Below are positions 1 to 64,000 of a stretch of 64,000 nucleotides of DNA, one piece after another. The translations under genes were made by a program, and so were the position numbers. Each line of letters opens with the position of its first letter. Positions within the stretch are counted from its first letter, which is position 1. The stretch comes from a virus, in the IMG/VR virus record IMGVR_UViG_3300042482_000285; one strand, given 5' to 3'. The notes under the pieces are model-generated. The model did no database searches and was not told the DNA's origin. It saw only the letters and a list, made by a program, of their open reading frames with translations.

Positions 1-94
1 TGAGTGCAATATTCAAACCTAACAAGAAGAACATGTTGTTCACAGAATCTCGTGGGTTATTTAATAAAGTGAAAAAAAGTAAACTTTTTATATA

Positions 95-2677
95 ATGGCT
101 ATCATTAGGTATACAAAAGATGCTACAATTAGGTATGCATATTTAAATATATTCCCTGATCAGTTCAAAACTGACAAGGAAAAGCAGGATGAGAGTTGGA
201 TAAAGAACACCATGGACTACTTTGCAAACAAGGCATATGCTGAATATGTAAAGAACCGTGACACCTTTGTCAAAAACTATGACTTAATTAAAGGTATTCT
301 GAGGATGGAAGACTTCTATCAAGAACCTCAGGTGAAGAGCTTTACAGATATGATGACAGCTGATCTTCAGCTTCCTGCGTATGTAAAGATGTATTCCATC
401 ATGACCACACCAGTGAACGAGCTGGTAGGTGAAATCACAAAACGCCCTGACACATTCAGGGTGAAAGCGTTTGATGATGACAGTAAAGCTGAAGAGCTAC
501 AATTTAAGACAGACATTCTCCAGCAATATGTAATTGGTCAAGCTAAACAGAAAATTGTTCAGCAGGCTGCAATGCAAGGTGAAGAGATTGATGAAGAAGA
601 GTTGCAACAGCTCACCATGGATCAAGTGAAAGATGTGCTTGACAGCTACACATCTGTAGCTGAGAAATGGGCTAACCACGTACTCACCTGTCAGAAGGCT
701 GAGTTTAACCTGAAGGAAAAGAGCGAAGATGCATTTCGTGATTTGCTAATTTCTGGAAGAGAATTTTACCACATTTATGAAGATAACTCAAAACTTGGAT
801 TTAATATTGAGGTGGCTAACCCCAAGAACACTTGGTTTCTTACAACTCCTGATAGAAAATGGATCTCTGATCCTACAGGTAGAGCTCAGGGTGCTTATGC
901 TGCTGGTACGGTACAGGTTATGGAACTTTCAGAAATCATTGAGAGTATTCCTGACCTAACCAAAGAAGAAATTGATCATCTAAGAAGTTCTCTCCAAGAC
1001 TATGGACTAATTAATGTCCGTGAATCAAATTTGGGTAATCCTGATGCAATACCTGGTACAGATTCAATTATGTACGATACGTTTGATCCACTGGTCCTTC
1101 AAACCCGTATGATTATCGAGAGTGAAATGAAGGAGAACAACGATGGTCTAAAAGACTTCTTAGGACTTACATCTAATGTAAGCTCATTTGGATACAAGTA
1201 TGTTGTTGTTCGTTCTTATTGGATAAGTAAGAAAAAGATTGGTAAGGTCATTTATCTAGATGAACTAGGCAATGAACAATCTGTCCTAGTAGATGAGAAT
1301 TACAAATCTGGCACCATCCCTACACAAGAATCTATTGAATGGGGTTGGATTAACCAGTGGTATCAGGGTACAAAGATTGGACCAGACATCTATCATATCA
1401 AACCGTTCAAGCTTCTTAACTATTGTCCAATCATTGGTACAACATTTGAGGTGAAGAATACAGAGGCAAAGAGTCTGGTTGACTTGATGAAGCCTTTCCA
1501 GGTGTTGTACAACGTATGTATGAACCAGCTTTACAAACTCCTTGAGAAGGAAGTGGGTAAGGTGTATTTGACATCCATCAGGCACATTCCTGTTCCAAAG
1601 GATGGTGATGCTCAAGATGCTCTTGACATCTGGGAAATGGAAGCACGTAACAGAGGTGTTGTCTTTATTGACGATAGCCCTGAGAACTTGAAGAGTCCTT
1701 CTAGCTTCAACCAGTTTAGAGACATTGACCTCACACGTACGCAGGAAATACAATCTCGTTACACACTAGCACAACAACTCAAGAACGAATGTTGGGAGCT
1801 CGTGGGTATGAGTAAGCAACGTATGGGATCTGTGGCAGCTAGTGAATCTGCTACAGGTGTAAATGCAGCTGTTCAACAATCTTATTCTCAAACAGAACCT
1901 CTGTTTGTAGCACACGAATATATCATGGGCCAGCTCTATCAATCAATTATAGATGCTGCTCTATATGTAGAATCCAAGAAGCCTCAATCCACTCTCTCTT
2001 ACATTACAAATGAAGGAGAAGCTGCTTTTGTACAGGTGAATGGATCTGACCTTAAATTCCGTGACCTGAAGGTGTTCTTGACAAATCGTCCTGAAGATAA
2101 GCAAATGTTTGACGAGCTTAGAGGACTTTCTCAGGCTGTTATCCAGAATGGTGGCTCTCTCTACGATGTTATTGAGCTTTACAGCACCAAGTCTATGAGA
2201 GCTATGAAGAAGGTGTTTAAAGAGTTGAGAGACAGACAAATGCAAATGCAAGATCAGCAAATGCAAACTCAACAGCAACAGATTGACCAGCAAAGAGAAA
2301 TTGCAGCTGCTCAGCTTCAACAGGCTCAGCTTCAGAAAGAGCAAGACATTGCTAATGAGAACTATCAGAACGAACTGGACAGAATTAATAAGAAAGAAAT
2401 CGCTCTGATTGCTGCTGAATCAAAAGCAGGTCCTCTCTCTGATGTGGATGAGAGTGGCACCCCTGATGTTCTAGAGATTAACAAACTTGTTGCTGAACAA
2501 TCTCGTACAGCAAGAGACTATGAAATGAAAATGGCAGACATTCAAGGTAAGAATGTCCAGAATCTTCAGAAGCTTGAGATTGAAAGAGAGAAGCTGAAGG
2601 TGGCTAGAGAAAATCAAAAGAACGACCTTGAGATAGCAAAATTGAACGCTAAGAACCGAGGTGCAAAATCTAAATAA
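95..2677 (+). CDS. Putative portal protein (860 aa) with a C-terminal Gln-rich coiled coil
   Basis: First large ORF of a head module, ahead of scaffold-like and capsid-like genes. The size fits the large portals of crAss-like phages. The C-terminal QMQMQDQQMQTQQQQ low-complexity coiled coil is visible. No portal motif could be verified by eye. Confidence 0.5.
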   Translation: MAIIRYTKDATIRYAYLNIFPDQFKTDKEKQDESWIKNTMDYFANKAYAEYVKNRDTFVKNYDLIKGILRMEDFYQEPQVKSFTDMMTADLQLPAYVKMYSIMTTPVNELVGEITKRPDTFRVKAFDDDSKAEELQFKTDILQQYVIGQAKQKIVQQAAMQGEEIDEEELQQLTMDQVKDVLDSYTSVAEKWANHVLTCQKAEFNLKEKSEDAFRDLLISGREFYHIYEDNSKLGFNIEVANPKNTWFLTTPDRKWISDPTGRAQGAYAAGTVQVMELSEIIESIPDLTKEEIDHLRSSLQDYGLINVRESNLGNPDAIPGTDSIMYDTFDPLVLQTRMIIESEMKENNDGLKDFLGLTSNVSSFGYKYVVVRSYWISKKKIGKVIYLDELGNEQSVLVDENYKSGTIPTQESIEWGWINQWYQGTKIGPDIYHIKPFKLLNYCPIIGTTFEVKNTEAKSLVDLMKPFQVLYNVCMNQLYKLLEKEVGKVYLTSIRHIPVPKDGDAQDALDIWEMEARNRGVVFIDDSPENLKSPSSFNQFRDIDLTRTQEIQSRYTLAQQLKNECWELVGMSKQRMGSVAASESATGVNAAVQQSYSQTEPLFVAHEYIMGQLYQSIIDAALYVESKKPQSTLSYITNEGEAAFVQVNGSDLKFRDLKVFLTNRPEDKQMFDELRGLSQAVIQNGGSLYDVIELYSTKSMRAMKKVFKELRDRQMQMQDQQMQTQQQQIDQQREIAAAQLQQAQLQKEQDIANENYQNELDRINKKEIALIAAESKAGPLSDVDESGTPDVLEINKLVAEQSRTARDYEMKMADIQGKNVQNLQKLEIEREKLKVARENQKNDLEIAKLNAKNRGAKSK

Positions 2678-3207
2678 TGTTTGATAGGCTAATTGACCTA
2701 ATCACAGAGTGGATTGAACAGCTGCTTCCCTTCTTTATCGTTAGAGATTTTGAGGAAGCAGTTGTTCTACGCTTTGGTAAGTTCCACAAAACAGTTAAAC
2801 CTGGTTTCCACTGGCGCATCCCGTTTGTGGATCAGCCTATGGAACAGCACGTTGTGGTCACAACCATAAGCCTAGCCCCCCAGAGTCTTTACACTAAAGA
2901 CAAACAGAACATTGTGGTGAAGGGGGTGATTAAGTACAGAATAGCTGATATTCAGACATTTATATTAGAAGTGTATGATGCTCAGGACGCTATATCAGAT
3001 ATGACACAGTCTATTATTAAGAACATCATCATGGACAAAACCCTAGATGAGTGCATAGACACTGAGATAGATAACACCCTCACGAAGAAAGCTAGAGTGG
3101 AAGCTAGAAAATGGGGGGTGGAAATCCAACAGGTAACCCTCACTGACCTAGCCCCAATCCGCTCTTACAGACTTATAAACGACACGGTGATAAACAAACT
3201 TGATTAG
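2677..3207 (+). CDS. SPFH/band-7 (stomatin/prohibitin/HflKC-like) domain protein
   Basis: The N-terminal hydrophobic stretch followed by EAVVLRFGKFHKTVKPGFHWRIPFVDQ ... VVTTISL ... TKDKQNIVVKGVIKYRIADIQ matches the SPFH core pattern (GvvxrfGk...epGlhfkiPfid...v.trdnv.v.vd..v.yrI.d). Its start overlaps the portal stop (ATGA-type coupling). Confidence 0.7.
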   Translation: MFDRLIDLITEWIEQLLPFFIVRDFEEAVVLRFGKFHKTVKPGFHWRIPFVDQPMEQHVVVTTISLAPQSLYTKDKQNIVVKGVIKYRIADIQTFILEVYDAQDAISDMTQSIIKNIIMDKTLDECIDTEIDNTLTKKARVEARKWGVEIQQVTLTDLAPIRSYRLINDTVINKLD

Positions 3208-3327
3208 AGTGATTTACATTAATGCTATATTATATGTGAAAAACATTCATATAGATGCATAACTCTTTGCTATTCAATAATCTCTGACTATTTTTACACG
3301 CGTAAAACCAATTTAAACAAACTACAT

Positions 3328-4620
3328 ATGGCTGAGAACCTAGATACCCCGTCATTCGGTAACTTTAGTATTGAAAATACTATGGAGATGGGACCTGGAG
3401 GTGCAGAGCTCCTCAACGATCTTATGTCTCCTGAGACATCAACAGGCAATCCTGATGATATCCAGAAGATTGTAAAAACTGCTGAGCCCCCTGCTCCAGA
3501 TCCAAAACCCGATGTTCCTAAAGGAAAAGAAGTTGTTCCTAAAGCAGATGGTGAAGAATTCACTGGTCAAGATCTCATATCAAGCTTCCTCGGTGATAAC
3601 ACTGATGGAGAAGAAGATTCAGAAGAGGTTGATCCTCAACCAGTTAAGAAGAAAGCTCCTGCTGCACCAGCAGCTGAAGCTACTCCTGCTGCAGAAGAAA
3701 ACGAGAATGAAGATGGTGAAGGAGAAGAGCAAGTGAGTCAATTCACAGCTTTGTCTCGTGACCTTTTCAAACTTGGTGTGTTTTCACAAGATGAGGATGA
3801 GGAAGATGTAAACATCTCCACTCCTGAAGAGTTCCTTGAACGCTTCCAAAGTGAGAAGAAAAAAGGAGCAGTTGAGATGGTGCAAAACTTCATTGGTCAG
3901 TTTGGCGAGGATTATCAACAAGCGTTCGAGGCTATATTCGTTAAAGGCGTTAGTCCAAAAGAATATTTTGGTACATATAATAACGTGGTGGGCTTTTCTG
4001 AAATGGACCTTTCACAAGAAAGCAATCAAGTGAGAGTGATCAAGCAAGCATTAGCTGACCAGGGTTTTGAAACCGAAGACATTGATACTGAGGTGGAAAG
4101 ACTCAAAAACTATGGTGATCTTGAGAGCGTAGCTACAAAACACCATAAAGTGCTTGTTAAGAAGGAAGCCCAGAAACTTGCTCAAATGGAGCAAAAAGCT
4201 GAACAAGAGCTCCAACAAAAACAAGCAGTAAAAAACCAATACATCCAGAATGTTCAGGGAGTCCTACAGGACAAACTGAAATCTAAGGAGTTTGATGGAA
4301 TACCCATCAATCCCAAGTTGGCAAACGAACTACAAGACTTCCTGCTGGTAGATAAATACAAGACAGCAAGCGGTGAGACCCTCACTGATTTCGACAAAAC
4401 CATCTTGGAATTGAAGAGACCTGAGAACCATGCAACAAAGGTGAAAGTTGCCCTCCTGCTTAAAATCCTAGAAAAAGATCCCACCCTATCTACCATCCAA
4501 AGAACAGGCGTTTCAAAGAAATCAAACGAGCTGTTTGGGGAAGTGGCTAGACAGGTGACTAAAACTAAGACAAGCAGTGTTAGTGGTCAACCAGCCAAAC
4601 AAAATTCATGGTTCTTATAA
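3328..4620 (+). CDS. Acidic, low-complexity protein; candidate scaffolding protein
   Basis: 430 aa, Glu/Asp/Ala/Pro-rich N-terminal half and a coiled-coil-prone C-terminal half (KEAQKLAQMEQKAEQELQQKQ). Sits immediately upstream of the capsid gene. Confidence 0.45.
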   Translation: MAENLDTPSFGNFSIENTMEMGPGGAELLNDLMSPETSTGNPDDIQKIVKTAEPPAPDPKPDVPKGKEVVPKADGEEFTGQDLISSFLGDNTDGEEDSEEVDPQPVKKKAPAAPAAEATPAAEENENEDGEGEEQVSQFTALSRDLFKLGVFSQDEDEEDVNISTPEEFLERFQSEKKKGAVEMVQNFIGQFGEDYQQAFEAIFVKGVSPKEYFGTYNNVVGFSEMDLSQESNQVRVIKQALADQGFETEDIDTEVERLKNYGDLESVATKHHKVLVKKEAQKLAQMEQKAEQELQQKQAVKNQYIQNVQGVLQDKLKSKEFDGIPINPKLANELQDFLLVDKYKTASGETLTDFDKTILELKRPENHATKVKVALLLKILEKDPTLSTIQRTGVSKKSNELFGEVARQVTKTKTSSVSGQPAKQNSWFL

Positions 4621-4646
4621 ATTTTAATAAATAAAAGGATAACAAA

Positions 4647-6200
4647 ATGGCAATTCAAACAATCCCAGGTCTAACTGGCTTCACGTATGCTCGTGTCGCA
4701 TCTATGGACAAGCGTGCTGTGGGTAAGCTAACTGACGCTAACCACCTGGAGAGCTTTCACTCAACTGAGCCTGCTGATTACGATAAGAAAATCATCAGCC
4801 TCTACACACAGAGCTCTCTTTACAGCAACGACTTTCTTGACATGATCAACAAAAGCACGCCTTATTACATTGATAATAATAGCGATGCTTGGAAATGGCA
4901 AGTAGCTGTTCCCTACAAATTCCCTAAGATTATCGACATCCCTGCTGCTACAGCTGAGCTGAGCAAGCCTGGTATCGATGGTCAAGAGTTCCAATTGGTA
5001 ATTGACACAAACGAGTTCTCTAAGAACGCAATCGTTTCTGTTGGTTCTCGCCAATATGGTCCTCGCTTTTACGTTATTAAGGATCCAGTTCCTTGGAACA
5101 TGGGCTTCCTTTATAGCTTCACTTTGGTTACAGACAATCCAACTGTAGACTTCGTTAGCTCTACCTTCTTGCAAGTGGGCATTGAACTTGAGTTGGTTGA
5201 TGCTGCAATTGGTGAGTTCGATCAAGATCTTTTAGGTCTTCCTCGTTTGGGTGAGCAAATCACAATGTTTGAATCTTTGGGTTCTGCATATGGTTTTGAG
5301 CACAAAATCACTGAGTGGGCTGATGACAAAATGATGCGTGACTCTGCAGGTCGTCCTTTGGACATCCTTGTATATGCACCTCAGCGTCGTAACCAACTTC
5401 CTTTAACTCGTAACGATGTTAAATGGGAGCCATTTATTGAGTTCTGGATGCGTAAGTCTATGCTTGAGTTGAAAGTTAAGCGTATGATTTGGTCTCGTCC
5501 TGGTACTGTTAAGACTAACGGTAGCAAGCAAGAACTTAAGCGTACCTCTGCTGGTGTTTACCACAGAATGCGTAATAACGGTAACCTTGTTCAGTACAAC
5601 CGTGGAGAATTCACTGCAAACTTGATTCGTTCAGTGTTTGGTGACTTGTTCTATCGTCGTGTGGATGTTAAGGACCGTCGTGTTAAAATGTACACTAACG
5701 AAGCAGGTTTTGACGTATTCCAACAAGCTTTGAAGACAGACGCTTTGAACAGTGGTCTTACCTTCATGGCTGATTCTGGAAACCGTTACATGCAAGGAGA
5801 AGGACAACACATCACTTACAACTTTGCATTCGATGCAATGGTAACTCGTGAGACTGGTCGTGTTGAACTTATTCACTTGAAAGAACTTGACCTTCCTCAA
5901 ACTAACCTTGAATTCGGTCAGAACAAGAAGAGCACTCCAGTATTTATGGTATTCGACGTGTCTCCAATGTCTGATGGTTCTTTGGTTAATAACATCCGTG
6001 AAGTTCGTATGAAGGGTGCACCTTCTATGACTTGGGGTTATATCGATGGAACTCGCCACCACTTAGGCTTTGCTAAGTCTCAGGGTATGAGCTCTGCGAA
6101 CAAATTCCCAGGATACGAAATCTGGATGAAGGATCGTTGTGATGTATTCATTGAGGACTTGTCTCGTACAGTTCTTATTGAGGAAATCCCACAATTCTAA
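4647..6200 (+). CDS. Putative major capsid protein (517 aa)
   Basis: Position after the scaffold-like gene, size typical of crAss-like/HK97-fold MCPs, and a cluster of strong hairpins immediately downstream (a hallmark of a highly expressed late gene). Confidence 0.55.
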   Translation: MAIQTIPGLTGFTYARVASMDKRAVGKLTDANHLESFHSTEPADYDKKIISLYTQSSLYSNDFLDMINKSTPYYIDNNSDAWKWQVAVPYKFPKIIDIPAATAELSKPGIDGQEFQLVIDTNEFSKNAIVSVGSRQYGPRFYVIKDPVPWNMGFLYSFTLVTDNPTVDFVSSTFLQVGIELELVDAAIGEFDQDLLGLPRLGEQITMFESLGSAYGFEHKITEWADDKMMRDSAGRPLDILVYAPQRRNQLPLTRNDVKWEPFIEFWMRKSMLELKVKRMIWSRPGTVKTNGSKQELKRTSAGVYHRMRNNGNLVQYNRGEFTANLIRSVFGDLFYRRVDVKDRRVKMYTNEAGFDVFQQALKTDALNSGLTFMADSGNRYMQGEGQHITYNFAFDAMVTRETGRVELIHLKELDLPQTNLEFGQNKKSTPVFMVFDVSPMSDGSLVNNIREVRMKGAPSMTWGYIDGTRHHLGFAKSQGMSSANKFPGYEIWMKDRCDVFIEDLSRTVLIEEIPQF

Positions 6201-6209
6201 GGAACCACT

Positions 6210-6352
6210 CTAAGGATAGTATCCTTAGACTCCTATATCGAGAAGAGATTGCCCCCCACATCCCCGTGGGGGAGCTCTTCTCACTTACAGAGTGGTTGGA
6301 CTGGGGTGTCTCCCAATCGCTGTCCCTTCGGTGGGAATCACTCTGCGAATAA
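6210..6352 (+). terminator. Stacked stem-loops after the capsid gene (rho-independent terminator cluster)
   Basis: Perfect palindrome CTAAGGATA/TATCCTTAG (6210-6228). GC-rich hairpin AGAAGAG-CCCCCCAC-loop-GTGGGGG-CTCTTCT (6241-6281). A third imperfect hairpin GAGTG...tcccttcggtggga...CACTC (about 6290-6352). Confidence 0.55.
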
Positions 6353-6373
6353 ACCAAATAAAATAAACTACAT

Positions 6374-7342
6374 ATGGGTAAGTTAGGTAAAATCTCAACT
6401 ATTAAGAAGGAGTATAACAACTCACAACTTCAAACAATGCAAGGCGGTCTTTCACTAAAAGGCCTAACACGTATTCCTGGTACAGGGGTATTTAAGTATC
6501 CTTACAAGGAATTGGATGGACAGTACAGAACAGGACTTGATCCTAATGCTAGTTACATCCGTAGAATCTCTGATCCTCTTGAGAGAGAACTGGAGACTGA
6601 GCGTGTTAAGAATCTTAGAGACAAATTGCAAGCTGCATTGGGGGATGTTGACTTAGGTCCTCGTTCTAGTTTCTGGAACTATGGATTGTCTACATCAACA
6701 AGTGATACACTGCACGTTCAGCCTGTAAAACTTTTGGATGGTGATAACTTCTTCGATCTTTCTATTCCTTTTCAGGAATTAGCCTTCTCATGGCTTCGTG
6801 TTCATCCAACAATTGCAAGCTCTTATCAAGCTTGGGAGCGTGGTGAATATCCAGCTGAAACTCAGTTCTATGTAGCTGATGATGAAATCGAGAATGCTGT
6901 TCTGTTCAAGAAAAAGCAAATGATTAACAAGGCTATTGTTAAGTTTGACGGAATGACTCCTGAAAGAAAAAGAAAAGTGGCACGTTTGTTGGGATTACCT
7001 GTGACTGATGATACTAAAGAGGAAGCAGTTTACAATCTTGTAGACAATGTCCTCAAACAAACCGAGTTTAAAAACGGTAAGTATCAAGGACTCAATCCTG
7101 TTGAAGTGTTCACACGCTTTGCAGATATGAAGGATAACTTACTCCATATCAAAGACTTAGTGAAGCAAGCTATCACCCATTCCATATATAGATCTAAACC
7201 TAACGGTAAAATATATGAAGGTGAGTTTGAAGTAGCTAAGGATGAAGATGATTTGATTAAGATGCTCTCTGACGATGATAACCAGGATCTCCTGTTAACA
7301 CTTGAAGGAAAGCTGAAAACTAAGAAATTAGCTGCAGTATGA
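6374..7342 (+). CDS. Hypothetical virion protein (322 aa)
   Basis: Long ORF in the head-module operon; uniform coding texture; no recognisable motif. Confidence 0.5.
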   Translation: MGKLGKISTIKKEYNNSQLQTMQGGLSLKGLTRIPGTGVFKYPYKELDGQYRTGLDPNASYIRRISDPLERELETERVKNLRDKLQAALGDVDLGPRSSFWNYGLSTSTSDTLHVQPVKLLDGDNFFDLSIPFQELAFSWLRVHPTIASSYQAWERGEYPAETQFYVADDEIENAVLFKKKQMINKAIVKFDGMTPERKRKVARLLGLPVTDDTKEEAVYNLVDNVLKQTEFKNGKYQGLNPVEVFTRFADMKDNLLHIKDLVKQAITHSIYRSKPNGKIYEGEFEVAKDEDDLIKMLSDDDNQDLLLTLEGKLKTKKLAAV

Positions 7343-8070
7343 TACCAGTAGACAGTTTGTTGTACAAGATCGACCAAAAACTAAATAAACTGTCAACCAA
7401 TATTCACCAGCAGATAAACTTAGAAGATAAGATCTTAGCACTCAATGAGGCTCAGATAAAGCTGATAAAACAAAAGGTTGATGGTTTTAGTGTAGTGAGC
7501 GGAATGGGACTTGATGCTTTTAAGAAGCGTTATGAGGACCTTCAAAGCTTGGTCGTAACATACAACCATCAACCTCTTGATCTCACTCTCAAGAATAAAG
7601 AACTAAATCAATGGTTTGCTAATCTGCACCTGCTTGTTCCTAAGTATATGTTCTACATCGATAGTTATATACTTGCTGACAAAGGGGTGTGTAAGGATAG
7701 AAAGATCTGGATAAACAGAGACTTGGCTAAACATGGTGACCTTCAGTTCATTCTGAATAATACCCATTACAAACCAAGCTTTGAATACCAAGAGACTTTC
7801 AACTTCCTTTCGACAGATGAAATATCCATCTTTACAGATGGTACATTCACTCCTAGTAAGATATATATGTCTTATATGAGATATCCAGTGTATATAAATG
7901 CAGAAGGGTATGTCATGCTAGATGGCCAACCATCATTTAATCAAGACTGCGAACTTGAACTCTATCTAGAGGATGAGTTGTTAGACTTGACAGTACAAAA
8001 CCTAGCAATGTACACAGAGAACGCTGCTGCTGTTCAAAGTGCACAGTTCAGGATACAGACAAACGAATAA
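7339..8070 (+). CDS. Hypothetical virion protein (243 aa)
   Basis: ATGA start/stop overlap with the upstream gene (translational coupling). Confidence 0.5.
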   Translation: MIPVDSLLYKIDQKLNKLSTNIHQQINLEDKILALNEAQIKLIKQKVDGFSVVSGMGLDAFKKRYEDLQSLVVTYNHQPLDLTLKNKELNQWFANLHLLVPKYMFYIDSYILADKGVCKDRKIWINRDLAKHGDLQFILNNTHYKPSFEYQETFNFLSTDEISIFTDGTFTPSKIYMSYMRYPVYINAEGYVMLDGQPSFNQDCELELYLEDELLDLTVQNLAMYTENAAAVQSAQFRIQTNE

Positions 8071-8098
8071 TATTTTTAATCACCTAAAATAAAGCAAA

Positions 8099-9271
8099 AT
8101 GGCTGATTTTTCATTAACTACGCTCTTCGTAGTACCAGTAGGGCAAACTGCGCTCCCTAGCTCTGGATCTACGCAAAACTTGAGCGCTGGCCAAGTGGGC
8201 ATTTTCAAAAATGACTACACTCTGGCTACAGCAGCTAACATCGCTGCTGCTCCTTACTTTTATATTGCGCAGGGCCGTACAAACACTTATCTGCAAGGCT
8301 CTAAGCGTTCAGATAAGATTAAAGGCTGTCCTTCTGGTGCTGGTTGTAACAGCAATGTAACTGAGTGGTACAAAGTGGACGGTTGTCCTACTCCTCTCAC
8401 TCAAATTACAGATGTTGTTAACTGGAACGCACAGTGTGGTGATATCATCACTGTTACACTTCGTGCTCACTCTAGCTACCTTGACACCTTGTACTTCAAC
8501 GGTTTCACTCGTTCAGTAACTGTAAACGCACCTTGTTGTGATTGCGGTGGTGATCCTTGTACTAACGTTGATGTACCTGCTTTGATTGATGATGTTATCT
8601 ATCACTTCAATCTTCAAGCTCCTGGTAACAACCCTGACAACATCACTTTCTCTGACTTCTATCAGTTCCAGAGAATTGGTAACGACCAAAACGCATTCTT
8701 GCGTATCACTGGTAAGCCTCTTACCAAATATGGTCAGCCTTGTGATGTGGCAGCATTTCCTTTCGAGTATGACAGAATGTGGTTCCGTACATTCGTGTTC
8801 AGCGGACCTGCAACCACAGCTGACTTCATTGTAGCTGATCCTTGTAACACTGTTGCTGATCCTGTTGTAGTACAGCGTTCTTCTTACGCTTCTGGTACTT
8901 CTGCAGAGATTGCACAATTGGAGAAAAACTTCTACAGCTACCAAGCTGGTTACTTGAAGCATCTCTACAGGATGAATGGTTACAATGAGAACTTTGAAAG
9001 CTGGGTGAGTGATGGTACAACTTATACCACCTACTACATCAAGTTTAATGAGTTCGACAAGTCTGCTTATCAGTGGGGCGATTATATCTATGAAGACAGC
9101 ACAGTAATCCTTGCTGTTGAAAAAGATAGCGCTATGGAAACCGCTCTTGAGGCAGTTCTTGTGGCAGGTCTTGGTGCAGTTGTTTCTCAGAATGGTGCGT
9201 GTGTAACGACCACTTCTACAACAACCACTGTATGGCCTTCTACTACTACAACATCAACCTTGATTCCGTAA
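8099..9271 (+). CDS. Cys-rich protein with a C-terminal poly-Thr/Ser tail; possible capsid decoration or head-fibre protein
   Basis: 390 aa, many Cys (CPSGAGC, CCDCGGDPC). C-terminus TTSTTTTVWPSTTTTSTLIP. Followed by a strong terminator. Confidence 0.5.
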   Translation: MADFSLTTLFVVPVGQTALPSSGSTQNLSAGQVGIFKNDYTLATAANIAAAPYFYIAQGRTNTYLQGSKRSDKIKGCPSGAGCNSNVTEWYKVDGCPTPLTQITDVVNWNAQCGDIITVTLRAHSSYLDTLYFNGFTRSVTVNAPCCDCGGDPCTNVDVPALIDDVIYHFNLQAPGNNPDNITFSDFYQFQRIGNDQNAFLRITGKPLTKYGQPCDVAAFPFEYDRMWFRTFVFSGPATTADFIVADPCNTVADPVVVQRSSYASGTSAEIAQLEKNFYSYQAGYLKHLYRMNGYNENFESWVSDGTTYTTYYIKFNEFDKSAYQWGDYIYEDSTVILAVEKDSAMETALEAVLVAGLGAVVSQNGACVTTTSTTTTVWPSTTTTSTLIP

Positions 9272-9302
9272 TAGTAGGCAAGTAACATAGATTATATAAC
9301 CT

Positions 9303-9350
9303 AAGCCAGAGGTGAGAGGATACTACTCAATCCTCTGGCTTATTTATTTA
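9303..9350 (+). terminator. Rho-independent terminator
   Basis: Perfect 10-bp stem AAGCCAGAGG (9303-9312) / CCTCTGGCTT (9332-9341) followed by a TATTTATTTA run. Confidence 0.6.
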
Positions 9351-9357
9351 AAGCAAC

Positions 9358-9921
9358 ATGGCAGATTTAAAACTAGACATATTAGTAATCCCAACATACA
9401 ATGTGACAACTCTTGGGGTTGCTGATGCTTCCGTTTACCCAACTAATCCACCTGTTGTTTCTGGTGCTACAATTGAAATTACGGTTCCTGGATTTGGAAC
9501 GTTCTTTAAACCATTCAGTGTTAACGACTTCAACATATTTACCACGTCAAACTTAGGAATAAGCCCCGTAGGTGTAGATCAACCTCTACCTGATGGAGTT
9601 TATCGTTTAAAATATTCTGTAGCTCCTGCATACATAAACTTCGTAGAGAAGTCCATCATGCGTGTAGAACAATTACAGGAGAAGTTTGATGGAGCGTTTA
9701 TGAAGCTTGATATGATGGAATGTGATAGAGCTATCAAAACACAAGCATTTGTGGATCTCAACTCTATCAACTTCTTTATGCAGGGGGCCATTGCTGCTGC
9801 AAACAACTGTGCTGATCTTGAAGCAACAAAGCTTTATAATCAGGCAGATATGATGCTGAATAACTTTATAAAAAACAATTGTGGTTGCTCTGGAACCAAC
9901 TACGTAATAAACTTTTACTAA
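9358..9921 (+). CDS. Hypothetical protein (187 aa)
   Basis: ORF with an ATG directly after the terminator; ends CGCSGTNYVINFY. Confidence 0.45.
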   Translation: MADLKLDILVIPTYNVTTLGVADASVYPTNPPVVSGATIEITVPGFGTFFKPFSVNDFNIFTTSNLGISPVGVDQPLPDGVYRLKYSVAPAYINFVEKSIMRVEQLQEKFDGAFMKLDMMECDRAIKTQAFVDLNSINFFMQGAIAAANNCADLEATKLYNQADMMLNNFIKNNCGCSGTNYVINFY

Positions 9922-9922
9922 T

Positions 9923-10075
9923 ATGGCTATGTGTAGAAACTGTGGAGCTAAAGTTGGATGTGGATGTCAATTGATTAACGGTCTTTGTGCAGCATGTAAT
10001 GGTGCTATAAAACAAGGAAGAAAACTTATAGGAAATGTTATCACCCAGGCTTACAAGTTGTCCAGAATGCGCTAG
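9923..10075 (+). CDS. Small Cys-rich protein (50 aa, not in the ORF track)
   Basis: ATG 2 nt after the upstream stop. MAMCRNCGAKVGCGCQLINGLCAACNG has 8 Cys in 30 residues (zinc-ribbon-like). Overlaps the next ORF by 41 nt, so at most one of the two starts is right. Confidence 0.3.
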   Translation: MAMCRNCGAKVGCGCQLINGLCAACNGAIKQGRKLIGNVITQAYKLSRMR

Positions 10076-10301
10076 TATTCCAGCACTGATTGCTGATATA
10101 GATTGTAAACTAGCTTCTCTTGCAAACAACTTATACAACAATGTTGTATTTATGTTGAACCAGCCTGTACCTGGAGGGGCAATGCTGGCTCTTATAAACT
10201 ACAGAAGAATACTTGCTTATAAGTATTGTAACCCCGATTATGCTGCTCCATTCACGGTGAACATGATTGCGAGTAGAGTAAAACTTTTAAAATATAAATA
10301 A
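10035..10301 (+). CDS. Small protein (88 aa) carrying a CP-x-C-A ... L-x-x-L N-terminal motif shared with fibre proteins
   Basis: SCPECASIPALIADIDCKLASLANNLYNNV resembles CPTCAVFENALCILYNGEYLPN of ORF 45906. Its stop abuts the ATG of the tail-collar fibre gene (TAAATG). Confidence 0.35.
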   Translation: MLSPRLTSCPECASIPALIADIDCKLASLANNLYNNVVFMLNQPVPGGAMLALINYRRILAYKYCNPDYAAPFTVNMIASRVKLLKYK

Positions 10302-11405
10302 ATGTCCAACATTTGTTCAAATTGCTATAACGGTTGTGTAGAAACAACATCTGATCAATGTGTAAGATATACGGGTGTAGATGTTCCTATTTTGGGAATC
10401 AAGACAGGAGACTCTCTTTCGTATGTTGAGCAAGCATTGATTACATTTCTCACATCTACGCTTGATGGAAGTGGAATAATCCTACCCATCAACCCTCAAA
10501 TTATTTGCGAGATTGTAAGTAAGAATCTTGTATCATGTGAAGACCTTAGTCTTCCAAACGTAATTAGTGCAATCATCCAAGCTGTATGTGAATTAGACAC
10601 ACGCGTTACTGCTCTAGAGGATGATTTTGCTGCTTTAGAAGCATCTTACAGTGTAGGATGTCTTACAGGTGTAACTGGTTCCTCTGGAACACATGCAATC
10701 CTGCAAGCTGTTATTACAAAGCTTTGTGGCTTAGAAGTGGAGCTTGATGCTCTTGCTCTTGATGTAGACACAAACTACGTTAAGCTTGCTGACCTCAACT
10801 CTCTAATTGCTGCATATTTAGCTAGTGTTGGAACTAGCAGTAAGTATTACAACCGCATGGTTCCTTATGCTGTTGTAGAATACTATGGCACATTGACAGG
10901 TAAGTTTGATGGTACAGGTGCTGGTATAGTTGGAACTGATTGGGAAAAGATTTATCTGTGTAATGGTAACAACGGCACTCCTGATAAAAGAGGACGTGTA
11001 CCAGTTGGTGCTACAACAGGTATGGGTGGAGGAGCTTTCAATCCTGCAGTGGATCCTGGTGTAGCTGGTAATCCTGCTTATGCCTTATTAGGAACTGCTG
11101 GTTCTAATAGTGTAACTCTTTCAGCTACAGAAATTCCTGCTCACTCTCACTTGGCTACAGCCACTGTATCTGATCCTGGACACTTGCATACAATTGCATA
11201 CGCCCATGGACAAGCTGACCAGAATGAACCTGGTGTATATGGTGACCTTATGGATATGAATGGCACAAAGAGTTCGTCCACTAGCACAAACACAGCAGTT
11301 ACAGGAGTTTCTGTGGCAGTGAGTGTTGGTTCTACAGGAGGCGGATTAGCCCACGCTAACTACCAGCCTGGTCTGGGATGTTACTACATTATGTATATTC
11401 CTTAA
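10302..11405 (+). CDS. Tail fibre protein with a phage tail-collar domain
   Basis: TLSATEIPAHSHLATATVSDPGHLHT matches the tail-collar / MdpB motif (L-P-x-H-x-H). Cys-rich N-terminus C-x2-C-x3-C ... Y-x-G ... ALITF, similar to the N-termini of ORF 45906 and the giant fibre. Confidence 0.7.
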   Translation: MSNICSNCYNGCVETTSDQCVRYTGVDVPILGIKTGDSLSYVEQALITFLTSTLDGSGIILPINPQIICEIVSKNLVSCEDLSLPNVISAIIQAVCELDTRVTALEDDFAALEASYSVGCLTGVTGSSGTHAILQAVITKLCGLEVELDALALDVDTNYVKLADLNSLIAAYLASVGTSSKYYNRMVPYAVVEYYGTLTGKFDGTGAGIVGTDWEKIYLCNGNNGTPDKRGRVPVGATTGMGGGAFNPAVDPGVAGNPAYALLGTAGSNSVTLSATEIPAHSHLATATVSDPGHLHTIAYAHGQADQNEPGVYGDLMDMNGTKSSSTSTNTAVTGVSVAVSVGSTGGGLAHANYQPGLGCYYIMYIP

Positions 11406-11426
11406 CAGTTAAACTCTTTATATAAA

Positions 11427-11954
11427 ATGATATACCTTCCACAAAATCCATGCTGTACAACGATTCCAGTTGTTACCTGCGGATGTGATCCTTGTAGTAC
11501 GCCCCTTACACCAACTAACAATGTTACATACAGCGGACCTAATTTATCTTGTACATTAATCGCAACATATGACACAGCAACCGTGGCTTTCCAAAAGATT
11601 GACACTCAAATCTGTAGTCTTAAACAACAGATCTACAATCTTCAGGTGGCCTTAGGTAATTGCTGTCCAACCACTACAACAACATCTACTTCTACAAGTT
11701 CGACAACAACAACCACAACAACCATCGCTTGTCCTTCTTGTTTGTTCTATTCTGTGACTAATTCAACGTTGTCACCTGTTAGTATATCCTACTACCAGTG
11801 TGGAGGAACTCTTGTAAACACTTCTGTAGCGGGTCCTAGCATCATCTATGTATGTGCTTGCGCAGGAACATTAGTTGTGCCTCCTGTACCAGGTGTGTCA
11901 TCAGCTAATCTTGGGGCATGTCCTACAACAACCACTACAACAACTGTAGGGTAA
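11427..11954 (+). CDS. Cys-rich, poly-Thr protein (175 aa)
   Basis: CCTTIPVVTCGCDPC N-terminus; two poly-Thr/Ser tracts (TTTTSTSTSSTTTTTTT; TTTTTTTVG). Confidence 0.5.
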   Translation: MIYLPQNPCCTTIPVVTCGCDPCSTPLTPTNNVTYSGPNLSCTLIATYDTATVAFQKIDTQICSLKQQIYNLQVALGNCCPTTTTTSTSTSSTTTTTTTIACPSCLFYSVTNSTLSPVSISYYQCGGTLVNTSVAGPSIIYVCACAGTLVVPPVPGVSSANLGACPTTTTTTTVG

Positions 11955-11963
11955 AGTAATAAA

Positions 11964-12028
11964 AAAGCTCTGTTTGTTGGTTTTCAGAGCTTCTCCCTAG
12001 GGTTTCTACCCTGGGGAGTTTTTTATTT
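11964..12028 (+). terminator. Tandem rho-independent terminators closing the head/fibre operon
   Basis: AGCTCTG (11966-11972) / CAGAGCT (11985-11991) hairpin. Then CTCCCTAGGG...CCCTGGGGAG (11993-12018) followed by TTTTTTATTT. Confidence 0.55.
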
Positions 12029-12072
12029 ATAACCAACTTGGTTAGAATGGATAACGGGAAAGGTTAAAATAA

Positions 12073-12105
12073 TTTGGAAAATATCAAAAAACCTTCGTAC
12101 CTTTA
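12073..12105 (+). promoter_or_regulatory. Candidate Bacteroidota-type promoter (TTTG -N21- TACCTTTA)
   Basis: TTTG at 12073-12076 and TACCTTTA at 12098-12105, against the consensus TTTG-N19-21-TAnnTTTG (last G replaced by A). It lies 22 nt upstream of the ATG at 12128, right after the terminators. Confidence 0.3.
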
Positions 12106-12127
12106 GGGCAATTTTAATTATAAAAAG

Positions 12128-13384
12128 TTGCAAATGCCTGAAAATCAATCTCTTCTGCAACAGCTGGAGCAAATGCTTCACTGGAAAAAGAGCAAAAAGT
12201 TCTATGCAGACAAACTAAACATCACAGAAAATGAGGTGGATGAGTTACTGAGGGAGTTGAAAGGATCAGAAGAAATACAGAATGACGCTGAGATTTCAAA
12301 CTATATTGGAGAGCTAGAAGACCATGTGGTAAGGTTTTTGGAGGATGTGCAGAAGGGAACAGGTGAGGTGGTGTTCAACTCTAAAGATGAAATCAAAAGC
12401 TTAGATGAGTTAATCGAGAAGTGCAATATTGACACAGAGAAGTGGGAGATAACTAAATACGTACAGAACTACTGGGGTAATGGTAACCAGCCTCACTGGC
12501 AGGTGAAAGCTTGGTTGGGTAAGAAGAAAGATGAGCAAGTGTTTCAGGACAGCTTTGTATCCTTCCTAGAAACCTATCAACCAGCATCTCCAGAAATAAT
12601 GGCTCCCAAATATGAGAAAGGTAAGAAAGATGCTTGCCTAATCATTAACAAACAGGATTCCCATTTAAACAAGCTAGACATAGGAGGAGAGAACGATATA
12701 GACCAACGCTTTGGTGATTTCATCCAGAGGGTGGAAATAATCCTAAATCAATCTTCTCTATCTAACAATCTCACAGACATCAAATACATCATTGGTTCTG
12801 ATGAGTTCAATAGTGAATTCACTAACACAACTACAAAGGGAACTCCCCAACAAAACATCCTTTCATACCACGATGCTTTTCAGGCAATATGTGATCATGA
12901 GGTGAGCGTGATAAACCTGCTCCTTCAGAAAGGAGAAAATGTGGATGTTATATTTGTAGCTGGTAATCATGATGAATATGTAGGATGGCATTTAGCCAGT
13001 TGGTTACAAACCTACTTCAGAAACGAGGAGCGTGTGTTCTTTGACATCTCTCCAAGATATAGGAAGTATGTAAGCTATGGCACCTCAGCATTAATGTTCA
13101 ATCATGGAGATGCTCTGAAGCCTGCAAAGCTTGCTGGTTTATTCCCTATGGAATTTAAAAGTGAGTGGTCAGATCATGAGAATTTCTACATATTTACAGG
13201 TGATAAACACCATGAAATGAGTCTTGATTTCAATGGTATTAAGTTCTATCAGCTCCCTGCATTCTCTACAGCCAAAAGTGGCTGGGATGATAAGAATGGA
13301 TACACCATCACTAAAGGTGAGGTGACTGGGTTCTTGATAGATTTACAAGACGGAATAACGAATATATTCAAACAGTATTTATAA
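12128..13384 (+). CDS. Calcineurin-like metallophosphoesterase (418 aa) with a distinct ~150-aa N-terminal domain
   Basis: Metallophosphatase motifs in order: QDSHL (D-x-H), FGDFIQR (GD...R), VAGNHDE (GNHD/E), FNHGD, TGDKHHE (GxHH-like). Confidence 0.55.
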   Translation: MQMPENQSLLQQLEQMLHWKKSKKFYADKLNITENEVDELLRELKGSEEIQNDAEISNYIGELEDHVVRFLEDVQKGTGEVVFNSKDEIKSLDELIEKCNIDTEKWEITKYVQNYWGNGNQPHWQVKAWLGKKKDEQVFQDSFVSFLETYQPASPEIMAPKYEKGKKDACLIINKQDSHLNKLDIGGENDIDQRFGDFIQRVEIILNQSSLSNNLTDIKYIIGSDEFNSEFTNTTTKGTPQQNILSYHDAFQAICDHEVSVINLLLQKGENVDVIFVAGNHDEYVGWHLASWLQTYFRNEERVFFDISPRYRKYVSYGTSALMFNHGDALKPAKLAGLFPMEFKSEWSDHENFYIFTGDKHHEMSLDFNGIKFYQLPAFSTAKSGWDDKNGYTITKGEVTGFLIDLQDGITNIFKQYL

Positions 13385-14112
13385 TGTCAACTTTTAGGAA
13401 GTTAGTTTCAGATGTACGCTCTATGCACAAGTTGCTCTCCACGGACAACTTGATCACGGATAGAGCTGTCATGTCTGAAATTAAGAACAATGCCTTCCTC
13501 CTGATAAAGCGTGAGACTAATCTGAGGAAGTTATGGGCAACCGATACAGTTTTTACCACCATTCCCTGCTTGGAGATGGTGGAAGTTCCTATTTCTGAGT
13601 GTTGTGATTATGCTGATCCTTGTACAGTGGCTAGAACAAAGTTCAAGCTTCCTAGGATTACAGAGGGTAATTATCAATATGTCATTCAGGGTGTTTATTC
13701 AATTAACGCCATGAGTGGTCAGGGAAAGAAACTTAAGGAAATAACCATCAACCGATACGTAAACTTGCTCAAGCTTCCAATCATTAAGAAGGAAGAATAC
13801 TACTGGATTTCTAATGGGTATCTGTATGTGAACAATCCACTCCTAAAAGCAATCAGATTTGTTGCTCTTTTCGAGGAAGATGTTCCAAATGAGATAATGT
13901 ATCCAGAATGTGGATGTGGCACTCCAGACTATACACCAGAACAACTGTGTGTAAATCCATTAGACAAAGAATCCCCTGTTCCTGGCTACCTGGAAAAGCA
14001 GGTGTTGGAACTCACTTCTCAGAAGCTTCTCTCTACGTATTTCAAATTGAAGACAGACATCACAAGTGATGGAGTTGATGGTCAAGCACCTAACGCTCCA
14101 AACTTGAGATAG
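13384..14112 (+). CDS. Hypothetical protein (242 aa)
   Basis: ATG overlaps the upstream stop (TAATG); contains CGCGTPDYTPEQLC. Confidence 0.45.
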   Translation: MSTFRKLVSDVRSMHKLLSTDNLITDRAVMSEIKNNAFLLIKRETNLRKLWATDTVFTTIPCLEMVEVPISECCDYADPCTVARTKFKLPRITEGNYQYVIQGVYSINAMSGQGKKLKEITINRYVNLLKLPIIKKEEYYWISNGYLYVNNPLLKAIRFVALFEEDVPNEIMYPECGCGTPDYTPEQLCVNPLDKESPVPGYLEKQVLELTSQKLLSTYFKLKTDITSDGVDGQAPNAPNLR

Positions 14113-14114
14113 AC

Positions 14115-14591
14115 ATGAGAATAAAGATAGACTGGAGAAGCGCCAGCAAAGAAAACTACAACAGTTTCTGTAAGAAACATCCGTCCATCAAACTCACTTT
14201 CGATCAATGGAGAAACATCATCTATTCATTTAATGATGCTTTCAAAGAATACATCCTTGAGACAGGAGAACGAGCAAAGCTACCTTTTGGTTTTGGTGAG
14301 TTTGCTATAAACAAGAAAAAGCGCAGGAAGATAAAAGGAGTTGATGGGAAAGAGTTTGTAAACCTTCCTATTGATTGGAAAAAGACAAGGGAGAAAGGCA
14401 AGCGCATCTACAACTTTAACTTTCACACAGAAGGCTTCTTCTTTGGATGGATGTGGTTCAAGACAACAGCTAGATTCAAACATTCTCAGCTGTGGTATTT
14501 TAAACCTTCCAGAAACACGTCTAGGCTTCTTTCACATTACATAAACGCTGATGATAAATATCAGCATCTCTATCACGAATGGAAAAAGTAA
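14115..14591 (+). CDS. Basic hypothetical protein (158 aa)
   Basis: Lys/Arg-rich (NKKKRRKIKGVDGKEF), Trp-rich. Confidence 0.45.
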   Translation: MRIKIDWRSASKENYNSFCKKHPSIKLTFDQWRNIIYSFNDAFKEYILETGERAKLPFGFGEFAINKKKRRKIKGVDGKEFVNLPIDWKKTREKGKRIYNFNFHTEGFFFGWMWFKTTARFKHSQLWYFKPSRNTSRLLSHYINADDKYQHLYHEWKK

Positions 14592-14596
14592 AATAG

Positions 14597-15568
14597 ATGT
14601 CATACTATTACAAATATAATTTCATCAGCCCTGAGCCTGTGTATTCCACTGTAAAGGAGGAATTCAAAAGCTATTTTGATACAGGAGCAGTTGATGATTT
14701 GATGTTCCCCACCTACTTGGATAAGTGTCTAAGGAAGCTGGGTAGAACCACATATGTGATTTCTCAGGAAATCCTACACATTAATGACTATCAGGCTAGA
14801 CTTCCAGACAACTTCTTTGCTGTTCGTGAAGCATGGTTGTGCACAGCTGTAAATGGTTTCCCTTATCAGCAAGCTAATTCATTCTACTCACAAGCTGCTA
14901 CATCTACAACAATTCAGGTGAGCCCTATCACCACAGATTGTGCCATCCCTAGTCCTTGTTGTGGTAATGTAGGATGTGATGGATCTTGTATGCCTGAATT
15001 GGTTCAGACAGTATACAAGACTAACAACCAGGCTCCTGTTCTCTATCAAAGAGAATACTTACTAAAACCTGGTAATATATCCGCACAAGGTAACTGTGGT
15101 GTAGACTATACCAACAACTGGGAGTTTTATGCACAGGCACCTCCTATTAATGAGTTCACTCCTGGTTCCTCTTGGTATGACTCATTTGACATTAGAGACA
15201 ATAAGTTTGTCACCAACTTCCGTAATGGCGTGGTGCATCTTCTTTTCTACGCTACAGAGTATGACGCTGGTGGAAATCAGCTGATTCCTGACAACTATCG
15301 TATCAGAGAGTTTATTGAGGCTTTCATCAAATACAAAGTGATTGAGACCCTCACTAACCAAACTAACGATGAGACGTTCAACCAGCTTCAGACCAAGCTT
15401 GCGTTCTACAAACAACAGGCTGATGAGGCATTTATCATGGCTGATATTGAGATCAAGAAGCAAGATCCTTGGACTAAGCAACGTAGGATTAAGAACGACC
15501 TTAACAGATTTAATATGTATGAACTCCCCAATCGTACCAATAGATATGGTTGGAGACGTAATAACTAA
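14597..15568 (+). CDS. Hypothetical structural protein (323 aa)
   Basis: Contains the Cys cluster CAIPSPCCGNVGCDGSC. Confidence 0.45.
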   Translation: MSYYYKYNFISPEPVYSTVKEEFKSYFDTGAVDDLMFPTYLDKCLRKLGRTTYVISQEILHINDYQARLPDNFFAVREAWLCTAVNGFPYQQANSFYSQAATSTTIQVSPITTDCAIPSPCCGNVGCDGSCMPELVQTVYKTNNQAPVLYQREYLLKPGNISAQGNCGVDYTNNWEFYAQAPPINEFTPGSSWYDSFDIRDNKFVTNFRNGVVHLLFYATEYDAGGNQLIPDNYRIREFIEAFIKYKVIETLTNQTNDETFNQLQTKLAFYKQQADEAFIMADIEIKKQDPWTKQRRIKNDLNRFNMYELPNRTNRYGWRRNN

Positions 15569-15573
15569 CAGTA

Positions 15574-18500
15574 ATGGCTGAACAGGAACAAGGCAATATT
15601 AGACAGGAGTATAACAATGCTACCACAGGTCTTAACATGGACCAAACCCCTAACCAAATTGCGAAGGGGAAATTAACGTATGCATTAAATGCTGCTGTTG
15701 AGAATTATGATGCTAATTCTGTAAACTATCAGAATGAGCCTGGGAACGAACTTTGTGTTACGTTCCCTTCTGGCTTTGTGCTTATAGGTAACCACTTCAT
15801 CCAAGAGAAGAGCAAACATATATTCTTCATCACCAATCCTGATACAGGAGATAGTCAGATTGGATATATGGAGAACAACGACTGTATTTATCGTGTGGTT
15901 GTAAATGCTCCTTGCCTCAACTTTAGTACCAACTATCCCATCCACAAGGTGGCGCATAAGATAACTAATTGCACCACAGAGATTTATTGGACAGATGGAT
16001 TCAATCCTAGGAGATATTTGGACATTGACAACATTCCAAAAGTTCTAAAATCTGGAACTCCTTTCTGCGATCCGAAATATACAGATGATCTGGATTGTAA
16101 CCAGCTCAAACTTCAACCCAACTTTAACATCCCTCAACTGGAGGTAACTGATGTTGCTAGCACAGGAAACCTGATTGCTGGTACATACCAGTTTGCTATT
16201 CAGTATTCTGACGCTCAGGGTAATCCCTACACTTCCTATTATTCTGTTACCAACCCAACACCTATTGCTGATAAGTTCATTACATCAGTGAACTTCAACT
16301 ATGCTGTTGGAAAGTCCATCATCCTCAATATAAGTAACCTTGAGGACACTGGATTGTATCAGTATTTCAACCTAGCAGTGATTAAGACAGTGAATGACAT
16401 CACTTCTGTTGAGTTGGTTGGCACTTATTACATTGATGCTGTTCAGAAGGAAATCACATACACTGGTCAGAACGTTACACAAATCAGACTAACCATCAAT
16501 GATATATTCGAGAAGTTCCCTTATTACGACATTGCACAAGATCTCACTGTTGCACAGGATGTCTTGATATGGGACAACCTTACATCTATTGATCGTATCA
16601 ACTACCAAAGCATTGCTAGTCAAATTCCTCTGTTATGGGAAAGCTGGAGAATTCCTGCTGACCAAAACTATGCAGATGAATTGAATGCCACTAACCTCAG
16701 AGGTTATCTGAGAGATGAAGTGTATGCTTTTGAGATAGTGTTCTTACTTAAGAACGGTAAACAAACTGATGGGTTTCATATTCCTGGTAGAATCAAAGGT
16801 CCTGCAGAGAACCTGCAACCCGATGTACCAGACACCAACCCAGACTTTATAGGCATTCCTGATTACACATCTGGGGGAGTGGGATATAGCCCGTATTGGA
16901 AAATCTACAATACAGGATCTGTACTTGGTACAAGTCCTGGATATTCTCCAGCTCCTGACTACAGAGGTGCTTATCAATATGGTGAGTTTGGTTATTGGGA
17001 ATCAGCTGACACCTACCCATGTAACAAAGATGTATGGGGCGATCTTGCTGGCCAACCTATCAGACACCACAAGTTCCCTGATATAAATGTAAGTCCTGCT
17101 TACGAATCTAAGATATTTACAGGACCTTCAGGTATGGTGATGGGTAATGATGCTGTGTTCCCTATTGGTGTACAGATTGATGTACAACTAGTGAGCTCAC
17201 TCATTCAGACATCCAACCTTACACCAGAGCAAAAAGATGATATTGTAGCATTCAAAATCATCCGTGCTGATCGTGGTACAAACAAATCTATTGTTGCTAA
17301 AGGCATCCTTAGGAACGTAAACACATATGAGAGGGAAGAAGAAACTTACTACTACCCTAACTACCCATACAACGATCTTAACTCAGATCCATTCCTCAAT
17401 ACAGCAAACAATGCCTATTCACAAATCTGTGATGGGTACACTGTATTTATAGATACACTTGTTGTAGACCCTGCAGGTGGACCTTCTTTTGCTGAGGTGG
17501 AATACACTGATTGTAACACAAACAAAGCAACAAAGAAGAAATACTTTGCAATAGATCAATATCCACTTTGTTCAATTGGCAAACCTAGAATCCTTGGTCC
17601 TGCAACAGGAAGGGTGGGACTTTCTACATATGAAGTGTGGACAGCTCAGGTTTGTAATCCTAGCCCTTTTGCATTTGCCAGAGGTGGTAGAATTGAATGG
17701 AATGACATCTATACAGGCATCACTACACAATGGATAAATGGATGGCCCACTTCTCCAGTGTATACATTATATGTAGTTCCTGGCACAGGTGGTCCTGTAC
17801 AGATTGAAGGCCCTGGTGAAATATGTTTCACTGGACCTACATTAGTGACAGGAGCTAATTGTAAAGCTGAAACTCCTCAACCTGGATTTACAGAGAAGTA
17901 CAGACAGATATTCAACTCTCCTGAAACTTCTTTTGGACAGCCATTCTTAGGTGGTGTTCTGAAGCTTGAGAGTGTAATGTTTGGTAGAGGTAAGGGTCAC
18001 TTTGTTGAGGTGAGAGATAACGCCAAGTATAAACTCTTAACAGAAGAAGCTCAGCGTGATGCTCTTGAAAGTGCTGAAGAACTAGGTGATGTAACCACAC
18101 CGTTTAATGCCACTGCTATGTTCACAGCATATCAGGCGTATTTAACCATCTATGTGAATGGTATCACGAGGAAGAACTATGCCTACTCTTTCAACTCTAT
18201 AGGTGATTATAACTATGGAGTGGGAGTTCCTGATAATCAAGGGATTAAGCAAAGAACTCTTGACATCGCTAGATATTTGATTCCTGGAGTGCAGAACGTT
18301 GGTGATCTATACAACATCAACAACTTCCAGAGAGAATCATCTGTCTACCTGAGAACCGATCTTAACAAGACAGCGCTTCCTTTCCCAGACCAAAGTCCTA
18401 ACATGTTGTCTGCAGGAAGCCCAATAGTTACAGACATATCAAGATTCACTATATCAGAAAGAAGCAAATGTCAAGCTCCTGCTAAGGAAGAAGACATGTC

Positions 18501-21189
18501 TGTTGTTTCTTATTACGCATCTCTTAAGAATGTATTTGTTAATCAATACGGACAAATCTATTCTTATAGCACGGTGGACACTGGTTTCCAAGTGCTTGTG
18601 GATGATACCACTCCCGACATACAAACAGTGTTTGGTGGTGATACATTCATCAGCAGGTTTGCATTCAAGACCAAGCTTCCATTCTTTATTGACAACCGTG
18701 TGAATGCTCCTGATGACAGTGATATATTCTATGATGAGATAGGTAACATAGCCTATCCAAAATACTGGCATTCAGCACGTTCTATTCTTAGAGACTACAG
18801 CATCACAGGTGTGGGTGTATTGTCAAACATTATTTCATACAAGGCTCACAACTTTGATTGTCCAAACAGTCAGTTTGTAGCTCCTGGACAGCCTAAGGAT
18901 AGCAATCCTGGAAGAACTTTCTACGACGGATATTTCTATTTGTTTGCATACGGTATTCCTAATTTCTATTGTGAGAGCTCTTACAACGTAGACCTACGTC
19001 AAGCTTTCAACAATAGAGAAGGAGACTTCTGGCCTCACGTGAGTACAGGAATTCCTGATGACTGGGTGCAGCAAAGTTATGTTCCTATTGTTCAGGATAA
19101 TACATACTACTACAATGTCACATATTCTAAGCAGAATAGAGAAAACACATTTACAAATCTACCTATCGACTGGGGTAAACCTTGCTTCACATACTACCCT
19201 TTCAGAGCTATCTATTCTGATTCTCAGAATATCGACTCTGATAACAGGGTGAATAGCTGGTTGATTTACAGAGCCATATCTTATTATGACTTCCCACAGA
19301 ACTATGGAAATCTTATATCCCTAGATGGAATTCAGAACAAGGCAGTGCTTGCTCGTTTTGAGAACAAGACGCTTCTGTACAACAACCTCCTTACGATAGA
19401 TACAAGTAACCCTCAGGCAGCGTATGTGGGTAATCCTCAGTTCTTTAGATCAGCTCCTCCGATTGACTTCGCAGAAACTGATTTGGGATATGTAGGAACC
19501 CAAAACAAGATGTTGCTGAAGATTCCACAAGGACAAGTGTCTGTGGATGCTAAACGTGGTCAGGTGTTCTTAATCTCTGGTACACAGGCTGTAGACCTGT
19601 CAGGGTTTGGTTCAGGACTTAATAGGTTCTTTACAGACCATCTGGCATTTGAAATCCTGCGTTACTTCCCAGAGGTGCCTACAGATAACCACTTCACAGG
19701 AATTGGTCTGCATGGTGTGTTTGATAGTAAGTATGACAGGGTGCTCATCACTAAGCTTGACTATGTTCCAAAGAGCAAGGATGTTAAATACGATGCTGTA
19801 AAGAGAGAGTTTTATATTGAAACTCAATATAGAATGCCTTCAGAAGATCTCATCTACAGTGTTGTTCGTGAGAGAGTTTATTTGACAGATGAGAAATACT
19901 TCTGCAACAAGAGCTGGACAGTGTCTTTCAACTTCAATACTAAGAGCTGGATAAGCTTCCATAGCTACATTCCTAACTGGTATATTGGTGAGAACAACTT
20001 CTTCTACTCTGGTCTTAATGGATGTTGTGATGACTTTGATGTGATTGTTGGTGTTCCTGGACCTATTCCAACCACCACCACCACTTCTAGTACATCTACC
20101 ACTTCTACAAGCTCTACCACCACTACAACCACTACATTGAATTGTAATCTTGTAGGAACTGTTAGAGAAACAAACTGTACCATATCAGGAACAGCTGTAG
20201 TGACAGTACCACCACCAATACCTCCTTGCGAAAGACCTGAAGGTTTGATAGAAGATGTGTTCTTTACAGGATACAACATCATCTCTCCTCCTAGCAATGT
20301 AGATTCTACAGGAAGTCAATCAGATGCATGTAATGCTGTTGCCTACCTGAATACATTTGGGGAAGAATATGTAAACGTTGTACCTACATTCCTCACTATC
20401 GAATACCAAGGACTGTATGTTGGATCTAAAGTGTTTGTAACCAATGGTACAACTGATTGTACAACAATCCCTGATGGTTGGTATTTCACAGGAGCTTCTC
20501 AATCGCTTAATGTAGTGTTTGAAGTGGTAGACGGAGAGATTGTATACATCACTAGTTGTACAACCACAACAACTTCTACAAGTAGCACAACTACTAGTAC
20601 AACCAGCACAACATCTACAACCAGTACAACTAGTAGTACAACGTCTACAACTACTAGCTCTACTAGTACAACAACCACTAGTACATCATCTACAACAACC
20701 ACTACAACTACAGCTATACCTGTAACCACTACCACTACTTCTAGTAGTAGTACAACTACAACAACAACAACAGGTACACCACCACCAACTACCACTACTA
20801 CAAGTTCTAGTAGCACCACTACTACATCAACTAGTAGCACTAGCACTACGTCTACTAGTAGTACAACAACTACTACCACTACTGCAGCACCTATTACTTG
20901 TAATAATTACAACATAGAAGGTGCCCCATCAATAGATGTTGAATGGTTAGAGTGTGATGGTACACCAAATTCCGCTACAGTAACAACCGCAATAGTTATT
21001 TGTGCTCAGACAGGTAGTGTTTCTCAGACAGGAGGATCAGGAAACATAACACAACTTGGTTCTTGTACATCACCAACCACAACAACATCTACAACTAGCA
21101 GCACATCTACAACCACAACAACCACCACAGCTGCACCTGATTGTTCACTTGCTGGAACAGCTGTTGAAGGAGAACCATCACTACCATAA
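15574..21189 (+). CDS. Large (1871 aa) multidomain virion/tail protein with mucin-like poly-Thr/Ser linkers
   Basis: About 1480 aa of globular sequence. Then domains separated by TTTTSSTSTTSTSSTTTTTTT (about 20056-20140), a roughly 115-aa TS-rich stretch (about 20560-20900) and TTTTSTTSSTSTTTTTTT (about 21070-21130). Small Cys-containing domains lie between the linkers. Confidence 0.6.
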   Translation: MAEQEQGNIRQEYNNATTGLNMDQTPNQIAKGKLTYALNAAVENYDANSVNYQNEPGNELCVTFPSGFVLIGNHFIQEKSKHIFFITNPDTGDSQIGYMENNDCIYRVVVNAPCLNFSTNYPIHKVAHKITNCTTEIYWTDGFNPRRYLDIDNIPKVLKSGTPFCDPKYTDDLDCNQLKLQPNFNIPQLEVTDVASTGNLIAGTYQFAIQYSDAQGNPYTSYYSVTNPTPIADKFITSVNFNYAVGKSIILNISNLEDTGLYQYFNLAVIKTVNDITSVELVGTYYIDAVQKEITYTGQNVTQIRLTINDIFEKFPYYDIAQDLTVAQDVLIWDNLTSIDRINYQSIASQIPLLWESWRIPADQNYADELNATNLRGYLRDEVYAFEIVFLLKNGKQTDGFHIPGRIKGPAENLQPDVPDTNPDFIGIPDYTSGGVGYSPYWKIYNTGSVLGTSPGYSPAPDYRGAYQYGEFGYWESADTYPCNKDVWGDLAGQPIRHHKFPDINVSPAYESKIFTGPSGMVMGNDAVFPIGVQIDVQLVSSLIQTSNLTPEQKDDIVAFKIIRADRGTNKSIVAKGILRNVNTYEREEETYYYPNYPYNDLNSDPFLNTANNAYSQICDGYTVFIDTLVVDPAGGPSFAEVEYTDCNTNKATKKKYFAIDQYPLCSIGKPRILGPATGRVGLSTYEVWTAQVCNPSPFAFARGGRIEWNDIYTGITTQWINGWPTSPVYTLYVVPGTGGPVQIEGPGEICFTGPTLVTGANCKAETPQPGFTEKYRQIFNSPETSFGQPFLGGVLKLESVMFGRGKGHFVEVRDNAKYKLLTEEAQRDALESAEELGDVTTPFNATAMFTAYQAYLTIYVNGITRKNYAYSFNSIGDYNYGVGVPDNQGIKQRTLDIARYLIPGVQNVGDLYNINNFQRESSVYLRTDLNKTALPFPDQSPNMLSAGSPIVTDISRFTISERSKCQAPAKEEDMSVVSYYASLKNVFVNQYGQIYSYSTVDTGFQVLVDDTTPDIQTVFGGDTFISRFAFKTKLPFFIDNRVNAPDDSDIFYDEIGNIAYPKYWHSARSILRDYSITGVGVLSNIISYKAHNFDCPNSQFVAPGQPKDSNPGRTFYDGYFYLFAYGIPNFYCESSYNVDLRQAFNNREGDFWPHVSTGIPDDWVQQSYVPIVQDNTYYYNVTYSKQNRENTFTNLPIDWGKPCFTYYPFRAIYSDSQNIDSDNRVNSWLIYRAISYYDFPQNYGNLISLDGIQNKAVLARFENKTLLYNNLLTIDTSNPQAAYVGNPQFFRSAPPIDFAETDLGYVGTQNKMLLKIPQGQVSVDAKRGQVFLISGTQAVDLSGFGSGLNRFFTDHLAFEILRYFPEVPTDNHFTGIGLHGVFDSKYDRVLITKLDYVPKSKDVKYDAVKREFYIETQYRMPSEDLIYSVVRERVYLTDEKYFCNKSWTVSFNFNTKSWISFHSYIPNWYIGENNFFYSGLNGCCDDFDVIVGVPGPIPTTTTTSSTSTTSTSSTTTTTTTLNCNLVGTVRETNCTISGTAVVTVPPPIPPCERPEGLIEDVFFTGYNIISPPSNVDSTGSQSDACNAVAYLNTFGEEYVNVVPTFLTIEYQGLYVGSKVFVTNGTTDCTTIPDGWYFTGASQSLNVVFEVVDGEIVYITSCTTTTTSTSSTTTSTTSTTSTTSTTSSTTSTTTSSTSTTTTSTSSTTTTTTTAIPVTTTTTSSSSTTTTTTTGTPPPTTTTTSSSSTTTTSTSSTSTTSTSSTTTTTTTAAPITCNNYNIEGAPSIDVEWLECDGTPNSATVTTAIVICAQTGSVSQTGGSGNITQLGSCTSPTTTTSTTSSTSTTTTTTTAAPDCSLAGTAVEGEPSLP

Positions 21190-21208
21190 CTTTTAAATAT
21201 CATATAAA

Positions 21209-21811
21209 ATGACAGTATTAATAACATTAACAACAGCTGGGACAGACACAGGTCCTTTCAACCTCTACTCGAATGTGGATGGTTATGTTTCAGCATTTGA
21301 AACAGGTGTGTCTAAAGCTGCACTTGTATCAGGTTATTCATCTGCACTTGTTCCTAATGGTACAGCAACCATAAGAATAAAGTCTACGGGCACTTGTGTA
21401 AACTACATAGATGTTACAGTGGTTACAACTACTACCACCACATCAAGCACAACATCTACGTCTAGTACCACAACAACCACGTCTAGTACTACACCACCTA
21501 CTGAGCTATTTGTTTATGCAAAATATATAAATGCTGCATCTCCTGGTGATTTACAATTTAGTATAAACTCAGGACCAAACTTCAACGCTGGTGCTATAGC
21601 AACATCATCTTGTAATTATATGTTTACAATAAGTGGAATCACTGCAGGAGATAGCATTTCGTTTACTGACTCAAACAGTCAGGCAATTGCAGGAAGCACA
21701 TCTGTTTGTCCTTCAGGACCTGGTGGATTTGGCTGTACGTACAACTACTCTGTATTAGTGTCTGGTCCACAAACTGCATACATTTCTGTTGACGGAACTA
21801 CCGCTTGTTAA
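21209..21811 (+). CDS. Hypothetical protein (200 aa) with a paralogous N-terminal domain and a poly-Thr linker
   Basis: The N-terminus TAGTDTGPFNLYSNVDGYVSAFETGVSKAALVSGYS...STGTC parallels the N-terminus of ORF 21823. Linker TTTTTTSSTTSTSSTTTTTSSTTPP. Confidence 0.5.
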   Translation: MTVLITLTTAGTDTGPFNLYSNVDGYVSAFETGVSKAALVSGYSSALVPNGTATIRIKSTGTCVNYIDVTVVTTTTTTSSTTSTSSTTTTTSSTTPPTELFVYAKYINAASPGDLQFSINSGPNFNAGAIATSSCNYMFTISGITAGDSISFTDSNSQAIAGSTSVCPSGPGGFGCTYNYSVLVSGPQTAYISVDGTTAC

Positions 21812-21822
21812 AATAAATAAGA

Positions 21823-22689
21823 ATGGCTAAGACAATCATCATAAAATTAACTAGCTCAGGACCCACAGCGGGACCCTTTACAATCATTGACCAACTTGGA
21901 AACACTCTAGCAACGGGTGTTTCCAAGGAGGACTTGATTTCTGGGGTGAGCTATGTTGTGGATGATGCTGTTAATGTCATCACTGTAGAATCTACAGGTA
22001 AGTGCAAAAGCAAGAAAAACTTCCCTGTCACTACAGTTAATCCTGTAAGTTTAGCAGCTACCACGTATAACCAAATATCAACAGCTTGTATCTGGAGGCA
22101 CTTGAAGAACCCAGTGGTGTATAACTACTTCTATGGAAACATAGAACCTTACATCATCGAGTATCCATTTGCCTATCAGTATCAGGATGAAATCCTACAA
22201 TCTGTTCAGGATTACACCAAGGCATATAGATACTTCTCTGATCCAGATGGTGTGTCTGATGACAACCGCAAGATAGAAACTGACAATGCTTGGTTTAATA
22301 AGGCTGTCCTTTACAATGGTCAACAGAGTACAGGTGTGCTTGAGTTGGTTCCTAAACCAATCAACAACCTGAAGGAATACTTAAAGTATCCAATATATAA
22401 CGCTGATAGTAAGACAATTACATTCACAAAGAGTGATAACTTCTATCAATACAATACGTTCTGGAGTCTTGTAAAGAACAAACAAGAACCTCTGTTCATA
22501 CGCACGTGCGAGAGCTTGTCTTTGGACAAGGTGGTGAACCAGGCTAATATGGACTACGGAAAGAGATCTTTCAAGAAGGAACCTCTGAGAGCTAAGGAGC
22601 TTAAGGTGAGACACATCCTTGATAACCGCAGCGATGCACACCTGGTTTCTCAGTTTATTTACACACCTGCTCAAATCTCTTACAAGTAA
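21823..22689 (+). CDS. Hypothetical protein (288 aa), paralogous N-terminal domain
   Basis: N-terminus SSGPTAGPFTIIDQLGNTLATGVSKEDLISGVS...STGKC, the same pattern as ORF 21209. Confidence 0.5.
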   Translation: MAKTIIIKLTSSGPTAGPFTIIDQLGNTLATGVSKEDLISGVSYVVDDAVNVITVESTGKCKSKKNFPVTTVNPVSLAATTYNQISTACIWRHLKNPVVYNYFYGNIEPYIIEYPFAYQYQDEILQSVQDYTKAYRYFSDPDGVSDDNRKIETDNAWFNKAVLYNGQQSTGVLELVPKPINNLKEYLKYPIYNADSKTITFTKSDNFYQYNTFWSLVKNKQEPLFIRTCESLSLDKVVNQANMDYGKRSFKKEPLRAKELKVRHILDNRSDAHLVSQFIYTPAQISYK

Positions 22690-23738
22690 TGAACAATTGG
22701 TTAGACAAATATGAACAAGGAGGATTGGTCTTGAAACAAAAGACCAAGGATAACTATGGGAAGAAAGCCAACCCAAACAATCCTGATGTATCATTTCCTC
22801 CAGGGTTCAAGGGATGGGCATATAACACCAAAGGACGTAATTACAGTCCTGCATGGGGTGGACAGTTTAAAGATGGTGGTAACTTGATGCCTGCTATGGC
22901 TGGAGCCAACCAAACTGTTCCTATGGCTCAGAACGGATTAACATTCTTAGAACCTACAAGCAAGAAACTTCCTAAGGGATATGTTATTCCTTTTAACACC
23001 CCTAGTACAGAACTTGCAATGTCTATAGGTGGTGAACAAGGAGAACCTGCATATCTTATACCATCTTTTAAATATGGTAAACCATTAAAAGATCCTGTAG
23101 CTGAGTTTAGAAAAACAGGAGAACATCTTGGTGGTCCATTTAAAACATATCAAGAAGCTGATGAGTGGGAAAGAACAGTGAGACATCCTTATGTTGAGAA
23201 AGGTCAGTCTATTCCTGCTCCTTTAAAAAGATGGGGAAAAGACTTTGCAATGGGAGGCAGCCTTCCTGGTGCTGTAGGATTCATGTACGCACGTACAGCA
23301 GGAGCTGCTCCTAGCAATGGTCCTTATGCTAAGAAGACAAAGGCTAGTGCACAGAATGGTAAGGAGATGAAATACTACCAAGAAGGTTTGGATTTCAAAC
23401 CTAAGACCATTAGTCAAGATGGCACTGTGATAGATCCTGAAGGATATTGGAACCCTGAGAACTGGGGCAACCCTGTAATCATCCCATCCACAGATATCAC
23501 TATGGAGGGTGTGGATGTTCCATTGATTGGTATATCTGACACAGGAGATGTACAATACATGCAACCTGGAGAAGACTATGAATTTGATGGTGAATATGTA
23601 ACAGAGTATCCTGTTGCTAAAGATGGTGTTAGTGTGAATAATGCTGATGCTCAACCTATTAAAAAGTTAGACCAATTACTTAACTTTACAAACTATAACA
23701 AACCAACCAAGGGTGGCTGGTTAGATAAATATAACTGA
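22689..23738 (+). CDS. Hypothetical virion protein (349 aa) with a WLDKY motif at both termini
   Basis: MNNWLDKYEQGG at the N-terminus and KGGWLDKYN at the C-terminus, encoded by about 17-nt imperfect direct repeats at 22698-22716 and 23718-23735. Confidence 0.5.
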   Translation: MNNWLDKYEQGGLVLKQKTKDNYGKKANPNNPDVSFPPGFKGWAYNTKGRNYSPAWGGQFKDGGNLMPAMAGANQTVPMAQNGLTFLEPTSKKLPKGYVIPFNTPSTELAMSIGGEQGEPAYLIPSFKYGKPLKDPVAEFRKTGEHLGGPFKTYQEADEWERTVRHPYVEKGQSIPAPLKRWGKDFAMGGSLPGAVGFMYARTAGAAPSNGPYAKKTKASAQNGKEMKYYQEGLDFKPKTISQDGTVIDPEGYWNPENWGNPVIIPSTDITMEGVDVPLIGISDTGDVQYMQPGEDYEFDGEYVTEYPVAKDGVSVNNADAQPIKKLDQLLNFTNYNKPTKGGWLDKYN

Positions 23739-23739
23739 T

Positions 23740-26700
23740 ATGAAAGCAAAAATGCTCAAAATCGCTGGTGTTAAGTCTGAGAAGGAATTCTACAAGAAGT
23801 ATCCTACAGAAGAAGCATTCATGGCTAAACATGGTAAAGCCTTAAAGAAAGCCCAGATCGGTTCATACATTGGTGGTGAGTCAGGTGCAGGTTTTCAACC
23901 TATGAACTTCCAAGAGATTTACGACAATGTTGATTATGGTATTACAGGATCTACAGATGAAATGCGTAAGGAGGAAGAACTCAGAAAAGCACAGATTAAA
24001 TCTGCTCAAGAAGAATCTGGCAAAGGAGGTGGTGGAGGACTTGGTGATATTGCCAATGTTCTTCAGAGCAAAGAATTTGCAGATGCCCTTACTAGCGCAG
24101 CTGGTGGTGCTAGAAAAGGTAAGACTATTAAGAAAGCACAAGCTGGAGATCAGATTGAAGTGGAAGAGAAACCAGGTGGAGACTTTTTTAAACAAGCATC
24201 TAAATATGCAGGTCCTGCAGGTAAGCTTATAGAAGGGTTCCAACAATTAAAAGCAGAGAAAGAAGCACTCAAAAGTGCTCAGCAGATGCAAGGGGTAAGT
24301 GATGTTGTAAGACAAGCTGCAAATACACGTCCTGAAGAAACACAACGTAGATATCTTCGTCCTGAGAATATTAAAAATACAGGAGAAGAGTTCTTCCCAA
24401 TATATGGTGTAGGTACGAATGTTCTTGCAAGGAACGGAGCTTCTGTTGGTGGTGGAGAAATCATGAACACGTTTGCTCCAAATACACTTTACGATGATCT
24501 TGGATATGAGCCTTTGAATGATAGCGAACGCTATAAGCAGTTTATGCATGGTGGTAAAATGCACAAAGCTGCAACTGGCTTAGAAATGTTTGCTGAAGCT
24601 GGTGGTGGAGATATTGCAAGTAAACTACTAACTGGTATCACTGGTGAGAATGCTGGTGGTAACATAGGTGGAACTATTGGTAAAACTGCTGGAATGTTCT
24701 TTGGACCAGTGGGAAGTATGGTAGGTCAAGCAGCTGGTCAACTTATTGGTACAGCCCTTGACAGAAAACCCCAACAAATTAAAAAGGCTAAAGCTGCTAC
24801 AGAGAAGAATATCAAAGCTACAGCTCTTCAATCAGGGTTTCAGGGTGGACAGGCACAAAATTCATCATTCATGGAGAATGGTGGAACAACCTCTCCATAT
24901 GAATGGGTGAGTCATACATGGCAACCTCAGGTGATTGCTACCTTCGGAGAACACAAAGTGAAAGACCTGCTCACACCTCCAAAGGATGCTGATATGCTAA
25001 GAGCTGGTGGTCATCTAAAAGAATACACTCCTCCTAGTGCAAGAGCTATGTCTACAGAAAGACCTGACTTCCAGATGGGTGGTGAGCTTCAGACACATTG
25101 GGGTGGATATGCAGAGTCTATGTCTCAGAATCCATACCTGCCAGATGGTGGAGAAACAATCATGTTCAGAGGTCAGTCTCACGATGAGAGTGATGGTAAG
25201 GGTAACACAGGTATTGGTATCACTTATGGTGACAACCCTGTAGAGGTGGAAAGAGGTGAACCAGCTATCAAGATGAGAGATGGGTCTGGTGGTGACTCTA
25301 GCCTTGTAGTATTTGGTAACTTAAAGATTCCAAAGCTGCTAGGTGATCCTAAGGCAGAAGGTAAAAACTTCAAGAGATATGTAGAAGGTTTGTCAAAAAA
25401 TGAAAACAAACAGAACACACTTGTTAATAAATCTATCACAGAGATTGACGAAATGGATGTACAAACTCCTTTTGATAGATTGAAATTCAACTCTTTACAA
25501 GCAAACGTTATGGGTGGTAATTTAAAACTTAAAGACATAGCTCAAAAGAAAATGGATGCTGCCGCTCTTCAAACTGCTATGAATGACACTATTGAACAGT
25601 TCGGTCTGAAAACCACAGACAAGGGTAACATCATGGCTAAACTTGGTGCAAACATTCTAAAGGCACAAACAGGTAAAGATCTTCCTAAGCTAGAACAAAA
25701 GGATTACGAATACTTGCAAGGGTTATATGATGTTGCTGAAAGAGAAAAAACAGGACCTACAGTTCTAAAGTTCCAGAAAGAGTTTCACAGACTAGCAAAG
25801 CCTTATGCTGAAAAGGTGATTTCTGAAGAACCCACAACTTCCTTTGGAAAGAAAATGGGGTATCCTGCAACTGATATAAGAAGTAATGAGGACAAGATAT
25901 TTGGAAAGAGAACAGTGAAATATATGTCAGCTCTAAAGGATGCCATGAAATCCCCAACACCCCCTGAAAAAGAATCAGGACTTCCTCCTATTACACTTAC
26001 AACCAAGAAGAGCGAAACTGTTCCAGAAAAAGAAAAAGAAGGAGAAGAACCAGTTTATCCAAAACGTCCTGGTATCATAAACGTTATAAACGAAGTGCTT
26101 CCTTATCTAAGACCTACGGATGTAGAAGATCTAGATCCTAATCAACTTACTGGTGAGATGTATGCATTGGCTACCAATCAGTTAGAACCTGTAGCTGCAC
26201 AAACAATTCAGCCTCAGCTAACCATCCCTTATGACATCTCTCTTCAAGACATTCTAAATGAGAACAGGGCTTCCTTGAGATCACAACAGAGACTTGTGGG
26301 ATACAATCCTGCTTTACAAAGTCAACTTGGGGCACAAGAATATGCTGCTAATCAGAGAGTGCTAGGTGAGCAATTCCGTATGAATCAGGCATTTAAGAAC
26401 CAGATTTACAAAGAGAATAGGGATAAGCTTGATCAGTTTGGCTTGAAGAATCTTGAGATTCTTGACCGTCAATATCTTCGTCAGGCTGAAGCTAAGAGCA
26501 AGACCAAGGCCACCACTCAGGCTGCTCTTAATTCTATTGCTGCCAAATATGCTCAGAACAAGTTGGAAAACAGAACATTACAGGTGTATGAGAACCTTTA
26601 CAATTATCGTTTTGATCCTAGATTTAGGGCTACAAATATGAATCCTCTGGTGGATTTTGAAGCAATGATTGCTAATGCTAGCCCTTCTCAGATAGCAGAA

Positions 26701-26790
26701 TACAAGAAAGCTCTTGAGTCAAAGTCTAAAAAGTCTGACAGTGGGTCTTCCAAAAATGGATCTATTGTAAGGTCTCTTAAAAATATCTAA
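23740..26790 (+). CDS. Gly-rich large virion protein (1016 aa); possible internal/ejection (cargo) protein
   Basis: Glycine-zipper-like tracts (GGGGGLGD; GGGDIASKLLTGITGENAGGNIGGTIGKTAGMFFGPVGSMVGQAAGQLIG). Long, lies in the cargo-gene block. Confidence 0.5.
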   Translation: MKAKMLKIAGVKSEKEFYKKYPTEEAFMAKHGKALKKAQIGSYIGGESGAGFQPMNFQEIYDNVDYGITGSTDEMRKEEELRKAQIKSAQEESGKGGGGGLGDIANVLQSKEFADALTSAAGGARKGKTIKKAQAGDQIEVEEKPGGDFFKQASKYAGPAGKLIEGFQQLKAEKEALKSAQQMQGVSDVVRQAANTRPEETQRRYLRPENIKNTGEEFFPIYGVGTNVLARNGASVGGGEIMNTFAPNTLYDDLGYEPLNDSERYKQFMHGGKMHKAATGLEMFAEAGGGDIASKLLTGITGENAGGNIGGTIGKTAGMFFGPVGSMVGQAAGQLIGTALDRKPQQIKKAKAATEKNIKATALQSGFQGGQAQNSSFMENGGTTSPYEWVSHTWQPQVIATFGEHKVKDLLTPPKDADMLRAGGHLKEYTPPSARAMSTERPDFQMGGELQTHWGGYAESMSQNPYLPDGGETIMFRGQSHDESDGKGNTGIGITYGDNPVEVERGEPAIKMRDGSGGDSSLVVFGNLKIPKLLGDPKAEGKNFKRYVEGLSKNENKQNTLVNKSITEIDEMDVQTPFDRLKFNSLQANVMGGNLKLKDIAQKKMDAAALQTAMNDTIEQFGLKTTDKGNIMAKLGANILKAQTGKDLPKLEQKDYEYLQGLYDVAEREKTGPTVLKFQKEFHRLAKPYAEKVISEEPTTSFGKKMGYPATDIRSNEDKIFGKRTVKYMSALKDAMKSPTPPEKESGLPPITLTTKKSETVPEKEKEGEEPVYPKRPGIINVINEVLPYLRPTDVEDLDPNQLTGEMYALATNQLEPVAAQTIQPQLTIPYDISLQDILNENRASLRSQQRLVGYNPALQSQLGAQEYAANQRVLGEQFRMNQAFKNQIYKENRDKLDQFGLKNLEILDRQYLRQAEAKSKTKATTQAALNSIAAKYAQNKLENRTLQVYENLYNYRFDPRFRATNMNPLVDFEAMIANASPSQIAEYKKALESKSKKSDSGSSKNGSIVRSLKNI

Positions 26791-26829
26791 CTAACTCAGT
26801 TATAGCGATTTACCAAAACTCGTTATAGC

Positions 26830-26862
26830 TCTTGGAAATTATAATTATTCATATTACATTTG
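26830..26862 (+). promoter_or_regulatory. Candidate promoter box TACATTTG (TAnnTTTG) with an upstream CTTG
   Basis: TACATTTG at 26855-26862, 16 nt before the ATG at 26878. CTTG at 26831-26834 (20-nt spacing). Direct repeat GTTATAGC at about 26803 and 26823 upstream. Confidence 0.3.
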
Positions 26863-26877
26863 CTAACTTAATGTACA

Positions 26878-29523
26878 ATGGCTTCATTTACAGACCTCAT
26901 ACCGCAATTTAACCCCTACATCCAGCAGCTTCCTGTGGAAGCTATGGTGACCGTAGGTATGGAGAAACAGAAGCGCTATGATGAGGGTTTACAGAAAATT
27001 CAGTCCCAAATTGAAAGGGTTGCTGGTCTAGATCTCTACAGAGATACGGACAAAGCATACCTACAGTCTAAACTGAATGAGCTTGGAAACAACCTAAAAG
27101 TCGTGGCTGCTGGTGACTTCTCTAACTTCCAATTGGTTAATTCTGTTTCTGGAATGACTAATCAGGTGGGGAAAGACCCTATTGTCCAGAACGCAGTTAC
27201 CTCTACAGCCAGACTTAGAAGAGAGTTTGCTTCCATGGAAGAATATAAAAAGAAGGGGAAGTCTGATAAAAACAACGAAGAGTTCTTCATGAATAAGGTG
27301 GTAAGACCTTATCTAGACGGACCACTTGATGCTTCTTTTACTGGAGAGTATTCTCCATACACCGACATCATGGGGTTGATTAGTGAGAACATAAAGGCTG
27401 CTGGAATAGACAAGTCAGTGGTACAGCAGATGTACCAAACTGACAATCAAGGCAGATTGATATTTGGAAAAAACGGTGAACCCCTCCCTGCTAGAACCAT
27501 GACTGAGATTGAGACATCAACCAACATGAAGCAGGTGAAGTCAATTGTAGAGAATGTGCTTAGCAGAGGAGATGTACAGAATCAACTTAATATCGATGGT
27601 TGGGCAAATACAAGAGGTATATCTCCACAGTCTGTCATAGATAACTATCGTGTAGAGTATAGTAAGAAGATAGGAGATGCTGATTCTGACATGTTAGAAA
27701 TCAACACCCTTCTTACAGGAAAGATGAATGGTGCTGAGAGGATGGTTCTGGATGAAAAGCTTAAGACTCTTAAGGACGTTAAACAGAAATACAAAGATCA
27801 ATACTTAGCTCTTGGTGAACTTGCACAGTCCAATCCTGATGCTTTTAAACAGGCATATTATAAAACTAACTACGAGAACAATCTTCTTGAACAGTTTACA
27901 AAATACGAAAGAAGCGAGAAGAACTTAAAGAGTCCTCTTACAGAACAACTTAACTGGGAAGCTGATTATGCCTTCAAAGAAAGGAAAGAAGCATTTGACC
28001 AGAAAATGGCTGTTCGTAAACAACAACTAGAGGAGAGTAAGTTTCAACTAGAAGGGTTCAAGTTTGAAGCTGATTATGAGTTTGATCAGTCTACAGGTAA
28101 GTGGAAAAAGAAACCAGATCCAAATAAACCATCTGATGGTTCACTACTTCGTCTCACTGCTGATGTTCCTGGAGAAGAGAACAGAAGCGCTGTACAAAGA
28201 CAAGAGGCCCAGATTCGTGGTATAGAACAAACCAATAGACAAAACGGAATGGATCTCATGTACAATTATTTGTACAAGTTGAATGATGGTAAAGATAGTA
28301 ACGGTCAACCTCTCACAAAAGCTGGTGTTGTTAAAACAGTTGAGAAGTTTGCAAAAGACAACAATGAAACTACAGATCAATTCTTAACCAGATGGATCTT
28401 GACTCTGAACAATAAAGCAAAAGAAAACGGTGTTAAAATGTCTGCCACAGACACAGAGTCTATTAACAACTTCAAAAGAAACCACTACAACTACACCACT
28501 CTACTAGCACTTGGAAAGATTGCTGACAATGAAGCATTTAAAGCCACTGGTATAGATCTTAACGATTATACCAAAACGCTTAGTCCAGTGAACGTTAAGT
28601 TGAAAGATGGTAGAAGTGTAACAATCAGTAAAGAAGACATCCTTGACTACATGCTCCTTATTAAGAATGATGATAAGGGTGCTGAAGATAGAATTGTAGC
28701 TAAGTATGGGTCTCTCAAAGACTTCCCTTTAAATACATACAAGGCACCTGGAATTCCCAATAGTGAGTTGGAAACTAGAAAAAACTTACAAAAGCTATCT
28801 GGCATGTTCTCAATCTATACAAAGGATTGGGATAAGTTCAAACAAGCTTCAAAGGCGAAGAACGACTATCTTGCTAAGGTGGTGAATACAGATGAGATGT
28901 TTTCTTTTGGTGAGGATGATGAAAAAGGAATGAAGTCTGCAAAGAATAAAGCTTCTGCGTTTATATCAGGAGCATCATCTTTGACAGGAAAGAATTATGA
29001 TAAGAGCAAGGCTTTAACAGCTTTAGCAGATCCTAATTCAAAAATATCTTTCAGGGCAAGTGCACCTTTTGAAGAAGGTGGACAATGGAAAGGTACAATG
29101 ATTATAACCACTGACAAGGGTGAAGTGATTGAGGCTGAGGTTCCTGTTCAAAAAGATTTTGAACAACTCACTGGATCTAAGTTCAATCCTTATAAATTCA
29201 ATCCCCTGAAAGCAAGAGCTTCAGTTAGTAAGTTTGGATCTACAAATCTTGGCGCTTTCACCACAGACTCTAGAGCTTGGGAAAGTGCTGCTATTGGATC
29301 TGAGGGTCTTGTCTCAATGAAAGATTCAAAGAAATATATTCCATTAGGTGCAGATCTAAATGTACTTCCTAATGGTGGATATACAGTGACAGCTTATTTT
29401 AAAGATAGGGCTACTGGTAAAATTTTAAATCCAGAGTTTAGTCGTATATACACTGTGGAAGAACAGGCTCAAGCTGACCTAGCTTTACTTACCGAATCTA
29501 TGCTTGATAAGGAGTTAAAATAA
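26878..29523 (+). CDS. Large virion protein (881 aa), coiled-coil rich
   Basis: Long ORF in the cargo block; no recognisable catalytic motif. Confidence 0.5.
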   Translation: MASFTDLIPQFNPYIQQLPVEAMVTVGMEKQKRYDEGLQKIQSQIERVAGLDLYRDTDKAYLQSKLNELGNNLKVVAAGDFSNFQLVNSVSGMTNQVGKDPIVQNAVTSTARLRREFASMEEYKKKGKSDKNNEEFFMNKVVRPYLDGPLDASFTGEYSPYTDIMGLISENIKAAGIDKSVVQQMYQTDNQGRLIFGKNGEPLPARTMTEIETSTNMKQVKSIVENVLSRGDVQNQLNIDGWANTRGISPQSVIDNYRVEYSKKIGDADSDMLEINTLLTGKMNGAERMVLDEKLKTLKDVKQKYKDQYLALGELAQSNPDAFKQAYYKTNYENNLLEQFTKYERSEKNLKSPLTEQLNWEADYAFKERKEAFDQKMAVRKQQLEESKFQLEGFKFEADYEFDQSTGKWKKKPDPNKPSDGSLLRLTADVPGEENRSAVQRQEAQIRGIEQTNRQNGMDLMYNYLYKLNDGKDSNGQPLTKAGVVKTVEKFAKDNNETTDQFLTRWILTLNNKAKENGVKMSATDTESINNFKRNHYNYTTLLALGKIADNEAFKATGIDLNDYTKTLSPVNVKLKDGRSVTISKEDILDYMLLIKNDDKGAEDRIVAKYGSLKDFPLNTYKAPGIPNSELETRKNLQKLSGMFSIYTKDWDKFKQASKAKNDYLAKVVNTDEMFSFGEDDEKGMKSAKNKASAFISGASSLTGKNYDKSKALTALADPNSKISFRASAPFEEGGQWKGTMIITTDKGEVIEAEVPVQKDFEQLTGSKFNPYKFNPLKARASVSKFGSTNLGAFTTDSRAWESAAIGSEGLVSMKDSKKYIPLGADLNVLPNGGYTVTAYFKDRATGKILNPEFSRIYTVEEQAQADLALLTESMLDKELK

Positions 29524-29528
29524 AACAA

Positions 29529-32500
29529 ATGCCAGAGTTACCTATTAATCTTTCAGGCACACCAACGTACAAGAGAGCAGCAGGAGCTTCTCCTGATAAC
29601 CTTTCTGTTGCTAATCGTGAATACAATCCATTGAACGATACATCTCTGAACTATGTAACACCAAAGAAATCAGGGTATGATGCTTCTAGCATAACTATGG
29701 CTGAAGCTGCTGCAGACAGAACTGGTAGATACAAAACCGTAATGTACGGTTATGATAATGAGGAAGCTGCTGCTCAACGTCAAAGCATCCTAGATAAAGG
29801 TGCTAATGGTATATTGAAAGGTGTAAACCTCACAGCCACTACTATCGCTGGAGGCTTTGGTATGTTATATGGGGCAGCTAGAGCTCCCTTCTCAGGAAGA
29901 CTTGCTGACATATGGGATAATAGTGTAATGAGAGGTTTGGATGAGTGGAACAAAGAAGTGGATGATAAAATCCTTCCAAACTACTATACAAAGGCTGAAA
30001 GAGATTCAGCTTGGTATTCTCCAGATAACTGGTTCACTGCTAATTTCCTTTTTGATAAACTAATCAAAAACTCAGGATATGCTGTAGGAGCAATGCTTAG
30101 CGGCAACATTGCGAATGCTGGACTTCTTAGAGCTGGTGCAGCTTTAGGGAGAGTGGCATCTGCTGGTGCTGTTGCTGCTGAATCATCTCAAGCATTCAAG
30201 ATATTTTCACCCTTGTTGAGAAATACATCAAGGGCTTTTAGTGCTGGTAAGAACATTGAAGCTGCTGCTGTTTTAGAGAAACAACTGTCCTCTATTGCAG
30301 ATGTCACTGCTAGGAGTTCTGAGCTTGCAAAGATTGCAAAGACTACAGGCACTTTTGCAGAGTTTGGTAATTCTGCTCGTAGAACAGCTATTGCTGCCTA
30401 CTCATCTGCTGGCGAAGCTTCCTTTGAAGCTTTACAAACAGGCAATCAGTTTAGAGATTCTCTGATTCAGGAATACGTAGATAAGTATGGTGAACAACCA
30501 GCTGGTGATGTTCTGGAAGAAATAAACAAAAGAGCTGACCAGGTTGGTAAAACATCATTCTTTGGTAACCTTGCACTTCTTGGTGCTACAGAATACGTAC
30601 AGCTTCCATATCTGTTAGGCTCATCCTACAGAAACACAAGACAGGCAGCTGGTGTATTTGCTGGAAAGGTGGACGATGTTCTTACAAAAACCCCTAGCAC
30701 TAAGCTAGGTAAGGTGTATGAAAAAGCCACAAGTGTTGGTAGATATGTATTTGATCCTAAGGAAGCAGGACAAGAGGTAGGTCAGTATGCCCTTCAAGTG
30801 GGTACACAAAACTACTTTAGCAAAGCAGCAGAGTCTGATGATGCTGATGTTTGGGTAGATGGGTTTCTGTATGGGTTTGTTGGTAAAGATGAAGAAGGAA
30901 AGGGAGAAGGTGCTCTTGTATCTAAAGAAGGTATGGAGAGTTTTCTTCTTGGTGGTCTTACAGGTGGACCTCTACAAGCTAGAGCAAAAGCCCAAGAAAA
31001 ACGTGCTAAAACTGAAAACACACAACGTTTTCTAGATCAAATTGGTAGAGCTCCTTCTTTTAAAGAAGCATTCCAAGACAGAATGAGTTCTGTAAACAGA
31101 GGTGTTGTTCTTCAACAACAACATGAAGCTGCTATTGTTACAGGTAATGAGCTTGAAGCTCGTGACTTGAAAACAGACATGATGCACAACTACTTGGCTC
31201 CTAGAATCAAGTATGGCAGATTTGATATGGTTATGGAGGACATTAGTGAACTTCGTGAAATGTCTTCCTCAGAAACTAACCTTGCAGAACTAAAAGCGCA
31301 AGGTATTGCTAACGTTAATGATACAGTTGATAGTTTCCAAAAGAGACTAAACAACTATGAGCGTGTAGCTAAGAACACGAACGAGATATACAACGGTTTG
31401 TACATAAGGTATTCTGGTGAAAGATTGGAAGATGGAAATCCTAAATACTCTCCTTATGTACTAGATAAGATGGCGTACGCAGCTAGTAAGATAGCTGACT
31501 ATGACCTTCGCATTCCACAGCTCAACAACATCCTAACAGAAAAAAGTATTATTGTTGGTAATCTATTGGATGATGTATTGAAAGGTAAAAGACCATCAAG
31601 ACAAGCTACAGCAGAGATACTTAACAACATAAATGACCTTTCTACAACCTCTGATGTTAAGGACGGTTTAAAAACTGCTTTACAAGACATCATTAGTCTT
31701 GGTGAGCGTAGGAGAATATTCATGGATGAGTATGAGGACATCAAACAAAACCCTCTCAACTATGAAACCGATCCTGAGTTTAATATAGGAGACAAGGTTG
31801 AAATTCCTGTAAGCGTAGGAGAGCCTGAGAAAAAGGTTGAGATTGGTAAAGAATACTCTCTCGATAAGTCAATGATGAAAGAGGGAAGTGCGCTTTACAT
31901 GGCTCCAAAGCTAACTGTGCTTTCTCAAACTCTTGGTGGTGAACTAGAAGTGAAGATGCCTGGAGGAAAGATTAAGTTCATTGCTCCTGAGGATCTAAAA
32001 GGCTACAACCTATCAGAAGAAGATAACACATCAAAAGAACTGGCAGACATTATGGATGAATCCATAGATGCTGTTCTTAAGAAGGAAGAGTATAAAGATC
32101 TTCCTGAGATGAAAGATGGCGACAGTAAACTTGGTTATATAAACTCTCTGGCAGATCAGGCTCTTACAGATGATGTAGAAGCTGAGTTCAATAGAAGAAC
32201 AGAAGAGTTTGTAAAACGTAAGGAAGAGGAAAGAAAGCAACAAGAAGAGCTTATTAAAAACAGAGCTGCTCTTGAGAAACAACAGACTGAGCTTGAAGCT
32301 AAGTCTGGTACAATAGCCACACCTCCTCCTCCCACTCCTGAAGAACTTCAAACATTAGCTGCTACACAGGGTAAGCTGAAGTCTGCTTTTAAACTATTCA
32401 TATCTGGCACCACTCCTACAGAGCGTGCTGATGAACCCGTACACATTAGAAACTCTAGAGAGTTCTTAAATAATGTAAAGAACTTTAAGAACAAAGGTAA

Positions 32501-35500
32501 TCTTGCAGCTATTCTTGTTACACCAAATCAAGAGGCAGCTCTAGGTTTGTCTGGTCTTACAGCATTATCTTATGGAACAGAAGATTCTAGTGATGCTACA
32601 AACGTAGAGACTGGTCTTGTAGCACAAGTGTTTGTAGAACAAGAGAATGGTAAAACATATTTTGTAAATAAGAACGGTGAGCGTATTGGTGAGATTGGTA
32701 AACCTGTTGATATTCAACAAGTTATATTCCAAACCATGCCCACCCCATCTTTATATGATAGATCTGGCAAGCCTAGGTTTAGAGCTGATGAGATGGCAGA
32801 TGCTGAAGCTGCTTCTAAAGGCTGGGCAGCTAAGAGAGTGGAGATATTTGAATCTCCTGCATTCCCTGTAAAAGCATATCGCTTTTCTATATCTAGAGGA
32901 ATTCCTGTTCTTAATGTTGTAGATGGTAGATATGAAAGAAACCAGATTGGAGATATCCTCATCCCTGAGAGCAAGATTGCTACACAGGAAGGATTGTTAC
33001 AAGTTGTTACACAGGGTAGCGTTGTTCACAACGGTGAGAACATTAAGTTTAACAATGGTCTTACAGTGTTGCAATATGGTGACACACTGCAGATTGTAAA
33101 CAACAACCGCCTTGGTGATAAGAAAGCCAACGCTGTCTACCTTGCTATAAAAACTATGATGGATGAGTTTCAGCAAACAAAGAAACTCAATCCAAACTTG
33201 GCTTCATATATTCAGAATGTTCTATTCTGGAGAAAGACTGCCACCACTTCTGGAAACCAAATCTTTATAAACACCTCCTCTGGAGAAGTGTCATTAGGAG
33301 GTAAGAATTACACTCCTGCAGATCTGGTAAATAAGAAAGATGAGATTGTGGACATGCTCAAAGAAGCATTCCATTCAATCAACAACTCTACACTTAGAGA
33401 TAGATTCTATGAACCTTTCTATGAATACAGCGTAGAAAATGACAAACTGGTTGAACAAGAATGGCCTAACTATCAGTCCTACCTTTTGAGCAAGAAGGGT
33501 AGAAGTGCTGATCAAACTCCACTTGTCACTTCTGTAGCTAAACCTACAGAGGCCATCCCTTATTCATACAAGCAGAAGTATGCTACACTCATTGACTTTG
33601 AACTCCCAATGATACAAGCCCCAGCTCCTGCAGCTGCTACAAAGGAAGCTGTAGCTGAGGGTAAAGCAACTCTTGGTGACTTTGTAATGGATGGTGAGAC
33701 AAAGAACACCTTTACAGGTTTCAAGACTGGTCCTATTGATTTCACAGGAACAATAGATGACAAGGGTGATATATCAGTGGATGTTCTGTCAAACGACACT
33801 ATTATAAATGCTGCTAAGAACGGTAAGCTTGTAAACGAAACAGTGGTTCCTGCTCTTAAAGAAGCTAATCAGTTTGATGCTTCTGCAGATGACATAGAGC
33901 TTGTTACAATGTTTGTAGCAGGTAAGCTTGCTATTGAACTTAAGGCTCTACAACCAGTTGCTGAAGTTAAAGAAGCAGCTCCTGTTTCTACAGATGCTAA
34001 AGCTGATATAAATAGAATAGTAGATGCATTTAATCCAGAGGATAATTTTAAAAGTCCAGTAGATGCGTGGAGCGTTGTTATTGAAGATGATAAAGGTAAT
34101 TTAGTAAAACCTGAAATAATTGTAGAAATAAAAGGAATCGATTATACTAAAAAAGAATTATTAGATATTGAAGATCCTGAAAACCCTGCTGTAGAAGAAA
34201 CTTTAAATGAAATTGACAGGCTTCAAAAATTACTTGAAGCAGAACTAGCTGCTTTAGAAGGAGCTAAACCTGCTGAAGGAACTTATAATCCAGAAGGAAC
34301 AGGTGCTCCTCAGGATGACTATATGAGAGTGGGAGTGAAAGAGGCTGGTGCTGAAATGCTTACAGGTGCACAGATAGAACTGTTCAAGATTTGGGCTGCA
34401 GAAAAGGTTCCTGGTATTCCATACGAGGTGTTAGACAATATTGTTAACACATATGACAACCAGAAAGCATGGGGTGTATTTGAGAACAATGTAGCCAAGT
34501 TCTACAAGGGTGCTCCTGGCACCACTCCATACCATGAAGTGTTTGAAGGTATATGGAAAGGTTTCCTCACTCCTGAACAAAGACAACTTATCCTTGATGA
34601 GTTCAAGTCTAAGACTGGTCAGTTTACAGACAGAGCCTCTGGCAAGAAGATAAACTATGCTGATGCTACAGATCAACAAGCTAAGGAAAGAATAGCTGAT
34701 GACTTTGGTGCATTTAGAGTGGGTAGACTTCCTGCACGTAGCTTGGGAGAAAGAGTGCTTAGATTTTTTAAAGACATCATAGAGTTCTTCAAGTCCTTTG
34801 TACAGAAACCTTCTATGAAGGAAGAGCTGTTCAAGGCTATTGAGGCTGGTAAGTTTAAAGATGCCATCCTCCCTGCTTCTATTGCTGCATCCACTCCTGA
34901 ATACATGCGCATCCCTGGACTTACAGAAACTCAAGCTTATGAGTTTGTTCAGGATATGACAGCTCGTGTAGCCAATTATATATTTGGAGACAGCAAGAAG
35001 TCTCTCTACGATATTAAGAAAATCACTGGCAAAGAAATCTTTGACAAGATTAAAGAAGCTTACGCAAGTAAAGCTGAGAACAAATATGAAAAGCTTGGCG
35101 AAGAGCGTTTCAACCAGTTGGTTATCAGAACAAAAGAAAAGCTTCGTACACTGGGTATCAACTTTAATGATGAGGACACAGTGGATATAAATGATGAGAA
35201 TGTTTCTAACAGAGACTATGCTCCTGAGCCATTCTCTACAGACTGGAAGAAGACATCTCCTTTCCCAGTTAAACTTGTAGCAGCTACCCTCCCTGAGGTA
35301 AAGCCTACAAACCAGCAAACTGAATCATCTCTAAAACTTCCTGAGCGTCAGACATCAAGTGTGTTGGGATTGAAACTGGCAAGTTTTGGTAGAGTGTTCA
35401 ATACATTGTTGGATAAGGTTTCTAATACAACCAATGTTAATTTGGTAAAGAACAAGCTTGTTGACCTTGCTAAAAGCGATGGTACATTTGTTCGTTTCTT

Positions 35501-38500
35501 CCAACGTATAGGTGGTGATTTAAATAATATGGACTTCAAACTCTCTAGTAGAGAGGACTGGAGACTATTTATTAATTTCTACCAGACATTTACCAAGCAG
35601 AAACCTAATGCTGACATCCAATACTTTGATGGCAACAGTGTATATACAGCTCCTGCTAACCAGTTCACTGCCAGCAAACTTTTACAAAGTGAGTGGTTTG
35701 AGAACATGAAGGCTTTGGCTGATGACCCATCATCTATTATAAAGAGGAAGAAGCAAAACTTTGAAGTGGACAAGAGTAAGTTACCTGGCGCAGTTCCTAA
35801 ACAACCTGAGGCAATGGTTAACTTCCTTGCAGATCTTGGTGTAAGTTTCCCTCTTAGTGCATACACATCCTTGAATCGTAATCAGAAAGATGATTTTGGT
35901 AAAGCTGTTGGAGGAATATACACATACATACAGAAGAACACTGAGGTGGGTACAGTTACAGGTAAGACACTTGGAATCAATCCTCAGTTGTCTGACCTAG
36001 CCAATCTCTACATCAAAGTGACCAATCCTTCTCAGGACACTACATATTTTGGTGTTGAGAACCAACGCATTCAATCTTACGCTGAGAATAACGTTCCTTC
36101 TGTAATGGAGAATGAGTTCAACAGTGTTGAGACAGTTGAAGAACTGAAGCAGCTCAGACCAGAACTTAACGATGTATTCTCTACAAACAGCATCACTCTT
36201 AAAGATGGTGGCAACTTCTACAATCTAGAAGGACAGAGATACAAAACAATCAAGGTTGGATACATCCAGGGTAGAAAGACAGTGGACACTGATAAAGGTG
36301 TTACCACTAGCAAGCTTACCCTTGGTGATCGTTTCACACAAGAGATTAATGAGAACCTGAATGGTGACTACTATATTCTGGTTCCTGCTGATGGATCTAC
36401 AGAATGGAAGATAAACCTAGGTAACCATATGTCATTTGTTGACATAGCTGGCGGAAGGGCTTGGAATAAGATTTACAGTATATTTAAAGGATATCTGCAG
36501 GATGAGGTGGCTCTTGCTCTTGATTATGAGAACAGAGAGAAACTTAAGAATGTTGGAGACAAGGCAAAACAACTTCGCTTCTTTAAGGAAATCTTAAAGG
36601 AAAAGAACGTTACTGCCATTGAGAAAATGATCGCTAATGGTTCTACACAGGACCAGATCAATGAGTATATTGATAAAAACATTGATGACATCAATGCTGC
36701 TGTAGCTGACTTCATCAATAATACAGTGGAAGAAACAACAACTCTTCTTATAAACAACAATCAGATATCTCAAGTTAAGGAAGGTCAATATAGCTATCCT
36801 GGGCTACAAGATAAGTTTGCAACAGCAAACGATATTAATAAGTTTAATATGTCTGAGCAGGACGTTAAGAATCTCTTAACGTTTGTAAATGCAAACTATG
36901 TCATCAACAACATAGAGTTGCATAAGTTTATATTTGGTGACCCATATGAGTTTGCTATAAAGAACGGTAAACTTGATGAGACCAAACGTATCAAAAGCTT
37001 CTTGTCTCCACGTAGGATTACATTTGACAGTCCTGAGTACAATAGCTTCCTTAATGATGACTACAATACAGCTAGTGGTGTTAAGCTCACTCCTAACGAT
37101 CCTGGTTATCATTTACATAAGTCTTACACAAACACTATAACACTGGCTGACATCAACCTGTCTAGCGAACTCTATCCTAAGATCAATGAAGCAGATGCTG
37201 CTTCGTTCATCATGGACACCACCTATAGAGAGGTGAAGCTGAAGAATGGTCAGTGGATTGATGAGATTTCAGAACCTTGGCATCAATGGCAAATGGCTTA
37301 TACAAGAAATAAGCTGGCTGCTAAAGGTGAATACACATACACAAGTGATAGATTACAAAAGGCTGATGCTGAATTAATTAGCAAACCTGAGCCTGCATTT
37401 GTAACAGAGGTTCTCAAACCTATCGTATCTGGTGTAAAAGCTGCTGAGACAAAGATTGACAATGTTCTAGACAAGTTCTCTCAAATGCCTCTATATTATA
37501 AAGACGTTGAGGGTAGAAATCTTGAGAAGCTCTACATCAAAATGTGGAAAGAGAACATTGGGTATGCTGTGTTTGAGAGCGGTAGAAAGCTGGGTGCTAC
37601 AGAATTGTACAGTTTGTATAACAGTAATGGAGACATCAACGATAAACCTTTCACCAAAGAACAGATTGTAAAGGTGCCTTGGAAGGCATATGGTATACAG
37701 GTGGAGAATGCATATGAGAACCCTAAGGATCAAACTCGTGGTTCTCAGTTGACAAAACTTTCTAGTCTTGATTTGTTTAGTGATGGTAAAGGTACAGAAC
37801 AAGCTAAGAAGGCTTACGAACGTAACCTTAAAGCTTTGAATGCTTTGCATGAGGACGGTTATAAAACTCTTCTTGACAAACTTGGCATTGAGGACTTGGG
37901 TGATGGTTTCCGTCTTGTAGATCCTGCAGCTGTTCAGGAAACTCTTGAGTATGAACTACTTAGAAGAGAGATGGCTGAGAATGCTAAAGACACAATCAAG
38001 CGTGATGAGAACGGTCAGTTTATTATTCCTTTTGAAGCTTCTCCTGCCTACAAACAAATAAAGGACATTCTGTTCTCAATAGTTAACAAGTCTCTTGTTA
38101 GTCCTAAGATGAACGGTGCTCCTAAGGTGCAGGTTCCTGTAACAGGATGGGAGAAACAAAATAGAAAGTCTGGCAAACCAAACCCAGAGCTGAAGTTCTA
38201 CACTAAGGAAGATCCTTATATGGAAGTGTTGCTTCCTCATTGGTTTAGAGGTAAGTTCAATAAGAAGAAGTTCCCTAACGACGAGGCTATTCTTAAATAC
38301 CTAAACACTAGTCCAGAGGGTAAGTCTATCCTCAGCGGTGTTGGCTTCCGTATTCCTACACAGTCTATGTCCTCTATTGAGGTGTTTAGAGTGAAAGGGT
38401 TCTTGCCACAATCTATGGGTGACACTATAGTGGTTCCTTCTGAAGTGACAGCAAAAGCTGGATCTGACTTTGATATAGATAAAATGAACACCTATCTCAA

Positions 38501-41141
38501 GTCTACATACATAGACAAGAATGGTGATATTAAACTGGTTAAATACCAAGGGTCTGAAGAAAGTACAAAAGAGTTCTTTGGTAAGGTGTTTGATGCTGCA
38601 CTTGACAAGCAGAAGGTGAACAAAGCTGAACTTCTTGAAGCTGTGCAAATTCTTTCCCTTGGACTAGAGGATTCAAATAACTTATTAGACAAATACGCAA
38701 ACCTTCTTGATGTTCTTCTAGAGGATGTGAAAGACTCCTCAGAGTTTGAGAACAAGGTGATGCAAGAACTTGAAAGACTGGGAGACGCTAACTTACAAGC
38801 TAAGTTGAAAAACAGGTTTGTAAATGATATGTACAAGCGCTCTTTAGAGAACGAGTATTACAATGCTCTTGAGGAAATGATCACCCTCCCTGAAAACTTT
38901 AGTCGTCTAATTGCTCCTGTAAACGATGCTGGTCTTTCTGATCTAGCTACAGAGCTTGATACTCTTAGAAAAGAAGATGAAACCACCATACCAGGTAGAT
39001 TGCTCAACCGCAACTACATGACTCCTCTTAGAAATGCATTTGTCACTGCTAAGAAGTGGGTGGGTATTTCTGCTGTAAACATTACAGGTCAGTCTCTTAC
39101 ACAGAAGGCTGAGGTGTATGTTGACCCTGCTAGAATTGAAGGATTGCCTGATTTTGACAAGAAGATACTTGGAGATGGTAAGGTGCTGCTTCCTCACAAC
39201 AAGGTGGTTGTTGATGGTAATGAGTACATATCTATCTCTGGTAAGATGACTGAAGATGGTACACAGTACATATCTGATAGGCTCTCTGGATATGCCACAT
39301 CATTTGTGGATGTAGCCAAAGATCCTTACATCATGAAGATCATTGGTTCTAATTCTGTTGTAGGCACATTCATGTTCCTTGAGAGAATAGGCGTTGGTGA
39401 AAACACCATATGGTTCCTTAACCAACCTATCATCAGAGAATACCTAAGCTACCTAGATAGCATTGGTAAGAAAGGATTGTTTGGTAAAAAGGATGGTGAA
39501 TACATCAGAAGCATGTTCCCAACATCTGTAAAAGATGCAACATTTGATCCTAGTACACTAAAAGAGAACATCAGCAAGTATTACGATAAGCAGTTCAATA
39601 ATGAGGACAATGCTACTCAACAAGCAATATTCACTGAGTTCCTGAAGTATGCTAAAATGGCTGAGTATAGCTTTAAGCTTACACAGGCTTCCAACTATGA
39701 CACTACTAAATTTAGGAGTGGTGATGAGTTTAGTAGGAAACAAACCAGAACAGCAACAGCTAGAGACAAAAACATTTTCTCATCTGTAGATAAGGTGTTA
39801 GACTCTTCCTTTATAGGAAACCAGGCTAAGTTTATTGACAGCGCTATGTCATCCTTGGGAGAGATTATCAAAACTGAGAAGGATGACTTTACTATCATCA
39901 CAAACGATGTTATTAAACCATTCCTAGAGAACGAGTTCCTTAGTGCAGAAGACTTTAACAAGGTGGCTAGCAAAGCTAAGACATCGTTCATTGACTATAT
40001 TGTGCAGACACAGAGTTCTTTGAACACAGAGATAGAAGCTCTTGTTGTGTCAAACAGTTCTGTAGCAGACCAATTGGCTCAAGCTAAGAAAAGACGTCCT
40101 GAGATGAAACTTCTTAATGAGCTACAGGTGGTAAGTTCTGATAGAACTGGAGGAGCTAAAAGCATAAGGCTTAGAGCTAATCTGAAGGATGCTTTTGATA
40201 CAGACATGTATACAGACATGATGAGAGAGTTGAAACTGGTAGAACCAGAGTTGTACAACGGTCTTGTTAAACTGTCTCTGCTTCAGGGTACATATCAAAC
40301 AGCTATATCTATTAGAAATATTATACCTGTAGAGGATTTGTCTCCAATGATTAAACCTGTAATTGATTCTCTCACATCTACAGAAGAGGTGAAGAACTTT
40401 ACCAAAGGAGCGTTCTACAGAAATAACTGGAAGGACAATACAATTGTACCTTTTGCACAGCCTAAATTCTTTGCAGCTTCTGAAACACCTTTAGGAGAAG
40501 ATCCTTCTGGTAATGAGATATATCAATACTATTCACCTCTGTTTCCTAACATAGAATACTTTGGTATACAATCTTCAGATCGTAAAGTGTTGTTACTCAG
40601 TGAGATATACAATTCTGCTGAAGTGAAGTATGACTTTGTAAAGGTACCTCGTGTTGTAACGGACAAGAAAACTGGTGAGATGATTGACATGGTAACTGGT
40701 CAAACTGTAACCCGTGCAATGTTTGCTAGACAAAAAGCCCAAGGTGATTTGTCTCTGAAGGATGTGTTTGGTTATCAAAAGGTGAAATACGCTAACGGTG
40801 AACCTCTTGTAACATTTAAAGGTGACCATGTATACAAACTGGTAAACCTGTATGGTGATGGTCAGCTTGTTTCTGAATACTATCTAGAGAGCAAACCTTC
40901 TGTTCTGAACAACGGCACTATAAAAGTGGATAACGAAATTCCTGATGCTGAATTGATAAAGTTCTTTGGCGCTGAGGAAGTTGTTGTACCTTTACAAGAT
41001 ACTAAGGTGACTACACCATCTGGGAACTTAAAGCTGAAAGATGGTAACGAATATCCAATATCAGATATAAACGCACAACTATTGGAGAAGATTGGGTATA
41101 CACCTAAAGAAATTGGTAAACTTTTAAAAGCAATCTGTTAA
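29529..41141 (+). CDS. Giant (3870 aa) multidomain virion protein containing a two-barrel RNA-polymerase-like catalytic motif (candidate virion RNAP)
   Basis: AGSDFDIDKMNTYL (D2980-F-D-I-D at nt 38466-38480) matches the universal DPBB catalytic loop NADFDGD(E/Q)MN of beta-prime/Rpb1. The size and location among structural genes match the RNAP-containing giant proteins of crAss-like phages. Confidence 0.6.
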   Translation: MPELPINLSGTPTYKRAAGASPDNLSVANREYNPLNDTSLNYVTPKKSGYDASSITMAEAAADRTGRYKTVMYGYDNEEAAAQRQSILDKGANGILKGVNLTATTIAGGFGMLYGAARAPFSGRLADIWDNSVMRGLDEWNKEVDDKILPNYYTKAERDSAWYSPDNWFTANFLFDKLIKNSGYAVGAMLSGNIANAGLLRAGAALGRVASAGAVAAESSQAFKIFSPLLRNTSRAFSAGKNIEAAAVLEKQLSSIADVTARSSELAKIAKTTGTFAEFGNSARRTAIAAYSSAGEASFEALQTGNQFRDSLIQEYVDKYGEQPAGDVLEEINKRADQVGKTSFFGNLALLGATEYVQLPYLLGSSYRNTRQAAGVFAGKVDDVLTKTPSTKLGKVYEKATSVGRYVFDPKEAGQEVGQYALQVGTQNYFSKAAESDDADVWVDGFLYGFVGKDEEGKGEGALVSKEGMESFLLGGLTGGPLQARAKAQEKRAKTENTQRFLDQIGRAPSFKEAFQDRMSSVNRGVVLQQQHEAAIVTGNELEARDLKTDMMHNYLAPRIKYGRFDMVMEDISELREMSSSETNLAELKAQGIANVNDTVDSFQKRLNNYERVAKNTNEIYNGLYIRYSGERLEDGNPKYSPYVLDKMAYAASKIADYDLRIPQLNNILTEKSIIVGNLLDDVLKGKRPSRQATAEILNNINDLSTTSDVKDGLKTALQDIISLGERRRIFMDEYEDIKQNPLNYETDPEFNIGDKVEIPVSVGEPEKKVEIGKEYSLDKSMMKEGSALYMAPKLTVLSQTLGGELEVKMPGGKIKFIAPEDLKGYNLSEEDNTSKELADIMDESIDAVLKKEEYKDLPEMKDGDSKLGYINSLADQALTDDVEAEFNRRTEEFVKRKEEERKQQEELIKNRAALEKQQTELEAKSGTIATPPPPTPEELQTLAATQGKLKSAFKLFISGTTPTERADEPVHIRNSREFLNNVKNFKNKGNLAAILVTPNQEAALGLSGLTALSYGTEDSSDATNVETGLVAQVFVEQENGKTYFVNKNGERIGEIGKPVDIQQVIFQTMPTPSLYDRSGKPRFRADEMADAEAASKGWAAKRVEIFESPAFPVKAYRFSISRGIPVLNVVDGRYERNQIGDILIPESKIATQEGLLQVVTQGSVVHNGENIKFNNGLTVLQYGDTLQIVNNNRLGDKKANAVYLAIKTMMDEFQQTKKLNPNLASYIQNVLFWRKTATTSGNQIFINTSSGEVSLGGKNYTPADLVNKKDEIVDMLKEAFHSINNSTLRDRFYEPFYEYSVENDKLVEQEWPNYQSYLLSKKGRSADQTPLVTSVAKPTEAIPYSYKQKYATLIDFELPMIQAPAPAAATKEAVAEGKATLGDFVMDGETKNTFTGFKTGPIDFTGTIDDKGDISVDVLSNDTIINAAKNGKLVNETVVPALKEANQFDASADDIELVTMFVAGKLAIELKALQPVAEVKEAAPVSTDAKADINRIVDAFNPEDNFKSPVDAWSVVIEDDKGNLVKPEIIVEIKGIDYTKKELLDIEDPENPAVEETLNEIDRLQKLLEAELAALEGAKPAEGTYNPEGTGAPQDDYMRVGVKEAGAEMLTGAQIELFKIWAAEKVPGIPYEVLDNIVNTYDNQKAWGVFENNVAKFYKGAPGTTPYHEVFEGIWKGFLTPEQRQLILDEFKSKTGQFTDRASGKKINYADATDQQAKERIADDFGAFRVGRLPARSLGERVLRFFKDIIEFFKSFVQKPSMKEELFKAIEAGKFKDAILPASIAASTPEYMRIPGLTETQAYEFVQDMTARVANYIFGDSKKSLYDIKKITGKEIFDKIKEAYASKAENKYEKLGEERFNQLVIRTKEKLRTLGINFNDEDTVDINDENVSNRDYAPEPFSTDWKKTSPFPVKLVAATLPEVKPTNQQTESSLKLPERQTSSVLGLKLASFGRVFNTLLDKVSNTTNVNLVKNKLVDLAKSDGTFVRFFQRIGGDLNNMDFKLSSREDWRLFINFYQTFTKQKPNADIQYFDGNSVYTAPANQFTASKLLQSEWFENMKALADDPSSIIKRKKQNFEVDKSKLPGAVPKQPEAMVNFLADLGVSFPLSAYTSLNRNQKDDFGKAVGGIYTYIQKNTEVGTVTGKTLGINPQLSDLANLYIKVTNPSQDTTYFGVENQRIQSYAENNVPSVMENEFNSVETVEELKQLRPELNDVFSTNSITLKDGGNFYNLEGQRYKTIKVGYIQGRKTVDTDKGVTTSKLTLGDRFTQEINENLNGDYYILVPADGSTEWKINLGNHMSFVDIAGGRAWNKIYSIFKGYLQDEVALALDYENREKLKNVGDKAKQLRFFKEILKEKNVTAIEKMIANGSTQDQINEYIDKNIDDINAAVADFINNTVEETTTLLINNNQISQVKEGQYSYPGLQDKFATANDINKFNMSEQDVKNLLTFVNANYVINNIELHKFIFGDPYEFAIKNGKLDETKRIKSFLSPRRITFDSPEYNSFLNDDYNTASGVKLTPNDPGYHLHKSYTNTITLADINLSSELYPKINEADAASFIMDTTYREVKLKNGQWIDEISEPWHQWQMAYTRNKLAAKGEYTYTSDRLQKADAELISKPEPAFVTEVLKPIVSGVKAAETKIDNVLDKFSQMPLYYKDVEGRNLEKLYIKMWKENIGYAVFESGRKLGATELYSLYNSNGDINDKPFTKEQIVKVPWKAYGIQVENAYENPKDQTRGSQLTKLSSLDLFSDGKGTEQAKKAYERNLKALNALHEDGYKTLLDKLGIEDLGDGFRLVDPAAVQETLEYELLRREMAENAKDTIKRDENGQFIIPFEASPAYKQIKDILFSIVNKSLVSPKMNGAPKVQVPVTGWEKQNRKSGKPNPELKFYTKEDPYMEVLLPHWFRGKFNKKKFPNDEAILKYLNTSPEGKSILSGVGFRIPTQSMSSIEVFRVKGFLPQSMGDTIVVPSEVTAKAGSDFDIDKMNTYLKSTYIDKNGDIKLVKYQGSEESTKEFFGKVFDAALDKQKVNKAELLEAVQILSLGLEDSNNLLDKYANLLDVLLEDVKDSSEFENKVMQELERLGDANLQAKLKNRFVNDMYKRSLENEYYNALEEMITLPENFSRLIAPVNDAGLSDLATELDTLRKEDETTIPGRLLNRNYMTPLRNAFVTAKKWVGISAVNITGQSLTQKAEVYVDPARIEGLPDFDKKILGDGKVLLPHNKVVVDGNEYISISGKMTEDGTQYISDRLSGYATSFVDVAKDPYIMKIIGSNSVVGTFMFLERIGVGENTIWFLNQPIIREYLSYLDSIGKKGLFGKKDGEYIRSMFPTSVKDATFDPSTLKENISKYYDKQFNNEDNATQQAIFTEFLKYAKMAEYSFKLTQASNYDTTKFRSGDEFSRKQTRTATARDKNIFSSVDKVLDSSFIGNQAKFIDSAMSSLGEIIKTEKDDFTIITNDVIKPFLENEFLSAEDFNKVASKAKTSFIDYIVQTQSSLNTEIEALVVSNSSVADQLAQAKKRRPEMKLLNELQVVSSDRTGGAKSIRLRANLKDAFDTDMYTDMMRELKLVEPELYNGLVKLSLLQGTYQTAISIRNIIPVEDLSPMIKPVIDSLTSTEEVKNFTKGAFYRNNWKDNTIVPFAQPKFFAASETPLGEDPSGNEIYQYYSPLFPNIEYFGIQSSDRKVLLLSEIYNSAEVKYDFVKVPRVVTDKKTGEMIDMVTGQTVTRAMFARQKAQGDLSLKDVFGYQKVKYANGEPLVTFKGDHVYKLVNLYGDGQLVSEYYLESKPSVLNNGTIKVDNEIPDAELIKFFGAEEVVVPLQDTKVTTPSGNLKLKDGNEYPISDINAQLLEKIGYTPKEIGKLLKAIC

Positions 41142-44100
41142 TGGCAACCTGTCCAAATACAAATCTTGACTCTTGGAAAGAACTAGTGGCTTCTAAAGGA
41201 GAGGATCTTGCCTACTATCTGTGGGACAAGTATGATGGTAATATTCCTGAGGATGCAACTGTGCCCACTCCTGATTCTCCTGTAGCATCTCCTAAGACCA
41301 TTGCGTTGATCAAAGACTTCATCAAGCGCATTGGTGTGGACATTAAGGTGTTGAAACAGATTGAGGTGAATGGTGTGAAGTATGATGACAAGGGTGCTGC
41401 ACTTGTGATGCAGAAACTAATACAAGTGGTTGAAGGTAAAGAGGCTGAAGCTCTTCCTGAGGAAGCAATGCACTTTGCTGTGTCAATTATCAAACAGACC
41501 AACCCAGCATTATACAAGAAACTACTAGGTGAAATTAACAACTATCGCATTCTAAAGGATGTATTTGCTACATATAGCAAAGATCCAAACTACCAAATAG
41601 ATGGTAAACCTGATGTTGTCAAACTGAAGGAAGAAGCTATTGCTAAGGTGTTGACACAGGTAGTTATAGATAAGAACGAGGGTAACACTGAAACCCTTCA
41701 GAAGATAGCTAATGTAGAAAGCTGGTGGCAACAGATTATAAGAGCCATCAAGAATCTATTTGCTAAAAGTGGATTTGACCAACTCGCTATAGACATCATG
41801 TCTGGTAATGAGATTGGTACAGCTGAGGATATCAGAGAGGAGCAAGACGCTATATTTTTCTCAAAGAATCCTCAAGAATCTATATTCGATAGGATTAGAG
41901 AGGTGTCTGGAAGAATTGAGAAGAAGGAGGATGGTTATTACATTGATGGTAAGAAGATAAACAGAAGGGTTACAGACATTGTAAAAGATTGGTATTCTAG
42001 AAGGTTTAACGATAAAGATCTTACCAAAAGTGAATATGCTAAAGCTGTAGATGATTTAAAGCGTGAGAAGGGTACAGCTGGACACGCTGATATAGAGAAC
42101 ATGTTCAAGGTGTTTGTAGATGAGAACGGTTACCTAAGAGAAACTCCTTTGGATGACTCTACGTATGTATCTCAGCTCAACCCATCTAATAGAGACATGT
42201 ACAACTCTCTAAAGGAAAATATGGAAGCTAGACTTAAGTCTTTCCCTCAGGGTACAAGATTTATGTCTGAGATAACTGTGTACGATGCTAAACGTGGACT
42301 GGCTGGTACAATAGACTTCCTTGCAGTGACACCAACAGGTGAGACTAGCATATTAGACTGGAAGTTCATGGATCTGAATGTAAACAAGTATACAGACATT
42401 CCTTGGTATAAGGTGAATGCTTGGAGACAGCAGATGGAGCAATATAAACTCATCCTACAAAATGTCTATGGTGTTAAACCTCAGGACTTCAGACAAACCA
42501 GGATGATTCCTATACAGGCTGTGTATTCACAGGGTAATGCCAAAATTAACATTCTACCTCAGTTGCTTAGCGTTAAGATAGGAGATGTGAATGTTAAGAA
42601 CATTGCAGATGACTACTTGCTTCCTGTAGGACTGGAAGGTGAAAAGACTGGTAATAAAAAGATTGATGCATTGATTGAGAAACTCAATGCTGTATATAAG
42701 AAGTTCTCTGAGAAGAAAGTGCTTCCTTCAGAGAAGTTAAGTAAGGCTGAGCAACTTAATGAGCTGTTTACAGCTATCAGGCAGTTGCAAATTAAGGGCA
42801 ACCTTAAACCTTTGCTTAGACAGGCTAAGATATTGAACAAGCAAATCCAGAAAACTATAGAAACTTACAACAGTAAGTTTGCTGGTCAAGATCCTTCACA
42901 GTTTAGCCAGAAAGAAATAAACAGTTTTGCTGAGGAATTACAGACAGCTCAGGATGCTATCAACACTTACGTTAATCTCGACACAGACCTTAGAGGTCTA
43001 TTTGTAGGAGAATTATCTGAGGAAGATAGAAAACTTAAGGATGATTTAAGAGATGCTGCTGATGATGCCAGAGATATACAATCAACTTTGAATGACATCC
43101 TTAATGATTACACTTCTGAGATTATTGCTAAGAGTGAAGGGGTGGATAGTTTACTGTCTCCTGAAAAGATTGTAAAGGGTATTACAAAACTGTTTGCATC
43201 TACAGCCACCATACAGCTAAAAGCTATGGAAGTGTTGTACAAGAAAGCAAATAAAGCGTTTGCTCTTGCAGGTTATGATACACTAACAGAAAGCAAAAAG
43301 CTACAATCTCTGAAAGAGGCCTATGATAAATGGGCTGCTTCAAAAGGACTTTCACAGAAAGACTACTTTAACATTATTAAGAAGAAGAAGAGTAACGAAC
43401 TGATTGATGAATTCAATCCTGAGTTCTATTCCACCCTTAAGAAGAACATAGAAGAGAAAGATTCTCAGTGGGTTAGGGACAACATCAATGTGTCTGAGTA
43501 CAATGAGTTCTTAAAGAAAAAGTTAGAAGAGGAGTTTGAGAGAATAGAGAACAAGCACAGAGTGGGTACAGAAGTGGAAATTAATTCTGAAATCACTCGT
43601 GAGAAGAATCAGGCAAAGTTGCTCTACAATACATCCACTACAGAAAGTGCTGGATGGTTGCTATACGACTTTGTGAAACTGTTCCCTAAACGTGAGACCT
43701 GGGAGTCTAAAGAATGGAAAGAGCTTAATAATCCTGCCAATAAACCTGCTCTAGATTTCTACAACTACATCAAAGAGAGAAACGAAATCTACCGTGAGTT
43801 GGGATATATAGGAAGAGCTGAGGCTCGTACATTCCTTCCATTTGTAAGAAAGAGTCTTGTAGAGAAACTTATTACAGGAGGGAACGTAAGACTTGGCGAA
43901 CAGTTCTTTAGAGATATATCAATCGATGAGGGTGATATAGGATATGGAAAGATTGATCCTCTAACAGGTAAACCTATAGATGCGCTTCCTAAGTATTTCA
44001 CAAAAGAAGTGGAAGGGGAAGTGAGTGATGACTTGTTTAGAACTATGGCTATGTACAATGAGTCTGCCATCAGATACCAATATCTCAGTGAGATTGAGGA

Positions 44101-45829
44101 TCAGGTGAGAGCACTTGTAGCTGTAGAAAGAAATAAAAAGGCAATCGCTACATCTGTATTTGGTAGAACTGAATATAAAGATGGCGTTCTTCAATACACC
44201 CCAGACAACAACGAGAACACAAAGCTTGTTGAAGACATGATGAAATCCATCATCTATGGTCAGAAGTTTGTACAGAGTGAAACCTTTGACCAGCTTCTAG
44301 GTAACCTTGGTAAATGGGGTGAAACATTGAACACTAAACTAGGTATGAAGGTGTTCCCAGAAAACCTAGACGGTAGACAACTGAGTGTTAATAAGATAAT
44401 CAATCAGCTTAACAACACCTTCCAGATCACTACATTAGGATTGAACGTACTGTCTGCAACCTCCAACTTCTTTGGTGGTAATGCTCAGTCTGTAATCAAT
44501 TCTGGTAAGTATTTTACCAAGACAGACTATCTATCTTCTGAGGCAATGCTGTTTGTTAACAAGTTTGCTAACGTTGATGATCAAAAGAAACTGATTGGTG
44601 CTCTTGAATACTTCCTTCCTCTGACAGAAAACTACAACAGGGATGTGGCTAACAGCCTATCTCTCAATAAGTTAAACCAACAGAACCTACAGGACTTCTT
44701 GATGGTGCTCATGAGGAAGTCTGACTGGGCTGTACAGACAGCTAACTTCTACTCCTTCCTCAAGAACACAATTGTACAAGATGGAGAGGTGGTGAATGCA
44801 AGAGAATTCTTGAGATCTCAACCTAAGTATGCAGAGAAATATGCTGGTACAGTGGAAGATAGGAAAGCTTTTGAACAAGAGTTTGAGGCTGAAGTGAAGA
44901 GTCTTGTAGAAGAGAAGGGTATACTAAAGGTTGCACAAATCGTTGATAATGAATTTGTTATACCTGGTGTAGAAAGAAAATCCGACAGTGTTGTTAGGCT
45001 CAGAAGGAACGTACAACAACTTACAAAGGATGCTCTTGGTAACCTGTCTGAGGATGATTTGAGAAAGATCAACCTCACTATATACGGTAAGTCATTCATG
45101 ATATTCAAGAACTGGATCCCTCGTCTGGTAGATGTACGTATGGGTAACCTTAAGTATAATAATGCTTCAGATGCCTATGAGTGGGGAAGGATGAGAATGG
45201 TGTTCCGCATGTTGTCAGAAGACCTGATAGGAAGCCTTAATAATCTGTACGGCTCCCTTGTAGCTAATCAGAAGGGTGTTGATTTCATGAGAGAGCTATT
45301 TGAAAAGAAAAGAGCTGATTATGAAAAGGATACAGGCAAAACTCTAGATATGACAGAGGCTGAGTTCATGGACCTGGTGAGAAATAACCTCAGAAGTCAA
45401 ATGTACGATGTTATATTCCTAACAACTATGTTCATCCTCGTAGCTTCTCTCAAGGCAAACATGCCTGATGATGAAGAGGATGCAGCTACTAAGGCTAGAT
45501 ATAGATTTATGGTGAAGGCTGCTGATAAGTTTAAGGATGAATTGGCATACTTCTATGACCCCACTAGCTTCCAAAACCTCGTATCTAGTGGCATATTCCC
45601 ATCCTTAGGACTTGTAGACAACTTTAAAAAGGGCACCGTGAACTTCTTTAAAGAAAACTGGGCTCTTGCTACAGGGGATGATGAAGCTGTTGAAGAAATC
45701 AAGGTTATTAAATACTGGCTGAAGACATTCCCATTCACAAATCAGATGGCTGGATATCTCCCAATGTTCTATCCTGAACTAGCTAAAGACCTTGGTTTGA
45801 GAGTTCAATCTAACTACGGAATTAGATAG
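41141..45829 (+). CDS. Large virion protein (1562 aa); cargo/ejection protein candidate
   Basis: TAATG stop/start overlap with the giant gene. Acidic/basic coiled-coil-rich sequence; no motif recognised. Confidence 0.55.
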   Translation: MATCPNTNLDSWKELVASKGEDLAYYLWDKYDGNIPEDATVPTPDSPVASPKTIALIKDFIKRIGVDIKVLKQIEVNGVKYDDKGAALVMQKLIQVVEGKEAEALPEEAMHFAVSIIKQTNPALYKKLLGEINNYRILKDVFATYSKDPNYQIDGKPDVVKLKEEAIAKVLTQVVIDKNEGNTETLQKIANVESWWQQIIRAIKNLFAKSGFDQLAIDIMSGNEIGTAEDIREEQDAIFFSKNPQESIFDRIREVSGRIEKKEDGYYIDGKKINRRVTDIVKDWYSRRFNDKDLTKSEYAKAVDDLKREKGTAGHADIENMFKVFVDENGYLRETPLDDSTYVSQLNPSNRDMYNSLKENMEARLKSFPQGTRFMSEITVYDAKRGLAGTIDFLAVTPTGETSILDWKFMDLNVNKYTDIPWYKVNAWRQQMEQYKLILQNVYGVKPQDFRQTRMIPIQAVYSQGNAKINILPQLLSVKIGDVNVKNIADDYLLPVGLEGEKTGNKKIDALIEKLNAVYKKFSEKKVLPSEKLSKAEQLNELFTAIRQLQIKGNLKPLLRQAKILNKQIQKTIETYNSKFAGQDPSQFSQKEINSFAEELQTAQDAINTYVNLDTDLRGLFVGELSEEDRKLKDDLRDAADDARDIQSTLNDILNDYTSEIIAKSEGVDSLLSPEKIVKGITKLFASTATIQLKAMEVLYKKANKAFALAGYDTLTESKKLQSLKEAYDKWAASKGLSQKDYFNIIKKKKSNELIDEFNPEFYSTLKKNIEEKDSQWVRDNINVSEYNEFLKKKLEEEFERIENKHRVGTEVEINSEITREKNQAKLLYNTSTTESAGWLLYDFVKLFPKRETWESKEWKELNNPANKPALDFYNYIKERNEIYRELGYIGRAEARTFLPFVRKSLVEKLITGGNVRLGEQFFRDISIDEGDIGYGKIDPLTGKPIDALPKYFTKEVEGEVSDDLFRTMAMYNESAIRYQYLSEIEDQVRALVAVERNKKAIATSVFGRTEYKDGVLQYTPDNNENTKLVEDMMKSIIYGQKFVQSETFDQLLGNLGKWGETLNTKLGMKVFPENLDGRQLSVNKIINQLNNTFQITTLGLNVLSATSNFFGGNAQSVINSGKYFTKTDYLSSEAMLFVNKFANVDDQKKLIGALEYFLPLTENYNRDVANSLSLNKLNQQNLQDFLMVLMRKSDWAVQTANFYSFLKNTIVQDGEVVNAREFLRSQPKYAEKYAGTVEDRKAFEQEFEAEVKSLVEEKGILKVAQIVDNEFVIPGVERKSDSVVRLRRNVQQLTKDALGNLSEDDLRKINLTIYGKSFMIFKNWIPRLVDVRMGNLKYNNASDAYEWGRMRMVFRMLSEDLIGSLNNLYGSLVANQKGVDFMRELFEKKRADYEKDTGKTLDMTEAEFMDLVRNNLRSQMYDVIFLTTMFILVASLKANMPDDEEDAATKARYRFMVKAADKFKDELAYFYDPTSFQNLVSSGIFPSLGLVDNFKKGTVNFFKENWALATGDDEAVEEIKVIKYWLKTFPFTNQMAGYLPMFYPELAKDLGLRVQSNYGIR

Positions 45830-45869
45830 TACATAACGCTATATTATATCACTTATTTTCTCATAACTC

Positions 45870-45900
45870 ATTGAAAATACATTACTAACAACTAATTTTG
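45870..45900 (+). promoter_or_regulatory. Candidate promoter box TAATTTTG (TAnnTTTG)
   Basis: TAATTTTG at 45893-45900 with ATTG ending at 45873 (19-nt spacing). It lies 5 nt before the ATG at 45906, implying a near-leaderless transcript. Confidence 0.3.
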
Positions 45901-45905
45901 CTAAT

Positions 45906-46301
45906 ATGCGTACCGCTGCAATTTGCCCAACATGTGCTGTTTTTGAGAATGCTTTGTGCATCCTCTATAACGGTGAATATTTGCCCAATATTGACGTAAA
46001 CCCCCTAGACTCTCTAGAGGTGGCATTGGAAAAGATAAATGACAATCTAGTTCCTGTAACAGGATCTGGTGCTCCTACAGCTGGAGCCATCTATCTTGGA
46101 CAACTTTACGTGAGAACTTCTGTATCTCCAAACCTGTATTTTGCTAAGTCAGTGGGTACAGGTGCCTTGGATTGGAGGATTCTTCTTTCTATTCCTTACA
46201 CAGGAGCCCCTGAGTATGCTGACAATGCAGCTGCTATTGCTGGTGGTTTAACAAATGGTCAAGTTTACCGTACAGGTGACGTGTTGAAAATCGTACATTA
46301 A
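45906..46301 (+). CDS. Small fibre-associated protein (131 aa) sharing the N-terminal Cys/ALEKI adapter motif
   Basis: CPTCAVFENALCILYNGEYLPNIDVNPLDSLEVALEKINDNL parallels residues ~113-160 of the giant fibre (CPITLNATCVFYEGPNLIYTKINTNDNLQTALEKIEAAI). Confidence 0.5.
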   Translation: MRTAAICPTCAVFENALCILYNGEYLPNIDVNPLDSLEVALEKINDNLVPVTGSGAPTAGAIYLGQLYVRTSVSPNLYFAKSVGTGALDWRILLSIPYTGAPEYADNAAAIAGGLTNGQVYRTGDVLKIVH

Positions 46302-46309
46302 TCTAAGAC

Positions 46310-49300
46310 ATGAACGTACTTCCTAACATACTACAGTATGGAAGTAGTGGTACATCTGGTACATCAGGTGAATCACAGACTTCTGACTACGTAAATAATT
46401 TCCCAGTTTATATAGATCCAGTGGTTCCTGTGGAGCCACCACCTAGTGAATTATCATCTAGTCAGCCCTCCTTTTTGTCCAAGCTCTATGGTAGGACTCT
46501 TGTTCAGGAGACCCCTATTATTACTAGCGAGCCACTTATTTACGTTGCTGCTCCTGATCCAGTGGATCCAGCAGACAACCAATCGTTCATGTCTAAGCTA
46601 TTTGCTAATGCAAATAACAATACAGCTTTCACAAGCAGCCCAGTAGTATGTGCTGCTAATCCTTGTCCTATCACATTGAACGCCACCTGTGTGTTCTATG
46701 AAGGACCCAATTTGATCTATACAAAGATCAACACAAATGACAACCTCCAGACAGCTCTTGAGAAGATAGAGGCAGCTATTGCTGACGAACTTGCAGGAAG
46801 CTCTGGTACGAGTGGCACTTCTGGCACCTCAGGAACGTCTGGTACAGCAGGTACTTCAGGTACCACTGGCACCAGCGGAACTTCAGGCACAAGTGCTACA
46901 GCAGGTACTAGTGGCACCTCAGGTAGCTCTGGCACATCTGGTACAACAGGAACAAGCGGTACGAGTGGTACTGACGGTAGTGGAGGAACCTCTGGAACCT
47001 CTGGGACGTCTGGAACATCTGGTACTAGTGGCACTGCTGGAACCAGTGGCACCTCTGGTACTACGGGTACAAGTGGCACATCAGGTACAGATGGTAGTGG
47101 TGGCACATCAGGCACTTCGGGTACATCTGGAACCAGTGGTACAGCTGGCACCTCAGGTACAAGCGGAACCACAGGAACTAGTGGCACTAGTGGGACAACT
47201 GGTACCTCAGGTACATCAGGCACCCATGGTACATCAGGTACAACTGGTACTAGCGGTACGTCTGGGACAACTGGAACTTCTGGAACCTCAGGCACTACAG
47301 GTACGTCTGGTACCTCAGGCACTTCTGCAACGAGTGGTACGAGCGGAACCAGTGGTACAGATGGAACAGGAGGTACGAGCGGTACATCTGGTACATCAGC
47401 CACTAGTGGAACTAGTGGTACAACAGGAACTAGTGGGTCAAGTGGCACCAGTGGAACCTCTGGAACATCAGGAACTGATGGCTCAGGAGGTACTTCTGGC
47501 ACATCGGGTACATCTGGTACAGATGGAACTAGTGCAACATCAGGAACTTCTGGTTCTTCTGGAACATCAGGAACCTCTGCAACTAGTGGAACTACAGGTA
47601 CTTCTGGTACGTCAGGTACTGACGGAACAGGAGGAACTAGTGGTACGTCAGGTACATCTGCCACCTCTGGATCATCAGGCTCTTCTGGAACTGATGGAAC
47701 AGGAGGCACATCAGGTACCAGTGGAACCAGTGCGACCAGTGGTACGTCTGGAACTACAGGAACCTCAGGTAGTAGTGGTACAACTGGTACGTCTGGTACG
47801 AGTGGGACCGCTGGTACAAGTGGAACAGATGGTTCTGCAGGTACATCAGGTACAAGTGCAACGAGTGGAACAAGTGGTACAAGTGCTACATCAGGCACGT
47901 CTGGAACAAGCGGAACTACTGGTACATCTGGTAGCTCTGGTTTGAGTGGAGATAGATTTGCTACAACATCAAGTACAACATATACATTAGGAGGTGTTGG
48001 TTCCTCAGGAACTATCACAGTGGGGACAGGACTAGCCTACACAGTGGGTCAGTCTATCATTGTTGCCTACGATGCTAATAATCACGTAGAAGCTGAGGTG
48101 ACTTCATACAATCCAGCAACTGGCGTATTGAGCTTCACTGTATTTAGACTTACAGGGTCTGGTACATATAGTTCATGGCAAGTAAACTTGGATGGTGCTA
48201 CAGGTGGTGATGGTTCTAGTGGATCATCAGGAACTAGTGGTACATCTGCAACAGCTGGTACCTCTGGTACGACAGGTACATCAGGTTCAAGTGGTACGTC
48301 TGCTACGTCAGGTAGCTCAGGTACTACAGGAACTAGTGGAACTGACGGTACAAGTGGAACCAGCGGCACCACAGGCACATCTGGCTCAAGCGGTAGTAGT
48401 GGATCTTCAGGAAGCAGTGGTTCTAGTGGAACATCTGCCACTTCTGGAACTTCTGGTACATCAGCTACAGATGGTACAGGGGGCACTAGTGGAACTAGTG
48501 GGTCCTCAGGATCAAGCGGTAGTGCTGGAACAAGTGGTACAGCAGGTAGTCCTGGTACGTCTGGAACTAGTGGTAGTTCTGGAACAGCAGGATCGTCAGG
48601 AACCACAGGTACATCTGGAACTTCTGGAACAACAGGTACCAGTGGTACTAGTGGTGTATCTGGAACCTCTGGAACTAGTGGTACAAACGGTACAGGTGGA
48701 ACATCTGGCACCTCTGGAAGCAGTGGAACATCTGGGTCTAGCGGTACAGCAGGTTCATCTGGTACTAGTGGAACATCAGGTACAGCAGGTACTAATGGTA
48801 GTCCAGGAACCTCTGGCACAAGTGGATCAAGTGGATCTAGTGGTACAAGCGGTACGACAGGTACCAGTGGAACCTCAGGTTCTTCTGGATCTAGTGGTAT
48901 AAACGTTGGATCAAGTGCTGTAATTGTACTTGGTGCAGGTGCTTGTTCTTCTGTTAGATGTGGCGTTAGCAATAGTGCAACAGGTGGTTACACAGGTAAC
49001 TTGGCAGGTACAAGTAACACCATGAGTGGATGCTGTTACAACGTTATAGTTGGTGGATTTAACAGTACTGCAAGCGGAACATATTATGCGTTTATAGGTA
49101 ATGGTAGTACAAACACGGCAAGTGGCAGTGTTTCATTTATAGGTACAGGTGGGAGCAACATCGCTTCAGCAGATTATGCTTTTATTGGTAATGGTGCAGG
49201 AAATACAGCTTCAGGTAGTTTTGCAACTATTGTAGGAGGTACAGTTAATACGGCATCAGGAACATGTTCTTTTATTGGTGGAGGTTTTTGTAATACTGCT

Positions 49301-52300
49301 TCAGGAACACATGATGTTGTTGTGGGTGGATTATACAATAGGGCAACATCTTCTGCCCAATCATTTATAGGAGGTGGTTGCTACAACTATATTTCAACAG
49401 GTGTTTGGAATACCATCACGGGTGGTATTTGTAACTGTATTACAGCAGGAGGATATGGATTTATTGGTGGTGGATATAGAAACTGCCTGATAAATAGCGC
49501 AACAGAATCTGCTGTAGTTGTTGGAGGTACTAATACTGTATCTGCCTCTTATTCAGGTATTCTTTCAGGAGCTTTAAATAGTGTATCAGGCGCACGTTCT
49601 TCTGTTTCAGGAGGTTGCCAAGTTACAGCGAGTGGCGCATTCAGCCATGTTGGAGGTGGTTGTTTAAATACAGCATCAGGAACAACAGCAGGTGTGTTGA
49701 GTGGTAGAGGTAATGCCGCAGGAGGTAATTGGTCTTCTGTAAGTGGTGGTTATAATAACTCAGCAGGCGGTAATGAATCTCATGTAGGTGGAGGTAATGC
49801 AAACTCTGCTTCAGGATGTATGTCATTGGTTGGTGCAGGTTTTGGTAACACTGCATCAGGTTTAAGGTCAGGTATTGGTTCAGGTCAATGTAACACAGCA
49901 TCAGGTAACTATTCTTTTGTTGGAGGTGGTGTTAGCAATTTAGCTTGTGGTGTTTACTCTACAGTGACAGGCGGTATAGTAAACGAAGCAAGAAGTACAG
50001 GAGCTGTAGCGGGTGGTTATGCCAACACTGCAAGTAATAGATATTCAGCAGCTCATGGTGGATTGTCTAACGTTGCTCAGGGTATTTCATCTGTTATCGC
50101 AGGTGGTCAATCTAACTATGTTTGTAACTCAACATCAGGATGCCTTGCTTATGGAGCAGTTGTCACAGGTGGTGTTGGTAATAATACCACGGGTGGGACT
50201 TGGAGTTTAGCTTCCTGTGCGTTTACGGTAGCACCAACTCCTTGTAATGTAGGACAATACTCTTTCATAGGCGGCGGATTTCAGAATAGAGCAGGAGGAA
50301 ATTATAATTCAGTAGTAGGAGGATTTTGTAATAGTACAGGTACAAGTGGATACACCGCAATTGCAGGTGGTTTTTGTAACACAGCTTCTGCAAACTATAA
50401 CTTTATAGGAGCAGGTCAAAATAACTGTATTATTTCTACAGGAGGAATGTCTATACTTGTTGGTGGCTATCTAAATACAGTTAGTAGCACATATAGCTTT
50501 TTAGGAGGAGGTAGAAGTAACTTAGTCTCAGGAGCTTGTTCTGTAATAGTTGGAGGTAAAAGTAATACAGCATCAGGATATATTTCAGCAATAGGTGGTG
50601 GTCAGTCAAATATAACATCAGGAAGTTTTACTTTTGTCGGTGGTGGTAATGGGGTGTGTGCCACATCTTGTTTGGCAACAGCTGTTGGAGGAGCAAATAA
50701 TAGAGCATCGGGAGCAAGAGCGTTTGTAGGTGGTGGTTCAGCCAACACTTCTTCAGGATATATTTCAGTAGTAGTTGGTGGTGATTCGAATACATCAAAT
50801 GATAGATATGGTGTTATAAGTGGGGGGGCTGTCAATACTGCATCGAACACTTATGCAACGGTGTCGGGAGGTCTAAGTAATACAGCTTCAGCGAGTAGAG
50901 GAACAGTAGCAGGTGGTACAGGAAACACAGCAAGTGGATATGCAGCTTTTGTTGTAGGTCAAAACAACACAGCAAGCGGGAATAGAGCTACAATTAGTGG
51001 AGGTAGAAATAATACATCATCAAGCACATATTCGACAGTCTCAGGCGGTTATAGAAACAGGGCTACACAATATGCTACAACTGTGAGTGGTGGATATGGT
51101 AACTATTCATGTGTTACACAAGGAACTGTTGGGGGCGGTATATGTAATAATCTTTGCAGTAGCGTAAGTGCTTCTTGCGGAGCAGGAGCAACGATTGCAG
51201 GTGGTGTTGGTAACAACACAACAGGTGGTACATTTAATCCTGCAACAGGTCAGTTTTCTGTTGCACCAACCGCAATATGCAACGCAGGTCAATTCTCTTT
51301 CATAGGAGGAGGATTTTCAAATGTAGCTACAGGAGCATATTCTGTTTTAAGTGGTGGGCAATGCAACACTGCAAGTGGATATAGGAGTTTTGTAGGTTCA
51401 GGTTATCAAACTGTAGCATTAGGTTGTCATAGTGTAGCTGTTGGAGGTTTGTTTAACTGTGCAAGTAACTGTGCAGTAGTGGTAGGTGGTTGTGTTAATA
51501 CAGCTTCAGGTGCTTATTCTTTTATTGGAGGTGGTAGAACACACACAGCAAGTGGTACTTGGTCTACCATTTCAGGTGGATATGGTAACCTTGCAAGTGG
51601 ACAAATATCAGTAGTTGCAGGAGGTTATGGAAGTAGTGCAACAGGTTGTCGTGCTGCAACCTTGGGGGGTCAATCAAATGGTGCATCAGGCGCATGGGCT
51701 ACAGCAGGTGGTGGAATTAGTAATGTTGCATCAGGAGAATCATCAGTGGTAAGTGGTGGTGATAGTAACACAGCAAGTGGTATTCGTGCAGCAATAGGTG
51801 GCGGTTTAGCAAATACAGCAACACAATGTGTATCTACTGTAGCAGGTGGAGACTATAATGATGCTACAGCAAACAGAGCATTCATAGGTGGTGGATATAA
51901 TAATACAGCTTCTTCAAGCTATACCACTGTATCAGGTGGTTATCAAAATACGGCATCTGCTACAAGGGCTACTGTTGCAGGTGGTCAGTTCAATTTTGCC
52001 ACAGGTAGCCAATCGATAGTTGGCGGGGGTATATGTAACTGTGCAACCACTTCAAATTCACATATTGGTGGCGGTCTTAGAAACTGTGTTGTAGGAAGCA
52101 TGGAAGCATCCACAATAAGTGGAGGTTATGGTAATATAGTTTGTGGTTCAGGTTGTGAAGCAACTATTGGAGGTGGTCGTGGAAACCGTACTGTTGGTTG
52201 GTGGACATTTGTAGGAGGTGGTGTTGGAAACGTGGCTTCTGCTGAAAGTTCTATTAGTGGCGGTGCATTAAACACAGCATCAGGATATAGGTCTTCTGTA

Positions 52301-55300
52301 TCAGGTGGTTGGTGTAACGTTACATCAGGTTGTCAAGCGGGTGTTTTGAGTGGATGTGGTAATACAGCATCAGGATATAGAGCAGTTGCTGTTGGTGGCG
52401 GTTCAAATATATCTTCAAATAGTTGGTCAACAGTAGGTGGAGGTAGAAATAACACAGCTTCAGGTTGCATGTCCTTTATAGGTGGTGGCTGTGGAAACAC
52501 TGTTTCGGGTGGTTATGCTTCTTCTCTTTTAGGTGGATGTGGTAACACAGCATCGGGAACAAGGTCTACCGTAGGTGGTGGAATGTTGAATACAGTAACA
52601 GGAGCATCAGGAACAATAGCAGGTGGAGAATATAACTGTATTTGTAGTGCAGGCATATTTGGAATCATATCAGGTGGATATTGTAGCATAGTTTCAGGAT
52701 GTTCTGCATCAATATTAGGTGGTAGAGCTAATTTAGCATCAGGAGATTGTTCAACAGTGGGTGGCGGTCAAGCAAACTGTGCAACAGGTGCTTTTTCAGC
52801 AATAGTGGGAGGAGACCAACATGCTGCCACAGCTTCAAGAGCATTTATAGGTGGTGGTTATGACAATACCGTAAGTAACGGTTATGGAGCTATAACAGGA
52901 GGTTATCAAAACAATGCTTCTTACATGGCTTTTGTAGGTGGAGGTAGAGGAAGCACAGCATCAGGAAACTATTCAACAGTAGCAGGGGGACAGTCTAACA
53001 CTGCTTCAGGAACTGTATCAACAGTTGGTGGAGGTGCAGGGCATACAGCTTCAGGATATCGTTCTGTTATCAGTGGTGGACACGCAAATTATGCTACAGC
53101 ATCTTGTTCCGCAGTAGGAGGTGGATATAACAACATTTCTTCAGGAGGATTTGCTTTTGTTGGTGCAGGTACAGGTAACACCTCTTCAAGTTCAGCAACA
53201 TTTATTGGAGGTGGTTATTATAATGTTGCAAACTGTGGATATGCTTCAGTGGCAGGAGGACAACAGAACACAGCAAGTGGAAGATATTCATTTGCAGGTG
53301 GTGGTCTTTGCAACCTTTCCAATGGTGATATGTCAACTATTGGTGGAGGTTCATGGAATAAAATAATTAGTTCAATAGCTACTTGTTGTGCAACAGGAGC
53401 TACTATTGCAGGCGGTGTAGGTAACAATACATGTGGTGGAACATTTAATAACTATGGTGTTCCAACTGTAAACCCAACAGTTGTATCAGCAGGTATTTAT
53501 TCTACAATAGGAGGTGGTTTTCAGAATAGGGCAGTGGGAGAATACTCTGTAGTTTCAGGCGGTATTTTTAATGTTGCAAACACAATATATTCATTTGTTG
53601 GTGGTGGGTATGGACACCTTGCTTCAGGTCAAGCTGCAATGATAGGTGGAGGTCGCTCCCATACAACATCTAATACTTATGCTACAGTACTAAGTGGATA
53701 TAACAGCACTGCAACGGGTTACGCTTCAACAATTTCAGGAGGTTATCAAAACATTGCTTCGGGTACTGATGCTGCAATATCAGGTGGTCGTGCTAATACA
53801 GCAACAGCCTTAGCAGCTTATGTTGGAGGAGGAAGATATAATGATGCAACAAATAATGTAGCCACTATAGCAGGTGGATATGATAACACAGCTTCAGGTG
53901 GATACTCAACTGTAGGTGGTGGATTAGGTAACTGTGCTACAGGATGTATATCTGCTGTAGTGGGTGGTAGACAAAGTTGTGCTACAGGTTGTTATGCTTT
54001 TGCAGGAGGTGGTTACAATAGTAAAGCTACAGCTTTTGCAACTACAACAAGCGGTGGATATGGAAACTTAGCTTCAGGAAATTCATCAACAGTATCAGGT
54101 GGTAGAATAAATACAGCTTCTAATGGTTATGCTACAGTTGCGGGAGGTTATCAAAACACTGCGAGTGGTGCTTATGCTTTTGTAGGTGCAGGTAGTATAA
54201 GTTCAGCAGGTGGTGACTGTGCTGTAATGGTAGGTGGTAAAGCAAATGCCGCAAGTGGTAATATATCATTTCTTGGTGGAGGATGTACAAACACCGCATC
54301 GGGACAAAATTCAGTTGTTGTTGGGGGATGTAATAACACATCAAGTGGTAATACATCAAGTATTTTAGGAGGTAGAGGTAACTCTACGTCTACTGCTTGT
54401 AATAGTATAAGCGGTGGATATGGTAATATAATTACAGCTTCAACAGGTCGTTCTTCAATTGTTGGTGGTAGTTCTAACTGTATAGGAGGTTCAGGTCTTG
54501 CATTTATTGGAGGAGGTAATACAAACACTATATCAGGTAGTTATTATGGAACTATAGCAGGTGGTGTAGGAAACACTACCTCAGCTTGGGCAAACTTTAT
54601 TGGAGCAGGTACATTCAATGTCGTTTCAGGAGGTTGTGGTGCAGTTGCAGGTGGTAATGGGAACACTGCTTCGGGGGGAGCATCTGCTATAGGTGGTGGT
54701 AGAGGTAATACGGCTTCAGGCACTTATTCTAAAGTCGGAGGAGGATGTTCAAATACTGCATCAGCTTCAAGGTCAACAGTAGTAGGTGGATTCCAAAATA
54801 CTGCATCATTTTATGCTTCATTTGTTGGAGGAGGTAGTTTTAACACAGCAAGTTGCTATTGTTCTTTTGTTGGTGCAGGTAATGGTAACGTAGCTTCAGG
54901 TAATGGTTCTGCGGTTGTAGGAGGTCAATCAAATTCTGCATCCAATCTAAATTCATTTGTAGGTGGAGGTAGAGCAAACTGCGCTTATGGAATTTGTTCA
55001 ACAGTTGGAGGAGGTTATAATAATAGGGCAAACCTATACAGCACTGCTGCGGGAGGTCTAAGTAATAATGCTACAGGTACTACTTCAACCGTAAGTGGTG
55101 GTTATAGTAACACAGCAAGTGGTACATACGATGCTTCTATTGGAGGTGGTGCATCGAATAGTGCAAGTGGAAATAAGTCAAGAGTAGGAGGTGGACAATC
55201 TAACGGTGCTACGGGTACAGCTTCTTTTGTAGGAGGTGGTTGTGCTAACACTGCGTCAGGCTATCGTTCAACAGTAAGTGGTGGTTTATCTAATGTAGCT

Positions 55301-56482
55301 TCAGGAGATAGAGCAACGGTAGGTGGTGGTGGTGCAAACTGTGCTACAAATACAGGAGATACTATTTCAGGTGGTATTAATAGTAGAGCAGGTGGTGCTT
55401 ATGGTACAGTTTCAGGTGGTTACAATAATAGTGCTACAGGATATATGGCTGTTATTGGTGGTGGTTGTATAAACTCATCAACATCAAACGCATCAACAGT
55501 TAGTGGAGGTCAGCAAAATTCAGCATCAGGTGCATGTTCCACTGTGGGTGGTGGTATTACAAATAGTGCATCTGGTACAAAATCTACCATTGCAGGTGGT
55601 CAAACAAACACTGCATCAGGATATAACTCATTTATCGGAGGTGGATATGCTAACCAAGCAACACAAACATATAGCTTTGTTGGTGGTGGAGACGAAAATA
55701 TTATTTCATCAGGTGCAAGAGGTGTAATTAGTGGTGGTCAAGGTAATAGAATATGTGGTACATCATCAGGATGTAATACAATTGGTGGTGGATATTTAAA
55801 CTGTATCACTACAGGATTTGTAAATACAATTGGTGGTGGTTATAACAATAGAATAGTAGGTGGCTCTTACCACGTCATAGCAGGTGGTTATAGTAACCAA
55901 ATATCATCAAATACAGAATCAGGTATATTAACAGGTGGTGCTAATACAGTATCAGGTACATACTCAGTAGTAGTTGGTGGTCAAGCAAACACAGCATCAG
56001 GGATATGCTCAGGGGTGTTAGGAGGTAGAAGTAACACAGCTTCAGGAAATCATTCTTCAGTACTTGGTGGATGCGGTAATGTAATATCAGGAAATTGTTC
56101 AGGTGGTGGAGGTGTAGGAATATCAGGAACTTGCTCATCTACTTTTTATTGGAATAACTTTTGTGCAACGTCTTGTATGTGGGCAGTTGCATATTTTGAA
56201 TCTTCTGACGAGCGTTTGAAGGATATTCATTGCACTGTAGGATCTTGTGACTCCATCAATCCTATCTATTTCAAATGGAAAGAAGGTGACGCAAGTGTTA
56301 TTAACATAGGATATTCTGCACAGAACGTGAAGGAAGTGCTTCCTCATACAATCAGAACAGATGAGAAGGGCTACTATAACGTAGACTACCATCAGGTGCA
56401 CATCTATAAAATAACTAAACTTGAGGAACGCATCACACAGCTTGAGGATATAATCAAAAAACTATCATCATGTCTTGGGTAG
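46310..56482 (+). CDS. Giant tail fibre (3390 aa): N-terminal adapter, two collagen-like GXY tracts, Hep_Hag/YadA-like beta-roll repeat array, C-terminal S74 intramolecular chaperone domain
   Basis: Two tracts of (G-T/S-S/T/A)n triplets. About 160 copies of a 14-15-aa repeat S-x-V-G-G-G-x-x-N-T-A-S-G-x-x. C-terminal ...YFESSDERLKDIH... matches the S-D-x-x-x-K Ser-Lys dyad of endosialidase-type intramolecular chaperone (peptidase S74) domains. Confidence 0.8.
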   Translation: MNVLPNILQYGSSGTSGTSGESQTSDYVNNFPVYIDPVVPVEPPPSELSSSQPSFLSKLYGRTLVQETPIITSEPLIYVAAPDPVDPADNQSFMSKLFANANNNTAFTSSPVVCAANPCPITLNATCVFYEGPNLIYTKINTNDNLQTALEKIEAAIADELAGSSGTSGTSGTSGTSGTAGTSGTTGTSGTSGTSATAGTSGTSGSSGTSGTTGTSGTSGTDGSGGTSGTSGTSGTSGTSGTAGTSGTSGTTGTSGTSGTDGSGGTSGTSGTSGTSGTAGTSGTSGTTGTSGTSGTTGTSGTSGTHGTSGTTGTSGTSGTTGTSGTSGTTGTSGTSGTSATSGTSGTSGTDGTGGTSGTSGTSATSGTSGTTGTSGSSGTSGTSGTSGTDGSGGTSGTSGTSGTDGTSATSGTSGSSGTSGTSATSGTTGTSGTSGTDGTGGTSGTSGTSATSGSSGSSGTDGTGGTSGTSGTSATSGTSGTTGTSGSSGTTGTSGTSGTAGTSGTDGSAGTSGTSATSGTSGTSATSGTSGTSGTTGTSGSSGLSGDRFATTSSTTYTLGGVGSSGTITVGTGLAYTVGQSIIVAYDANNHVEAEVTSYNPATGVLSFTVFRLTGSGTYSSWQVNLDGATGGDGSSGSSGTSGTSATAGTSGTTGTSGSSGTSATSGSSGTTGTSGTDGTSGTSGTTGTSGSSGSSGSSGSSGSSGTSATSGTSGTSATDGTGGTSGTSGSSGSSGSAGTSGTAGSPGTSGTSGSSGTAGSSGTTGTSGTSGTTGTSGTSGVSGTSGTSGTNGTGGTSGTSGSSGTSGSSGTAGSSGTSGTSGTAGTNGSPGTSGTSGSSGSSGTSGTTGTSGTSGSSGSSGINVGSSAVIVLGAGACSSVRCGVSNSATGGYTGNLAGTSNTMSGCCYNVIVGGFNSTASGTYYAFIGNGSTNTASGSVSFIGTGGSNIASADYAFIGNGAGNTASGSFATIVGGTVNTASGTCSFIGGGFCNTASGTHDVVVGGLYNRATSSAQSFIGGGCYNYISTGVWNTITGGICNCITAGGYGFIGGGYRNCLINSATESAVVVGGTNTVSASYSGILSGALNSVSGARSSVSGGCQVTASGAFSHVGGGCLNTASGTTAGVLSGRGNAAGGNWSSVSGGYNNSAGGNESHVGGGNANSASGCMSLVGAGFGNTASGLRSGIGSGQCNTASGNYSFVGGGVSNLACGVYSTVTGGIVNEARSTGAVAGGYANTASNRYSAAHGGLSNVAQGISSVIAGGQSNYVCNSTSGCLAYGAVVTGGVGNNTTGGTWSLASCAFTVAPTPCNVGQYSFIGGGFQNRAGGNYNSVVGGFCNSTGTSGYTAIAGGFCNTASANYNFIGAGQNNCIISTGGMSILVGGYLNTVSSTYSFLGGGRSNLVSGACSVIVGGKSNTASGYISAIGGGQSNITSGSFTFVGGGNGVCATSCLATAVGGANNRASGARAFVGGGSANTSSGYISVVVGGDSNTSNDRYGVISGGAVNTASNTYATVSGGLSNTASASRGTVAGGTGNTASGYAAFVVGQNNTASGNRATISGGRNNTSSSTYSTVSGGYRNRATQYATTVSGGYGNYSCVTQGTVGGGICNNLCSSVSASCGAGATIAGGVGNNTTGGTFNPATGQFSVAPTAICNAGQFSFIGGGFSNVATGAYSVLSGGQCNTASGYRSFVGSGYQTVALGCHSVAVGGLFNCASNCAVVVGGCVNTASGAYSFIGGGRTHTASGTWSTISGGYGNLASGQISVVAGGYGSSATGCRAATLGGQSNGASGAWATAGGGISNVASGESSVVSGGDSNTASGIRAAIGGGLANTATQCVSTVAGGDYNDATANRAFIGGGYNNTASSSYTTVSGGYQNTASATRATVAGGQFNFATGSQSIVGGGICNCATTSNSHIGGGLRNCVVGSMEASTISGGYGNIVCGSGCEATIGGGRGNRTVGWWTFVGGGVGNVASAESSISGGALNTASGYRSSVSGGWCNVTSGCQAGVLSGCGNTASGYRAVAVGGGSNISSNSWSTVGGGRNNTASGCMSFIGGGCGNTVSGGYASSLLGGCGNTASGTRSTVGGGMLNTVTGASGTIAGGEYNCICSAGIFGIISGGYCSIVSGCSASILGGRANLASGDCSTVGGGQANCATGAFSAIVGGDQHAATASRAFIGGGYDNTVSNGYGAITGGYQNNASYMAFVGGGRGSTASGNYSTVAGGQSNTASGTVSTVGGGAGHTASGYRSVISGGHANYATASCSAVGGGYNNISSGGFAFVGAGTGNTSSSSATFIGGGYYNVANCGYASVAGGQQNTASGRYSFAGGGLCNLSNGDMSTIGGGSWNKIISSIATCCATGATIAGGVGNNTCGGTFNNYGVPTVNPTVVSAGIYSTIGGGFQNRAVGEYSVVSGGIFNVANTIYSFVGGGYGHLASGQAAMIGGGRSHTTSNTYATVLSGYNSTATGYASTISGGYQNIASGTDAAISGGRANTATALAAYVGGGRYNDATNNVATIAGGYDNTASGGYSTVGGGLGNCATGCISAVVGGRQSCATGCYAFAGGGYNSKATAFATTTSGGYGNLASGNSSTVSGGRINTASNGYATVAGGYQNTASGAYAFVGAGSISSAGGDCAVMVGGKANAASGNISFLGGGCTNTASGQNSVVVGGCNNTSSGNTSSILGGRGNSTSTACNSISGGYGNIITASTGRSSIVGGSSNCIGGSGLAFIGGGNTNTISGSYYGTIAGGVGNTTSAWANFIGAGTFNVVSGGCGAVAGGNGNTASGGASAIGGGRGNTASGTYSKVGGGCSNTASASRSTVVGGFQNTASFYASFVGGGSFNTASCYCSFVGAGNGNVASGNGSAVVGGQSNSASNLNSFVGGGRANCAYGICSTVGGGYNNRANLYSTAAGGLSNNATGTTSTVSGGYSNTASGTYDASIGGGASNSASGNKSRVGGGQSNGATGTASFVGGGCANTASGYRSTVSGGLSNVASGDRATVGGGGANCATNTGDTISGGINSRAGGAYGTVSGGYNNSATGYMAVIGGGCINSSTSNASTVSGGQQNSASGACSTVGGGITNSASGTKSTIAGGQTNTASGYNSFIGGGYANQATQTYSFVGGGDENIISSGARGVISGGQGNRICGTSSGCNTIGGGYLNCITTGFVNTIGGGYNNRIVGGSYHVIAGGYSNQISSNTESGILTGGANTVSGTYSVVVGGQANTASGICSGVLGGRSNTASGNHSSVLGGCGNVISGNCSGGGGVGISGTCSSTFYWNNFCATSCMWAVAYFESSDERLKDIHCTVGSCDSINPIYFKWKEGDASVINIGYSAQNVKEVLPHTIRTDEKGYYNVDYHQVHIYKITKLEERITQLEDIIKKLSSCLG
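46796..47950 (+). repeat. Collagen-like Gly-X-Y tract 1 (~128 triplets), about 9-nt periodic DNA
   Basis: Uninterrupted G-[TSA]-[STAG] triplets (GTSGTSGTAGTSGTTG...). Nucleotide repeat unit ggtac(a/t)tc(t/a)gg(a/t)ac. Confidence 0.85.
48201..48900 (+). repeat. Collagen-like Gly-X-Y tract 2 (~78 triplets)
   Basis: GDGSSGSSGTSGTSATAGTSG...SSGSSG, separated from tract 1 by a roughly 85-aa globular insert. Confidence 0.85.
48901..56110 (+). repeat. Ser-rich 14-15-aa beta-roll (Hep_Hag/YadA-head-like) repeat array, about 2400 aa
   Basis: Periodic GG(G)xxNTASGxxSxV units, many containing Cys (GGGFCNTASG, GGICNCITAGG); no stop for 7.2 kb. Confidence 0.7.
56201..56482 (+). other. C-terminal intramolecular chaperone / auto-proteolysis domain (peptidase S74-like), predicted to be cleaved off
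   Basis: SSDERLKDI at nt 56201-56227. Hydrophobic/charged alternation and a terminal coiled coil (ITKLEERITQLEDIIKKL), as in K1F endosialidase, T5 pb1 and phi29 gp12 C-termini. Confidence 0.6.
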
Positions 56483-57246
56483 GAATAGCAAATAACCAAA
56501 CTGTATCGTTTAACAATCTGCAGGATGCTGTGACAAATGGTTATTTTGTTGCTCTTGCAGCTATTCCTGCAAGCCAAGAACAAATCACCAAAACAGATGC
56601 TTCCACATATGCAAATATTGATACCGCATATGGTCCATATGCAGCTAAAGCAAGCAACCAGCTTGTTGTAAAAAGCAACCTCAGACCAATAAGTTATGCC
56701 TACACCATCTACTACGAGGAAGCTTGTTACTATGATGGATTTTATATTGAGGGAGGTGCTGCAAGTGGTGACATAGCGTGTGGTAACACTCTCACTATAA
56801 CACTATACAGTCCTGTTTCATCATTTGCAAACGGGATGAAACTATTCTATGATTCAGCATGTAGCAATCCTTGGTATGGAGATACAGGAGGATGTGGTCA
56901 GTATTATAAAGTGATTATTGCTGGATCTTCATACTCGTTCACCTATCCAAACTCAGGCTCAACTGTTCAGAATTTAACACCTTGCGCTCTCCCATGTGAA
57001 TGTTATGTTCTTTACAACGATGACAATATTGATATTTCAATATCTTTCTACGAGTGTGGTGGAAGCACAACAACTCCTGAATGTTTAACTTGTGCTGCGG
57101 CTTCTCAAATATATATATGTGTACAGGGAGGTCAAGGTAATAACTACTTCGTTAGCTATGGTACAAACTGTGCAGGTGGTCCTGTTCCTGCTTTTACACT
57201 TGTAGCTTTAGGAACAAACTGTACAACAGGCGGTGATTGTATCTAA
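56470..57246 (+). CDS. Hypothetical fibre-associated protein (258 aa), Cys-rich C-terminus
   Basis: ATG embedded in the last 13 nt of the fibre gene (translational coupling); contains CECYVLYND...CLTCAAAS. Confidence 0.5.
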   Translation: MSWVGIANNQTVSFNNLQDAVTNGYFVALAAIPASQEQITKTDASTYANIDTAYGPYAAKASNQLVVKSNLRPISYAYTIYYEEACYYDGFYIEGGAASGDIACGNTLTITLYSPVSSFANGMKLFYDSACSNPWYGDTGGCGQYYKVIIAGSSYSFTYPNSGSTVQNLTPCALPCECYVLYNDDNIDISISFYECGGSTTTPECLTCAAASQIYICVQGGQGNNYFVSYGTNCAGGPVPAFTLVALGTNCTTGGDCI

Positions 57247-57292
57247 ATAATTCAAAACTTTTTAATAACTTTGTAAAATAAAACAATAAACA

Positions 57293-57667
57293 ATGGCAAA
57301 TTCTTGGAACACTCTTCACATTTTCGGTTTTGGAACTGTGCAAGCAATCTCTGACACACAGAACGTACAGGCTCCTATATCAGCTTTTCAGGCTGAAGTG
57401 GATGCTGTAGTGAATGATGTATGGAACAACAAACCTGCAGGATATACAGGTCCTAAAACTTTCCATGCTATCAACAACTTTGATGGTCTTTTCTCTGACT
57501 GGCTTCCTAATGAACCTAACGTAGAATCATTCAGAGTTCAGGCAGCTGACTTAGATCAATCTTTGTTAGATGCATTGGCAGATGGCGTACTTGCTTATGT
57601 TCCTCCTACCACAACGACCACTACCACTAAGAATATCACTACCACTAGCACAACAACGGCTAAATAA
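57293..57667 (+). CDS. Small protein (124 aa) with a C-terminal poly-Thr tail
   Basis: Ends PPTTTTTTTKNITTTSTTTAK; candidate TAACTTTG box 20 nt upstream (57266-57273). Confidence 0.45.
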   Translation: MANSWNTLHIFGFGTVQAISDTQNVQAPISAFQAEVDAVVNDVWNNKPAGYTGPKTFHAINNFDGLFSDWLPNEPNVESFRVQAADLDQSLLDALADGVLAYVPPTTTTTTTKNITTTSTTTAK

Positions 57668-57674
57668 ACATTAA

Positions 57675-57706
57675 TTTGGAAGTGTAATCTGTAGGTTTTA
57701 CCTTTG
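57675..57706 (+). promoter_or_regulatory. Candidate Bacteroidota-type promoter of the glycosylation operon (TTTG -N20- TACCTTTG)
   Basis: TTTG at 57675-57678 and TACCTTTG at 57699-57706, a perfect match to TTTG-N19-21-TAnnTTTG. It lies 15 nt upstream of the ATG at 57721 and is embedded in an imperfect hairpin GTAGGTTTTA/TAAACCCTAC (57691-57718). Confidence 0.4.
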
Positions 57707-57720
57707 TATAAACCCTACAT

Positions 57721-58602
57721 ATGAACATTATATTCCAAATCAATGGTGGTATAGGAAAGTGCATACTGGCAACATCTGTATGTGAAGCTATCAAGGCGCA
57801 ACATCCTGATAGTCAATTAATTGTAATGAGCGGTTACCCAGAGGTGTTTTTAAACAACCCCTTTGTGGACCGCTCATTTGCATTTGGTCAAGCCCAATAC
57901 TTCTATCAAGACTTTATTGAGAACAAGGAGTTCAAGGTGCTTGCACACGATCCCTACCTAGAAACAGCACATCTATTGCAGAATGAACATTTGTCCAAAA
58001 CCTGGGCAGAGATGTTTAACATCAAGGCTCCTGAGGATGTCACACCAAAGATATACATCACAGAAAGAGAGAAAACATTCTTCTCTAGTAAGTTTAACTC
58101 TGATGCCCCCATCCTCCTTATACAAACTAATGGTGGTGCGCAGGGACAAGAGCTTAGATATTCATGGGCTAGGGATATTCCTACAAACATTGTACAGGCT
58201 GTTATAGAAGAGTTTAAGAACACACATAACATTGTACACATAAGGCGTGAGGATCAAATAGGATATGAATTTACCACTCCTGTTACAGATAACTTCAGAG
58301 CGCTAGCTGTTCTTGTATCTCTCAGTGACAAACGTTTGCTCATGGACAGCTTTGGTCAGCACACAGCTGCTGCTCTAAACAAACCTTCTACAGTGCTTTG
58401 GGTAGCTAACACACCTGTGGTGTTTGGATATGATGTACATGATAACATTCTAGCCAACCCATTTACCAAAAGACCTGAGCTTAAACATTCTTATTTTCAG
58501 AAGTTTGACATCTCTGGAAACCTATTGGAGTTTCCTTACAACAATGAGTCTGAGATGTTTGACGTTGATAAGGTGATTGCATCTATTAAAAACCAAAAAT
58601 AA
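57721..58602 (+). CDS. GT9-family (LPS heptosyltransferase-like) glycosyltransferase
   Basis: N-terminus IIFQINGGIGKCILATSVCEAIKAQHPDSQLIVMS resembles the GT9 opening (ILVIrlsslGDvilttP.l.alk..yP.a.i..l). C-terminal MDSFGQHTAAALNKPSTVLW resembles the GT9 GnDSGpmHLAaAlg.P.V.lfG motif. Confidence 0.6.
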   Translation: MNIIFQINGGIGKCILATSVCEAIKAQHPDSQLIVMSGYPEVFLNNPFVDRSFAFGQAQYFYQDFIENKEFKVLAHDPYLETAHLLQNEHLSKTWAEMFNIKAPEDVTPKIYITEREKTFFSSKFNSDAPILLIQTNGGAQGQELRYSWARDIPTNIVQAVIEEFKNTHNIVHIRREDQIGYEFTTPVTDNFRALAVLVSLSDKRLLMDSFGQHTAAALNKPSTVLWVANTPVVFGYDVHDNILANPFTKRPELKHSYFQKFDISGNLLEFPYNNESEMFDVDKVIASIKNQK

Positions 58603-58603
58603 T

Positions 58604-59422
58604 ATGGAGAAGATATTCTATCAGAGCTCACTTCCAAGAGCTGGGTCTACGTTATTGCAGAACATATTAGCACAGAACCCAGACGTATATGCTACACCTA
58701 CAAGTGGTGTGCTTGAGCTTGTGTTTGCAGCCAGGGCTAATTACACAGACTCTCCTGAGTTTCAAGCACAAGATCCAGAGGTAATGAAAACAGCTTTTCA
58801 AGCTTTCTGTAAACATGGCATGGACGCTTATTACAATGCTATTACAGATAAGAAGTATGTTGTTGATAAATCTCGTGGATGGGGTATACACTATGACTTC
58901 CTTAACTTTGTTCAACCTGATCCAAAGATCATATGCATGGTGAGAGACCTCAGAGATGTATTTGCTTCTATGGAAAACAACTATAGAAAGCATCCTGATA
59001 AGGCTAATGCTATTCTCAACTGGGCACAGATGACTGGAACAACAGTTCCTAAACGTATAGACATCTGGGCACAATCTCAACCTATTGGTCTTGCTATCGA
59101 GAGGTTGGGTGAGCTCTTTAGACTAGGATATGCAGACAAAATACTCTTTGTTAAGTTTGAAGACCTATGTCTCTATCCTGAGACAGAGATGACAAGGATA
59201 TATCAATACCTTGGCATCCCATATTTCAAGCACGACTTTGACAACATTGAGCAAGTGACTAAGGAAGATGATGAAGTGTATGGTCAGTTTGGTGACCACG
59301 TGATTAGAAAGAAACTTGAGCCTGTACAGTCTAGAGCTAAGCAGCTCCTTGGTAAGGATGTAACAGATTGGATTTACACAAACTACAAATGGTTCTTTGA
59401 TCAATTCAGATATAGCAAATGA
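58604..59422 (+). CDS. PAPS-dependent sulfotransferase
   Basis: 5'-PSB motif LPRAGSTLLQNIL (P-K/R-x-G-S/T-T). 3'-PB motif MVRDLRDVFASM (R-D/N-P/L-R-D...S). The ATG at 58604 directly follows the upstream stop, so the track start at 58577 was rejected. Confidence 0.7.
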   Translation: MEKIFYQSSLPRAGSTLLQNILAQNPDVYATPTSGVLELVFAARANYTDSPEFQAQDPEVMKTAFQAFCKHGMDAYYNAITDKKYVVDKSRGWGIHYDFLNFVQPDPKIICMVRDLRDVFASMENNYRKHPDKANAILNWAQMTGTTVPKRIDIWAQSQPIGLAIERLGELFRLGYADKILFVKFEDLCLYPETEMTRIYQYLGIPYFKHDFDNIEQVTKEDDEVYGQFGDHVIRKKLEPVQSRAKQLLGKDVTDWIYTNYKWFFDQFRYSK

Positions 59423-59847
59423 TTATAGTATTATTCGGACAGCCACACAGTGGTAAGACAACATTAGCAAACCAGTTTGCAGGTCATGTTAACATTGATG
59501 GAGACCAACTTAGAAAGATTTTTGAAAACAAAGACTACTCTAGGGAAGGAAGAATCAAGAACCTAAATAGGGCTAGTGACATTGCTCACTATCTCAACAG
59601 TGTAGGTAAGAGTGTAACCCTATCTCTAGTCTATCCTTATAAAGAAGCTAGAGACTACCTGAACAGTTTAACACCTAATGTAAGATGGGTATATTTACAC
59701 TATGATGGTGAGAGAGGAAGAGAAGGATTCCATGTAGGAGATTTTGATAAACCTGGAGATGATGAACAGGTTATGCAACTTAACACCTCTGCTACGTCTG
59801 TAAAAGAATGTTATACCACAATATACAATTGGGCATATGGTGAATAA
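59419..59847 (+). CDS. cysC: Adenylylsulfate (APS) kinase-like P-loop kinase
   Basis: P-loop LFGQPHSGKTTLA followed by NIDGDQLRKIF...REGRIKNLNRASDIAHYLNSVGKSVTLSLVYPYKEAR. This parallels the CysC pattern LDGDNVRHGL...DRKENIRRVGEVAKL..AG.VVL.AFISPhR.eR. Overlaps the upstream stop (ATGA). Confidence 0.65.
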   Translation: MIIVLFGQPHSGKTTLANQFAGHVNIDGDQLRKIFENKDYSREGRIKNLNRASDIAHYLNSVGKSVTLSLVYPYKEARDYLNSLTPNVRWVYLHYDGERGREGFHVGDFDKPGDDEQVMQLNTSATSVKECYTTIYNWAYGE

Positions 59848-60202
59848 CGTTCATGAGTGTCCTGAGTGTAAGATAGCCAAGGGTTGGGGACATGAGCTTA
59901 TTATTCATAACTCTGAAAAGTATTGTGGTAAGCTACTAGTATTCAAGGCTGGATGTAAGTTCTCTATGCATTATCACCTACTCAAACAGGAGACATGGTA
60001 TGTAAACAAAGGAACATTCATCTACCGATGGATAGATACTAATCAGGGGACAGAGCTTTCCACTCGTTTGGCTGTTGGAGATGTTGTTACACAATACCCA
60101 GGACAACCACATCAGCTTGAGGCTCTAAAGGATGGGGAGATATTTGAGGTGAGCACACAACACTTTGACTCAGACAGCTATAGAATATGGAAGGGAGATT
60201 AA
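59837..60202 (+). CDS. Cupin-fold small protein (121 aa); candidate sugar-phosphate isomerase or epimerase
   Basis: Two-motif cupin signature: G-x5-H-x-H (WGHELIIH...MHYH) and G...Q.P..H.LE. 11-nt overlap with the upstream gene. Confidence 0.45.
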   Translation: MVNNVHECPECKIAKGWGHELIIHNSEKYCGKLLVFKAGCKFSMHYHLLKQETWYVNKGTFIYRWIDTNQGTELSTRLAVGDVVTQYPGQPHQLEALKDGEIFEVSTQHFDSDSYRIWKGD

Positions 60203-60489
60203 CAATATATGTAGACATTGATGGCACAATATGCCACACAGATGGTAATAAATACAGTGAATGTGTTCCCATCCATGAGAACATAGCTAAGATAAATAAA
60301 CTGTATGATGAGGGACATGAGATAGTATATTACACAGCTAGAGGTCAAAGGTCAGATGTTGATTATACAAAGCTGACAACCAAACAGCTGTACGATTGGA
60401 ACTGTAAATACTCAAAGGTGGTGATGAATCATAAACCTGCCTACGACCTAATGATATGTGATAAAACAAAAAGAATAGAAGAGATATGA
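60187..60489 (+). CDS. Minimal HAD-like phosphatase (100 aa); candidate heptose-1,7-bisphosphate phosphatase (GmhB role)
   Basis: HAD motif I IYVDIDGTI (DxDGT). Later YYTARGQ (motif II Thr), HKPAYDLMICDKT (Lys and Asp of motifs III/IV). Unusually short. Overlaps the upstream gene by 16 nt. Confidence 0.4.
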   Translation: MEGRLTIYVDIDGTICHTDGNKYSECVPIHENIAKINKLYDEGHEIVYYTARGQRSDVDYTKLTTKQLYDWNCKYSKVVMNHKPAYDLMICDKTKRIEEI

Positions 60490-60887
60490 GAATATGGGTG
60501 AATGGAGCTTTTGACATCCTGCATATAGGACACATTAAGCTTCTTAAACATGCAGCAGCTATGGGCTACCTTAGAGTGGGGATAGATACAGACAAGAGAA
60601 TAAAAGAGCTAAAGGGTCCCAACAGACCCTTTAATTGTTTTAGCACAAGAAAGGAAATGTTAGAATCTCTACGCTTTGTAGACGAGGTGGTGGGGTTTGG
60701 TGGTGAGCAGGAGCTCATAGATGAGATTAAACTTTATCAACCAGATGTGATGGTGATTGGATCTGACTACAGGAATAAGAGGATTGTTGGATCGGAATTT
60801 ATAAACAAAATTGTTTACTTTGACAGGGTGGAGAATATGTCCACCACATCAATACTAGAATATGAAAAAGATAGTGGTAATAGGTGA
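60486..60887 (+). CDS. hldC: D-glycero-beta-D-manno-heptose 1-phosphate adenylyltransferase (HldE domain II / HldC-like cytidylyltransferase fold)
   Basis: WVNGAFDILHIGHIKLLKHAAAMG...LRVGIDTDKRIKELKGPNRP...EVVGFGGEQELIDEIKLYQPDVMVIGSDY matches the RfaE-II consensus (vftNGcFDilHaGHv.yL..Ar.lGd.LiVgvNsD.Sv.rlKG..RPv...VD.Vv.F.e.TP..Li....PdvlVKGgDY). ATGA overlap with the upstream gene. Confidence 0.8.
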   Translation: MRIWVNGAFDILHIGHIKLLKHAAAMGYLRVGIDTDKRIKELKGPNRPFNCFSTRKEMLESLRFVDEVVGFGGEQELIDEIKLYQPDVMVIGSDYRNKRIVGSEFINKIVYFDRVENMSTTSILEYEKDSGNR

Positions 60888-61599
60888 GCTCTGCCATGAT
60901 GTGTTTGTATATGGGGAATGCAAAAGGCTGAGCCCAGAAGCACCCGTTCCTGTATTCAATCCTATACATAGTGTAGAGAATCTAGGAATGGCTGGGAATG
61001 TTGTGGCTAACATCAACACTATTGATTCTAACATAGGAATATCTTTCTATCACAGCCTAGAGAAGATAACCAAGACTAGGTATGTAGATAAGAAAACCAA
61101 CCATCTATTCCTTAGGGTGGATGATGAACCACGTGTGAACAGAATACATATATCAGAGACACTTATTTCTGAGATAAAGGAAGCAGATGCTGTAGTGGTT
61201 AGTGATTACAACAAAGGGTTTCTGTCTGAAGATGACCTGTATACAATATCAAAACTTGCAAGATTTGCAATAGTTGACACTAAGAAGAGGATGAATCCCA
61301 TCCACCTATCACATTTCAACTTCATCAAAATAAATGAACATGAGGCTAATCAGGGAGTTGCTGATGAACTTAAAGAAAAGACTATTGTAACACTTGGTCC
61401 AAAAGGAGCAATGTATATGGATACATTATACCCATCTCCACACCCTAAGGAAACTATAGATGTGTCAGGAGCTGGTGATACATTCCTAGCAGCATTTGTC
61501 ACTAAGTATTTGGAGACAGAAGATGTTAATATTTCTATTACCTTTGCAAATAAGATGAGCGCTATTGTTGTATCAAAAAGAGGCGTAGCTACACCATGA
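60862..61599 (+). CDS. hldA: PfkB-family sugar kinase, HldE domain I-like (D-glycero-beta-D-manno-heptose 7-phosphate kinase)
   Basis: The N-terminus KKIVVIGELCHDVFVYGECKRLSPEAPVPVF parallels HldE (ilVvGDvmLDrY..G...RiSPEAPVPVv). PfkB anion-hole/catalytic motif DVSGAGDTFLAAF. 26-nt overlap with hldC. Confidence 0.7.
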   Translation: MKKIVVIGELCHDVFVYGECKRLSPEAPVPVFNPIHSVENLGMAGNVVANINTIDSNIGISFYHSLEKITKTRYVDKKTNHLFLRVDDEPRVNRIHISETLISEIKEADAVVVSDYNKGFLSEDDLYTISKLARFAIVDTKKRMNPIHLSHFNFIKINEHEANQGVADELKEKTIVTLGPKGAMYMDTLYPSPHPKETIDVSGAGDTFLAAFVTKYLETEDVNISITFANKMSAIVVSKRGVATP

Positions 61600-62456
61600 A
61601 AGTATTGATTACAGGAACTAAAGGATTTATAGGAGGCAATCTCTGGAAGCATTTTGATGACCCGTTGGTGATTAATGAAAACTTTTTTCTTGAACCAGAA
61701 TGGCCTGGGCTTTTACATAAAGCATTGAACAACCATTCACCAGATGTTGTGTTCCACGTAGGCGCTTGTTCCAACACTCTAGAGACAGATGTTAATTACA
61801 TCATGAATCTAAACTTCCAATGTACAAAGCTACTGATGGATTGGTGCAAACGTGGTGGTAAACCTATGATATATTCATCCTCTGCAGCATCCTATGGAAC
61901 AAATGGACAATACCCATCCAACCTATATGGCTGGAGTAAGTATGTAGCTGAGCAATATGTAATTAGCAACGGTGGTGTAGCACTTAGATACTTCAATGTA
62001 TATGGACCAGGAGAAGAGCACAAGGGTAACATGGCTTCTATGGTCTACCAGATGTTTAAAGCAGGAGAAGCTAAGCTATTTCCTGGTGAGCCTCAACGTG
62101 ATTTCATATATGTGGATGATGTTGTACTTGCCAACCTACATGCATTGGCACACTATGATGTGCTATCAGGAAAGAAATATGATGTAGGACTTGGAGAAGC
62201 ACACACCTTTGAGTATATTGCAAATGTATTAGAGATTCCATACACATACCATGACTCATCAGCTATACCAGAAGGATATCAATTCTACACATGTAGCAAT
62301 CCTAGAAACTGGATGCCTGGTTGGGCACCAGAATATTCAATAAAAACAACACTACAATTATGCAAAACGTATTGGCAAAAGCTGCTCACAAATCAGGACA
62401 ATGGGCAATGTTCATCGGAAGATGGCAACCGTGGCACGAAGGACACAGATGGTTAA
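61596..62456 (+). CDS. hldD: ADP-L-glycero-D-manno-heptose 6-epimerase
   Basis: Rossmann [22 protein letters not shown]...[21 protein letters not shown] (YxxxK) and [22 protein letters not shown]...[16 protein letters not shown] align near-identically in pattern with E. coli HldD (HEGACSST...[43 protein letters not shown]...LFEGSENFKRDFVYVGDV). Confidence 0.85.
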   Translation: [286 protein letters not shown]

Positions 62457-62746
62457 TTGACCAAGCATTTAACGAGGATAAGAAAGTGCTCCTCTGTATA
62501 AGAGATGTACCTGTGGATGAGAAGAATCCTTGGTCTGCTATTGAGGTGATGATGAACCTCACTAACGAATTAATAGACTTAATTGAAGAAGGAAGACTTA
62601 AAATTATTATTATACCTGATATTGAATCTATCAATATTGGTAGGGGTATTGGTTATGATGTTATAGAACATGTACCGCCTCAAGATATACATGATATATC
62701 TGCTACAAAGATTCGTGAACAAATGAAAGCTGAGGGTAAGTTATGA
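62360..62746 (+). CDS. NadM/NMNAT-like (HxGH) nucleotidyltransferase, about 128 aa
   Basis: AMFIGRWQPWHEGHRWLIDQAF...KVLLCI matches the archaeal-type NMNAT / cytidylyltransferase signature GRFQPFHKGH followed by EIIIGIGSA. The track ORF begins at 62321 inside hldD. Internal ATGs at 62360 or 62408 are more plausible starts. Confidence 0.45.
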   Translation: MQNVLAKAAHKSGQWAMFIGRWQPWHEGHRWLIDQAFNEDKKVLLCIRDVPVDEKNPWSAIEVMMNLTNELIDLIEEGRLKIIIIPDIESINIGRGIGYDVIEHVPPQDIHDISATKIREQMKAEGKL

Positions 62747-62967
62747 TGGTAGAAAGGAAACGACATATAGCTAAGACTATTAGTTATCGTCTCATCAGTA
62801 CACTCATTGGTGTGCTCACTATGTTTATTGTAACAGGATCTATGAAAGCAGGAGCTGCATTTGGTGTAGCTGAGCTGTTGTGGAAGCCTGTACAATACTA
62901 CATCCACGAACGTATTTGGTATAAGTGGATTAGATATGGCTTAAAAGGGCAAAAACAACCTGACTAG
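62743..62967 (+). CDS. DUF2061-like small membrane protein (74 aa)
   Basis: RKRHIAKTISYRLISTLIGVLTMFIVTGSMKAGAAFGVAELLWKPVQYYIHERIWYKW fits the DUF2061 pattern as I recall it (K.ISWR..GTL.TF.I...vTGS...a.......e...K.vlYYlHER.W). This family is often adjacent to or fused with APS kinase. The 3' end overlaps the convergent minus-strand gene by 38 nt. Confidence 0.4.
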   Translation: MMVERKRHIAKTISYRLISTLIGVLTMFIVTGSMKAGAAFGVAELLWKPVQYYIHERIWYKWIRYGLKGQKQPD

Positions 62968-63982
62968 CATCTATCTTCTGGTGGCATTCAAACTGTCTGT
63001 CTGTTCCCTTGTGTTCAGGACACCAGTCCCAATCTCCTGGATCAAACTTATATTCAGCTTTGTTCCAACATCCGTGGCATACATTCTTGTTGTCAATCCT
63101 AATGCATTGAAACTCATGGTCTGCTTCTGTGAAGTTGGAGATCATCACCACCTTCTTGTCAAGAGCCCAGGCTAACCAGCTAAGTCCACTAGACAGTCCT
63201 ATGAATATCTTACTGTGATGGATAATGTTCATGGTGTTCTCTATGGATGTATCCTCTATCTGCTCACAGTTGTCAAAAGGATTCTTCTCCTTAGATACAT
63301 TAATCACCTTGTATCCTTTCTCATGCAGGAAGTTTATCACTAGCTGCCATCCCTCTTTGGTCCAGAACTTACAACCAGTTGTAGAATTGGTGGCTATTGT
63401 AACATATTTACCATATAAATTGTTACCAGGAGTGAATGCAATTCTTGGTTTAAGTTCTTGAAACTCAAGACCTAAGATGTTGGTAGCTGCCTCTTGGAGC
63501 TTTACAGTGTTACACAAAGCTGGTTCCTTGTCAGGATTGTAAAACCAACCTATGTTATACATACCAAATATACCATCAGCCTTCTGACCAGGTTCAATAA
63601 ACTCAATCTCTGGGTAGACATCTTTGAACAAGAAGTTCTTAAACGTACTCACTATTACATGGCAGTTGTGCTTCTTCTTAAACTCAAGAACATATGGCAT
63701 CCATGCTATACTATCTCCTAGAGACTTGCTGTCAAATGCTATGTACACACGCTTACCTGTGTAGTCTAGGGTGTATTCGTAATAGGGCTCATCATCTTTC
63801 CATATCTTAATGGTCCACTTGGTAAACCACCTCCTGTTGAGCTTAATCCAATTCTGCACACCTATTGTGTTCCTATAGTGACACACACCTTCCTCATCAT
63901 GATATTCCACCCTGAACTTGCTCTTAGACCTTCCCTTGATTTCAAGAAACGGTTCTAGAATAAAGTTGTGATCAATTGTCAC
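62930..63982 (-). CDS. TibC/AAH-like autotransporter-adhesin-type protein O-heptosyltransferase (BAHT family), probably N-terminally incomplete at the window edge
   Basis: SLGDSIAWMPYVLEFKKKHNCHV parallels TibC TLGDLLGWFPYAERFQSLHKCRL. IGLSSGLSWLAWALDKKVVMISNFTEADHEF parallels IGLPSGLSWLAWATRIPVVLISGFSLPNSEF. CHGCWNKAEYKFDPGDWDWCPEHKGTDRQFECHQ parallels the TibC iron-finger CYGCWDD...FLWCPRHKNTDRQFEC (TibC sequence recalled from memory). It is the only credible minus-strand gene. The first in-window codon is GTG and the frame stays open to nt 64000. Confidence 0.8.
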   Translation of the reverse strand: MTIDHNFILEPFLEIKGRSKSKFRVEYHDEEGVCHYRNTIGVQNWIKLNRRWFTKWTIKIWKDDEPYYEYTLDYTGKRVYIAFDSKSLGDSIAWMPYVLEFKKKHNCHVIVSTFKNFLFKDVYPEIEFIEPGQKADGIFGMYNIGWFYNPDKEPALCNTVKLQEAATNILGLEFQELKPRIAFTPGNNLYGKYVTIATNSTTGCKFWTKEGWQLVINFLHEKGYKVINVSKEKNPFDNCEQIEDTSIENTMNIIHHSKIFIGLSSGLSWLAWALDKKVVMISNFTEADHEFQCIRIDNKNVCHGCWNKAEYKFDPGDWDWCPEHKGTDRQFECHQKIDASQVVFALLSHI

Positions 63983-64000
63983 ATGTTCGTTAGATTGTAC

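Follow-up and report, generated by a model that had tools for sequence, protein, structure and literature searches.

Viral DNA of the window, the whole stretch of 64,000 nucleotides analysed here (IMG/VR record IMGVR_UViG_3300042482_000285), contains one unbroken, ATG-started reading frame of 3870 amino acids with the octapeptide DFDIDKMN at residues 2980 to 2987. The locus thus raises the question of whether this giant gene specifies an RNA polymerase (RNAP) that travels in the virion, or a structural protein with an accidental likeness to an RNAP catalytic loop. A sequence-only reading had reported the motif in this position and frame, which we could confirm, and had proposed a two-barrel RNAP of the crAss-like type, an interpretation that is supported by homology to the polymerases gp66 of phage phi14:2 and gp50 of crAss001 as well as by fold matches. 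The ORF very probably encodes a single-chain, two-barrel DNA-dependent RNAP of a divergent crAss-like phage that is packaged into the virion and fused to an orthologue of gp67 (phi14:2) and gp47 (crAss001). The coordinates of all features are compiled in Table 1.

Table 1. Predicted features of the giant ORF and its neighbours (positions in the window; aa numbering of the 3870-aa protein)
Feature	Position (nt)	Strand	Basis
Whole ORF, 3870 aa: gp67/gp47-like module fused to gp66/gp50-like virion RNA polymerase	29529..41141	+	
N-terminal module, aa 1-1480, orthologous to phi14:2 gp67 / crAss001 gp47	29529..33968	+	hhalign, conservation profile
Hypervariable linker between modules, aa ~1481-1584	33969..34280	+	conservation profile, indel
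RNA polymerase module, aa ~1585-3870, ~2290 aa	34281..41138	+	BLASTP/hhalign to gp66, gp50
Zincin-like domain, aa ~1620-1778; Y-H1669-E1670-V-F-E1673 at nt 34533-34547	34386..34862	+	relatives' alignment, gp47 homology
DPBB-B, first double-psi beta-barrel, beta-like, aa ~2630-2725	37416..37703	+	AF2, gp66 1020-1095 alignment
Helical connector between barrels, aa ~2726-2860 (gp66 Connector 1095-1238)	37704..38108	+	alignment, AF2
DPBB-A, second double-psi beta-barrel, beta-prime-like, aa ~2863-3003	38115..38537	+	alignment, AF2, Foldseek, Pfam
Catalytic metal-binding loop DFDIDKMN (D2980, D2982, D2984)	38466..38489	+	gp66 alignment, invariant columns
Bridge-helix region, aa ~3148-3192 (gp66 1529-1559); R3168, K3175, G3179 invariant	38970..39104	+	
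Trigger-loop region, aa ~3228-3271 (gp66 1598-1636); conserved FVDxAKDPYI	39210..39341	+	
1562-aa RNAP-associated protein, orthologue of phi14:2 gp65 / crAss001 gp49	41141..45829	+	hhalign, BLASTP
Two upstream ORFs, 1016 + 881 aa, in place of crAss001 cargo gp45/gp46	23740..29523	+	position only

The pattern D-x-D-x-D occurs only once in the protein, namely in DFDIDKMN. Based on the protein's own composition, the number of DFDxD pentapeptides expected by chance is ~0.05 in 3870 amino acids and ~0.26 over all listed ORFs of the window, so that the pentapeptide taken alone argues only weakly against coincidence. Pfam, PHROG and NCBIfam searches of the whole protein, of eight segments and of the neighbouring ORFs returned nothing above threshold. 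Both the non-zero expectation and the silence of the curated libraries could be claimed for a chance DFDID in a structural or ejection protein devoid of polymerase activity. It is the context that lifts the motif beyond chance: the loop can be matched position by position to K-T-GSDFDIDKM of phi14:2 gp66 within an alignment of 690 residues (E 5e-22), residues D2980, F2981, D2982, D2984 and K2985 are invariant among 51 homologues, and the Pfam family RNA_pol_Rpb1_2 of cellular RNAP largest subunits (PF00623) hits the same spot (aa 2941-2997), albeit at a sub-threshold score of 13.4 bits (E 0.09; gathering cut-off 25.3 bits). Homology over 690 to 900 residues to a solved, biochemically active RNAP, with both barrels, bridge helix and trigger loop kept and the catalytic residues invariant, makes a fortuitous motif exceedingly improbable, and this reading is refuted by the phmmer match to PDB entry 6VR4 and the Foldseek fold matches detailed below. 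The sequence-only reading had regarded the trailing Met-Asn as part of the conserved loop. The loop itself stands on its homology to gp66, but its Met is no family feature, since KMN is present in just three of 127 representatives and most relatives have DFDIDKLN. Ile at loop position 4, where cellular enzymes have Gly, is a crAss-like signature (Drobysheva et al., bioRxiv 10.1101/2020.03.07.982082).

The homology that carries the identification extends far beyond the loop. In a phmmer search against the PDB, residues 2624-3315 match gp66 of the Cellulophaga phage phi14:2 (6VR4, E 5e-22), the only sequence match that was obtained for the RNAP region. BLASTP aligns residues 2421-3348 with gp66 832-1711 (E 8e-31, 984 columns), hhalign extends this homology back to residue 2155 (gp66 515), and residues 2373-3796 correspond to crAss001 gp50 826-2323 (hhalign, E 4e-40), which has the loop DFDVDKLY. 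Identity to the characterised enzymes is 21-25%. With tblastn, 135 phage records were matched, all of them Crassvirales or crAss-like wherever named and many annotated as putative RNA polymerase; a near-identity DNA search with the region encoding aa ~2160-3870 found no match among 50,697 phage records. The AF2 model of the RNAP region (pLDDT 86.5, pTM 0.83) retrieves 6VR4 as the best Foldseek match (E 2.8e-30, TM 0.69); further two-barrel RNA polymerases come next, among them P23-45 gp96, AR9 and, ahead of Rpb1/beta-prime, QDE-1. The proposed affiliation with a QDE-1/two-barrel type holds for the fold (QDE-1, E 4e-5) and not as membership by sequence, as phmmer against the PDB detected no sequence similarity to QDE-1 or cellular RdRPs and the resemblance is structural only.

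Two domains of the double-psi beta-barrel (DPBB) type reside in a single chain and are separated by a connector of ~140 residues, which is the arrangement expected of crAss-like virion RNAPs. The region aligned to the first barrel (gp66 1020-1095) sits just upstream of the gp66 Connector. Three lysines of the first barrel (K2630, K2649, K2687) are invariant in the 51 homologues and are probably the equivalents of the beta-subunit lysines. Bridge helix and trigger loop are predicted from the alignment as well, the latter with D3261 invariant in the same 51 homologues. The lack of a second barrel, or of an RNAP profile hit around the motif, had been named in advance as grounds for abandoning the polymerase interpretation; both barrels were found, the 6VR4 match spans the motif, and the interpretation survives. 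With a profile of aa 1560-2450, the alignment to gp66 starts no earlier than residue 515. For the N-terminal ~500 residues of gp66, including its cleft-blocking element (aa 196-233), this hhalign profile found no alignable counterpart in a region whose model is of low confidence; the mechanism of auto-inhibition may therefore differ from that of gp66.

What accounts for the additional length of the protein? The sequence-only reading had invoked fused ejection or channel domains. A fusion it is, and the partner is the orthologue of a virion gene that lies separately upstream in phi14:2 and crAss001, gp67/gp47; neither an ejection nor a channel domain could be recognised, and a hydropathy scan revealed no convincing transmembrane helix. 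Residues 67-482 align with gp67 53-399 (hhalign, prob 97.8, E 7e-13) and residues 75-746 with crAss001 gp47 82-822 (prob 99.9, E 9e-38). The former similarity is seen only with a profile built from 23 relatives, while a BLASTP comparison of the N-terminal part with gp67 is not significant, and phmmer of aa 1-2200 against the PDB yields nothing but coiled-coil noise. The homology to gp67/gp47 covers aa 67-746 (nt 29727-31766), i.e. about half of the N-terminal module, and the remainder is conserved within the clade only. The linker that follows shows the lowest conservation (~45% gaps in the 23 relatives) and differs by an indel of 92 amino acids from a relative of 91-94% identity. The apparent split of the closest relative into ORFs of 2189 and 1568 aa is artefactual, stemming from a stretch of Ns in the scaffold, and no real gene break.

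The genes around the fusion point to the same group of phages. The portal (phrog_6547, E 6e-98), the major capsid protein (phrog_11589, E 8e-31) and crAss-type tail PHROGs are all found in the window, and those tblastn matches of the portal that carry a name are Crassvirales or crAss-like phages, with identities of at most ~27%. Judged by gene content, the window is a Crassvirales structural module with the RNAP located at its end, between gp67/gp47-like and gp65/gp49-like parts. Flanking ORFs of 1016, 881 and 1562 aa had been described as cargo-like. All three exist, and the 1562-aa protein is the gp65/gp49 orthologue according to hhalign with gp65 987-1368 (prob 95, E 3.5e-8) and crAss001 gp49 695-1258 (prob 99.4, E 3e-21) and BLASTP with the 1714-aa protein of cr108_1 (E 4e-39); the HExxH zincin motif of gp65 is absent from this ORF and its clade-mates. 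For the 1016- and 881-aa ORFs, the likeness to cargo is one of position only: they lack PHROG and Pfam hits, tblastn finds nothing in crAss-like phages, and hhalign of the N-terminal module with crAss001 gp45/gp46 was negative. Virion packaging of the polymerase is suggested by its homology to proteins that were found in virions by mass spectrometry. By analogy with the studied homologues, the protein would be synthesised late in infection and loaded as cargo into the capsid, forced down the tail in a partly unfolded state before or along with the DNA, and refolded in the host cell, where D2980, D2982 and D2984 would bind Mg2+ and sustain an early-gene transcription that resists rifampicin.

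The size of the protein, which had been considered unusual, was overrated. IMG/VR harbors 30 related loci in which a DFDID ORF of 3650-5100 aa precedes one of 1500-2300 aa, and the DFDxD ORFs of the relatives range from 3650 to 5650 aa. Among the best 149 representatives, 125 exceed 3000 aa, and with 3870 aa the present protein lies below the median of 4265 aa for these large representatives. RNAP genes and fused RNAP polyproteins of up to ~6000 aa are already in the literature.

It is a separate question whether the 430-kDa product acts intact. That the chain is cut at the linker, yielding a gp67-like portion and a ~2300-aa RNAP, is somewhat more likely than that it stays intact, and the cut is possibly made by the zincin-like domain at the module junction. 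The relatives share H1669, E1670 and E1691 of this domain without exception and E1720 nearly so, and in its spacing H-E-x-x-[H/E]-(17)-E is reminiscent of the HExxH+E of the thermolysin type. The domain is homologous to crAss001 gp47 2103-2292 (HEAFH; hhalign, prob 97.4, E 1e-11), and the canonical HExxH occupies the same site in 19 of 127 representatives, in crAss001 gp47 and in cr108_1. It is always located at the module boundary with the gene breaks of different lineages falling on either side: it is situated at the C-terminus of gp47 in crAss001 and at the N-terminus of a ~2400-aa RNAP in P0102, P0109 and P0200. Its local AF2 topology comprises a hairpin, the motif helix and a second helix with E1720 (pLDDT 60-88). 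These observations are in line with a self-processing polyprotein, in which a gluzincin-like junction metalloprotease cuts in cis or after ejection and releases the ~2300-aa RNAP; cleavage of polyproteins and activation of the RNAP by a zincin-like domain of the block have been proposed by Drobysheva et al. (bioRxiv 10.1101/2020.03.07.982082). Against it stands that the second His is replaced by Glu here (HEVFE) and in 107 of the 127 representatives, so that the sequence departs from the zincin/gluzincin signature of HExxH plus a downstream Glu and matches no known zincin. Junction-domain profiles matched no peptidase among Pfam families and PDB sequences and bore no resemblance to the part of phi14:2 gp65 that contains HEIMH, and the overall model of aa 1560-2420, computed from 13 homologues only, is poor (pLDDT 52, pTM 0.27) and gave noise in Foldseek. 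The sole PDB match of the junction profile, a designed coiled coil, is spurious. Self-processing is thus a tentative proposal, and it refines rather than replaces the best explanation; that the domain, or its Glu-for-His variant, serves the crAss 'transcription block' as its maturation protease and switches on the injected RNAP by cutting the polyprotein is a still bolder idea that we deem unlikely.

The same exchange of His for Glu could indicate that the domain is catalytically dead and has to be weighed in favor of a giant enzyme that acts unprocessed, with the N-terminal module serving packaging, ejection or envelope anchoring and the junction domain being structural or metal-binding only. 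Maintenance of the fusion in hundreds of 50%-identity clusters agrees with such an enzyme, as do the precedents of giant uncleaved virion RNAPs with non-catalytic flanks, the 3500-aa N4 vRNAP and P23-45 gp96. However, phi14:2, crAss001 and several metagenomic relatives keep the two modules in genes of their own, and the covalent linkage of the modules is therefore dispensable for function; moreover, the linker is hypervariable in length and sequence. A product that is cut at the linker is slightly favored over a permanently intact one.

The gene represents an already well-described kind of enzyme, a crAss-like packaged RNAP that is fused to the protein of its neighbour, and the conserved zincin-like junction domain is the one mildly new item. 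The main value of the analysis is annotation, as Pfam, PHROGs and NCBIfam leave the protein unnamed. It firmly places a divergent phage from the environment, with a portal that shares ~27% identity with classified Crassvirales, within the crAss-like RNAP-injection strategy, and documents that fused gp67-RNAP proteins of 3600-5600 aa are the rule rather than an oddity in a large metagenomic clade. Junction domain and hypervariable linker together provide a concrete target for studying the processing and activation of giant cargo polyproteins, a question left by Drobysheva et al.

Among known systems, QDE-1 and RDR2, the RNA-dependent RNA polymerases of eukaryotic RNAi, differ in their biological role and have DxDGD with the Gly. 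The N4 vRNAP of Schitoviridae is a T7-like single-subunit enzyme and not a two-barrel one. P23-45 gp96 is a vRNAP fused to the tape measure that lacks the clamp and the C-terminal region. In crAss001, the N-terminal module and the junction domain both correspond to gp47, the RNAP to gp50 and the downstream ORF to gp49; these proteins are capsid cargo, termed 'RNA polymerase-associated proteins' in the case of gp47, gp49 and gp50 (Bayfield et al. 2023, PMC10172136). In contrast to the present locus, they are encoded by three separate genes, gp49 and gp50 on the opposite strand, and the break between the genes comes behind the zincin-like domain, which has HExxH there and HEVFE here. The order of N-terminal module, H-E-x-x-[H/E] domain and RNAP is shared with cr108_1 (YP_010111144 / YP_010111145), which aligns with residues 1575 to 3678, but its ORF is broken right at DFDID's first Asp. 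Among fused relatives, the length of the linker varies, and so does the set of C-terminal appendages, of which NADAR is an example. The closest functional reference is phi14:2, whose gp65, gp66 and gp67 are all virion proteins that are fused as a polyprotein in some phages, and whose gp66 is packaged, moved into the host and transcribes the early genes (Drobysheva et al., bioRxiv 10.1101/2020.03.07.982082 / Nature 2021). Unlike the 2180-aa gp66, the 3870-aa enzyme is fused to the gp67 orthologue and its RNAP is preceded by an H-E-x-x-E domain without detectable counterpart in gp66; like gp66, it combines two DPBBs, connector, bridge helix and trigger loop in a single chain, has the identical GSDFDIDKM with Ile instead of the cellular Gly, and is placed between gp67-like and gp65-like virion coding units.

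The 3870-aa protein is encoded in a single unbroken reading frame with an ATG start and carries the motif DFDIDKMN at aa 2980-2987 (nt 38466-38489), which confirms the position and frame given in the sequence-only reading. A scan of the whole protein recovered this DFDID as the only D-x-D-x-D copy. Given the protein's own amino-acid composition, the chance expectation is about 0.05 DFDxD per 3870 residues, and the pentapeptide by itself is therefore insufficient to claim an RNA polymerase (RNAP). The RNAP interpretation was borne out by homology around the motif: a phmmer search with aa 2001-3870 as query, run over all PDB chains, returned essentially a single match, 6VR4 (E 5e-22). This is gp66 of phi14:2, a crAss-like phage of Cellulophaga; gp66 is a virion-packaged DNA-dependent RNA polymerase (Drobysheva et al., bioRxiv 10.1101/2020.03.07.982082). 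The alignment pairs aa 2624-3315 with gp66 1020-1681 and places the catalytic loop KAGSDFDIDKM opposite KTGSDFDIDKM; BLASTP widens it to aa 2421-3348 versus gp66 832-1711 (E 8e-31), and a profile alignment reaches back to aa ~2155 versus gp66 515. A tblastn search of 50,697 phage genomes matched 135 records; every named one is a Crassvirales or crAss-like phage (Bacteroides, Flavobacterium, Cellulophaga and uncultured gut phages), and "putative RNA polymerase" is the annotation of many of the records. Pfam RNA_pol_Rpb1_2 gave a below-threshold match exactly at the DFDID motif; searches of PHROGs and NCBIfam gave none. Across 51 homologues, the invariant residues include D2980, F2981, D2982, D2984 and K2985, three lysines of the first barrel (K2630, K2649 and K2687) and, in the bridge region, R3168, K3175 and G3179.

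The AlphaFold2 model of aa 2401-3500, for which 50 homologues were used, is of high confidence (pLDDT 86.5, pTM 0.83), and a Foldseek comparison with the PDB ranks 6VR4 first (E 2.8e-30, TM 0.69), followed by QDE-1 (E 4e-5) and then by bacterial beta-prime and eukaryotic Rpb1. It shows two barrels (aa ~2630-2725 and ~2863-3003), each made of six strands plus two helices and linked by a helical connector; the second double-psi beta-barrel that had been sought is thus present. The functional landmarks of gp66 (Drobysheva et al.) were mapped onto the protein (see table). These results support its membership in a structurally and biochemically characterised RNAP family, i.e. a rediscovery and not a new kind of enzyme.

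Features of the window and of the 3870-aa protein (nt positions unless marked aa)
Feature	Position	Strand	Remark
Portal	95-2677		phrog_6547, E 6e-98
MCP	4647-6200		
SbcD/Mre11-like DNA repair exonuclease gene	12128-13384	+	phrog_704, E 5e-48
881-aa ORF	26878-29523	+	
3870-aa ORF	29529-41141	+	
Inter-module linker	33969-34280		
Junction domain, ~160 aa	aa ~1620-1778; 34386-34862	+	conserved, directly after linker
Connector	aa ~2726-2860	+	mapped from gp66 Connector 1095-1238
Catalytic DFDID	aa 2980-2984	+	mapped from gp66 1361-1365
Bridge helix	aa ~3148-3192	+	mapped from gp66 1529-1559
Trigger loop	aa ~3228-3271	+	mapped from gp66 1598-1636
3390-aa ORF	46310-56482	+	

The window as a whole represents a structural module of crAss type, with portal, MCP, tail and virion protein genes, among them one for a 1871-aa structural protein. 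The portal shows at most 27% identity to any classified Crassvirales and near-identical DNA is missing from the phage collection, which is indicative of a divergent, probably environmental, lineage. The exonuclease gene lies in the middle of this module, with tail and virion protein genes on either side. Next to the 3870-aa ORF, those of 1016, 881 and 1562 aa are present as originally described. The first two occupy the position of the cargo proteins gp45 and gp46 in the Bacteroides phage crAss001 (NC_049977), to which no homology is detectable. The 1016-aa ORF had zero matches in the homology search; the N-terminal 340 aa of the 881-aa ORF resemble a hypothetical protein of the Leptolyngbya cyanophage Lbo-JY46 (25% identity, E 2e-14) and nothing in classified crAss-like phages. 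The 3390-aa ORF combines long Gly-Thr-Ser repeats of the collagen-like G-x-y type (Pfam Collagen, E 1e-52) with a Peptidase_S74 intramolecular-chaperone domain at its C-terminus, and probably encodes a tail fibre of great length; the GC content there is 0.43-0.49 (elsewhere 0.39-0.41), with a GC skew of ~0.27.

The extra length of the polymerase reflects a fusion. A conservation scan of 23 full-length relatives revealed two conserved blocks separated by a gappy, unconserved stretch (aa ~1500-1600). Compared with the closest relative, which is otherwise 91-94% identical, this linker differs by a 92-aa indel (counterpart at ~7794-7827 of the relative's sequence), and conservation restarts at YNPEGTGAPQDDYMRVG. 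That relative's gene only looks split (2189 + 1568 aa) because its scaffold contains a run of N; this is not a real gene break. The C-terminal block (~2290 aa) is similar in size to gp66 (2180 aa). The N-terminal block matches phi14:2 gp67 (aa 67-482 versus 53-399; prob 97.8, E 7e-13) and crAss001 gp47 (aa 75-746 versus 82-822; prob 99.9, E 9e-38) and is homologous to the virion protein whose gene lies just upstream of the polymerase in cultured crAss-like phages. The downstream 1562-aa ORF is the orthologue of phi14:2 gp65 (E 3.5e-8), crAss001 gp49 (E 3e-21) and a 1714-aa protein of the uncultured crAss-like phage cr108_1 (NC_055878; E 4e-39). Taken together, these homologies identify the locus as the conserved crAss "transcription block" of three proteins, the first two of them fused.

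The size, initially considered unusual for a crAss-like enzyme, turned out to be the norm in the clade: of the 149 top-ranking representative proteins in a full HMMER scan, 125 are longer than 3000 aa (median 4265 aa, maximum 5650 aa), and in 30 related IMG/VR loci a DFDID ORF of 3650-5100 aa is followed by one of 1500-2300 aa. Drobysheva et al. reported that gp65/66/67 orthologues form one huge fused polyprotein in some phages, and a review names RNAP genes reaching ~6000 aa as a hallmark of the crAss-like group. In some close relatives (P0003, P0013 and P0066) the polyprotein bears a C-terminal NADAR appendage (PF08719), possibly an injected domain with an accessory or anti-defence role; one such relative is 77% identical overall (81% in the core), and the equivalent site of the window (~41020-41138) has just 40 aa of tail beyond the conserved ...IKFFG. 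In cr108_1, a classified crAss-like phage, the fused gene is split into ORFs 7978-16881 and 17172-19568, directly after the first Asp of DFDID, and the next ORF continues at the following residue after a ~290-nt gap. The break is reminiscent of those described within DxDxD in Zeta-group phages and may reflect an intron, a different insertion or a mistake in assembly.

The only less ordinary feature of the protein is the junction domain between the two blocks. Its motif Y-H1669-E1670-V-F-E1673 is followed by E1691, which is invariant, and E1720, which is nearly so. Among 127 representatives the motif lies 1305-1539 residues upstream of DFDxD and reads HExxE in 107, HExxH in 19 and HExxN in one; HEVFE of the window corresponds to HESFH in cr108_1, and the C-terminal HEAFH domain of crAss001 gp47 is homologous (prob 97.4, E 1e-11). 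The gene break follows the domain in crAss001 and precedes it in several ~2400-aa metagenomic RNAPs. The pattern resembles that of HExxH+E gluzincins; a zincin-like activator in the transcription block was raised as a speculation by Drobysheva et al. The domain profile had no match in Pfam or the PDB and no similarity to the HEIMH region of gp65, and the AlphaFold2 model covering it is poor (pLDDT 52). The domain may cleave the polyprotein, a reading of fairly low probability.

In phi14:2, gp66 is a virion component that accompanies the DNA into the cell and performs early-gene transcription that is resistant to rifampicin (Drobysheva et al.), and crAss001 gp47, gp49 and gp50 belong to the capsid cargo and are believed to be extruded through the tail partly unfolded (Bayfield et al., PMC10172136). 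By homology, the 3870-aa protein would be made late, packed in the capsid, ejected and then refolded, with D2980, D2982 and D2984 binding Mg2+ where the two barrels meet. Bayfield et al. called the crystallised phi14:2 protein a homologue of gp49. In the comparison made here, gp49 corresponds to phi14:2 gp65 and the 1562-aa ORF, and the RNAP module matches crAss001 gp50 (57485-64723), which carries DFDVDKLY at aa 1483.

Follow-up and report, generated by a model that had tools for sequence, protein, structure and literature searches.

The gene at 46310..56482 of the virus record IMGVR_UViG_3300042482_000285 (plus strand, as are all of its parts given below) probably encodes a giant homotrimeric virion fibre, most likely a tail or receptor-binding fibre, that folds from its C-terminus towards its N-terminus and cleaves itself. 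The modules of this protein are already known, and what is new is their scale, the chemistry of the collagen-like tracts, and the link to a BAHT-family transferase encoded in the same 64,000-nucleotide stretch of DNA, hereafter the window. Our comparison of related loci leads to a specific hypothesis, open to test, on the substrate of a phage autotransporter-type heptosyltransferase, which would be the Gly-Thr-Ser collagen-like tracts of the fibre.

Gene integrity and module order

We confirmed that 46310..56482 is a true gene, with its modules lying where the first-pass annotation, made from the letters of the DNA, had put them. It is a single uninterrupted ORF of 3390 codons plus stop, with no internal stop across 10.2 kb in a reading-frame check, and the computed chain mass is 316.8 kDa, or 306.2 kDa after the predicted cleavage, with a trimer of ~0.95 MDa. 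From N- to C-terminus the order is a 3-Cys N-terminal region, a first collagen-like tract, a beta-barrel, a second collagen-like tract, an array of 15-aa repeats and a Peptidase_S74 domain. The chimeric, modular fibre that had been proposed is thus supported. The same architecture (N-terminal motif, collagen, beta-roll and S74) was found in at least five independent IMG/VR contigs (L002, L005, L011, L014 and L028), in proteins of 2959–3200 aa. Repetitive coding DNA is a general risk in metagenome assemblies, and an ORF of this kind could be an artefact in which repeats were collapsed or expanded, or in which several genes were joined as a chimera. We consider this extremely improbable here, since the reading frame is open throughout, five independent contigs agree in module order at similar lengths, and the boundaries between modules are preserved across the multiple alignment of orthologues. 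Assembly collapse in particular was rejected, because the repeat units are only 60–80% identical in DNA, with long exact repeats absent, and because the architecture recurs in the five contigs.

The beta-roll and its C-terminal chaperone

The repeat array spans aa 885–3277 (48962..56140) and has the 15-aa consensus [VI][GS]GGxxNTASGxxS[TF]. Autocorrelation reached 0.33 at lag 15, compared to a background of about 0.08, and 106 of the spacings among 135 strong copies were exactly 15 residues, while an HMM recovered 150 copies over residues 885–3277, where there is space for about 158 turns. The array of about 160 tandem repeats noted previously is therefore real, at 135–150 copies, with a period of 15 rather than 14–15 residues. 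The statement that Ser occupies fixed positions in every repeat was too strong: Ser is found at repeat position 10 in 89 of the 135 copies (Ser or Thr in 116) and at position 14 in 74 (Ser or Ala in 104), and the string NTASG occurs exactly 29 times. We also identified three inserts of ~45 aa that had gone unmentioned, at aa 1278–1319 (50141..50266, with the motif GAVVTGGVGNNTTGGT...), aa about 1620–1664 (51167..51301, GATIAGGVGNNTTGGT...) and aa 2344–2399 (53339..53506, GATIAGGVGNNTCGGT...).

The array models as a left-handed parallel beta-roll of the UspA1-head type, with about 150 turns. An AF2 model of aa 3001–3390 had a pLDDT of 92.5, and its best Foldseek match was the UspA1 head 3pr7 (E 3.4e-7), followed by the heads of BpaC (7o23) and CbpF and by the ice-binding roll of ryegrass, with UspA1 3ntn also matched. 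A phmmer search of PDB sequences returned UspA1 as well (E 4e-4). Among Pfam families, LbR_Ice_bind (PF21300) exceeded its cutoff in three of five pieces of the protein, UspA1_rep (PF18792) stayed below threshold, scoring 25.1 bits at best where 27 are required, and Hep_Hag (PF05658) gave no match at E ≤ 1. Thus, of the YadA- or Hep_Hag-like roll suggested at first, the YadA/UspA1-like fold holds and the assignment to Hep_Hag itself does not. Like the heads of Moraxella UspA1 (3pr7, 3ntn), Burkholderia BpaC (7o23) and YadA-type proteins, the fibre has a 15-residue repeat, and the consensus is almost identical, reading YSTIGGGxxNxAxGx in UspA1 and xS[TF][VI]GGGxxNTASGx in the fibre. In the heads of trimeric autotransporter adhesins the left-handed parallel beta-roll is the same as in the fibre model, and a trimeric adhesive rod is presumed here, with ~150 turns compared to about 19 in the UspA1 head construct of 292 residues. 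Unlike these adhesins, the protein is phage-encoded and Cys-rich, with collagen at its start and an S74 chaperone at its end; Pfam found no neck, coiled-coil stalk or outer-membrane anchor in it, and its N-terminus has no signal-peptide-like segment. It shares the head fold of trimeric autotransporter adhesins, yet it is not one of them.

The abundance of Cys that had been noticed in the repeats was also evident in our counts, with 94 in the protein and 88 in the beta-roll (3.5%, compared to a family median of 0.4%). These residues occupy variable repeat positions, and their positional conservation between orthologues is 16–34%, about the same as that of other variable residues, which argues against defined metal sites. 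We rejected defined metal or disulfide sites for these reasons of variable position and ordinary conservation. Orthologues are 95–99% identical in the collagen tracts compared to 44–54% in the beta-roll, where the repeating units make the alignment ambiguous. Because the beta-roll is the part that varies most between orthologues, it is likely to be the host-binding surface.

At the C-terminus, the Peptidase_S74 chaperone domain proposed earlier, with its SDERLK Ser-Lys dyad at nt 56204, was upheld by Pfam, by profile matches in the PDB and by invariant residues. The domain covers aa 3299–3390 (56204..56479; 92 aa, 10.6 kDa) and ends in a long helix. When submitted alone it matched PF13884 at 25.9 bits (cutoff 22), as did nine of nine related C-terminal domains, and scores fell below that cutoff in longer queries (18.4 bits for the full-length protein and 21.8 for a 493-aa piece). 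A family profile matched the phage S16 fibre 6f45 (1.6e-9), MYRF 7dc3 (2.5e-6) and T5 pb1 8hqz, and an AF2 model of the domain showed a beta core leading into a ~30-residue terminal helix. The predicted nucleophile, Ser3299 (codon 56204..56206), is the first residue of SDERLK (3299–3304), and with Lys3304 it has the SDxxxK spacing; an alignment of nine family C-terminal domains shows no variation at the Ser, Asp, Arg or Lys. Cleavage is predicted to fall between Ser3298 and Ser3299, with Lys3304 acting as the base. The K1F endosialidase, T5 pb1 (8hqz) and the S16 long tail fibre (6f45) likewise end in an S74 domain that has the SDxxxK dyad and closes with a helix, and in such fibres the domain folds the trimer and then releases itself, which is the role expected here too. 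The difference lies in what is folded, a beta-roll of the autotransporter type in our fibre compared to a triple beta-helix or beta-prism in the K1F, T5 and S16 group.

Proteins predicted in databases to combine YadA-like repeats with S74 resemble the fibre, and some add collagen, with none characterised. Examples include a marine phage tail fibre (PMC3909814), BFVD entries from uncultured Caudovirales and giant-virus bins, and bacterial 'tail fiber domain-containing proteins'. An exhaustive search showed that this family is very large, with 16,045 cluster representatives. Its members that reach at least 2000 aa are mainly cellular proteins, with signal peptides and without collagen, and among the relatives listed the number of strict repeat motifs is at most 65, compared to 105 in the fibre.

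Collagen-like tracts and the candidate transferase substrate

Two collagen-like tracts, formerly put at about 128 and 78 triplets, were recovered at 129 and 79, with a Pfam Collagen match at E 1e-52. Tract 1 (aa 163–549; 46796..47956) runs through 129 triplets without a break and includes 77 that read GTS; position 1 is Gly in 120 triplets and Ala in nine, Thr fills 89% of X positions and Ser 73% of Y positions. Tract 2 (aa 629–865; 48194..48904) has 79 triplets, with 75 Gly and four Ala at position 1. Between the two lies a structure absent from the first-pass annotation, a small six-stranded beta-barrel of ~79 aa (aa 550–628; 47957..48193; AF2 pLDDT 81.7), for which Foldseek gave generic small-barrel matches, none of them significant (E ≥ 0.025), and for which a homologue search returned six fragments and nothing more.

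The tracts lack the sequence features usual in bacterial collagens, in which, according to a review, Pro is the commonest X residue, at about 19% of X positions, and stability in the absence of hydroxyproline comes from polar or charged residues and a hydration network (PMC8968730). Residues 163–865 contain only three Pro, and there are 10 charged residues in tract 1 and three in tract 2. Without Pro and charge pairs, it is uncertain that the tracts would form a triple helix unless they are modified. This near absence of Pro and charge, together with the co-occurrence of phage glycosylation enzymes with the tracts and the poly-Thr tails of other ORFs in the window, would fit extended, heavily O-glycosylated, mucin-like spacers, or another assembly of the polyproline-II type, in place of triple helices. 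We think this unlikely, given that the Gly-X-Y frame never shifts over 129 and 79 triplets, that the only changes at position 1 are Gly-to-Ala, that relatives keep the frame for up to 563 triplets, and that trimerising modules stand on both sides of the tracts. A disordered linker would have no reason to keep the frame for so long. The triple-helical stalk, which we prefer, has counterparts in Bacillus BclA, C. difficile BclA3 and the collagen-like tail fibres of E. coli O157 prophages (PMC8968730, PMC7157674, PMC3368898). As in these proteins, a Thr-rich Gly-X-Y stalk is set between globular ends and is accompanied by a dedicated glycosyltransferase. In the fibre, by contrast, X and Y are mainly Thr and Ser with essentially no Pro, and the linked transferase is of the TibC/BAHT type. 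To our knowledge, this enzyme family is not known to act on collagens.

The downstream BAHT of the first-pass annotation proved to be a clear TibC homologue. Its heptosyltransferase domain (62930..64000, minus strand; the protein runs off the window) matched TibC (PDB 4rap) at E 5e-49 and has all of the Cys aligned with the iron-finger residues C339, C342, C358 and C370. It forms the C-terminal 350 aa of a ~1150-aa fusion of methyltransferase, GT1-family glycosyltransferase and GT9 domains, and homologues of the ADP-heptose synthesis enzymes HldE and HldD adjoin the transferase gene. The system thus resembles TibC/AAH with TibA and AIDA-I in its homologous enzyme, its iron-finger Cys, its adjacent ADP-heptose genes and a candidate substrate that is likewise a long, Ser-rich, repetitive surface fibre. 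It differs from TibC/AAH in being phage-encoded, in belonging to the ~1150-aa fusion, and in co-varying with collagen tracts rather than with the beta-solenoid.

To relate the transferase to the fibre modules, we scored co-occurrence in 32 related, linked loci with 10-kb flanks. BAHT was present in all 13 loci with Gly-Thr-Ser collagen and in none of the 19 without it (p = 2.9e-9), and in non-redundant clusters the counts were 11 of 11 and 0 of 16 (p = 7.7e-8); since the loci are related and linked, part of this signal could reflect shared ancestry. The beta-roll showed no association with BAHT (p = 0.25 in all 32 loci and 0.66 in non-redundant clusters). These results bear on the earlier proposal that BAHT mainly modifies the regularly spaced Ser of the NTASG repeats in the beta-roll, much as the AIDA-I and TibA beta-helices are modified. 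TibC uses its iron finger to bind a beta-helix, whose loop Ser it glycosylates (PMC4358343), the phage domain retains this finger, and some 160 Ser are available at two positions of the beta-roll repeat. Set against these points, BAHT was found in none of the 12 loci whose fibres have a beta-roll (26–76 motif copies each) and no collagen, and it is carried on the contigs of the collagen-only fibres L008, L019 and L027. In addition, UspA1 and homologues from bacterial genomes and metagenomes have the same repeat consensus, including the small residue at position 14, and one of these homologues lies amid housekeeping genes, its called neighbours including no BAHT, so the consensus looks dictated by the fold. 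The NTASG proposal therefore fails the co-occurrence comparison, and we judge it improbable. Because BAHT tracks the Gly-Thr-Ser collagen and not the beta-roll, the collagen stalk is the better candidate substrate, and the distribution suggests that the phage transferase acts on collagen stalks rather than on the beta-roll.

We tentatively propose, as a possibility that falls somewhat short of an even chance, that the proline-free (Gly-Thr-Ser)n stalks of this fibre and its relatives are O-heptosylated on Ser/Thr by the fused phage TibC/BAHT enzyme, with the donor made via the HldE and HldD homologues and the glycan possibly sulfated. A literature search found no paper dealing with BAHTs of phages, with sulfotransferases of Crassvirales or with collagen in the fibres of crAss phages. 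If the proposal is true, this would be the first viral BAHT, and the first BAHT with a collagen substrate instead of an autotransporter beta-helix; protein heptosylation would then reach both viruses and collagens. In that case a viral collagen stabilised by glycans would be part of a ~250-nm virion fibre, the stability of a collagen that lacks both proline and charge pairs would be accounted for, and there would be consequences for the glycosylation of virions, for host recognition and for the design of collagen materials.

The modules can be combined in a model of assembly. By analogy with its family, the S74 domain would trimerise and nucleate folding of the adjoining beta-roll in the C-to-N direction, and would then release itself at Ser3299 with the help of Lys3304. 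Each chain is modelled as a left-handed roll of ~150 turns of 15 residues, and the three rolls may pack like the heads of trimeric autotransporters. The two Gly-Thr-Ser triple helices, with the small beta-barrel and 13 Gly-to-Ala sites, would form a long, semi-flexible stalk, proline-free and charge-free, that is probably O-glycosylated by the TibC-family transferase of the phage. The N-terminal region with its 3-Cys motif would anchor the fibre to the particle, judging from the position of the motif and its presence in four proteins. Using canonical rises of 0.286 nm per collagen residue and 0.48 nm per beta-solenoid turn, we predict a mature fibre of ~250 nm (111 + 68 + 75), some three-fold the 88 nm of the crAss001 capsid. 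At ~0.95 MDa per trimer and this predicted length, the fibre illustrates the extent to which phage fibres can grow by the joining of known trimeric modules.

Presumed attachment to the virion and genomic setting

The N-terminus of the fibre is an extension of 112 aa (46310..46645) with a short GSSGTSGTSGES stretch, Pro-rich segments and an internal duplication (PSFLSKLYG / QSFMSKLFA). The extension is conserved in loci L001–L008, and its start is also present in L019 and L027. Behind it, at aa 113–160 (46646..46789), is the 3-Cys motif C-x4-C-x7-CVxYxG..L....I.T.D.L..A..KI, which in most relatives' fibres and in three ORFs of the window is the extreme N-terminus. Residues about 104–157 of the fibre are 43% identical to ORF 11427..11954 (E 1.7e-6) and to ORF 45906..46301 (E 4.8e-5), with a weak match to ORF 10302..11405 (E 0.08), and the Cys spacing is the same in the fibre and all three. 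The sharing of an N-terminal adapter, previously noted with two partners, thus stands with three. We presume that the motif is a module for virion attachment or registration; crAss001 fibres, too, are attached by short segments at their N-termini (PMC10172136).

Is the fibre borne on the tail or on the head? In crAss001, trimeric and dimeric head fibres dock via N-terminal segments of 38–58 aa (PMC10172136), and a motif found in four proteins of the window would be in keeping with numerous equivalent docking sites, for example hexon pockets. Moreover, the gene follows giant internal-protein genes, whereas the tail fibres of crAss001 adjoin the portal. A capsid fibre or decoration that aids adherence to surfaces or particles, and not a tail receptor-binding fibre, would account for these features, and we give it perhaps one chance in several. 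Weighing against it, S74 domains have been described in spikes and in the fibres of tails or necks, the PDB matches are to tail fibres, and the BFVD matches for S74 bear the names tail fibre, tail protein or neck appendage. The motif-bearing ORF 10302..11405 has PHROG matches to tail protein and tail fibre, and the motif is unlike the N-termini of the head fibres gp21 and gp29. Because hhalign found no similarity between the motif profile and either the crAss001 tail fibre gp22 or the head fibres gp21 and gp29 (probabilities 0.2–0.6%), head and tail attachment are indistinguishable from the motif itself. On the whole, a position on the tail rather than the head is likely.

Judged from its portal sequence, the source phage, which is uncultured, is crAss-like and distantly related to the Crassvirales. 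Megablast searches with the fibre gene and with a 25-kb portion of the window found no match among GenBank phages, nor did tblastn with the N-terminal motif and with the repeats plus C-terminal domain, where low-complexity filtering may mask the repeats. PHROGs has no family for the beta-roll, with matches limited to the collagen and S74 parts. The fibre gene lies within a structural module on the same strand that includes the portal, the major capsid protein and virion structural proteins, and synteny around it is preserved in 34 loci. A scan for promoters and terminators around the gene gave results at chance level. Directly upstream is the 131-aa ORF at 45906..46301 (plus strand), which has the same N-terminal motif and is 78–98% conserved in relatives. 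Overlapping the stop codon of the fibre is a Cys-rich ORF of 258 aa with 14 Cys (56470..57246, plus strand), which among relatives occurs only where the C-terminal domain is of the same type. The related loci document an environmental crAss-like lineage that freely exchanges distal fibre modules. Elsewhere in the window, other ORFs end in poly-Thr tails.

Architecture of the fibre protein

The ORF at 46310..56482 (+), which the first-pass annotation had put forward as one giant fibre gene, is real, comprising 3390 codons with zero internal stops. Its G+C content climbs to 0.43-0.49 and its GC skew to about +0.27, as expected of Gly-rich coding sequence. An assembly collapse of the ORF is unlikely, because units of both the collagen and the beta-roll are just 60-80% alike at the DNA level and long exact repeats are absent, because an identical module order recurs on independent IMG/VR contigs (fibres of 3200 aa in L002, 3020 in L005, 3086 in L011, 3083 in L014 and 2959 in L028), and because the gene order surrounding the fibre is kept in 34 loci. 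The collagen-coding DNA also contains ORFs of 236-433 aa in other frames or on the opposite strand, at 46717..48018 (-), 46779..47945 (+), 48082..48972 (-) and 48192..48902 (+), which are most simply explained as by-products of triplet repeats that lack stops, not as genes.

The protein begins with an N-terminal extension (residues 1-112) that carries a short GSSGTSGTSGES stretch and an internal duplication, followed at residues 113-160 by a three-Cys motif, C-x4-C-x7-CVxYxG..L....I.T.D.L..A..KI. This motif opens the fibres of 35 IMG/VR relatives, and is also found at the start of ORFs 11427..11954 and 45906..46301 and, more weakly, 10302..11405. By analogy with crAss001, whose fibres attach via short N-terminal segments (PMC10172136), the motif is the obvious candidate for the attachment segment. 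It has no similarity to the crAss001 head fibre proteins gp21 and gp29 or the tail fibre protein gp22, and assignment as a 'tail' fibre is therefore only probable.

Two collagen tracts follow, with 129 in-frame Gly-X-Y triplets at residues 163-549 and 79 at residues 629-865, and 13 Gly-to-Ala replacements are the sole departures at position 1. Thr predominates at X and Ser at Y, and 110 of the 208 triplets are Gly-Thr-Ser (GTS); only three Pro occur in residues 163-865, and both tracts combined hold 13 charged residues. Between them, at residues 550-628, lies a domain overlooked by the first-pass annotation, modelled as a small six-stranded beta-barrel (pLDDT 81.7), for which a fold search returned generic matches only.

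From about residue 885 to 3277 the fibre consists of an array of 15-residue repeats with the consensus [VI][GS]GGxxNTASGxxS[TF], broken by three related inserts of about 45 aa each. Autocorrelation reaches 0.33 at lag 15 and 0.29 at lag 30, over a background of about 0.08; of the 135 strong copies, 106 sit at an exact spacing of 15, and an HMM counted 150 copies. The closest sequence match among solved structures was the Moraxella UspA1 head (repeat YSTIGGGxxNxAxGx), and the AlphaFold2 prediction for residues 3001-3390, made with 64 homologues (pLDDT 92.5), had its best PDB fold match in the UspA1 head 3pr7 (E 3.4e-7, 32% identity, 276 columns), followed by the BpaC, UspA1 and CbpF heads and the ryegrass ice-binding roll. 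With the fibre split into 500-aa pieces for scanning, three of five exceeded the cutoff of Pfam LbR_Ice_bind ('grass antifreeze beta roll'); UspA1_rep scored just under cutoff on the pieces, and Hep_Hag had zero matches to either the whole protein or the pieces. These UspA1-type sequence and fold matches indicate that the array is, as modelled, a left-handed parallel beta-roll of the trimeric autotransporter adhesin (TAA) head type. The fibre itself is not a TAA, however, since neither a Pfam anchor, stalk or neck nor a signal-peptide-like N-terminal segment was found in it.

The roll contains 88 Cys (3.5%), compared with a median of 0.4% in the repeat regions of homologues; in clade relatives that have the roll, Cys makes up 2.2-3.0% of the whole protein. 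Metal binding had been suggested for these residues, but they sit at the variable repeat positions 5, 6, 8, 12 and 13, and their position is conserved between orthologues in just 16-34% of cases, about as for Tyr or Arg, which argues against defined metal sites. Opportunistic disulfides are possible; crAss001 tails are stabilised by disulfides (PMC10172136).

The C-terminus (residues 3299-3390) is a Peptidase_S74 intramolecular chaperone domain, scoring 25.9 bits when scanned alone (cutoff 22). All nine related C-terminal domains match S74, with invariant Ser, Asp, Arg and Lys, and a search with their profile retrieved the chaperone of the phage S16 tail fibre (6f45, 1.6e-9), the MYRF domain (7dc3) and the L-shaped fibre of T5 (8hqz). 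The predicted dyad is Ser3299/Lys3304, and the Ser codon begins at nt 56204, the cleavage site anticipated in the earlier reading; cleavage there would free a 92-aa fragment (10.6 kDa). By analogy with other S74-bearing fibres, the domain would form a trimer, serve as a template on which the beta-roll folds, and finally release itself by autocleavage. From canonical rises we infer a mature fibre of about 250 nm, of which the first collagen tract would account for about 111 nm, the second for about 68 nm and the roll for about 75 nm. Overlapping the fibre stop codon by 13 nt is a 258-aa ORF with 14 Cys (56470..57246, +) that matched no family and may encode a tip or assembly partner. Its homologues are confined to relatives with the same fibre S74 subtype (L002, L004, L005 and L011), including L004, which lacks the beta-roll.

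Sugar-modification genes and the collagen stalk

Downstream of the fibre lies a sugar-modification island (58577..62456, +) that encodes a sulfotransferase (58577..59422), an APS-kinase-like protein (59419..59847), a cupin (59837..60202), a small HAD-like phosphatase (60187..60489) and homologues of heptose-1-P adenylyltransferase (60486..60887), heptose-7-P kinase (60862..61599) and ADP-heptose 6-epimerase (61596..62456). Each of the three heptose genes has the corresponding top NCBIfam match, yet falls under the equivalog cutoff. On the opposite strand, a domain resembling TibC, a heptosyltransferase of the BAHT type (62930..64000, -; PDB 4rap, E 5e-49), belongs to an ORF that runs off the window and keeps all four iron-finger Cys defined in TibC (PMC4358343), a motif present in >119 IMG/VR contigs. 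In relatives (L038, 7577..11050) this domain (GT9) makes up the final 350 aa of a roughly 1150-aa fusion that also contains a methyltransferase at aa 41-128 and a GT1-family glycosyltransferase at aa 636-775.

We examined co-occurrence in 32 related loci (L237-L315), anchored on the homologue of ORF 57721..58602 and each with full 10-kb flanks. With the caveats of relatedness, physical linkage and flank limits, the TibC-like domain was present in 13/13 loci with GTS-type collagen and 0/19 without it (p = 2.9e-9), or 11/11 and 0/16 among 27 non-redundant clusters (p = 7.7e-8). It showed no association with the beta-roll (p = 0.25 for all 32 loci, 0.66 for the non-redundant set), and occurred in none of the 12 loci with a beta-roll but no collagen. 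A sulfotransferase was found in 29/32 loci irrespective of collagen, and heptose-synthesis genes in two, one of which (L265) had no TibC-like domain within 10 kb. While the observations of the first-pass annotation hold with small corrections and its architecture largely stands, its argument that the NTASG Ser of the beta-roll is the BAHT substrate is unsupported. On this co-occurrence the Gly-Thr-Ser collagen stalk becomes the better substrate candidate, and there is a precedent for it in BclA and other Thr-rich collagen-like proteins that are glycosylated (PMC8968730). This coupling of collagen and BAHT is the most interesting lead of the analysis. Poly-Thr tracts also occur in the small ORFs 57293..57667 (+) and 11427..11954 (+) (PPTTTTTTTKNITTTSTTT; TTTTTSTSTSSTTTTTTT), which are possible further targets of O-glycosylation; the latter, as well as carrying the N-terminal Cys motif of the fibre, has many Cys.

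Variation and novelty of the fibre family

Identity of the fibre to its closest orthologues (L002 and L005) is 95-99% over the collagen tracts but only 46-54% over the beta-roll, suggesting that the roll may be the diversifying, host-binding part. Across all five relatives compared, roll identity was 44-54%, with ambiguous repeat alignments. The L025 fibre (2483 aa) has beta-roll and S74 without collagen, and other relatives keep the N-terminal motif and GTS collagen with different distal modules. For example, the L019 fibre (1902 aa) is nearly all Gly-X-Y (563 triplets), and that of L006 (>3502 aa, running off the locus) is almost devoid of beta-roll motifs.

The 15-aa roll family comprises 16,045 cluster representatives at E <= 1e-3, many of which carry S74 at their end and bear the name 'tail fiber domain-containing protein', and at least one of which lies among bacterial housekeeping genes. 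Its giant members reach 3858 aa and are mostly signal-peptide proteins without collagen; those listed have at most 65 strict motif copies, compared to 105 in the fibre. BFVD holds viral structure predictions that combine collagen, roll and S74, and a 2014 drawing shows a marine phage fibre in which a YadA-like domain and S74 occur together (PMC3909814). Parts and pairing alike are thus known already; what is new is the scale and the collagen chemistry, making this fibre a new, extreme variant assembled from known modules.

Phage setting

The fibre gene is the last of a long structural module, all on one strand, that includes a portal (95..2677), a major capsid protein (4647..6200), several 'virion structural protein' families and giant ORFs of 1871, 3870 and 1562 aa. 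Amid this module is an SbcD-like 'DNA repair exonuclease' (12128..13384, +; PHROG 704, E 5e-48). The portal shares about 26% identity with its counterparts in gut crAss-like phages and matches 139 phage records, with hosts including Bacteroides, Flavobacterium and Cellulophaga; a DNA-level search of GenBank phages found none close to the window. These portal matches place the window in an uncultured, distant member of the crAss-like phages. Of the two giant ORFs shortly before the fibre gene, the 3870-aa one (29529..41141, +) has no PHROG match and the 1562-aa one (41141..45829, +) only a weak exonuclease-like stretch. Both keep their position in 33-34 relatives, at 26-92% identity, and may, as in crAss phages, encode internal or cargo proteins that are ejected. 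Mosaicism is strong at the 5' end of the fibre (41141..46795 compared with L001, L002 and L012): L001 and L002 are 95% identical to the fibre N-terminus, yet only 30% in the adjoining 1562-aa protein, whereas L012 is 92% identical in that protein, yet 61% in the matching part of the fibre N-terminus.

What the first reader, a model, noticed from the sequence alone, without database searches (positions are those of the whole stretch)
57675..64000. Phage-encoded ADP-heptose biosynthesis plus autotransporter-type protein heptosyltransferase: a candidate tail-fibre self-glycosylation system
Nine overlapping, translationally coupled plus-strand genes behind a consensus TTTG-N20-TAnnTTTG box encode most of the ADP-L-glycero-D-manno-heptose pathway. 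They are a PfkB heptose-7-P kinase, an HxGH heptose-1-P adenylyltransferase, a HAD phosphatase and the HldD 6-epimerase (near-identical motif pattern to E. coli HldD), plus a GT9-like transferase. A convergent TibC/AAH-like protein O-heptosyltransferase gene closes the cluster. BAHT enzymes O-heptosylate Ser residues in the repetitive beta-helix passengers of AIDA-I/TibA adhesins. Immediately upstream the phage encodes a 3390-aa fibre with about 160 Ser-rich 14-15-aa beta-roll repeats (GGxxNTASGxxSxV) and several proteins with poly-Thr/Ser linkers. Bacteroidota generally lack heptose in LPS, so the phage would need to bring its own pathway. To my knowledge a phage carrying a full nucleotide-heptose pathway together with a BAHT to decorate its own receptor-binding fibre has not been described. 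It could affect host range, fibre stability or immune evasion.
Basis: partly seen in the sequence, partly recalled or inferred. Interest (0 to 1): 0.92.

Follow-up and report, generated by a model that had tools for sequence, protein, structure and literature searches.

The report
Phage fibre-linked heptose glycosylation gene island
A crAss-like phage carries, right after its giant Ser/Thr-rich tail-fibre gene, genes to make ADP-heptose and activated sulfate plus a protein heptosyltransferase of the bacterial adhesin-glycosylating type, so it probably sugar-coats its own fibres, though no chemistry has been shown.

Summary
Ten tightly packed plus-strand genes (57721-62967) and a convergent gene (62930 to the window end) lie just downstream of a 3390-aa fibre.

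The convergent gene is a true TibC/AAH-type protein O-heptosyltransferase (BAHT). It scores above the NCBIfam cut-off, and the catalytic Asp and all four iron-finger Cys are conserved.

- The BAHT ORF is cut by the window end. In relatives it is the C-terminal domain of a ~1140-aa methyltransferase-?-GT4-BAHT fusion.
- A sulfation module is present: a sulfotransferase, an APS kinase and a second nucleotidyltransferase.
- A cupin always travels with the heptose genes and is the likely GmhA substitute.
- The same five-gene heptose module is already annotated in T4-like cyanophages, next to tail-fibre genes.

The BAHT occurs in at least 151 viral contigs. Where flanks allow, it sits beside Ser/Thr-rich fibres. 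These are mostly collagen-like (GTS)n, less often the 15-residue repeat. Most relatives lack the heptose module.

Self-glycosylation of virion fibres is the best reading (about 0.55). It rests on inference only. I class it as a new variant of known kinds.

The parts
57675..57706 (+). Bacteroidota-type promoter-like box TTTG-N20-TACCTTTG, ending 14 nt upstream of the g1 start codon
   Evidence: Exact match. It is the only match in the window against 2.5 expected by chance. TAnnTTTG also lies shortly upstream of the starts at 26878, 45906 and 57293.
57721..58602 (+). g1, 293 aa: divergent GT9-fold (GT-B) glycosyltransferase. The N-terminal motif is GGIGK, with Lys where GT9 enzymes have the catalytic Asp.
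   Evidence: No Pfam, NCBIfam or PDB sequence hit. AlphaFold2 pLDDT 82.6; the top Foldseek hits are GT9 3TOV (1.5e-10), WaaF, WaaC and TibC. 1438 homologues, a few named ADP-heptose:LPS heptosyltransferase by JGI. Relatives sit beside the heptose modules of cyanophages and marine viruses.
58604..59422 (+). g2, 272 aa: PAPS-dependent sulfotransferase
   Evidence: PF13469 4e-21, 76.7 bits against a cut-off of 27. The 5'-PSB motif PRAGST and the 3'-PB motif RDLRDVFAS are visible in the sequence. phrog_27463 1e-42.
59419..59847 (+). g3, 142 aa: short APS-kinase-like P-loop kinase
   Evidence: PF01583 4.7e-9 (above cut-off) and PRK05541 2e-12. P-loop, DGD and SREGRIKNLNR motifs are present. It matches the N-terminal half of phrog_10255.
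59837..60202 (+). g4, 121 aa: metal-binding cupin, candidate sedoheptulose-7-P isomerase (a GmhA analogue)
   Evidence: Weak Cupin_2, MannoseP_isomer and Lyx_isomer hits. phrog_7851 1e-36. H45, H47, E52 and H92 are invariant. It always travels with the heptose genes. The fold search is generic cupin but includes D-lyxose/mannose isomerases.
60187..60489 (+). g5, 100 aa: minimal HAD phosphatase, candidate GmhB analogue
   Evidence: Weak HAD hits, including the EcbF/BcbF capsule phosphatase family at 1.6e-5. phrog_1238 8e-23. DIDGT motif.
60486..60887 (+). g6, 133 aa: HldC-like heptose-1-P adenylyltransferase (HxGH)
   Evidence: TIGR02199 3.5e-29 is the best family but lies below its cut-off. 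phrog_7878 2.5e-39. PDB is ambiguous: ECT, TagD and HldC 5X9Q.
60862..61599 (+). g7, 245 aa: HldA-like PfkB heptose-7-P kinase (shortened)
   Evidence: TIGR02198 7e-35 is the best family but lies below its cut-off. The best PDB hit is HldA 4E84, sharing the SPEAPVPV motif. phrog_8133 9e-73.
61596..62456 (+). g8, 286 aa: HldD-like ADP-heptose 6-epimerase
   Evidence: TIGR02197 2.5e-49 is the best family but lies below its cut-off. The four best PDB hits are all ADP-L-glycero-D-manno-heptose 6-epimerases.
62360..62746 (+). g9, 128 aa: NadM-like HxGH nucleotidyltransferase, functionally linked to the g3 kinase. It overlaps g8 by 97 nt.
   Evidence: Weak NMNAT-family hits. It matches the C-terminal half of phrog_10255, whose N-terminal half matches g3. 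Fusion proteins of this kind are annotated as adenylylsulfate kinase in Xylella and Stenotrophomonas phages.
62743..62967 (+). g10, 74 aa: DUF2061 predicted membrane protein. Its 3' end overlaps the BAHT 3' end by 38 nt.
   Evidence: PF09834 2.6e-14. It co-occurs with g9 and g3 in relatives.
62930..64000 (-). g11: BAHT (TibC/AAH-type protein O-heptosyltransferase) domain. It is the C-terminal part of an ORF that runs off the window end.
   Evidence: TIGR04414 275.9 bits against a cut-off of 200. TibC E=5e-49. There is no stop upstream in frame. Relatives are MTase-?-GT4-BAHT fusions, mostly 1000-1300 aa, with a shorter ~680-aa form in some loci. D90, T201, K205, W269 and the four Cys are invariant across nine phage BAHT domains.
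46310..56482 (+). 3390-aa fibre, the candidate glycan acceptor. Its parts are: an N-terminal anchor (aa 1-145); collagen-like (G-T/S-S/T)n runs (aa ~163-865, nt ~46796-48904) around a small globular domain (aa 546-640); about 160 copies of a 15-residue GGxxNTASGxxSxVG repeat (aa 881-3290, nt 48950-56179); and a C-terminal domain (aa 3291-3390).
   Evidence: Pfam Collagen 1e-52; Peptidase_S74 only weakly, 0.0028 and below cut-off. Periodicity and consensus. The N- and C-terminal modules are shared with fibres of related contigs.
56470..57246 (+). 258-aa Cys-rich protein immediately after the fibre. Its N-terminal ~70-110 residues are conserved next to fibres in 20 related loci.
   Evidence: No family hit.
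57293..57667 (+). 124-aa protein ending in a poly-Thr tail (PPTTTTTTKNITTTSTTTAK)
   Evidence: Conserved in L008, L033, L077 and L078.
15574..21189 (+). 1871-aa structural-module protein with four pure poly-Thr/Ser linkers of up to 53 residues. It is a further candidate O-glycosylation substrate, as are 8099-9271, 11427-11954 and 21209-21811.

Best explanation
This is a tail-fibre-adjacent virion glycosylation island in a distant crAss-like phage of a Bacteroidota host. It has three parts.

**1. A five-gene heptose module makes ADP-L-glycero-beta-D-manno-heptose from sedoheptulose-7-P.**
- Cupin g4 acts as the isomerase in place of GmhA (inferred).
- g7 is the HldA-type kinase.
- g5 is the HAD phosphatase.
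- g6 is the HldC-type adenylyltransferase.
- g8 is the HldD epimerase.

**2. A sulfation module supplies and uses PAPS.**
- g3 is the APS kinase.
- g9 is a partner nucleotidyltransferase, possibly acting as an ATP-sulfurylase analogue (speculative).
- g2 is the sulfotransferase.
- g10 is a small membrane protein of unknown role.

**3. Transferases.**
- The BAHT domain is the C-terminal domain of a methyltransferase-unknown-GT4-BAHT fusion enzyme. In the infected cell's cytoplasm it O-heptosylates Ser (perhaps also Thr) residues of the phage's own Ser/Thr-rich structural proteins before or during assembly. The main candidate is the 3390-aa fibre. The poly-Thr/Ser-linker proteins are further candidates.
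- The fused GT4 domain and the GT9-fold g1 would extend the glycan.
- The methyltransferase and the sulfotransferase would decorate it.

**Status of each step.**
- Shown: the sequence-level identities of the enzymes, the domain fusion in relatives, and the recurrent synteny and co-variation with Ser/Thr-rich fibres.
- Inferred: the acceptor, the glycan composition, the cupin's isomerase role, the role of g9, and any effect on adsorption, stability or shielding.
For: **BAHT identity.**
- TIGR04414 scores 275.9 bits against a cut-off of 200. TibC 4RAP gives E=5e-49 over 300 residues.
- The equivalents of TibC D110, T226, K230, W305 and the four iron-finger Cys are invariant in nine phage BAHT domains. 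The residue roles come from PMC4358343.
- The TibC P300 position is Ser, as in AAH, which accepts ADP-L,D-heptose. This fits the HldD gene in the cluster.

**Cellular logic.** BAHTs act in the cytoplasm on proteins before export (established knowledge, PMC4358343). Phage structural proteins are cytoplasmic.

**Synteny and co-variation.**
- The BAHT-fusion gene is convergent with or adjacent to fibre genes in the crAss-like clade.
- It lies next to PT-rich ~1000-aa proteins in a second lineage (L036, L045, L047, L051).
- It lies next to collagen-like ORFs in huge phage LR756501 and in Flavobacteriales and Winogradskyella MAG contigs, where the BAHT is only 39-44% identical.
- 61 of 80 loci have a Ser/Thr-rich or collagen-like protein of at least 250 aa in the fetched flank. 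Most of the rest have truncated flanks.
- Among loci fetched through the fibre-upstream gene, all 9 evaluable loci with Ser/Thr-rich collagen-like fibres have the BAHT. Six show it, and L173, L183 and L187 lie on the contigs of L002, L077 and L053. Seven of 7 loci with ordinary fibres lack it within 10 kb.

**Heptose module.** The five genes move as one unit. They recur in 35 phage records between tail-fibre genes, on a 316-kb scaffold and in marine virus AG-345-O18.

**g1.** It has a GT9 fold.

**Sulfation.**

**Candidate acceptors.** Mucin-like poly-Thr/Ser linkers occur in at least five other structural-module proteins of the window.
Against: - There is no chemical evidence of any glycan on any virion protein.
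- The association with fibres is partly inherited synteny. The co-variation test is confounded by phylogeny.
- Known BAHT acceptors are Ser residues in beta-helical autotransporter passengers. Collagen-like or poly-Thr sequences are not known acceptors.
- TibC R286 is not conserved (Thr). The beta-hairpin thumb needed for the dodecamer is about 10 residues shorter. A fusion to roughly 790 N-terminal residues may be incompatible with the TibC ring, so acceptor recognition may differ.
- g1 lacks the canonical GT9 catalytic Asp.
- The HldA-, HldC- and HldD-like proteins all score below the curated equivalog cut-offs.
- The cupin's role rests on co-occurrence only. The fold search was generic.
- Most BAHT-bearing relatives lack the heptose module within 10 kb. 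Either the host supplies the donor or the donor differs.
- Homologous cyanophage clusters have been read as host-LPS genes (PMC1079782).
Confidence: 0.55

Rival explanations
1. Host-envelope remodelling. The heptose, sulfation and transferase genes would modify host LPS, capsule or host surface proteins during infection. Possible purposes are to block superinfection, to prevent progeny from re-adsorbing to lysing cells, or to alter the receptor. They would not modify the virion.
For: - GT9 enzymes classically act on the LPS core (the fold hits for g1 are WaaC and WaaF).
- The best NCBIfam hit of the sulfotransferase is the Nod-factor sulfotransferase NoeE.
- A DUF2061 membrane protein lies in the cluster.
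- The homologous cyanophage clusters were interpreted as LPS genes that alter the host surface (PMC1079782).
- The natural BAHT substrates are bacterial surface adhesins (PMC4358343).
Against: - The BAHT family is protein-specific and has no known glycolipid activity.
- The genes sit at the end of the structural/fibre block and are convergent with it in many lineages.
- BAHT presence tracks Ser/Thr-rich fibres.
- The cyanophage modules also lie between tail-fibre genes.
- crAss-like phages are not known to establish classical lysogeny (own knowledge).
Confidence: 0.25
2. DNA hypermodification. The heptose pathway and a GT-B transferase would attach heptose to hydroxymethylated cytosines in phage DNA as an anti-restriction measure.
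For: A metagenomic phage gene cluster (HAD/APH bifunctional enzyme, cytidylyltransferase and a GT-B transferase) was shown to make mono- and di-heptosyl-5hmC (bioRxiv 10.1101/2023.12.21.572611). The present cluster also has a HAD, a nucleotidyltransferase and GT-B enzymes.
Against: - No cytosine methyltransferase, TET/5mYOX or dCMP hydroxymethylase was seen in or next to the cluster.
- The DNA glycosyltransferases in that work resemble T4 beta-GT. They are not GT9 or BAHT enzymes.
- The BAHT has the protein-recognising iron finger.
- Sulfotransferase partners do not fit DNA modification.
- The location is within the fibre module.
- Only part of the genome is visible, so this rival cannot be fully excluded.
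Confidence: 0.05
3. The fibre is glycosylated, but the BAHT domain is not the initiating enzyme or does not use heptose. The GT4 domain, the unassigned middle domain or g1 would start the O-glycan on Thr/Ser. The heptose module, present only in a minority of relatives, would merely add an optional heptose branch.
For: - Most BAHT-bearing relatives lack the heptose module.
- TibC R286 is not conserved and the thumb is shortened.
- TibC and AAH modify Ser but not Thr, whereas many candidate linkers are Thr-dominated.
- In cyanophages and marine viruses the heptose module travels with g1-like proteins and without a BAHT.
Against: The catalytic Asp and the donor-binding residues T226, K230 and W305 are invariant, and the iron finger is intact. 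This argues for a functional ADP-heptose-dependent BAHT. Hosts could supply ADP-heptose where the module is absent.
Confidence: 0.15

Closest known systems
Bacterial autotransporter heptosyltransferases (BAHT: TibC, AAH; BimC) with their adhesin substrates (TibA, AIDA-I, Ag43)
   Same: - Same enzyme family. It scores above the TIGR04414 cut-off, with the same catalytic Asp, the same T/K/W donor-binding residues and the four-Cys iron finger.
- The gene lies next to a very long, repetitive, Gly/Ser/Thr/Asn-rich fibrous protein.
- The modification is cytoplasmic.
- The selectivity position carries Ser, as in AAH.
   Different: - It is encoded by a phage.
- It is fused C-terminally to methyltransferase and GT4 domains.
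- No autotransporter lies nearby. The neighbours are phage fibres that are collagen-like, have 15-residue repeats, or are PT-rich.
- The thumb is shorter and R286 is replaced.
- It is at most 37% identical to ordinary bacterial BAHTs.
- The activity is untested.
Heptose ('LPS') gene clusters of T4-like cyanophages (P-SSM2 PSSM2_307-313, S-CAM1 SXBG_00216-222) and marine virus AG-345 contigs
   Same: - Same five-gene module: HldC-like, 245-aa HldA-like, ~100-aa HAD, ~120-aa cupin and HldD-like, at 30-49% identity.
- A g1-like GT9-fold gene lies nearby, and sometimes a g2-like sulfotransferase.
- The module lies between tail-fibre genes.
   Different: - The cyanophages have no BAHT and carry a Nol-like carbamoyltransferase instead.
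- Their function was never tested and was interpreted as host LPS alteration (PMC1079782).
- Database annotations call the HAD 'phosphoheptose isomerase' and the cupin 'cysteine dioxygenase'. Both names are probably wrong.
Phage and virus virion glycosylation by virus-encoded enzymes: mycobacteriophage capsid and tail glycosylation, and chlorovirus PBCV-1 A064R (two GT domains plus a methyltransferase acting on the capsid protein). Recalled from my own knowledge; the term 'virion glycosylation' is attested.
   Same: - Virus-encoded glycosyltransferases sit next to structural genes.
- There is a multidomain GT-plus-methyltransferase enzyme.
- The glycosylation machinery is cytoplasmic and host-independent.
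   Different: - The enzyme families and sugars differ.
- Here there is a complete nucleotide-heptose pathway, a PAPS/sulfation module and a BAHT initiator.
- The targets would be fibres rather than capsid.
- Nothing has been shown experimentally.
O-glycosylated collagen-like filaments of Bacillus exosporium (BclA, GXT repeats). Recalled from my own knowledge.
   Same: Collagen-like triplets carry Thr/Ser in the X/Y positions, and dedicated glycosyltransferase and sugar-biosynthesis genes lie adjacent.
   Different: - The sugars (rhamnose, anthrose) and the enzymes differ.
- That system is bacterial, not viral.
- Glycosylation of the phage (GTS)n regions is only hypothesised.

Membership tests
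BAHT (TibC/AAH; NCBIfam TIGR04414) | Whole-protein score above the curated family cut-off | tested here: met
   275.9 bits against a cut-off of 200. The alignment covers model positions 26-368 of 374. TibC 4RAP gives E=5e-49.
BAHT (TibC/AAH; NCBIfam TIGR04414) | Catalytic base Asp (TibC D110) and donor-binding T226, K230 and W305 | tested here: met
   The window equivalents are D90, T201, K205 and W269. They are invariant in nine phage BAHT domains. Residue roles come from PMC4358343.
BAHT (TibC/AAH; NCBIfam TIGR04414) | Donor-binding Arg (TibC R286) | tested here: not met
   It aligns to Thr in the window protein (ENTMN against ERVNL).
BAHT (TibC/AAH; NCBIfam TIGR04414) | Iron finger: four Cys (TibC C339, C342, C358, C370) | tested here: met
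   C302, C305, C321 and C333 are invariant in all nine phage sequences.
BAHT (TibC/AAH; NCBIfam TIGR04414) | Beta-hairpin thumb with a hydrophobic tip (F265, V266) and dodecameric ring assembly | tested here: inconclusive
   The thumb region is about 10 residues shorter. The oligomeric state cannot be tested. A fusion to roughly 790 extra residues in relatives may alter assembly.
BAHT (TibC/AAH; NCBIfam TIGR04414) | Adjacent autotransporter (beta-helix passenger plus beta-barrel) as substrate | tested here: not met
   No autotransporter is present. The neighbours are phage fibre genes.
BAHT (TibC/AAH; NCBIfam TIGR04414) | Transfer of heptose from ADP-heptose to protein Ser | not testable with these tools
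   This needs an enzyme assay or mass spectrometry.
ADP-L-glycero-beta-D-manno-heptose pathway (GmhA, HldA, GmhB, HldC, HldD) | GmhA: SIS-domain sedoheptulose-7-P isomerase | tested here: not met
   No SIS domain occurs in any cluster ORF. Cupin g4 is proposed as an analogue, based on co-occurrence.
ADP-L-glycero-beta-D-manno-heptose pathway (GmhA, HldA, GmhB, HldC, HldD) | HldA: PfkB heptose-7-P kinase | tested here: inconclusive
   TIGR02198 is the best family (7e-35) but scores 120.6 bits against a cut-off of 345. The best PDB hit is HldA 4E84. The protein is about 70-100 aa shorter than HldA.
ADP-L-glycero-beta-D-manno-heptose pathway (GmhA, HldA, GmhB, HldC, HldD) | GmhB: HAD heptose-1,7-bisphosphate 7-phosphatase | tested here: inconclusive
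   It is a 100-aa HAD with the DxDxT motif, and family hits are weak. phrog_1238 scores 8e-23.
ADP-L-glycero-beta-D-manno-heptose pathway (GmhA, HldA, GmhB, HldC, HldD) | HldC: heptose-1-P adenylyltransferase | tested here: inconclusive
   TIGR02199 is the best family (3.5e-29) but scores 101.5 bits against a cut-off of 181.5. PDB ranks cytidylyltransferases above HldC.
ADP-L-glycero-beta-D-manno-heptose pathway (GmhA, HldA, GmhB, HldC, HldD) | HldD: ADP-heptose 6-epimerase | tested here: inconclusive
   TIGR02197 gives 2.5e-49 but scores 168 bits against a cut-off of 274.6. The four best PDB hits are all AGME, 16 orders of magnitude better than GalE.
Glycosyltransferase family 9 (g1) | Sequence match to PF01075 and the N-terminal catalytic Asp (LGD motif) | tested here: not met
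   There is no Pfam, NCBIfam or PDB sequence hit. The motif is GGIGK, with Lys invariant.
Glycosyltransferase family 9 (g1) | GT-B fold closest to GT9 structures | tested here: met
   Foldseek top hits are 3TOV (1.5e-10, TM 0.68), then WaaF, WaaC and TibC. The model has pLDDT 82.6.
PAPS-dependent sulfotransferase (g2) | Pfam Sulfotransfer_3/_1 above cut-off, plus the 5'-PSB and 3'-PB motifs | tested here: met
   PF13469 scores 76.7 bits against 27, and PF00685 scores 51.8 against 22. The PRAGST and RDLRDVFAS motifs are read from the sequence.
APS kinase (g3) | Pfam APS_kinase above cut-off, plus the P-loop and APS-binding motifs | tested here: inconclusive
   PF01583 scores 36.9 bits against 21.1, but the match covers only model positions 4-105 of 152. 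All NCBIfam equivalogs score below cut-off.

The most novel reading that the evidence does not exclude
A large, so far unrecognised clade of aquatic Bacteroidota-infecting crAss-like phages, together with unrelated jumbo and cyano-phages, builds mucin-like or collagen-like virion fibres. These fibres would be O-heptosylated by a phage-borne BAHT fused to extending and methylating domains, and then sulfated using phage-made PAPS. The nucleotide-heptose pathway would begin with a cupin isomerase that replaces GmhA non-orthologously. This would be the first viral protein-heptosylation system, the first sulfated phage glycoprotein and a new sedoheptulose-7-P isomerase family.
Probability: 0.3. Interest if true: 0.85.

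Novelty: new variant of a known kind. Interest (0 to 1): 0.66.

Why it matters
**If true.**
- Protein O-heptosylation has so far been a virulence trait of Gram-negative adhesins. It would also become a viral strategy for decorating receptor-binding fibres.
- Virion glycosylation, documented for only a few phages, would extend to an abundant environmental phage group. The BAHT has at least 151 IMG/VR contigs, g1 has about 1400 homologues and the cupin about 2600.
- The long-standing 'LPS genes' of T4-like cyanophages would be reinterpreted as fibre-glycosylation genes.
- A cupin-type replacement for GmhA would emerge, and possibly a non-canonical route to PAPS.
- Sulfated heptoglycan-coated fibres could affect host range, particle stability, protease resistance and sticking to marine or freshwater polysaccharide matrices.

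**Testability.** All of this can be tested directly by co-expression in E. coli, which supplies ADP-heptose.

Tried and rejected
- **Nucleotide search.** A nucleotide search of the region against 50,697 phage records found nothing.
- **g1 by sequence.** No Pfam, NCBIfam or PDB sequence hit, even with an 11-sequence profile. Only the fold search resolved it.
- **Structure prediction with locus-derived homologues.** It was redone with database homologues.
- **Middle domain of the fusion enzyme** (about aa 150-440 of L002). There were only chance-level PDB hits to sulfurtransferases, so it is left unassigned. I considered a GT-A/GT8-like DxD domain but could not support it.
- **Cupin g4.** The PDB sequence search was empty. 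The fold search was generic cupin (KdgF, oxalate decarboxylase, D-lyxose isomerase), so it does not establish isomerase function.
- **Fibre C-terminal chaperone domain.** Pfam Peptidase_S74 scores below cut-off and there is no PDB sequence hit. It is not claimed.
- **YadA/Hep_Hag or NCBIfam target-repeat models for the 15-residue repeat.** No hit.
- **Promoter box.** It is not enriched over chance. The full box gives 1 match against 2.5 expected, and TAnnTTTG gives 63 against 59.
- **g9 as a canonical ATP sulfurylase.** I rejected this by eye. The motif spacing GRWQPWHEGH matches NadM-type NMNAT, not Sat. The PAPS-synthase analogy therefore rests only on the g3-g9 fusion family.
- **Literature.** I found no paper on phage-encoded BAHTs, crAss-like heptosyltransferases or glycosylated collagen-like phage fibres. 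The library is incomplete, so this is absence of evidence only.

Full report
**Context.** The window is a phage structural region.
- The 860-aa ORF at 95-2677 is a portal (phrog_6547, 6e-98). It is about 26% identical to the portals of crAss-like phages of Bacteroides, Flavobacterium and Cellulophaga.
- A major head protein follows at 4647-6200.
- Nearly all genes are on the plus strand.
- The region in question is the last 6.3 kb. It lies just downstream of a 3390-aa ORF (46310-56482) and two small ORFs.

**Observation.** The layout is as described, with corrections.
- Ten plus-strand ORFs, not nine, run from 57721 to 62967. They have 4-97-nt overlaps or 1-nt gaps. The starts of g2 (ATG 58604) and g9 (ATG 62360) were refined from the lengths of homologues.
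- The TTTG-N20-TAnnTTTG box is at 57675-57706. It is the only match in the window, with 2.5 expected by chance. TAnnTTTG is not enriched overall (63 against 59 expected), although copies also sit just upstream of the starts at 26878, 45906 and 57293.
- The fibre is real. It has collagen-like GXY runs (Pfam 1e-52). It also has a 2410-aa block with a 15-residue period. The autocorrelation is 0.33 at lag 15 against a background of about 0.08, and 131 units were recovered. The consensus is G-G-x-x-N-T-A-S-G-x-x-S-x-V-G.
- Long pure poly-Thr/Ser linkers occur in five more proteins: 8099-9271, 11427-11954, 15574-21189 (four linkers of up to 53 residues), 21209-21811 and 57293-57667.

**The heptosyltransferase.**
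- The minus-strand ORF scores 275.9 bits on NCBIfam TIGR04414, the autotransporter strand-loop-strand O-heptosyltransferase family, whose cut-off is 200. LPS heptosyltransferase models score 30 bits or less.
- It aligns to TibC (PDB 4RAP) over 300 residues with E=5e-49.
- I mapped the functional residues defined by Yao et al. 2014 (PMC4358343). The catalytic Asp110, the donor-binding Thr226, Lys230 and Trp305, and the four iron-finger Cys are all present. They are invariant in nine divergent phage BAHT domains.
- Arg286 is replaced by Thr, and the beta-hairpin thumb is about 10 residues shorter.
- TibC Pro300 enforces ADP-D,D-heptose selectivity. At that position the window protein has Ser, as does AAH, which accepts ADP-L,D-heptose. 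This fits the HldD epimerase gene in the cluster.

**A truncated gene.**
- The BAHT frame has no stop codon before the window end.
- In the closest relatives (91-82% identical) the same sequence is the C-terminal 350 residues of a 1139-aa protein.
- Pfam finds a SAM-methyltransferase domain at residues ~20-110, a GT4/GT1 domain at ~620-750 and the GT9/BAHT domain at ~980-1080. Residues ~150-440 remain unassigned.
- Shorter GT4-BAHT forms (~680 aa) and stand-alone forms (~390 aa) exist in other lineages.
- In Microcystis phage Mel-JY01 the BAHT is hidden at the end of a 1226-aa protein annotated 'methyltransferase FkbM'.

**The heptose module.**

| Gene | Best family or structure evidence |
|---|---|
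| g7 | heptose-7-P kinase (TIGR02198 7e-35; PDB HldA 4E84, shared SPEAPVPV motif) |
| g6 | heptose-1-P adenylyltransferase (TIGR02199 3.5e-29; phrog_7878 2.5e-39); PDB ranks other cytidylyltransferases higher |
| g8 | four best PDB hits are all ADP-heptose 6-epimerases (2e-29 to 7e-25, against 5e-13 for GalE) |
| g5 | 100-aa HAD with the DxDxT motif |

- All of these score below the curated equivalog cut-offs, so they are divergent members.
- No SIS-domain GmhA is present.
- The fifth gene, g4, is a 121-aa cupin with invariant His-His-Glu-His metal ligands. It has weak hits to mannose-6-P isomerase and lyxose isomerase models.
- Across 80 related viral loci, g4 to g8 are gained or lost as a unit. 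They are present only in L006, L007, L008 and L077.
- The cupin and the kinase each match 35 phage records, largely the same T4-like cyanophages and marine-virus contigs.
- On a 316-kb metagenomic scaffold the order is cupin-HldC-HldA-HldD.
- Five genes for five pathway steps, with the cupin never separated from the others, makes it the best candidate for the isomerase step. That reaction has the same C1-C2 chemistry and manno configuration as mannose-6-P and lyxose isomerases.
- The fold search was generic cupin and included D-lyxose/mannose isomerases at 23% identity. This assignment remains an inference.

**Not new in phages.**
- In P-SSM2 (PSSM2_309-313) and S-CAM1 (SXBG_00216-220) the same five genes are contiguous. 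They lie between genes annotated as tail fibre proteins. A g1-like protein is nearby (PSSM2_307, E=3e-10; SXBG_00222, E=1e-5), as is a Nol-like carbamoyltransferase.
- Sullivan et al. 2005 interpreted these as LPS genes that alter the host surface (PMC1079782).
- These cyanophages have no BAHT.

- g2 is a sulfotransferase (PF13469, 76.7 bits against a cut-off of 27). Its PAPS-binding motifs are readable in the sequence.
- g3 is a short APS-kinase-like P-loop protein (PF01583 above cut-off).
- g9 is a NadM-like HxGH nucleotidyltransferase.
- g3 and g9 match the N- and C-terminal halves of one PHROG family, phrog_10255. Its members in Xylella and Stenotrophomonas phages are annotated adenylylsulfate kinase. 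This is a Rosetta-stone link suggesting that the two work together.
- g2, g3, g9, g10 and g1 co-occur in about 15 related loci, often without the heptose genes.
- g2-like sulfotransferases lie within 1-7 kb of heptose modules in marine virus contigs AG-345-O18 and AG-345-E08.

**g1.** It has no sequence-level family. Its AlphaFold2 model (pLDDT 82.6) matches GT9 structures best: 3TOV 1.5e-10, then WaaF, WaaC and TibC. The family-invariant N-terminal motif is GGIGK rather than the GT9 LGD, so the usual catalytic Asp is missing.

**What is the target?**
- The BAHT is widespread in viruses. 151 IMG/VR contigs encode a relative, and the best 80 are 56-91% identical.
- Ordinary bacterial BAHTs (Bradyrhizobium, Trinickia, Lentisphaeria and others) are only 32-37% identical. 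The best 'genomic' hits are short Bacteroidota MAG contigs that look like phage fragments: Sediminibacterium 61%, and Winogradskyella, Flavobacteriales and Saprospirales 36-40%.
- In the crAss-like clade the fusion gene is convergent with the fibre block. The variable cassette (g1 to g10) is inserted between them.
- The fibres differ between loci. Only L008, L033, L054, L077 and L078 share the 15-residue repeat. Most others share only the N-terminal anchor, the collagen-like (G-T/S-S/T)n segments or the C-terminal domain.
- In a second lineage (L036, L045 on a 326-kb contig, L047, L051) the neighbour is a ~1000-aa protein full of TPTQTPT linkers.
- In huge phage LR756501 and in the Flavobacteriales and Winogradskyella contigs the neighbour is again collagen-like and Ser/Thr-rich.
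- Overall, 61 of 80 loci have such a protein in the fetched flank. Most exceptions have truncated flanks.
- Among loci fetched through the gene upstream of the fibre, the BAHT is seen or known in all 9 evaluable loci with Ser/Thr-rich collagen-like fibres. Six show it directly, and L173, L183 and L187 lie on the contigs of L002, L077 and L053. All seven loci with ordinary fibres (Ser+Thr 0.12-0.23) lack it within 10 kb. This contrast is confounded by relatedness.
- The evidence therefore favours Ser/Thr-rich virion fibres in general as the partner. It does not single out the AIDA-like beta-roll repeat. That repeat (..GG..NTASG..S..) does resemble the AIDA-I and TibA acceptor peptides quoted in PMC4358343.

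**Mechanism proposed.** The phage makes ADP-L,D-heptose and PAPS in the infected cell, or takes the donor from the host where the module is absent. The BAHT domain starts O-heptosylation of Ser/Thr-rich fibres and linkers in the cytoplasm. The fused GT4 domain and g1 extend the glycan. The methyltransferase and g2 decorate it. Enzyme identities, fusions and synteny are shown. The acceptor, the glycan structure, the cupin's role, the role of g9 and the biological effect are inferred.

**Rivals.**
- Host-surface remodelling (0.25). This is the historical reading of the cyanophage clusters. It is supported by the LPS-type fold of g1, the NoeE-like sulfotransferase and the membrane protein.
- Heptosylation of phage DNA (0.05). 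A metagenomic phage cluster makes heptosyl-5hmC, but no 5hmC-forming enzyme is visible here and the transferases are of a different type.
- A fibre glycosylation in which the BAHT is not the heptose-dependent initiator (0.15).

**Novelty and verdict.**
- Literature searches found no description of phage-encoded BAHTs or of glycosylated collagen-like phage fibres.
- The components are all of known kinds, and the heptose module is already annotated in cyanophages.
- New features are: a protein heptosyltransferase fused to GT4 and methyltransferase domains; its systematic placement beside Ser/Thr-rich fibres; the pairing with heptose and sulfation cassettes; and the cupin as a GmhA substitute.
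- I rate it a new variant of a known kind, with interest about 0.66. All functional claims still await experiment.

Noticed in passing
window 15574-21189, 8099-9271, 11427-11954, 21209-21811: Structural-module proteins carry pure poly-Thr/Ser linkers, up to 53 consecutive Thr/Ser residues and four linkers in the 1871-aa protein. They look mucin-like and are further candidate O-glycosylation sites.
   Followed up: partly
window 29529-41141 and 41141-45829: Two giant ORFs lie just upstream of the fibre. The 3870-aa ORF was never scanned against Pfam, PHROGs or NCBIfam. The 1562-aa ORF has only a weak exonuclease-like PHROG hit (phrog_298, 9e-8). Their roles are unknown.
   Followed up: no
window 46000-56000: GC content rises to 0.43-0.49 and GC skew to 0.23-0.29 across the fibre gene. 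Several long antisense or alternative-frame ORFs (for example 46717-48018 on the minus strand, 433 aa) are listed there. Both are side effects of the repetitive Gly/Ser/Thr codons, not of extra genes.
   Followed up: partly
window 62360-62456 and 62930-62967: There are two unusual overlaps. g9 starts 97 nt inside the 3' end of g8, and the same overlap occurs in L008. The convergent g10 and BAHT genes overlap by 38 nt at their 3' ends.
   Followed up: partly
L084 (P-SSM2 238199-240797) and L085 (S-CAM1 176046-178569): RefSeq and PHROG annotations of the cyanophage module look mis-assigned. The ~100-aa HAD phosphatase is called 'phosphoheptose isomerase' and the cupin 'cysteine dioxygenase'. The cupin is the more plausible isomerase.
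   Followed up: partly
L001 (Microcystis phage Mel-JY01, 4750-8430): A 1226-aa protein annotated 'methyltransferase FkbM' contains GT4 and a C-terminal BAHT domain 40% identical to the window's. It lies near a 639-aa 'cytidylyltransferase like protein' and a possibly collagen-like region.
   Followed up: partly
L086 (Sediminibacterium MAG contig JBBAJX010000043.1): This 8-kb contig, binned into a Chitinophagaceae MAG, carries a 1131-aa fusion with a BAHT 61% identical to the window's, plus small phage-like ORFs. It is probably a phage fragment and a weak hint at the host group.
   Followed up: no
window 59419-59847 and 62360-62746; phrog_10255: The APS-kinase-like and NadM-like proteins are fused in one family found in Xylella, Stenotrophomonas and Xanthomonas siphophages. 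This suggests a kinase-nucleotidyltransferase pair of unknown chemistry that is widespread in phages.
   Followed up: partly
L170, L171 (IMGVR_UViG_3300034095_000343 and 3300048693_000179): These viral contigs are 96-98% identical to the window in the gene upstream of the fibre. They are the closest public relatives and could supply the missing right-hand part of the genome.
   Followed up: no
window 56470-57246: A Cys-rich 258-aa protein follows the fibre. Its first ~70-110 residues are conserved directly after fibre genes in 20 related loci, while the rest varies. It may be a fibre tip or an assembly factor.
   Followed up: no
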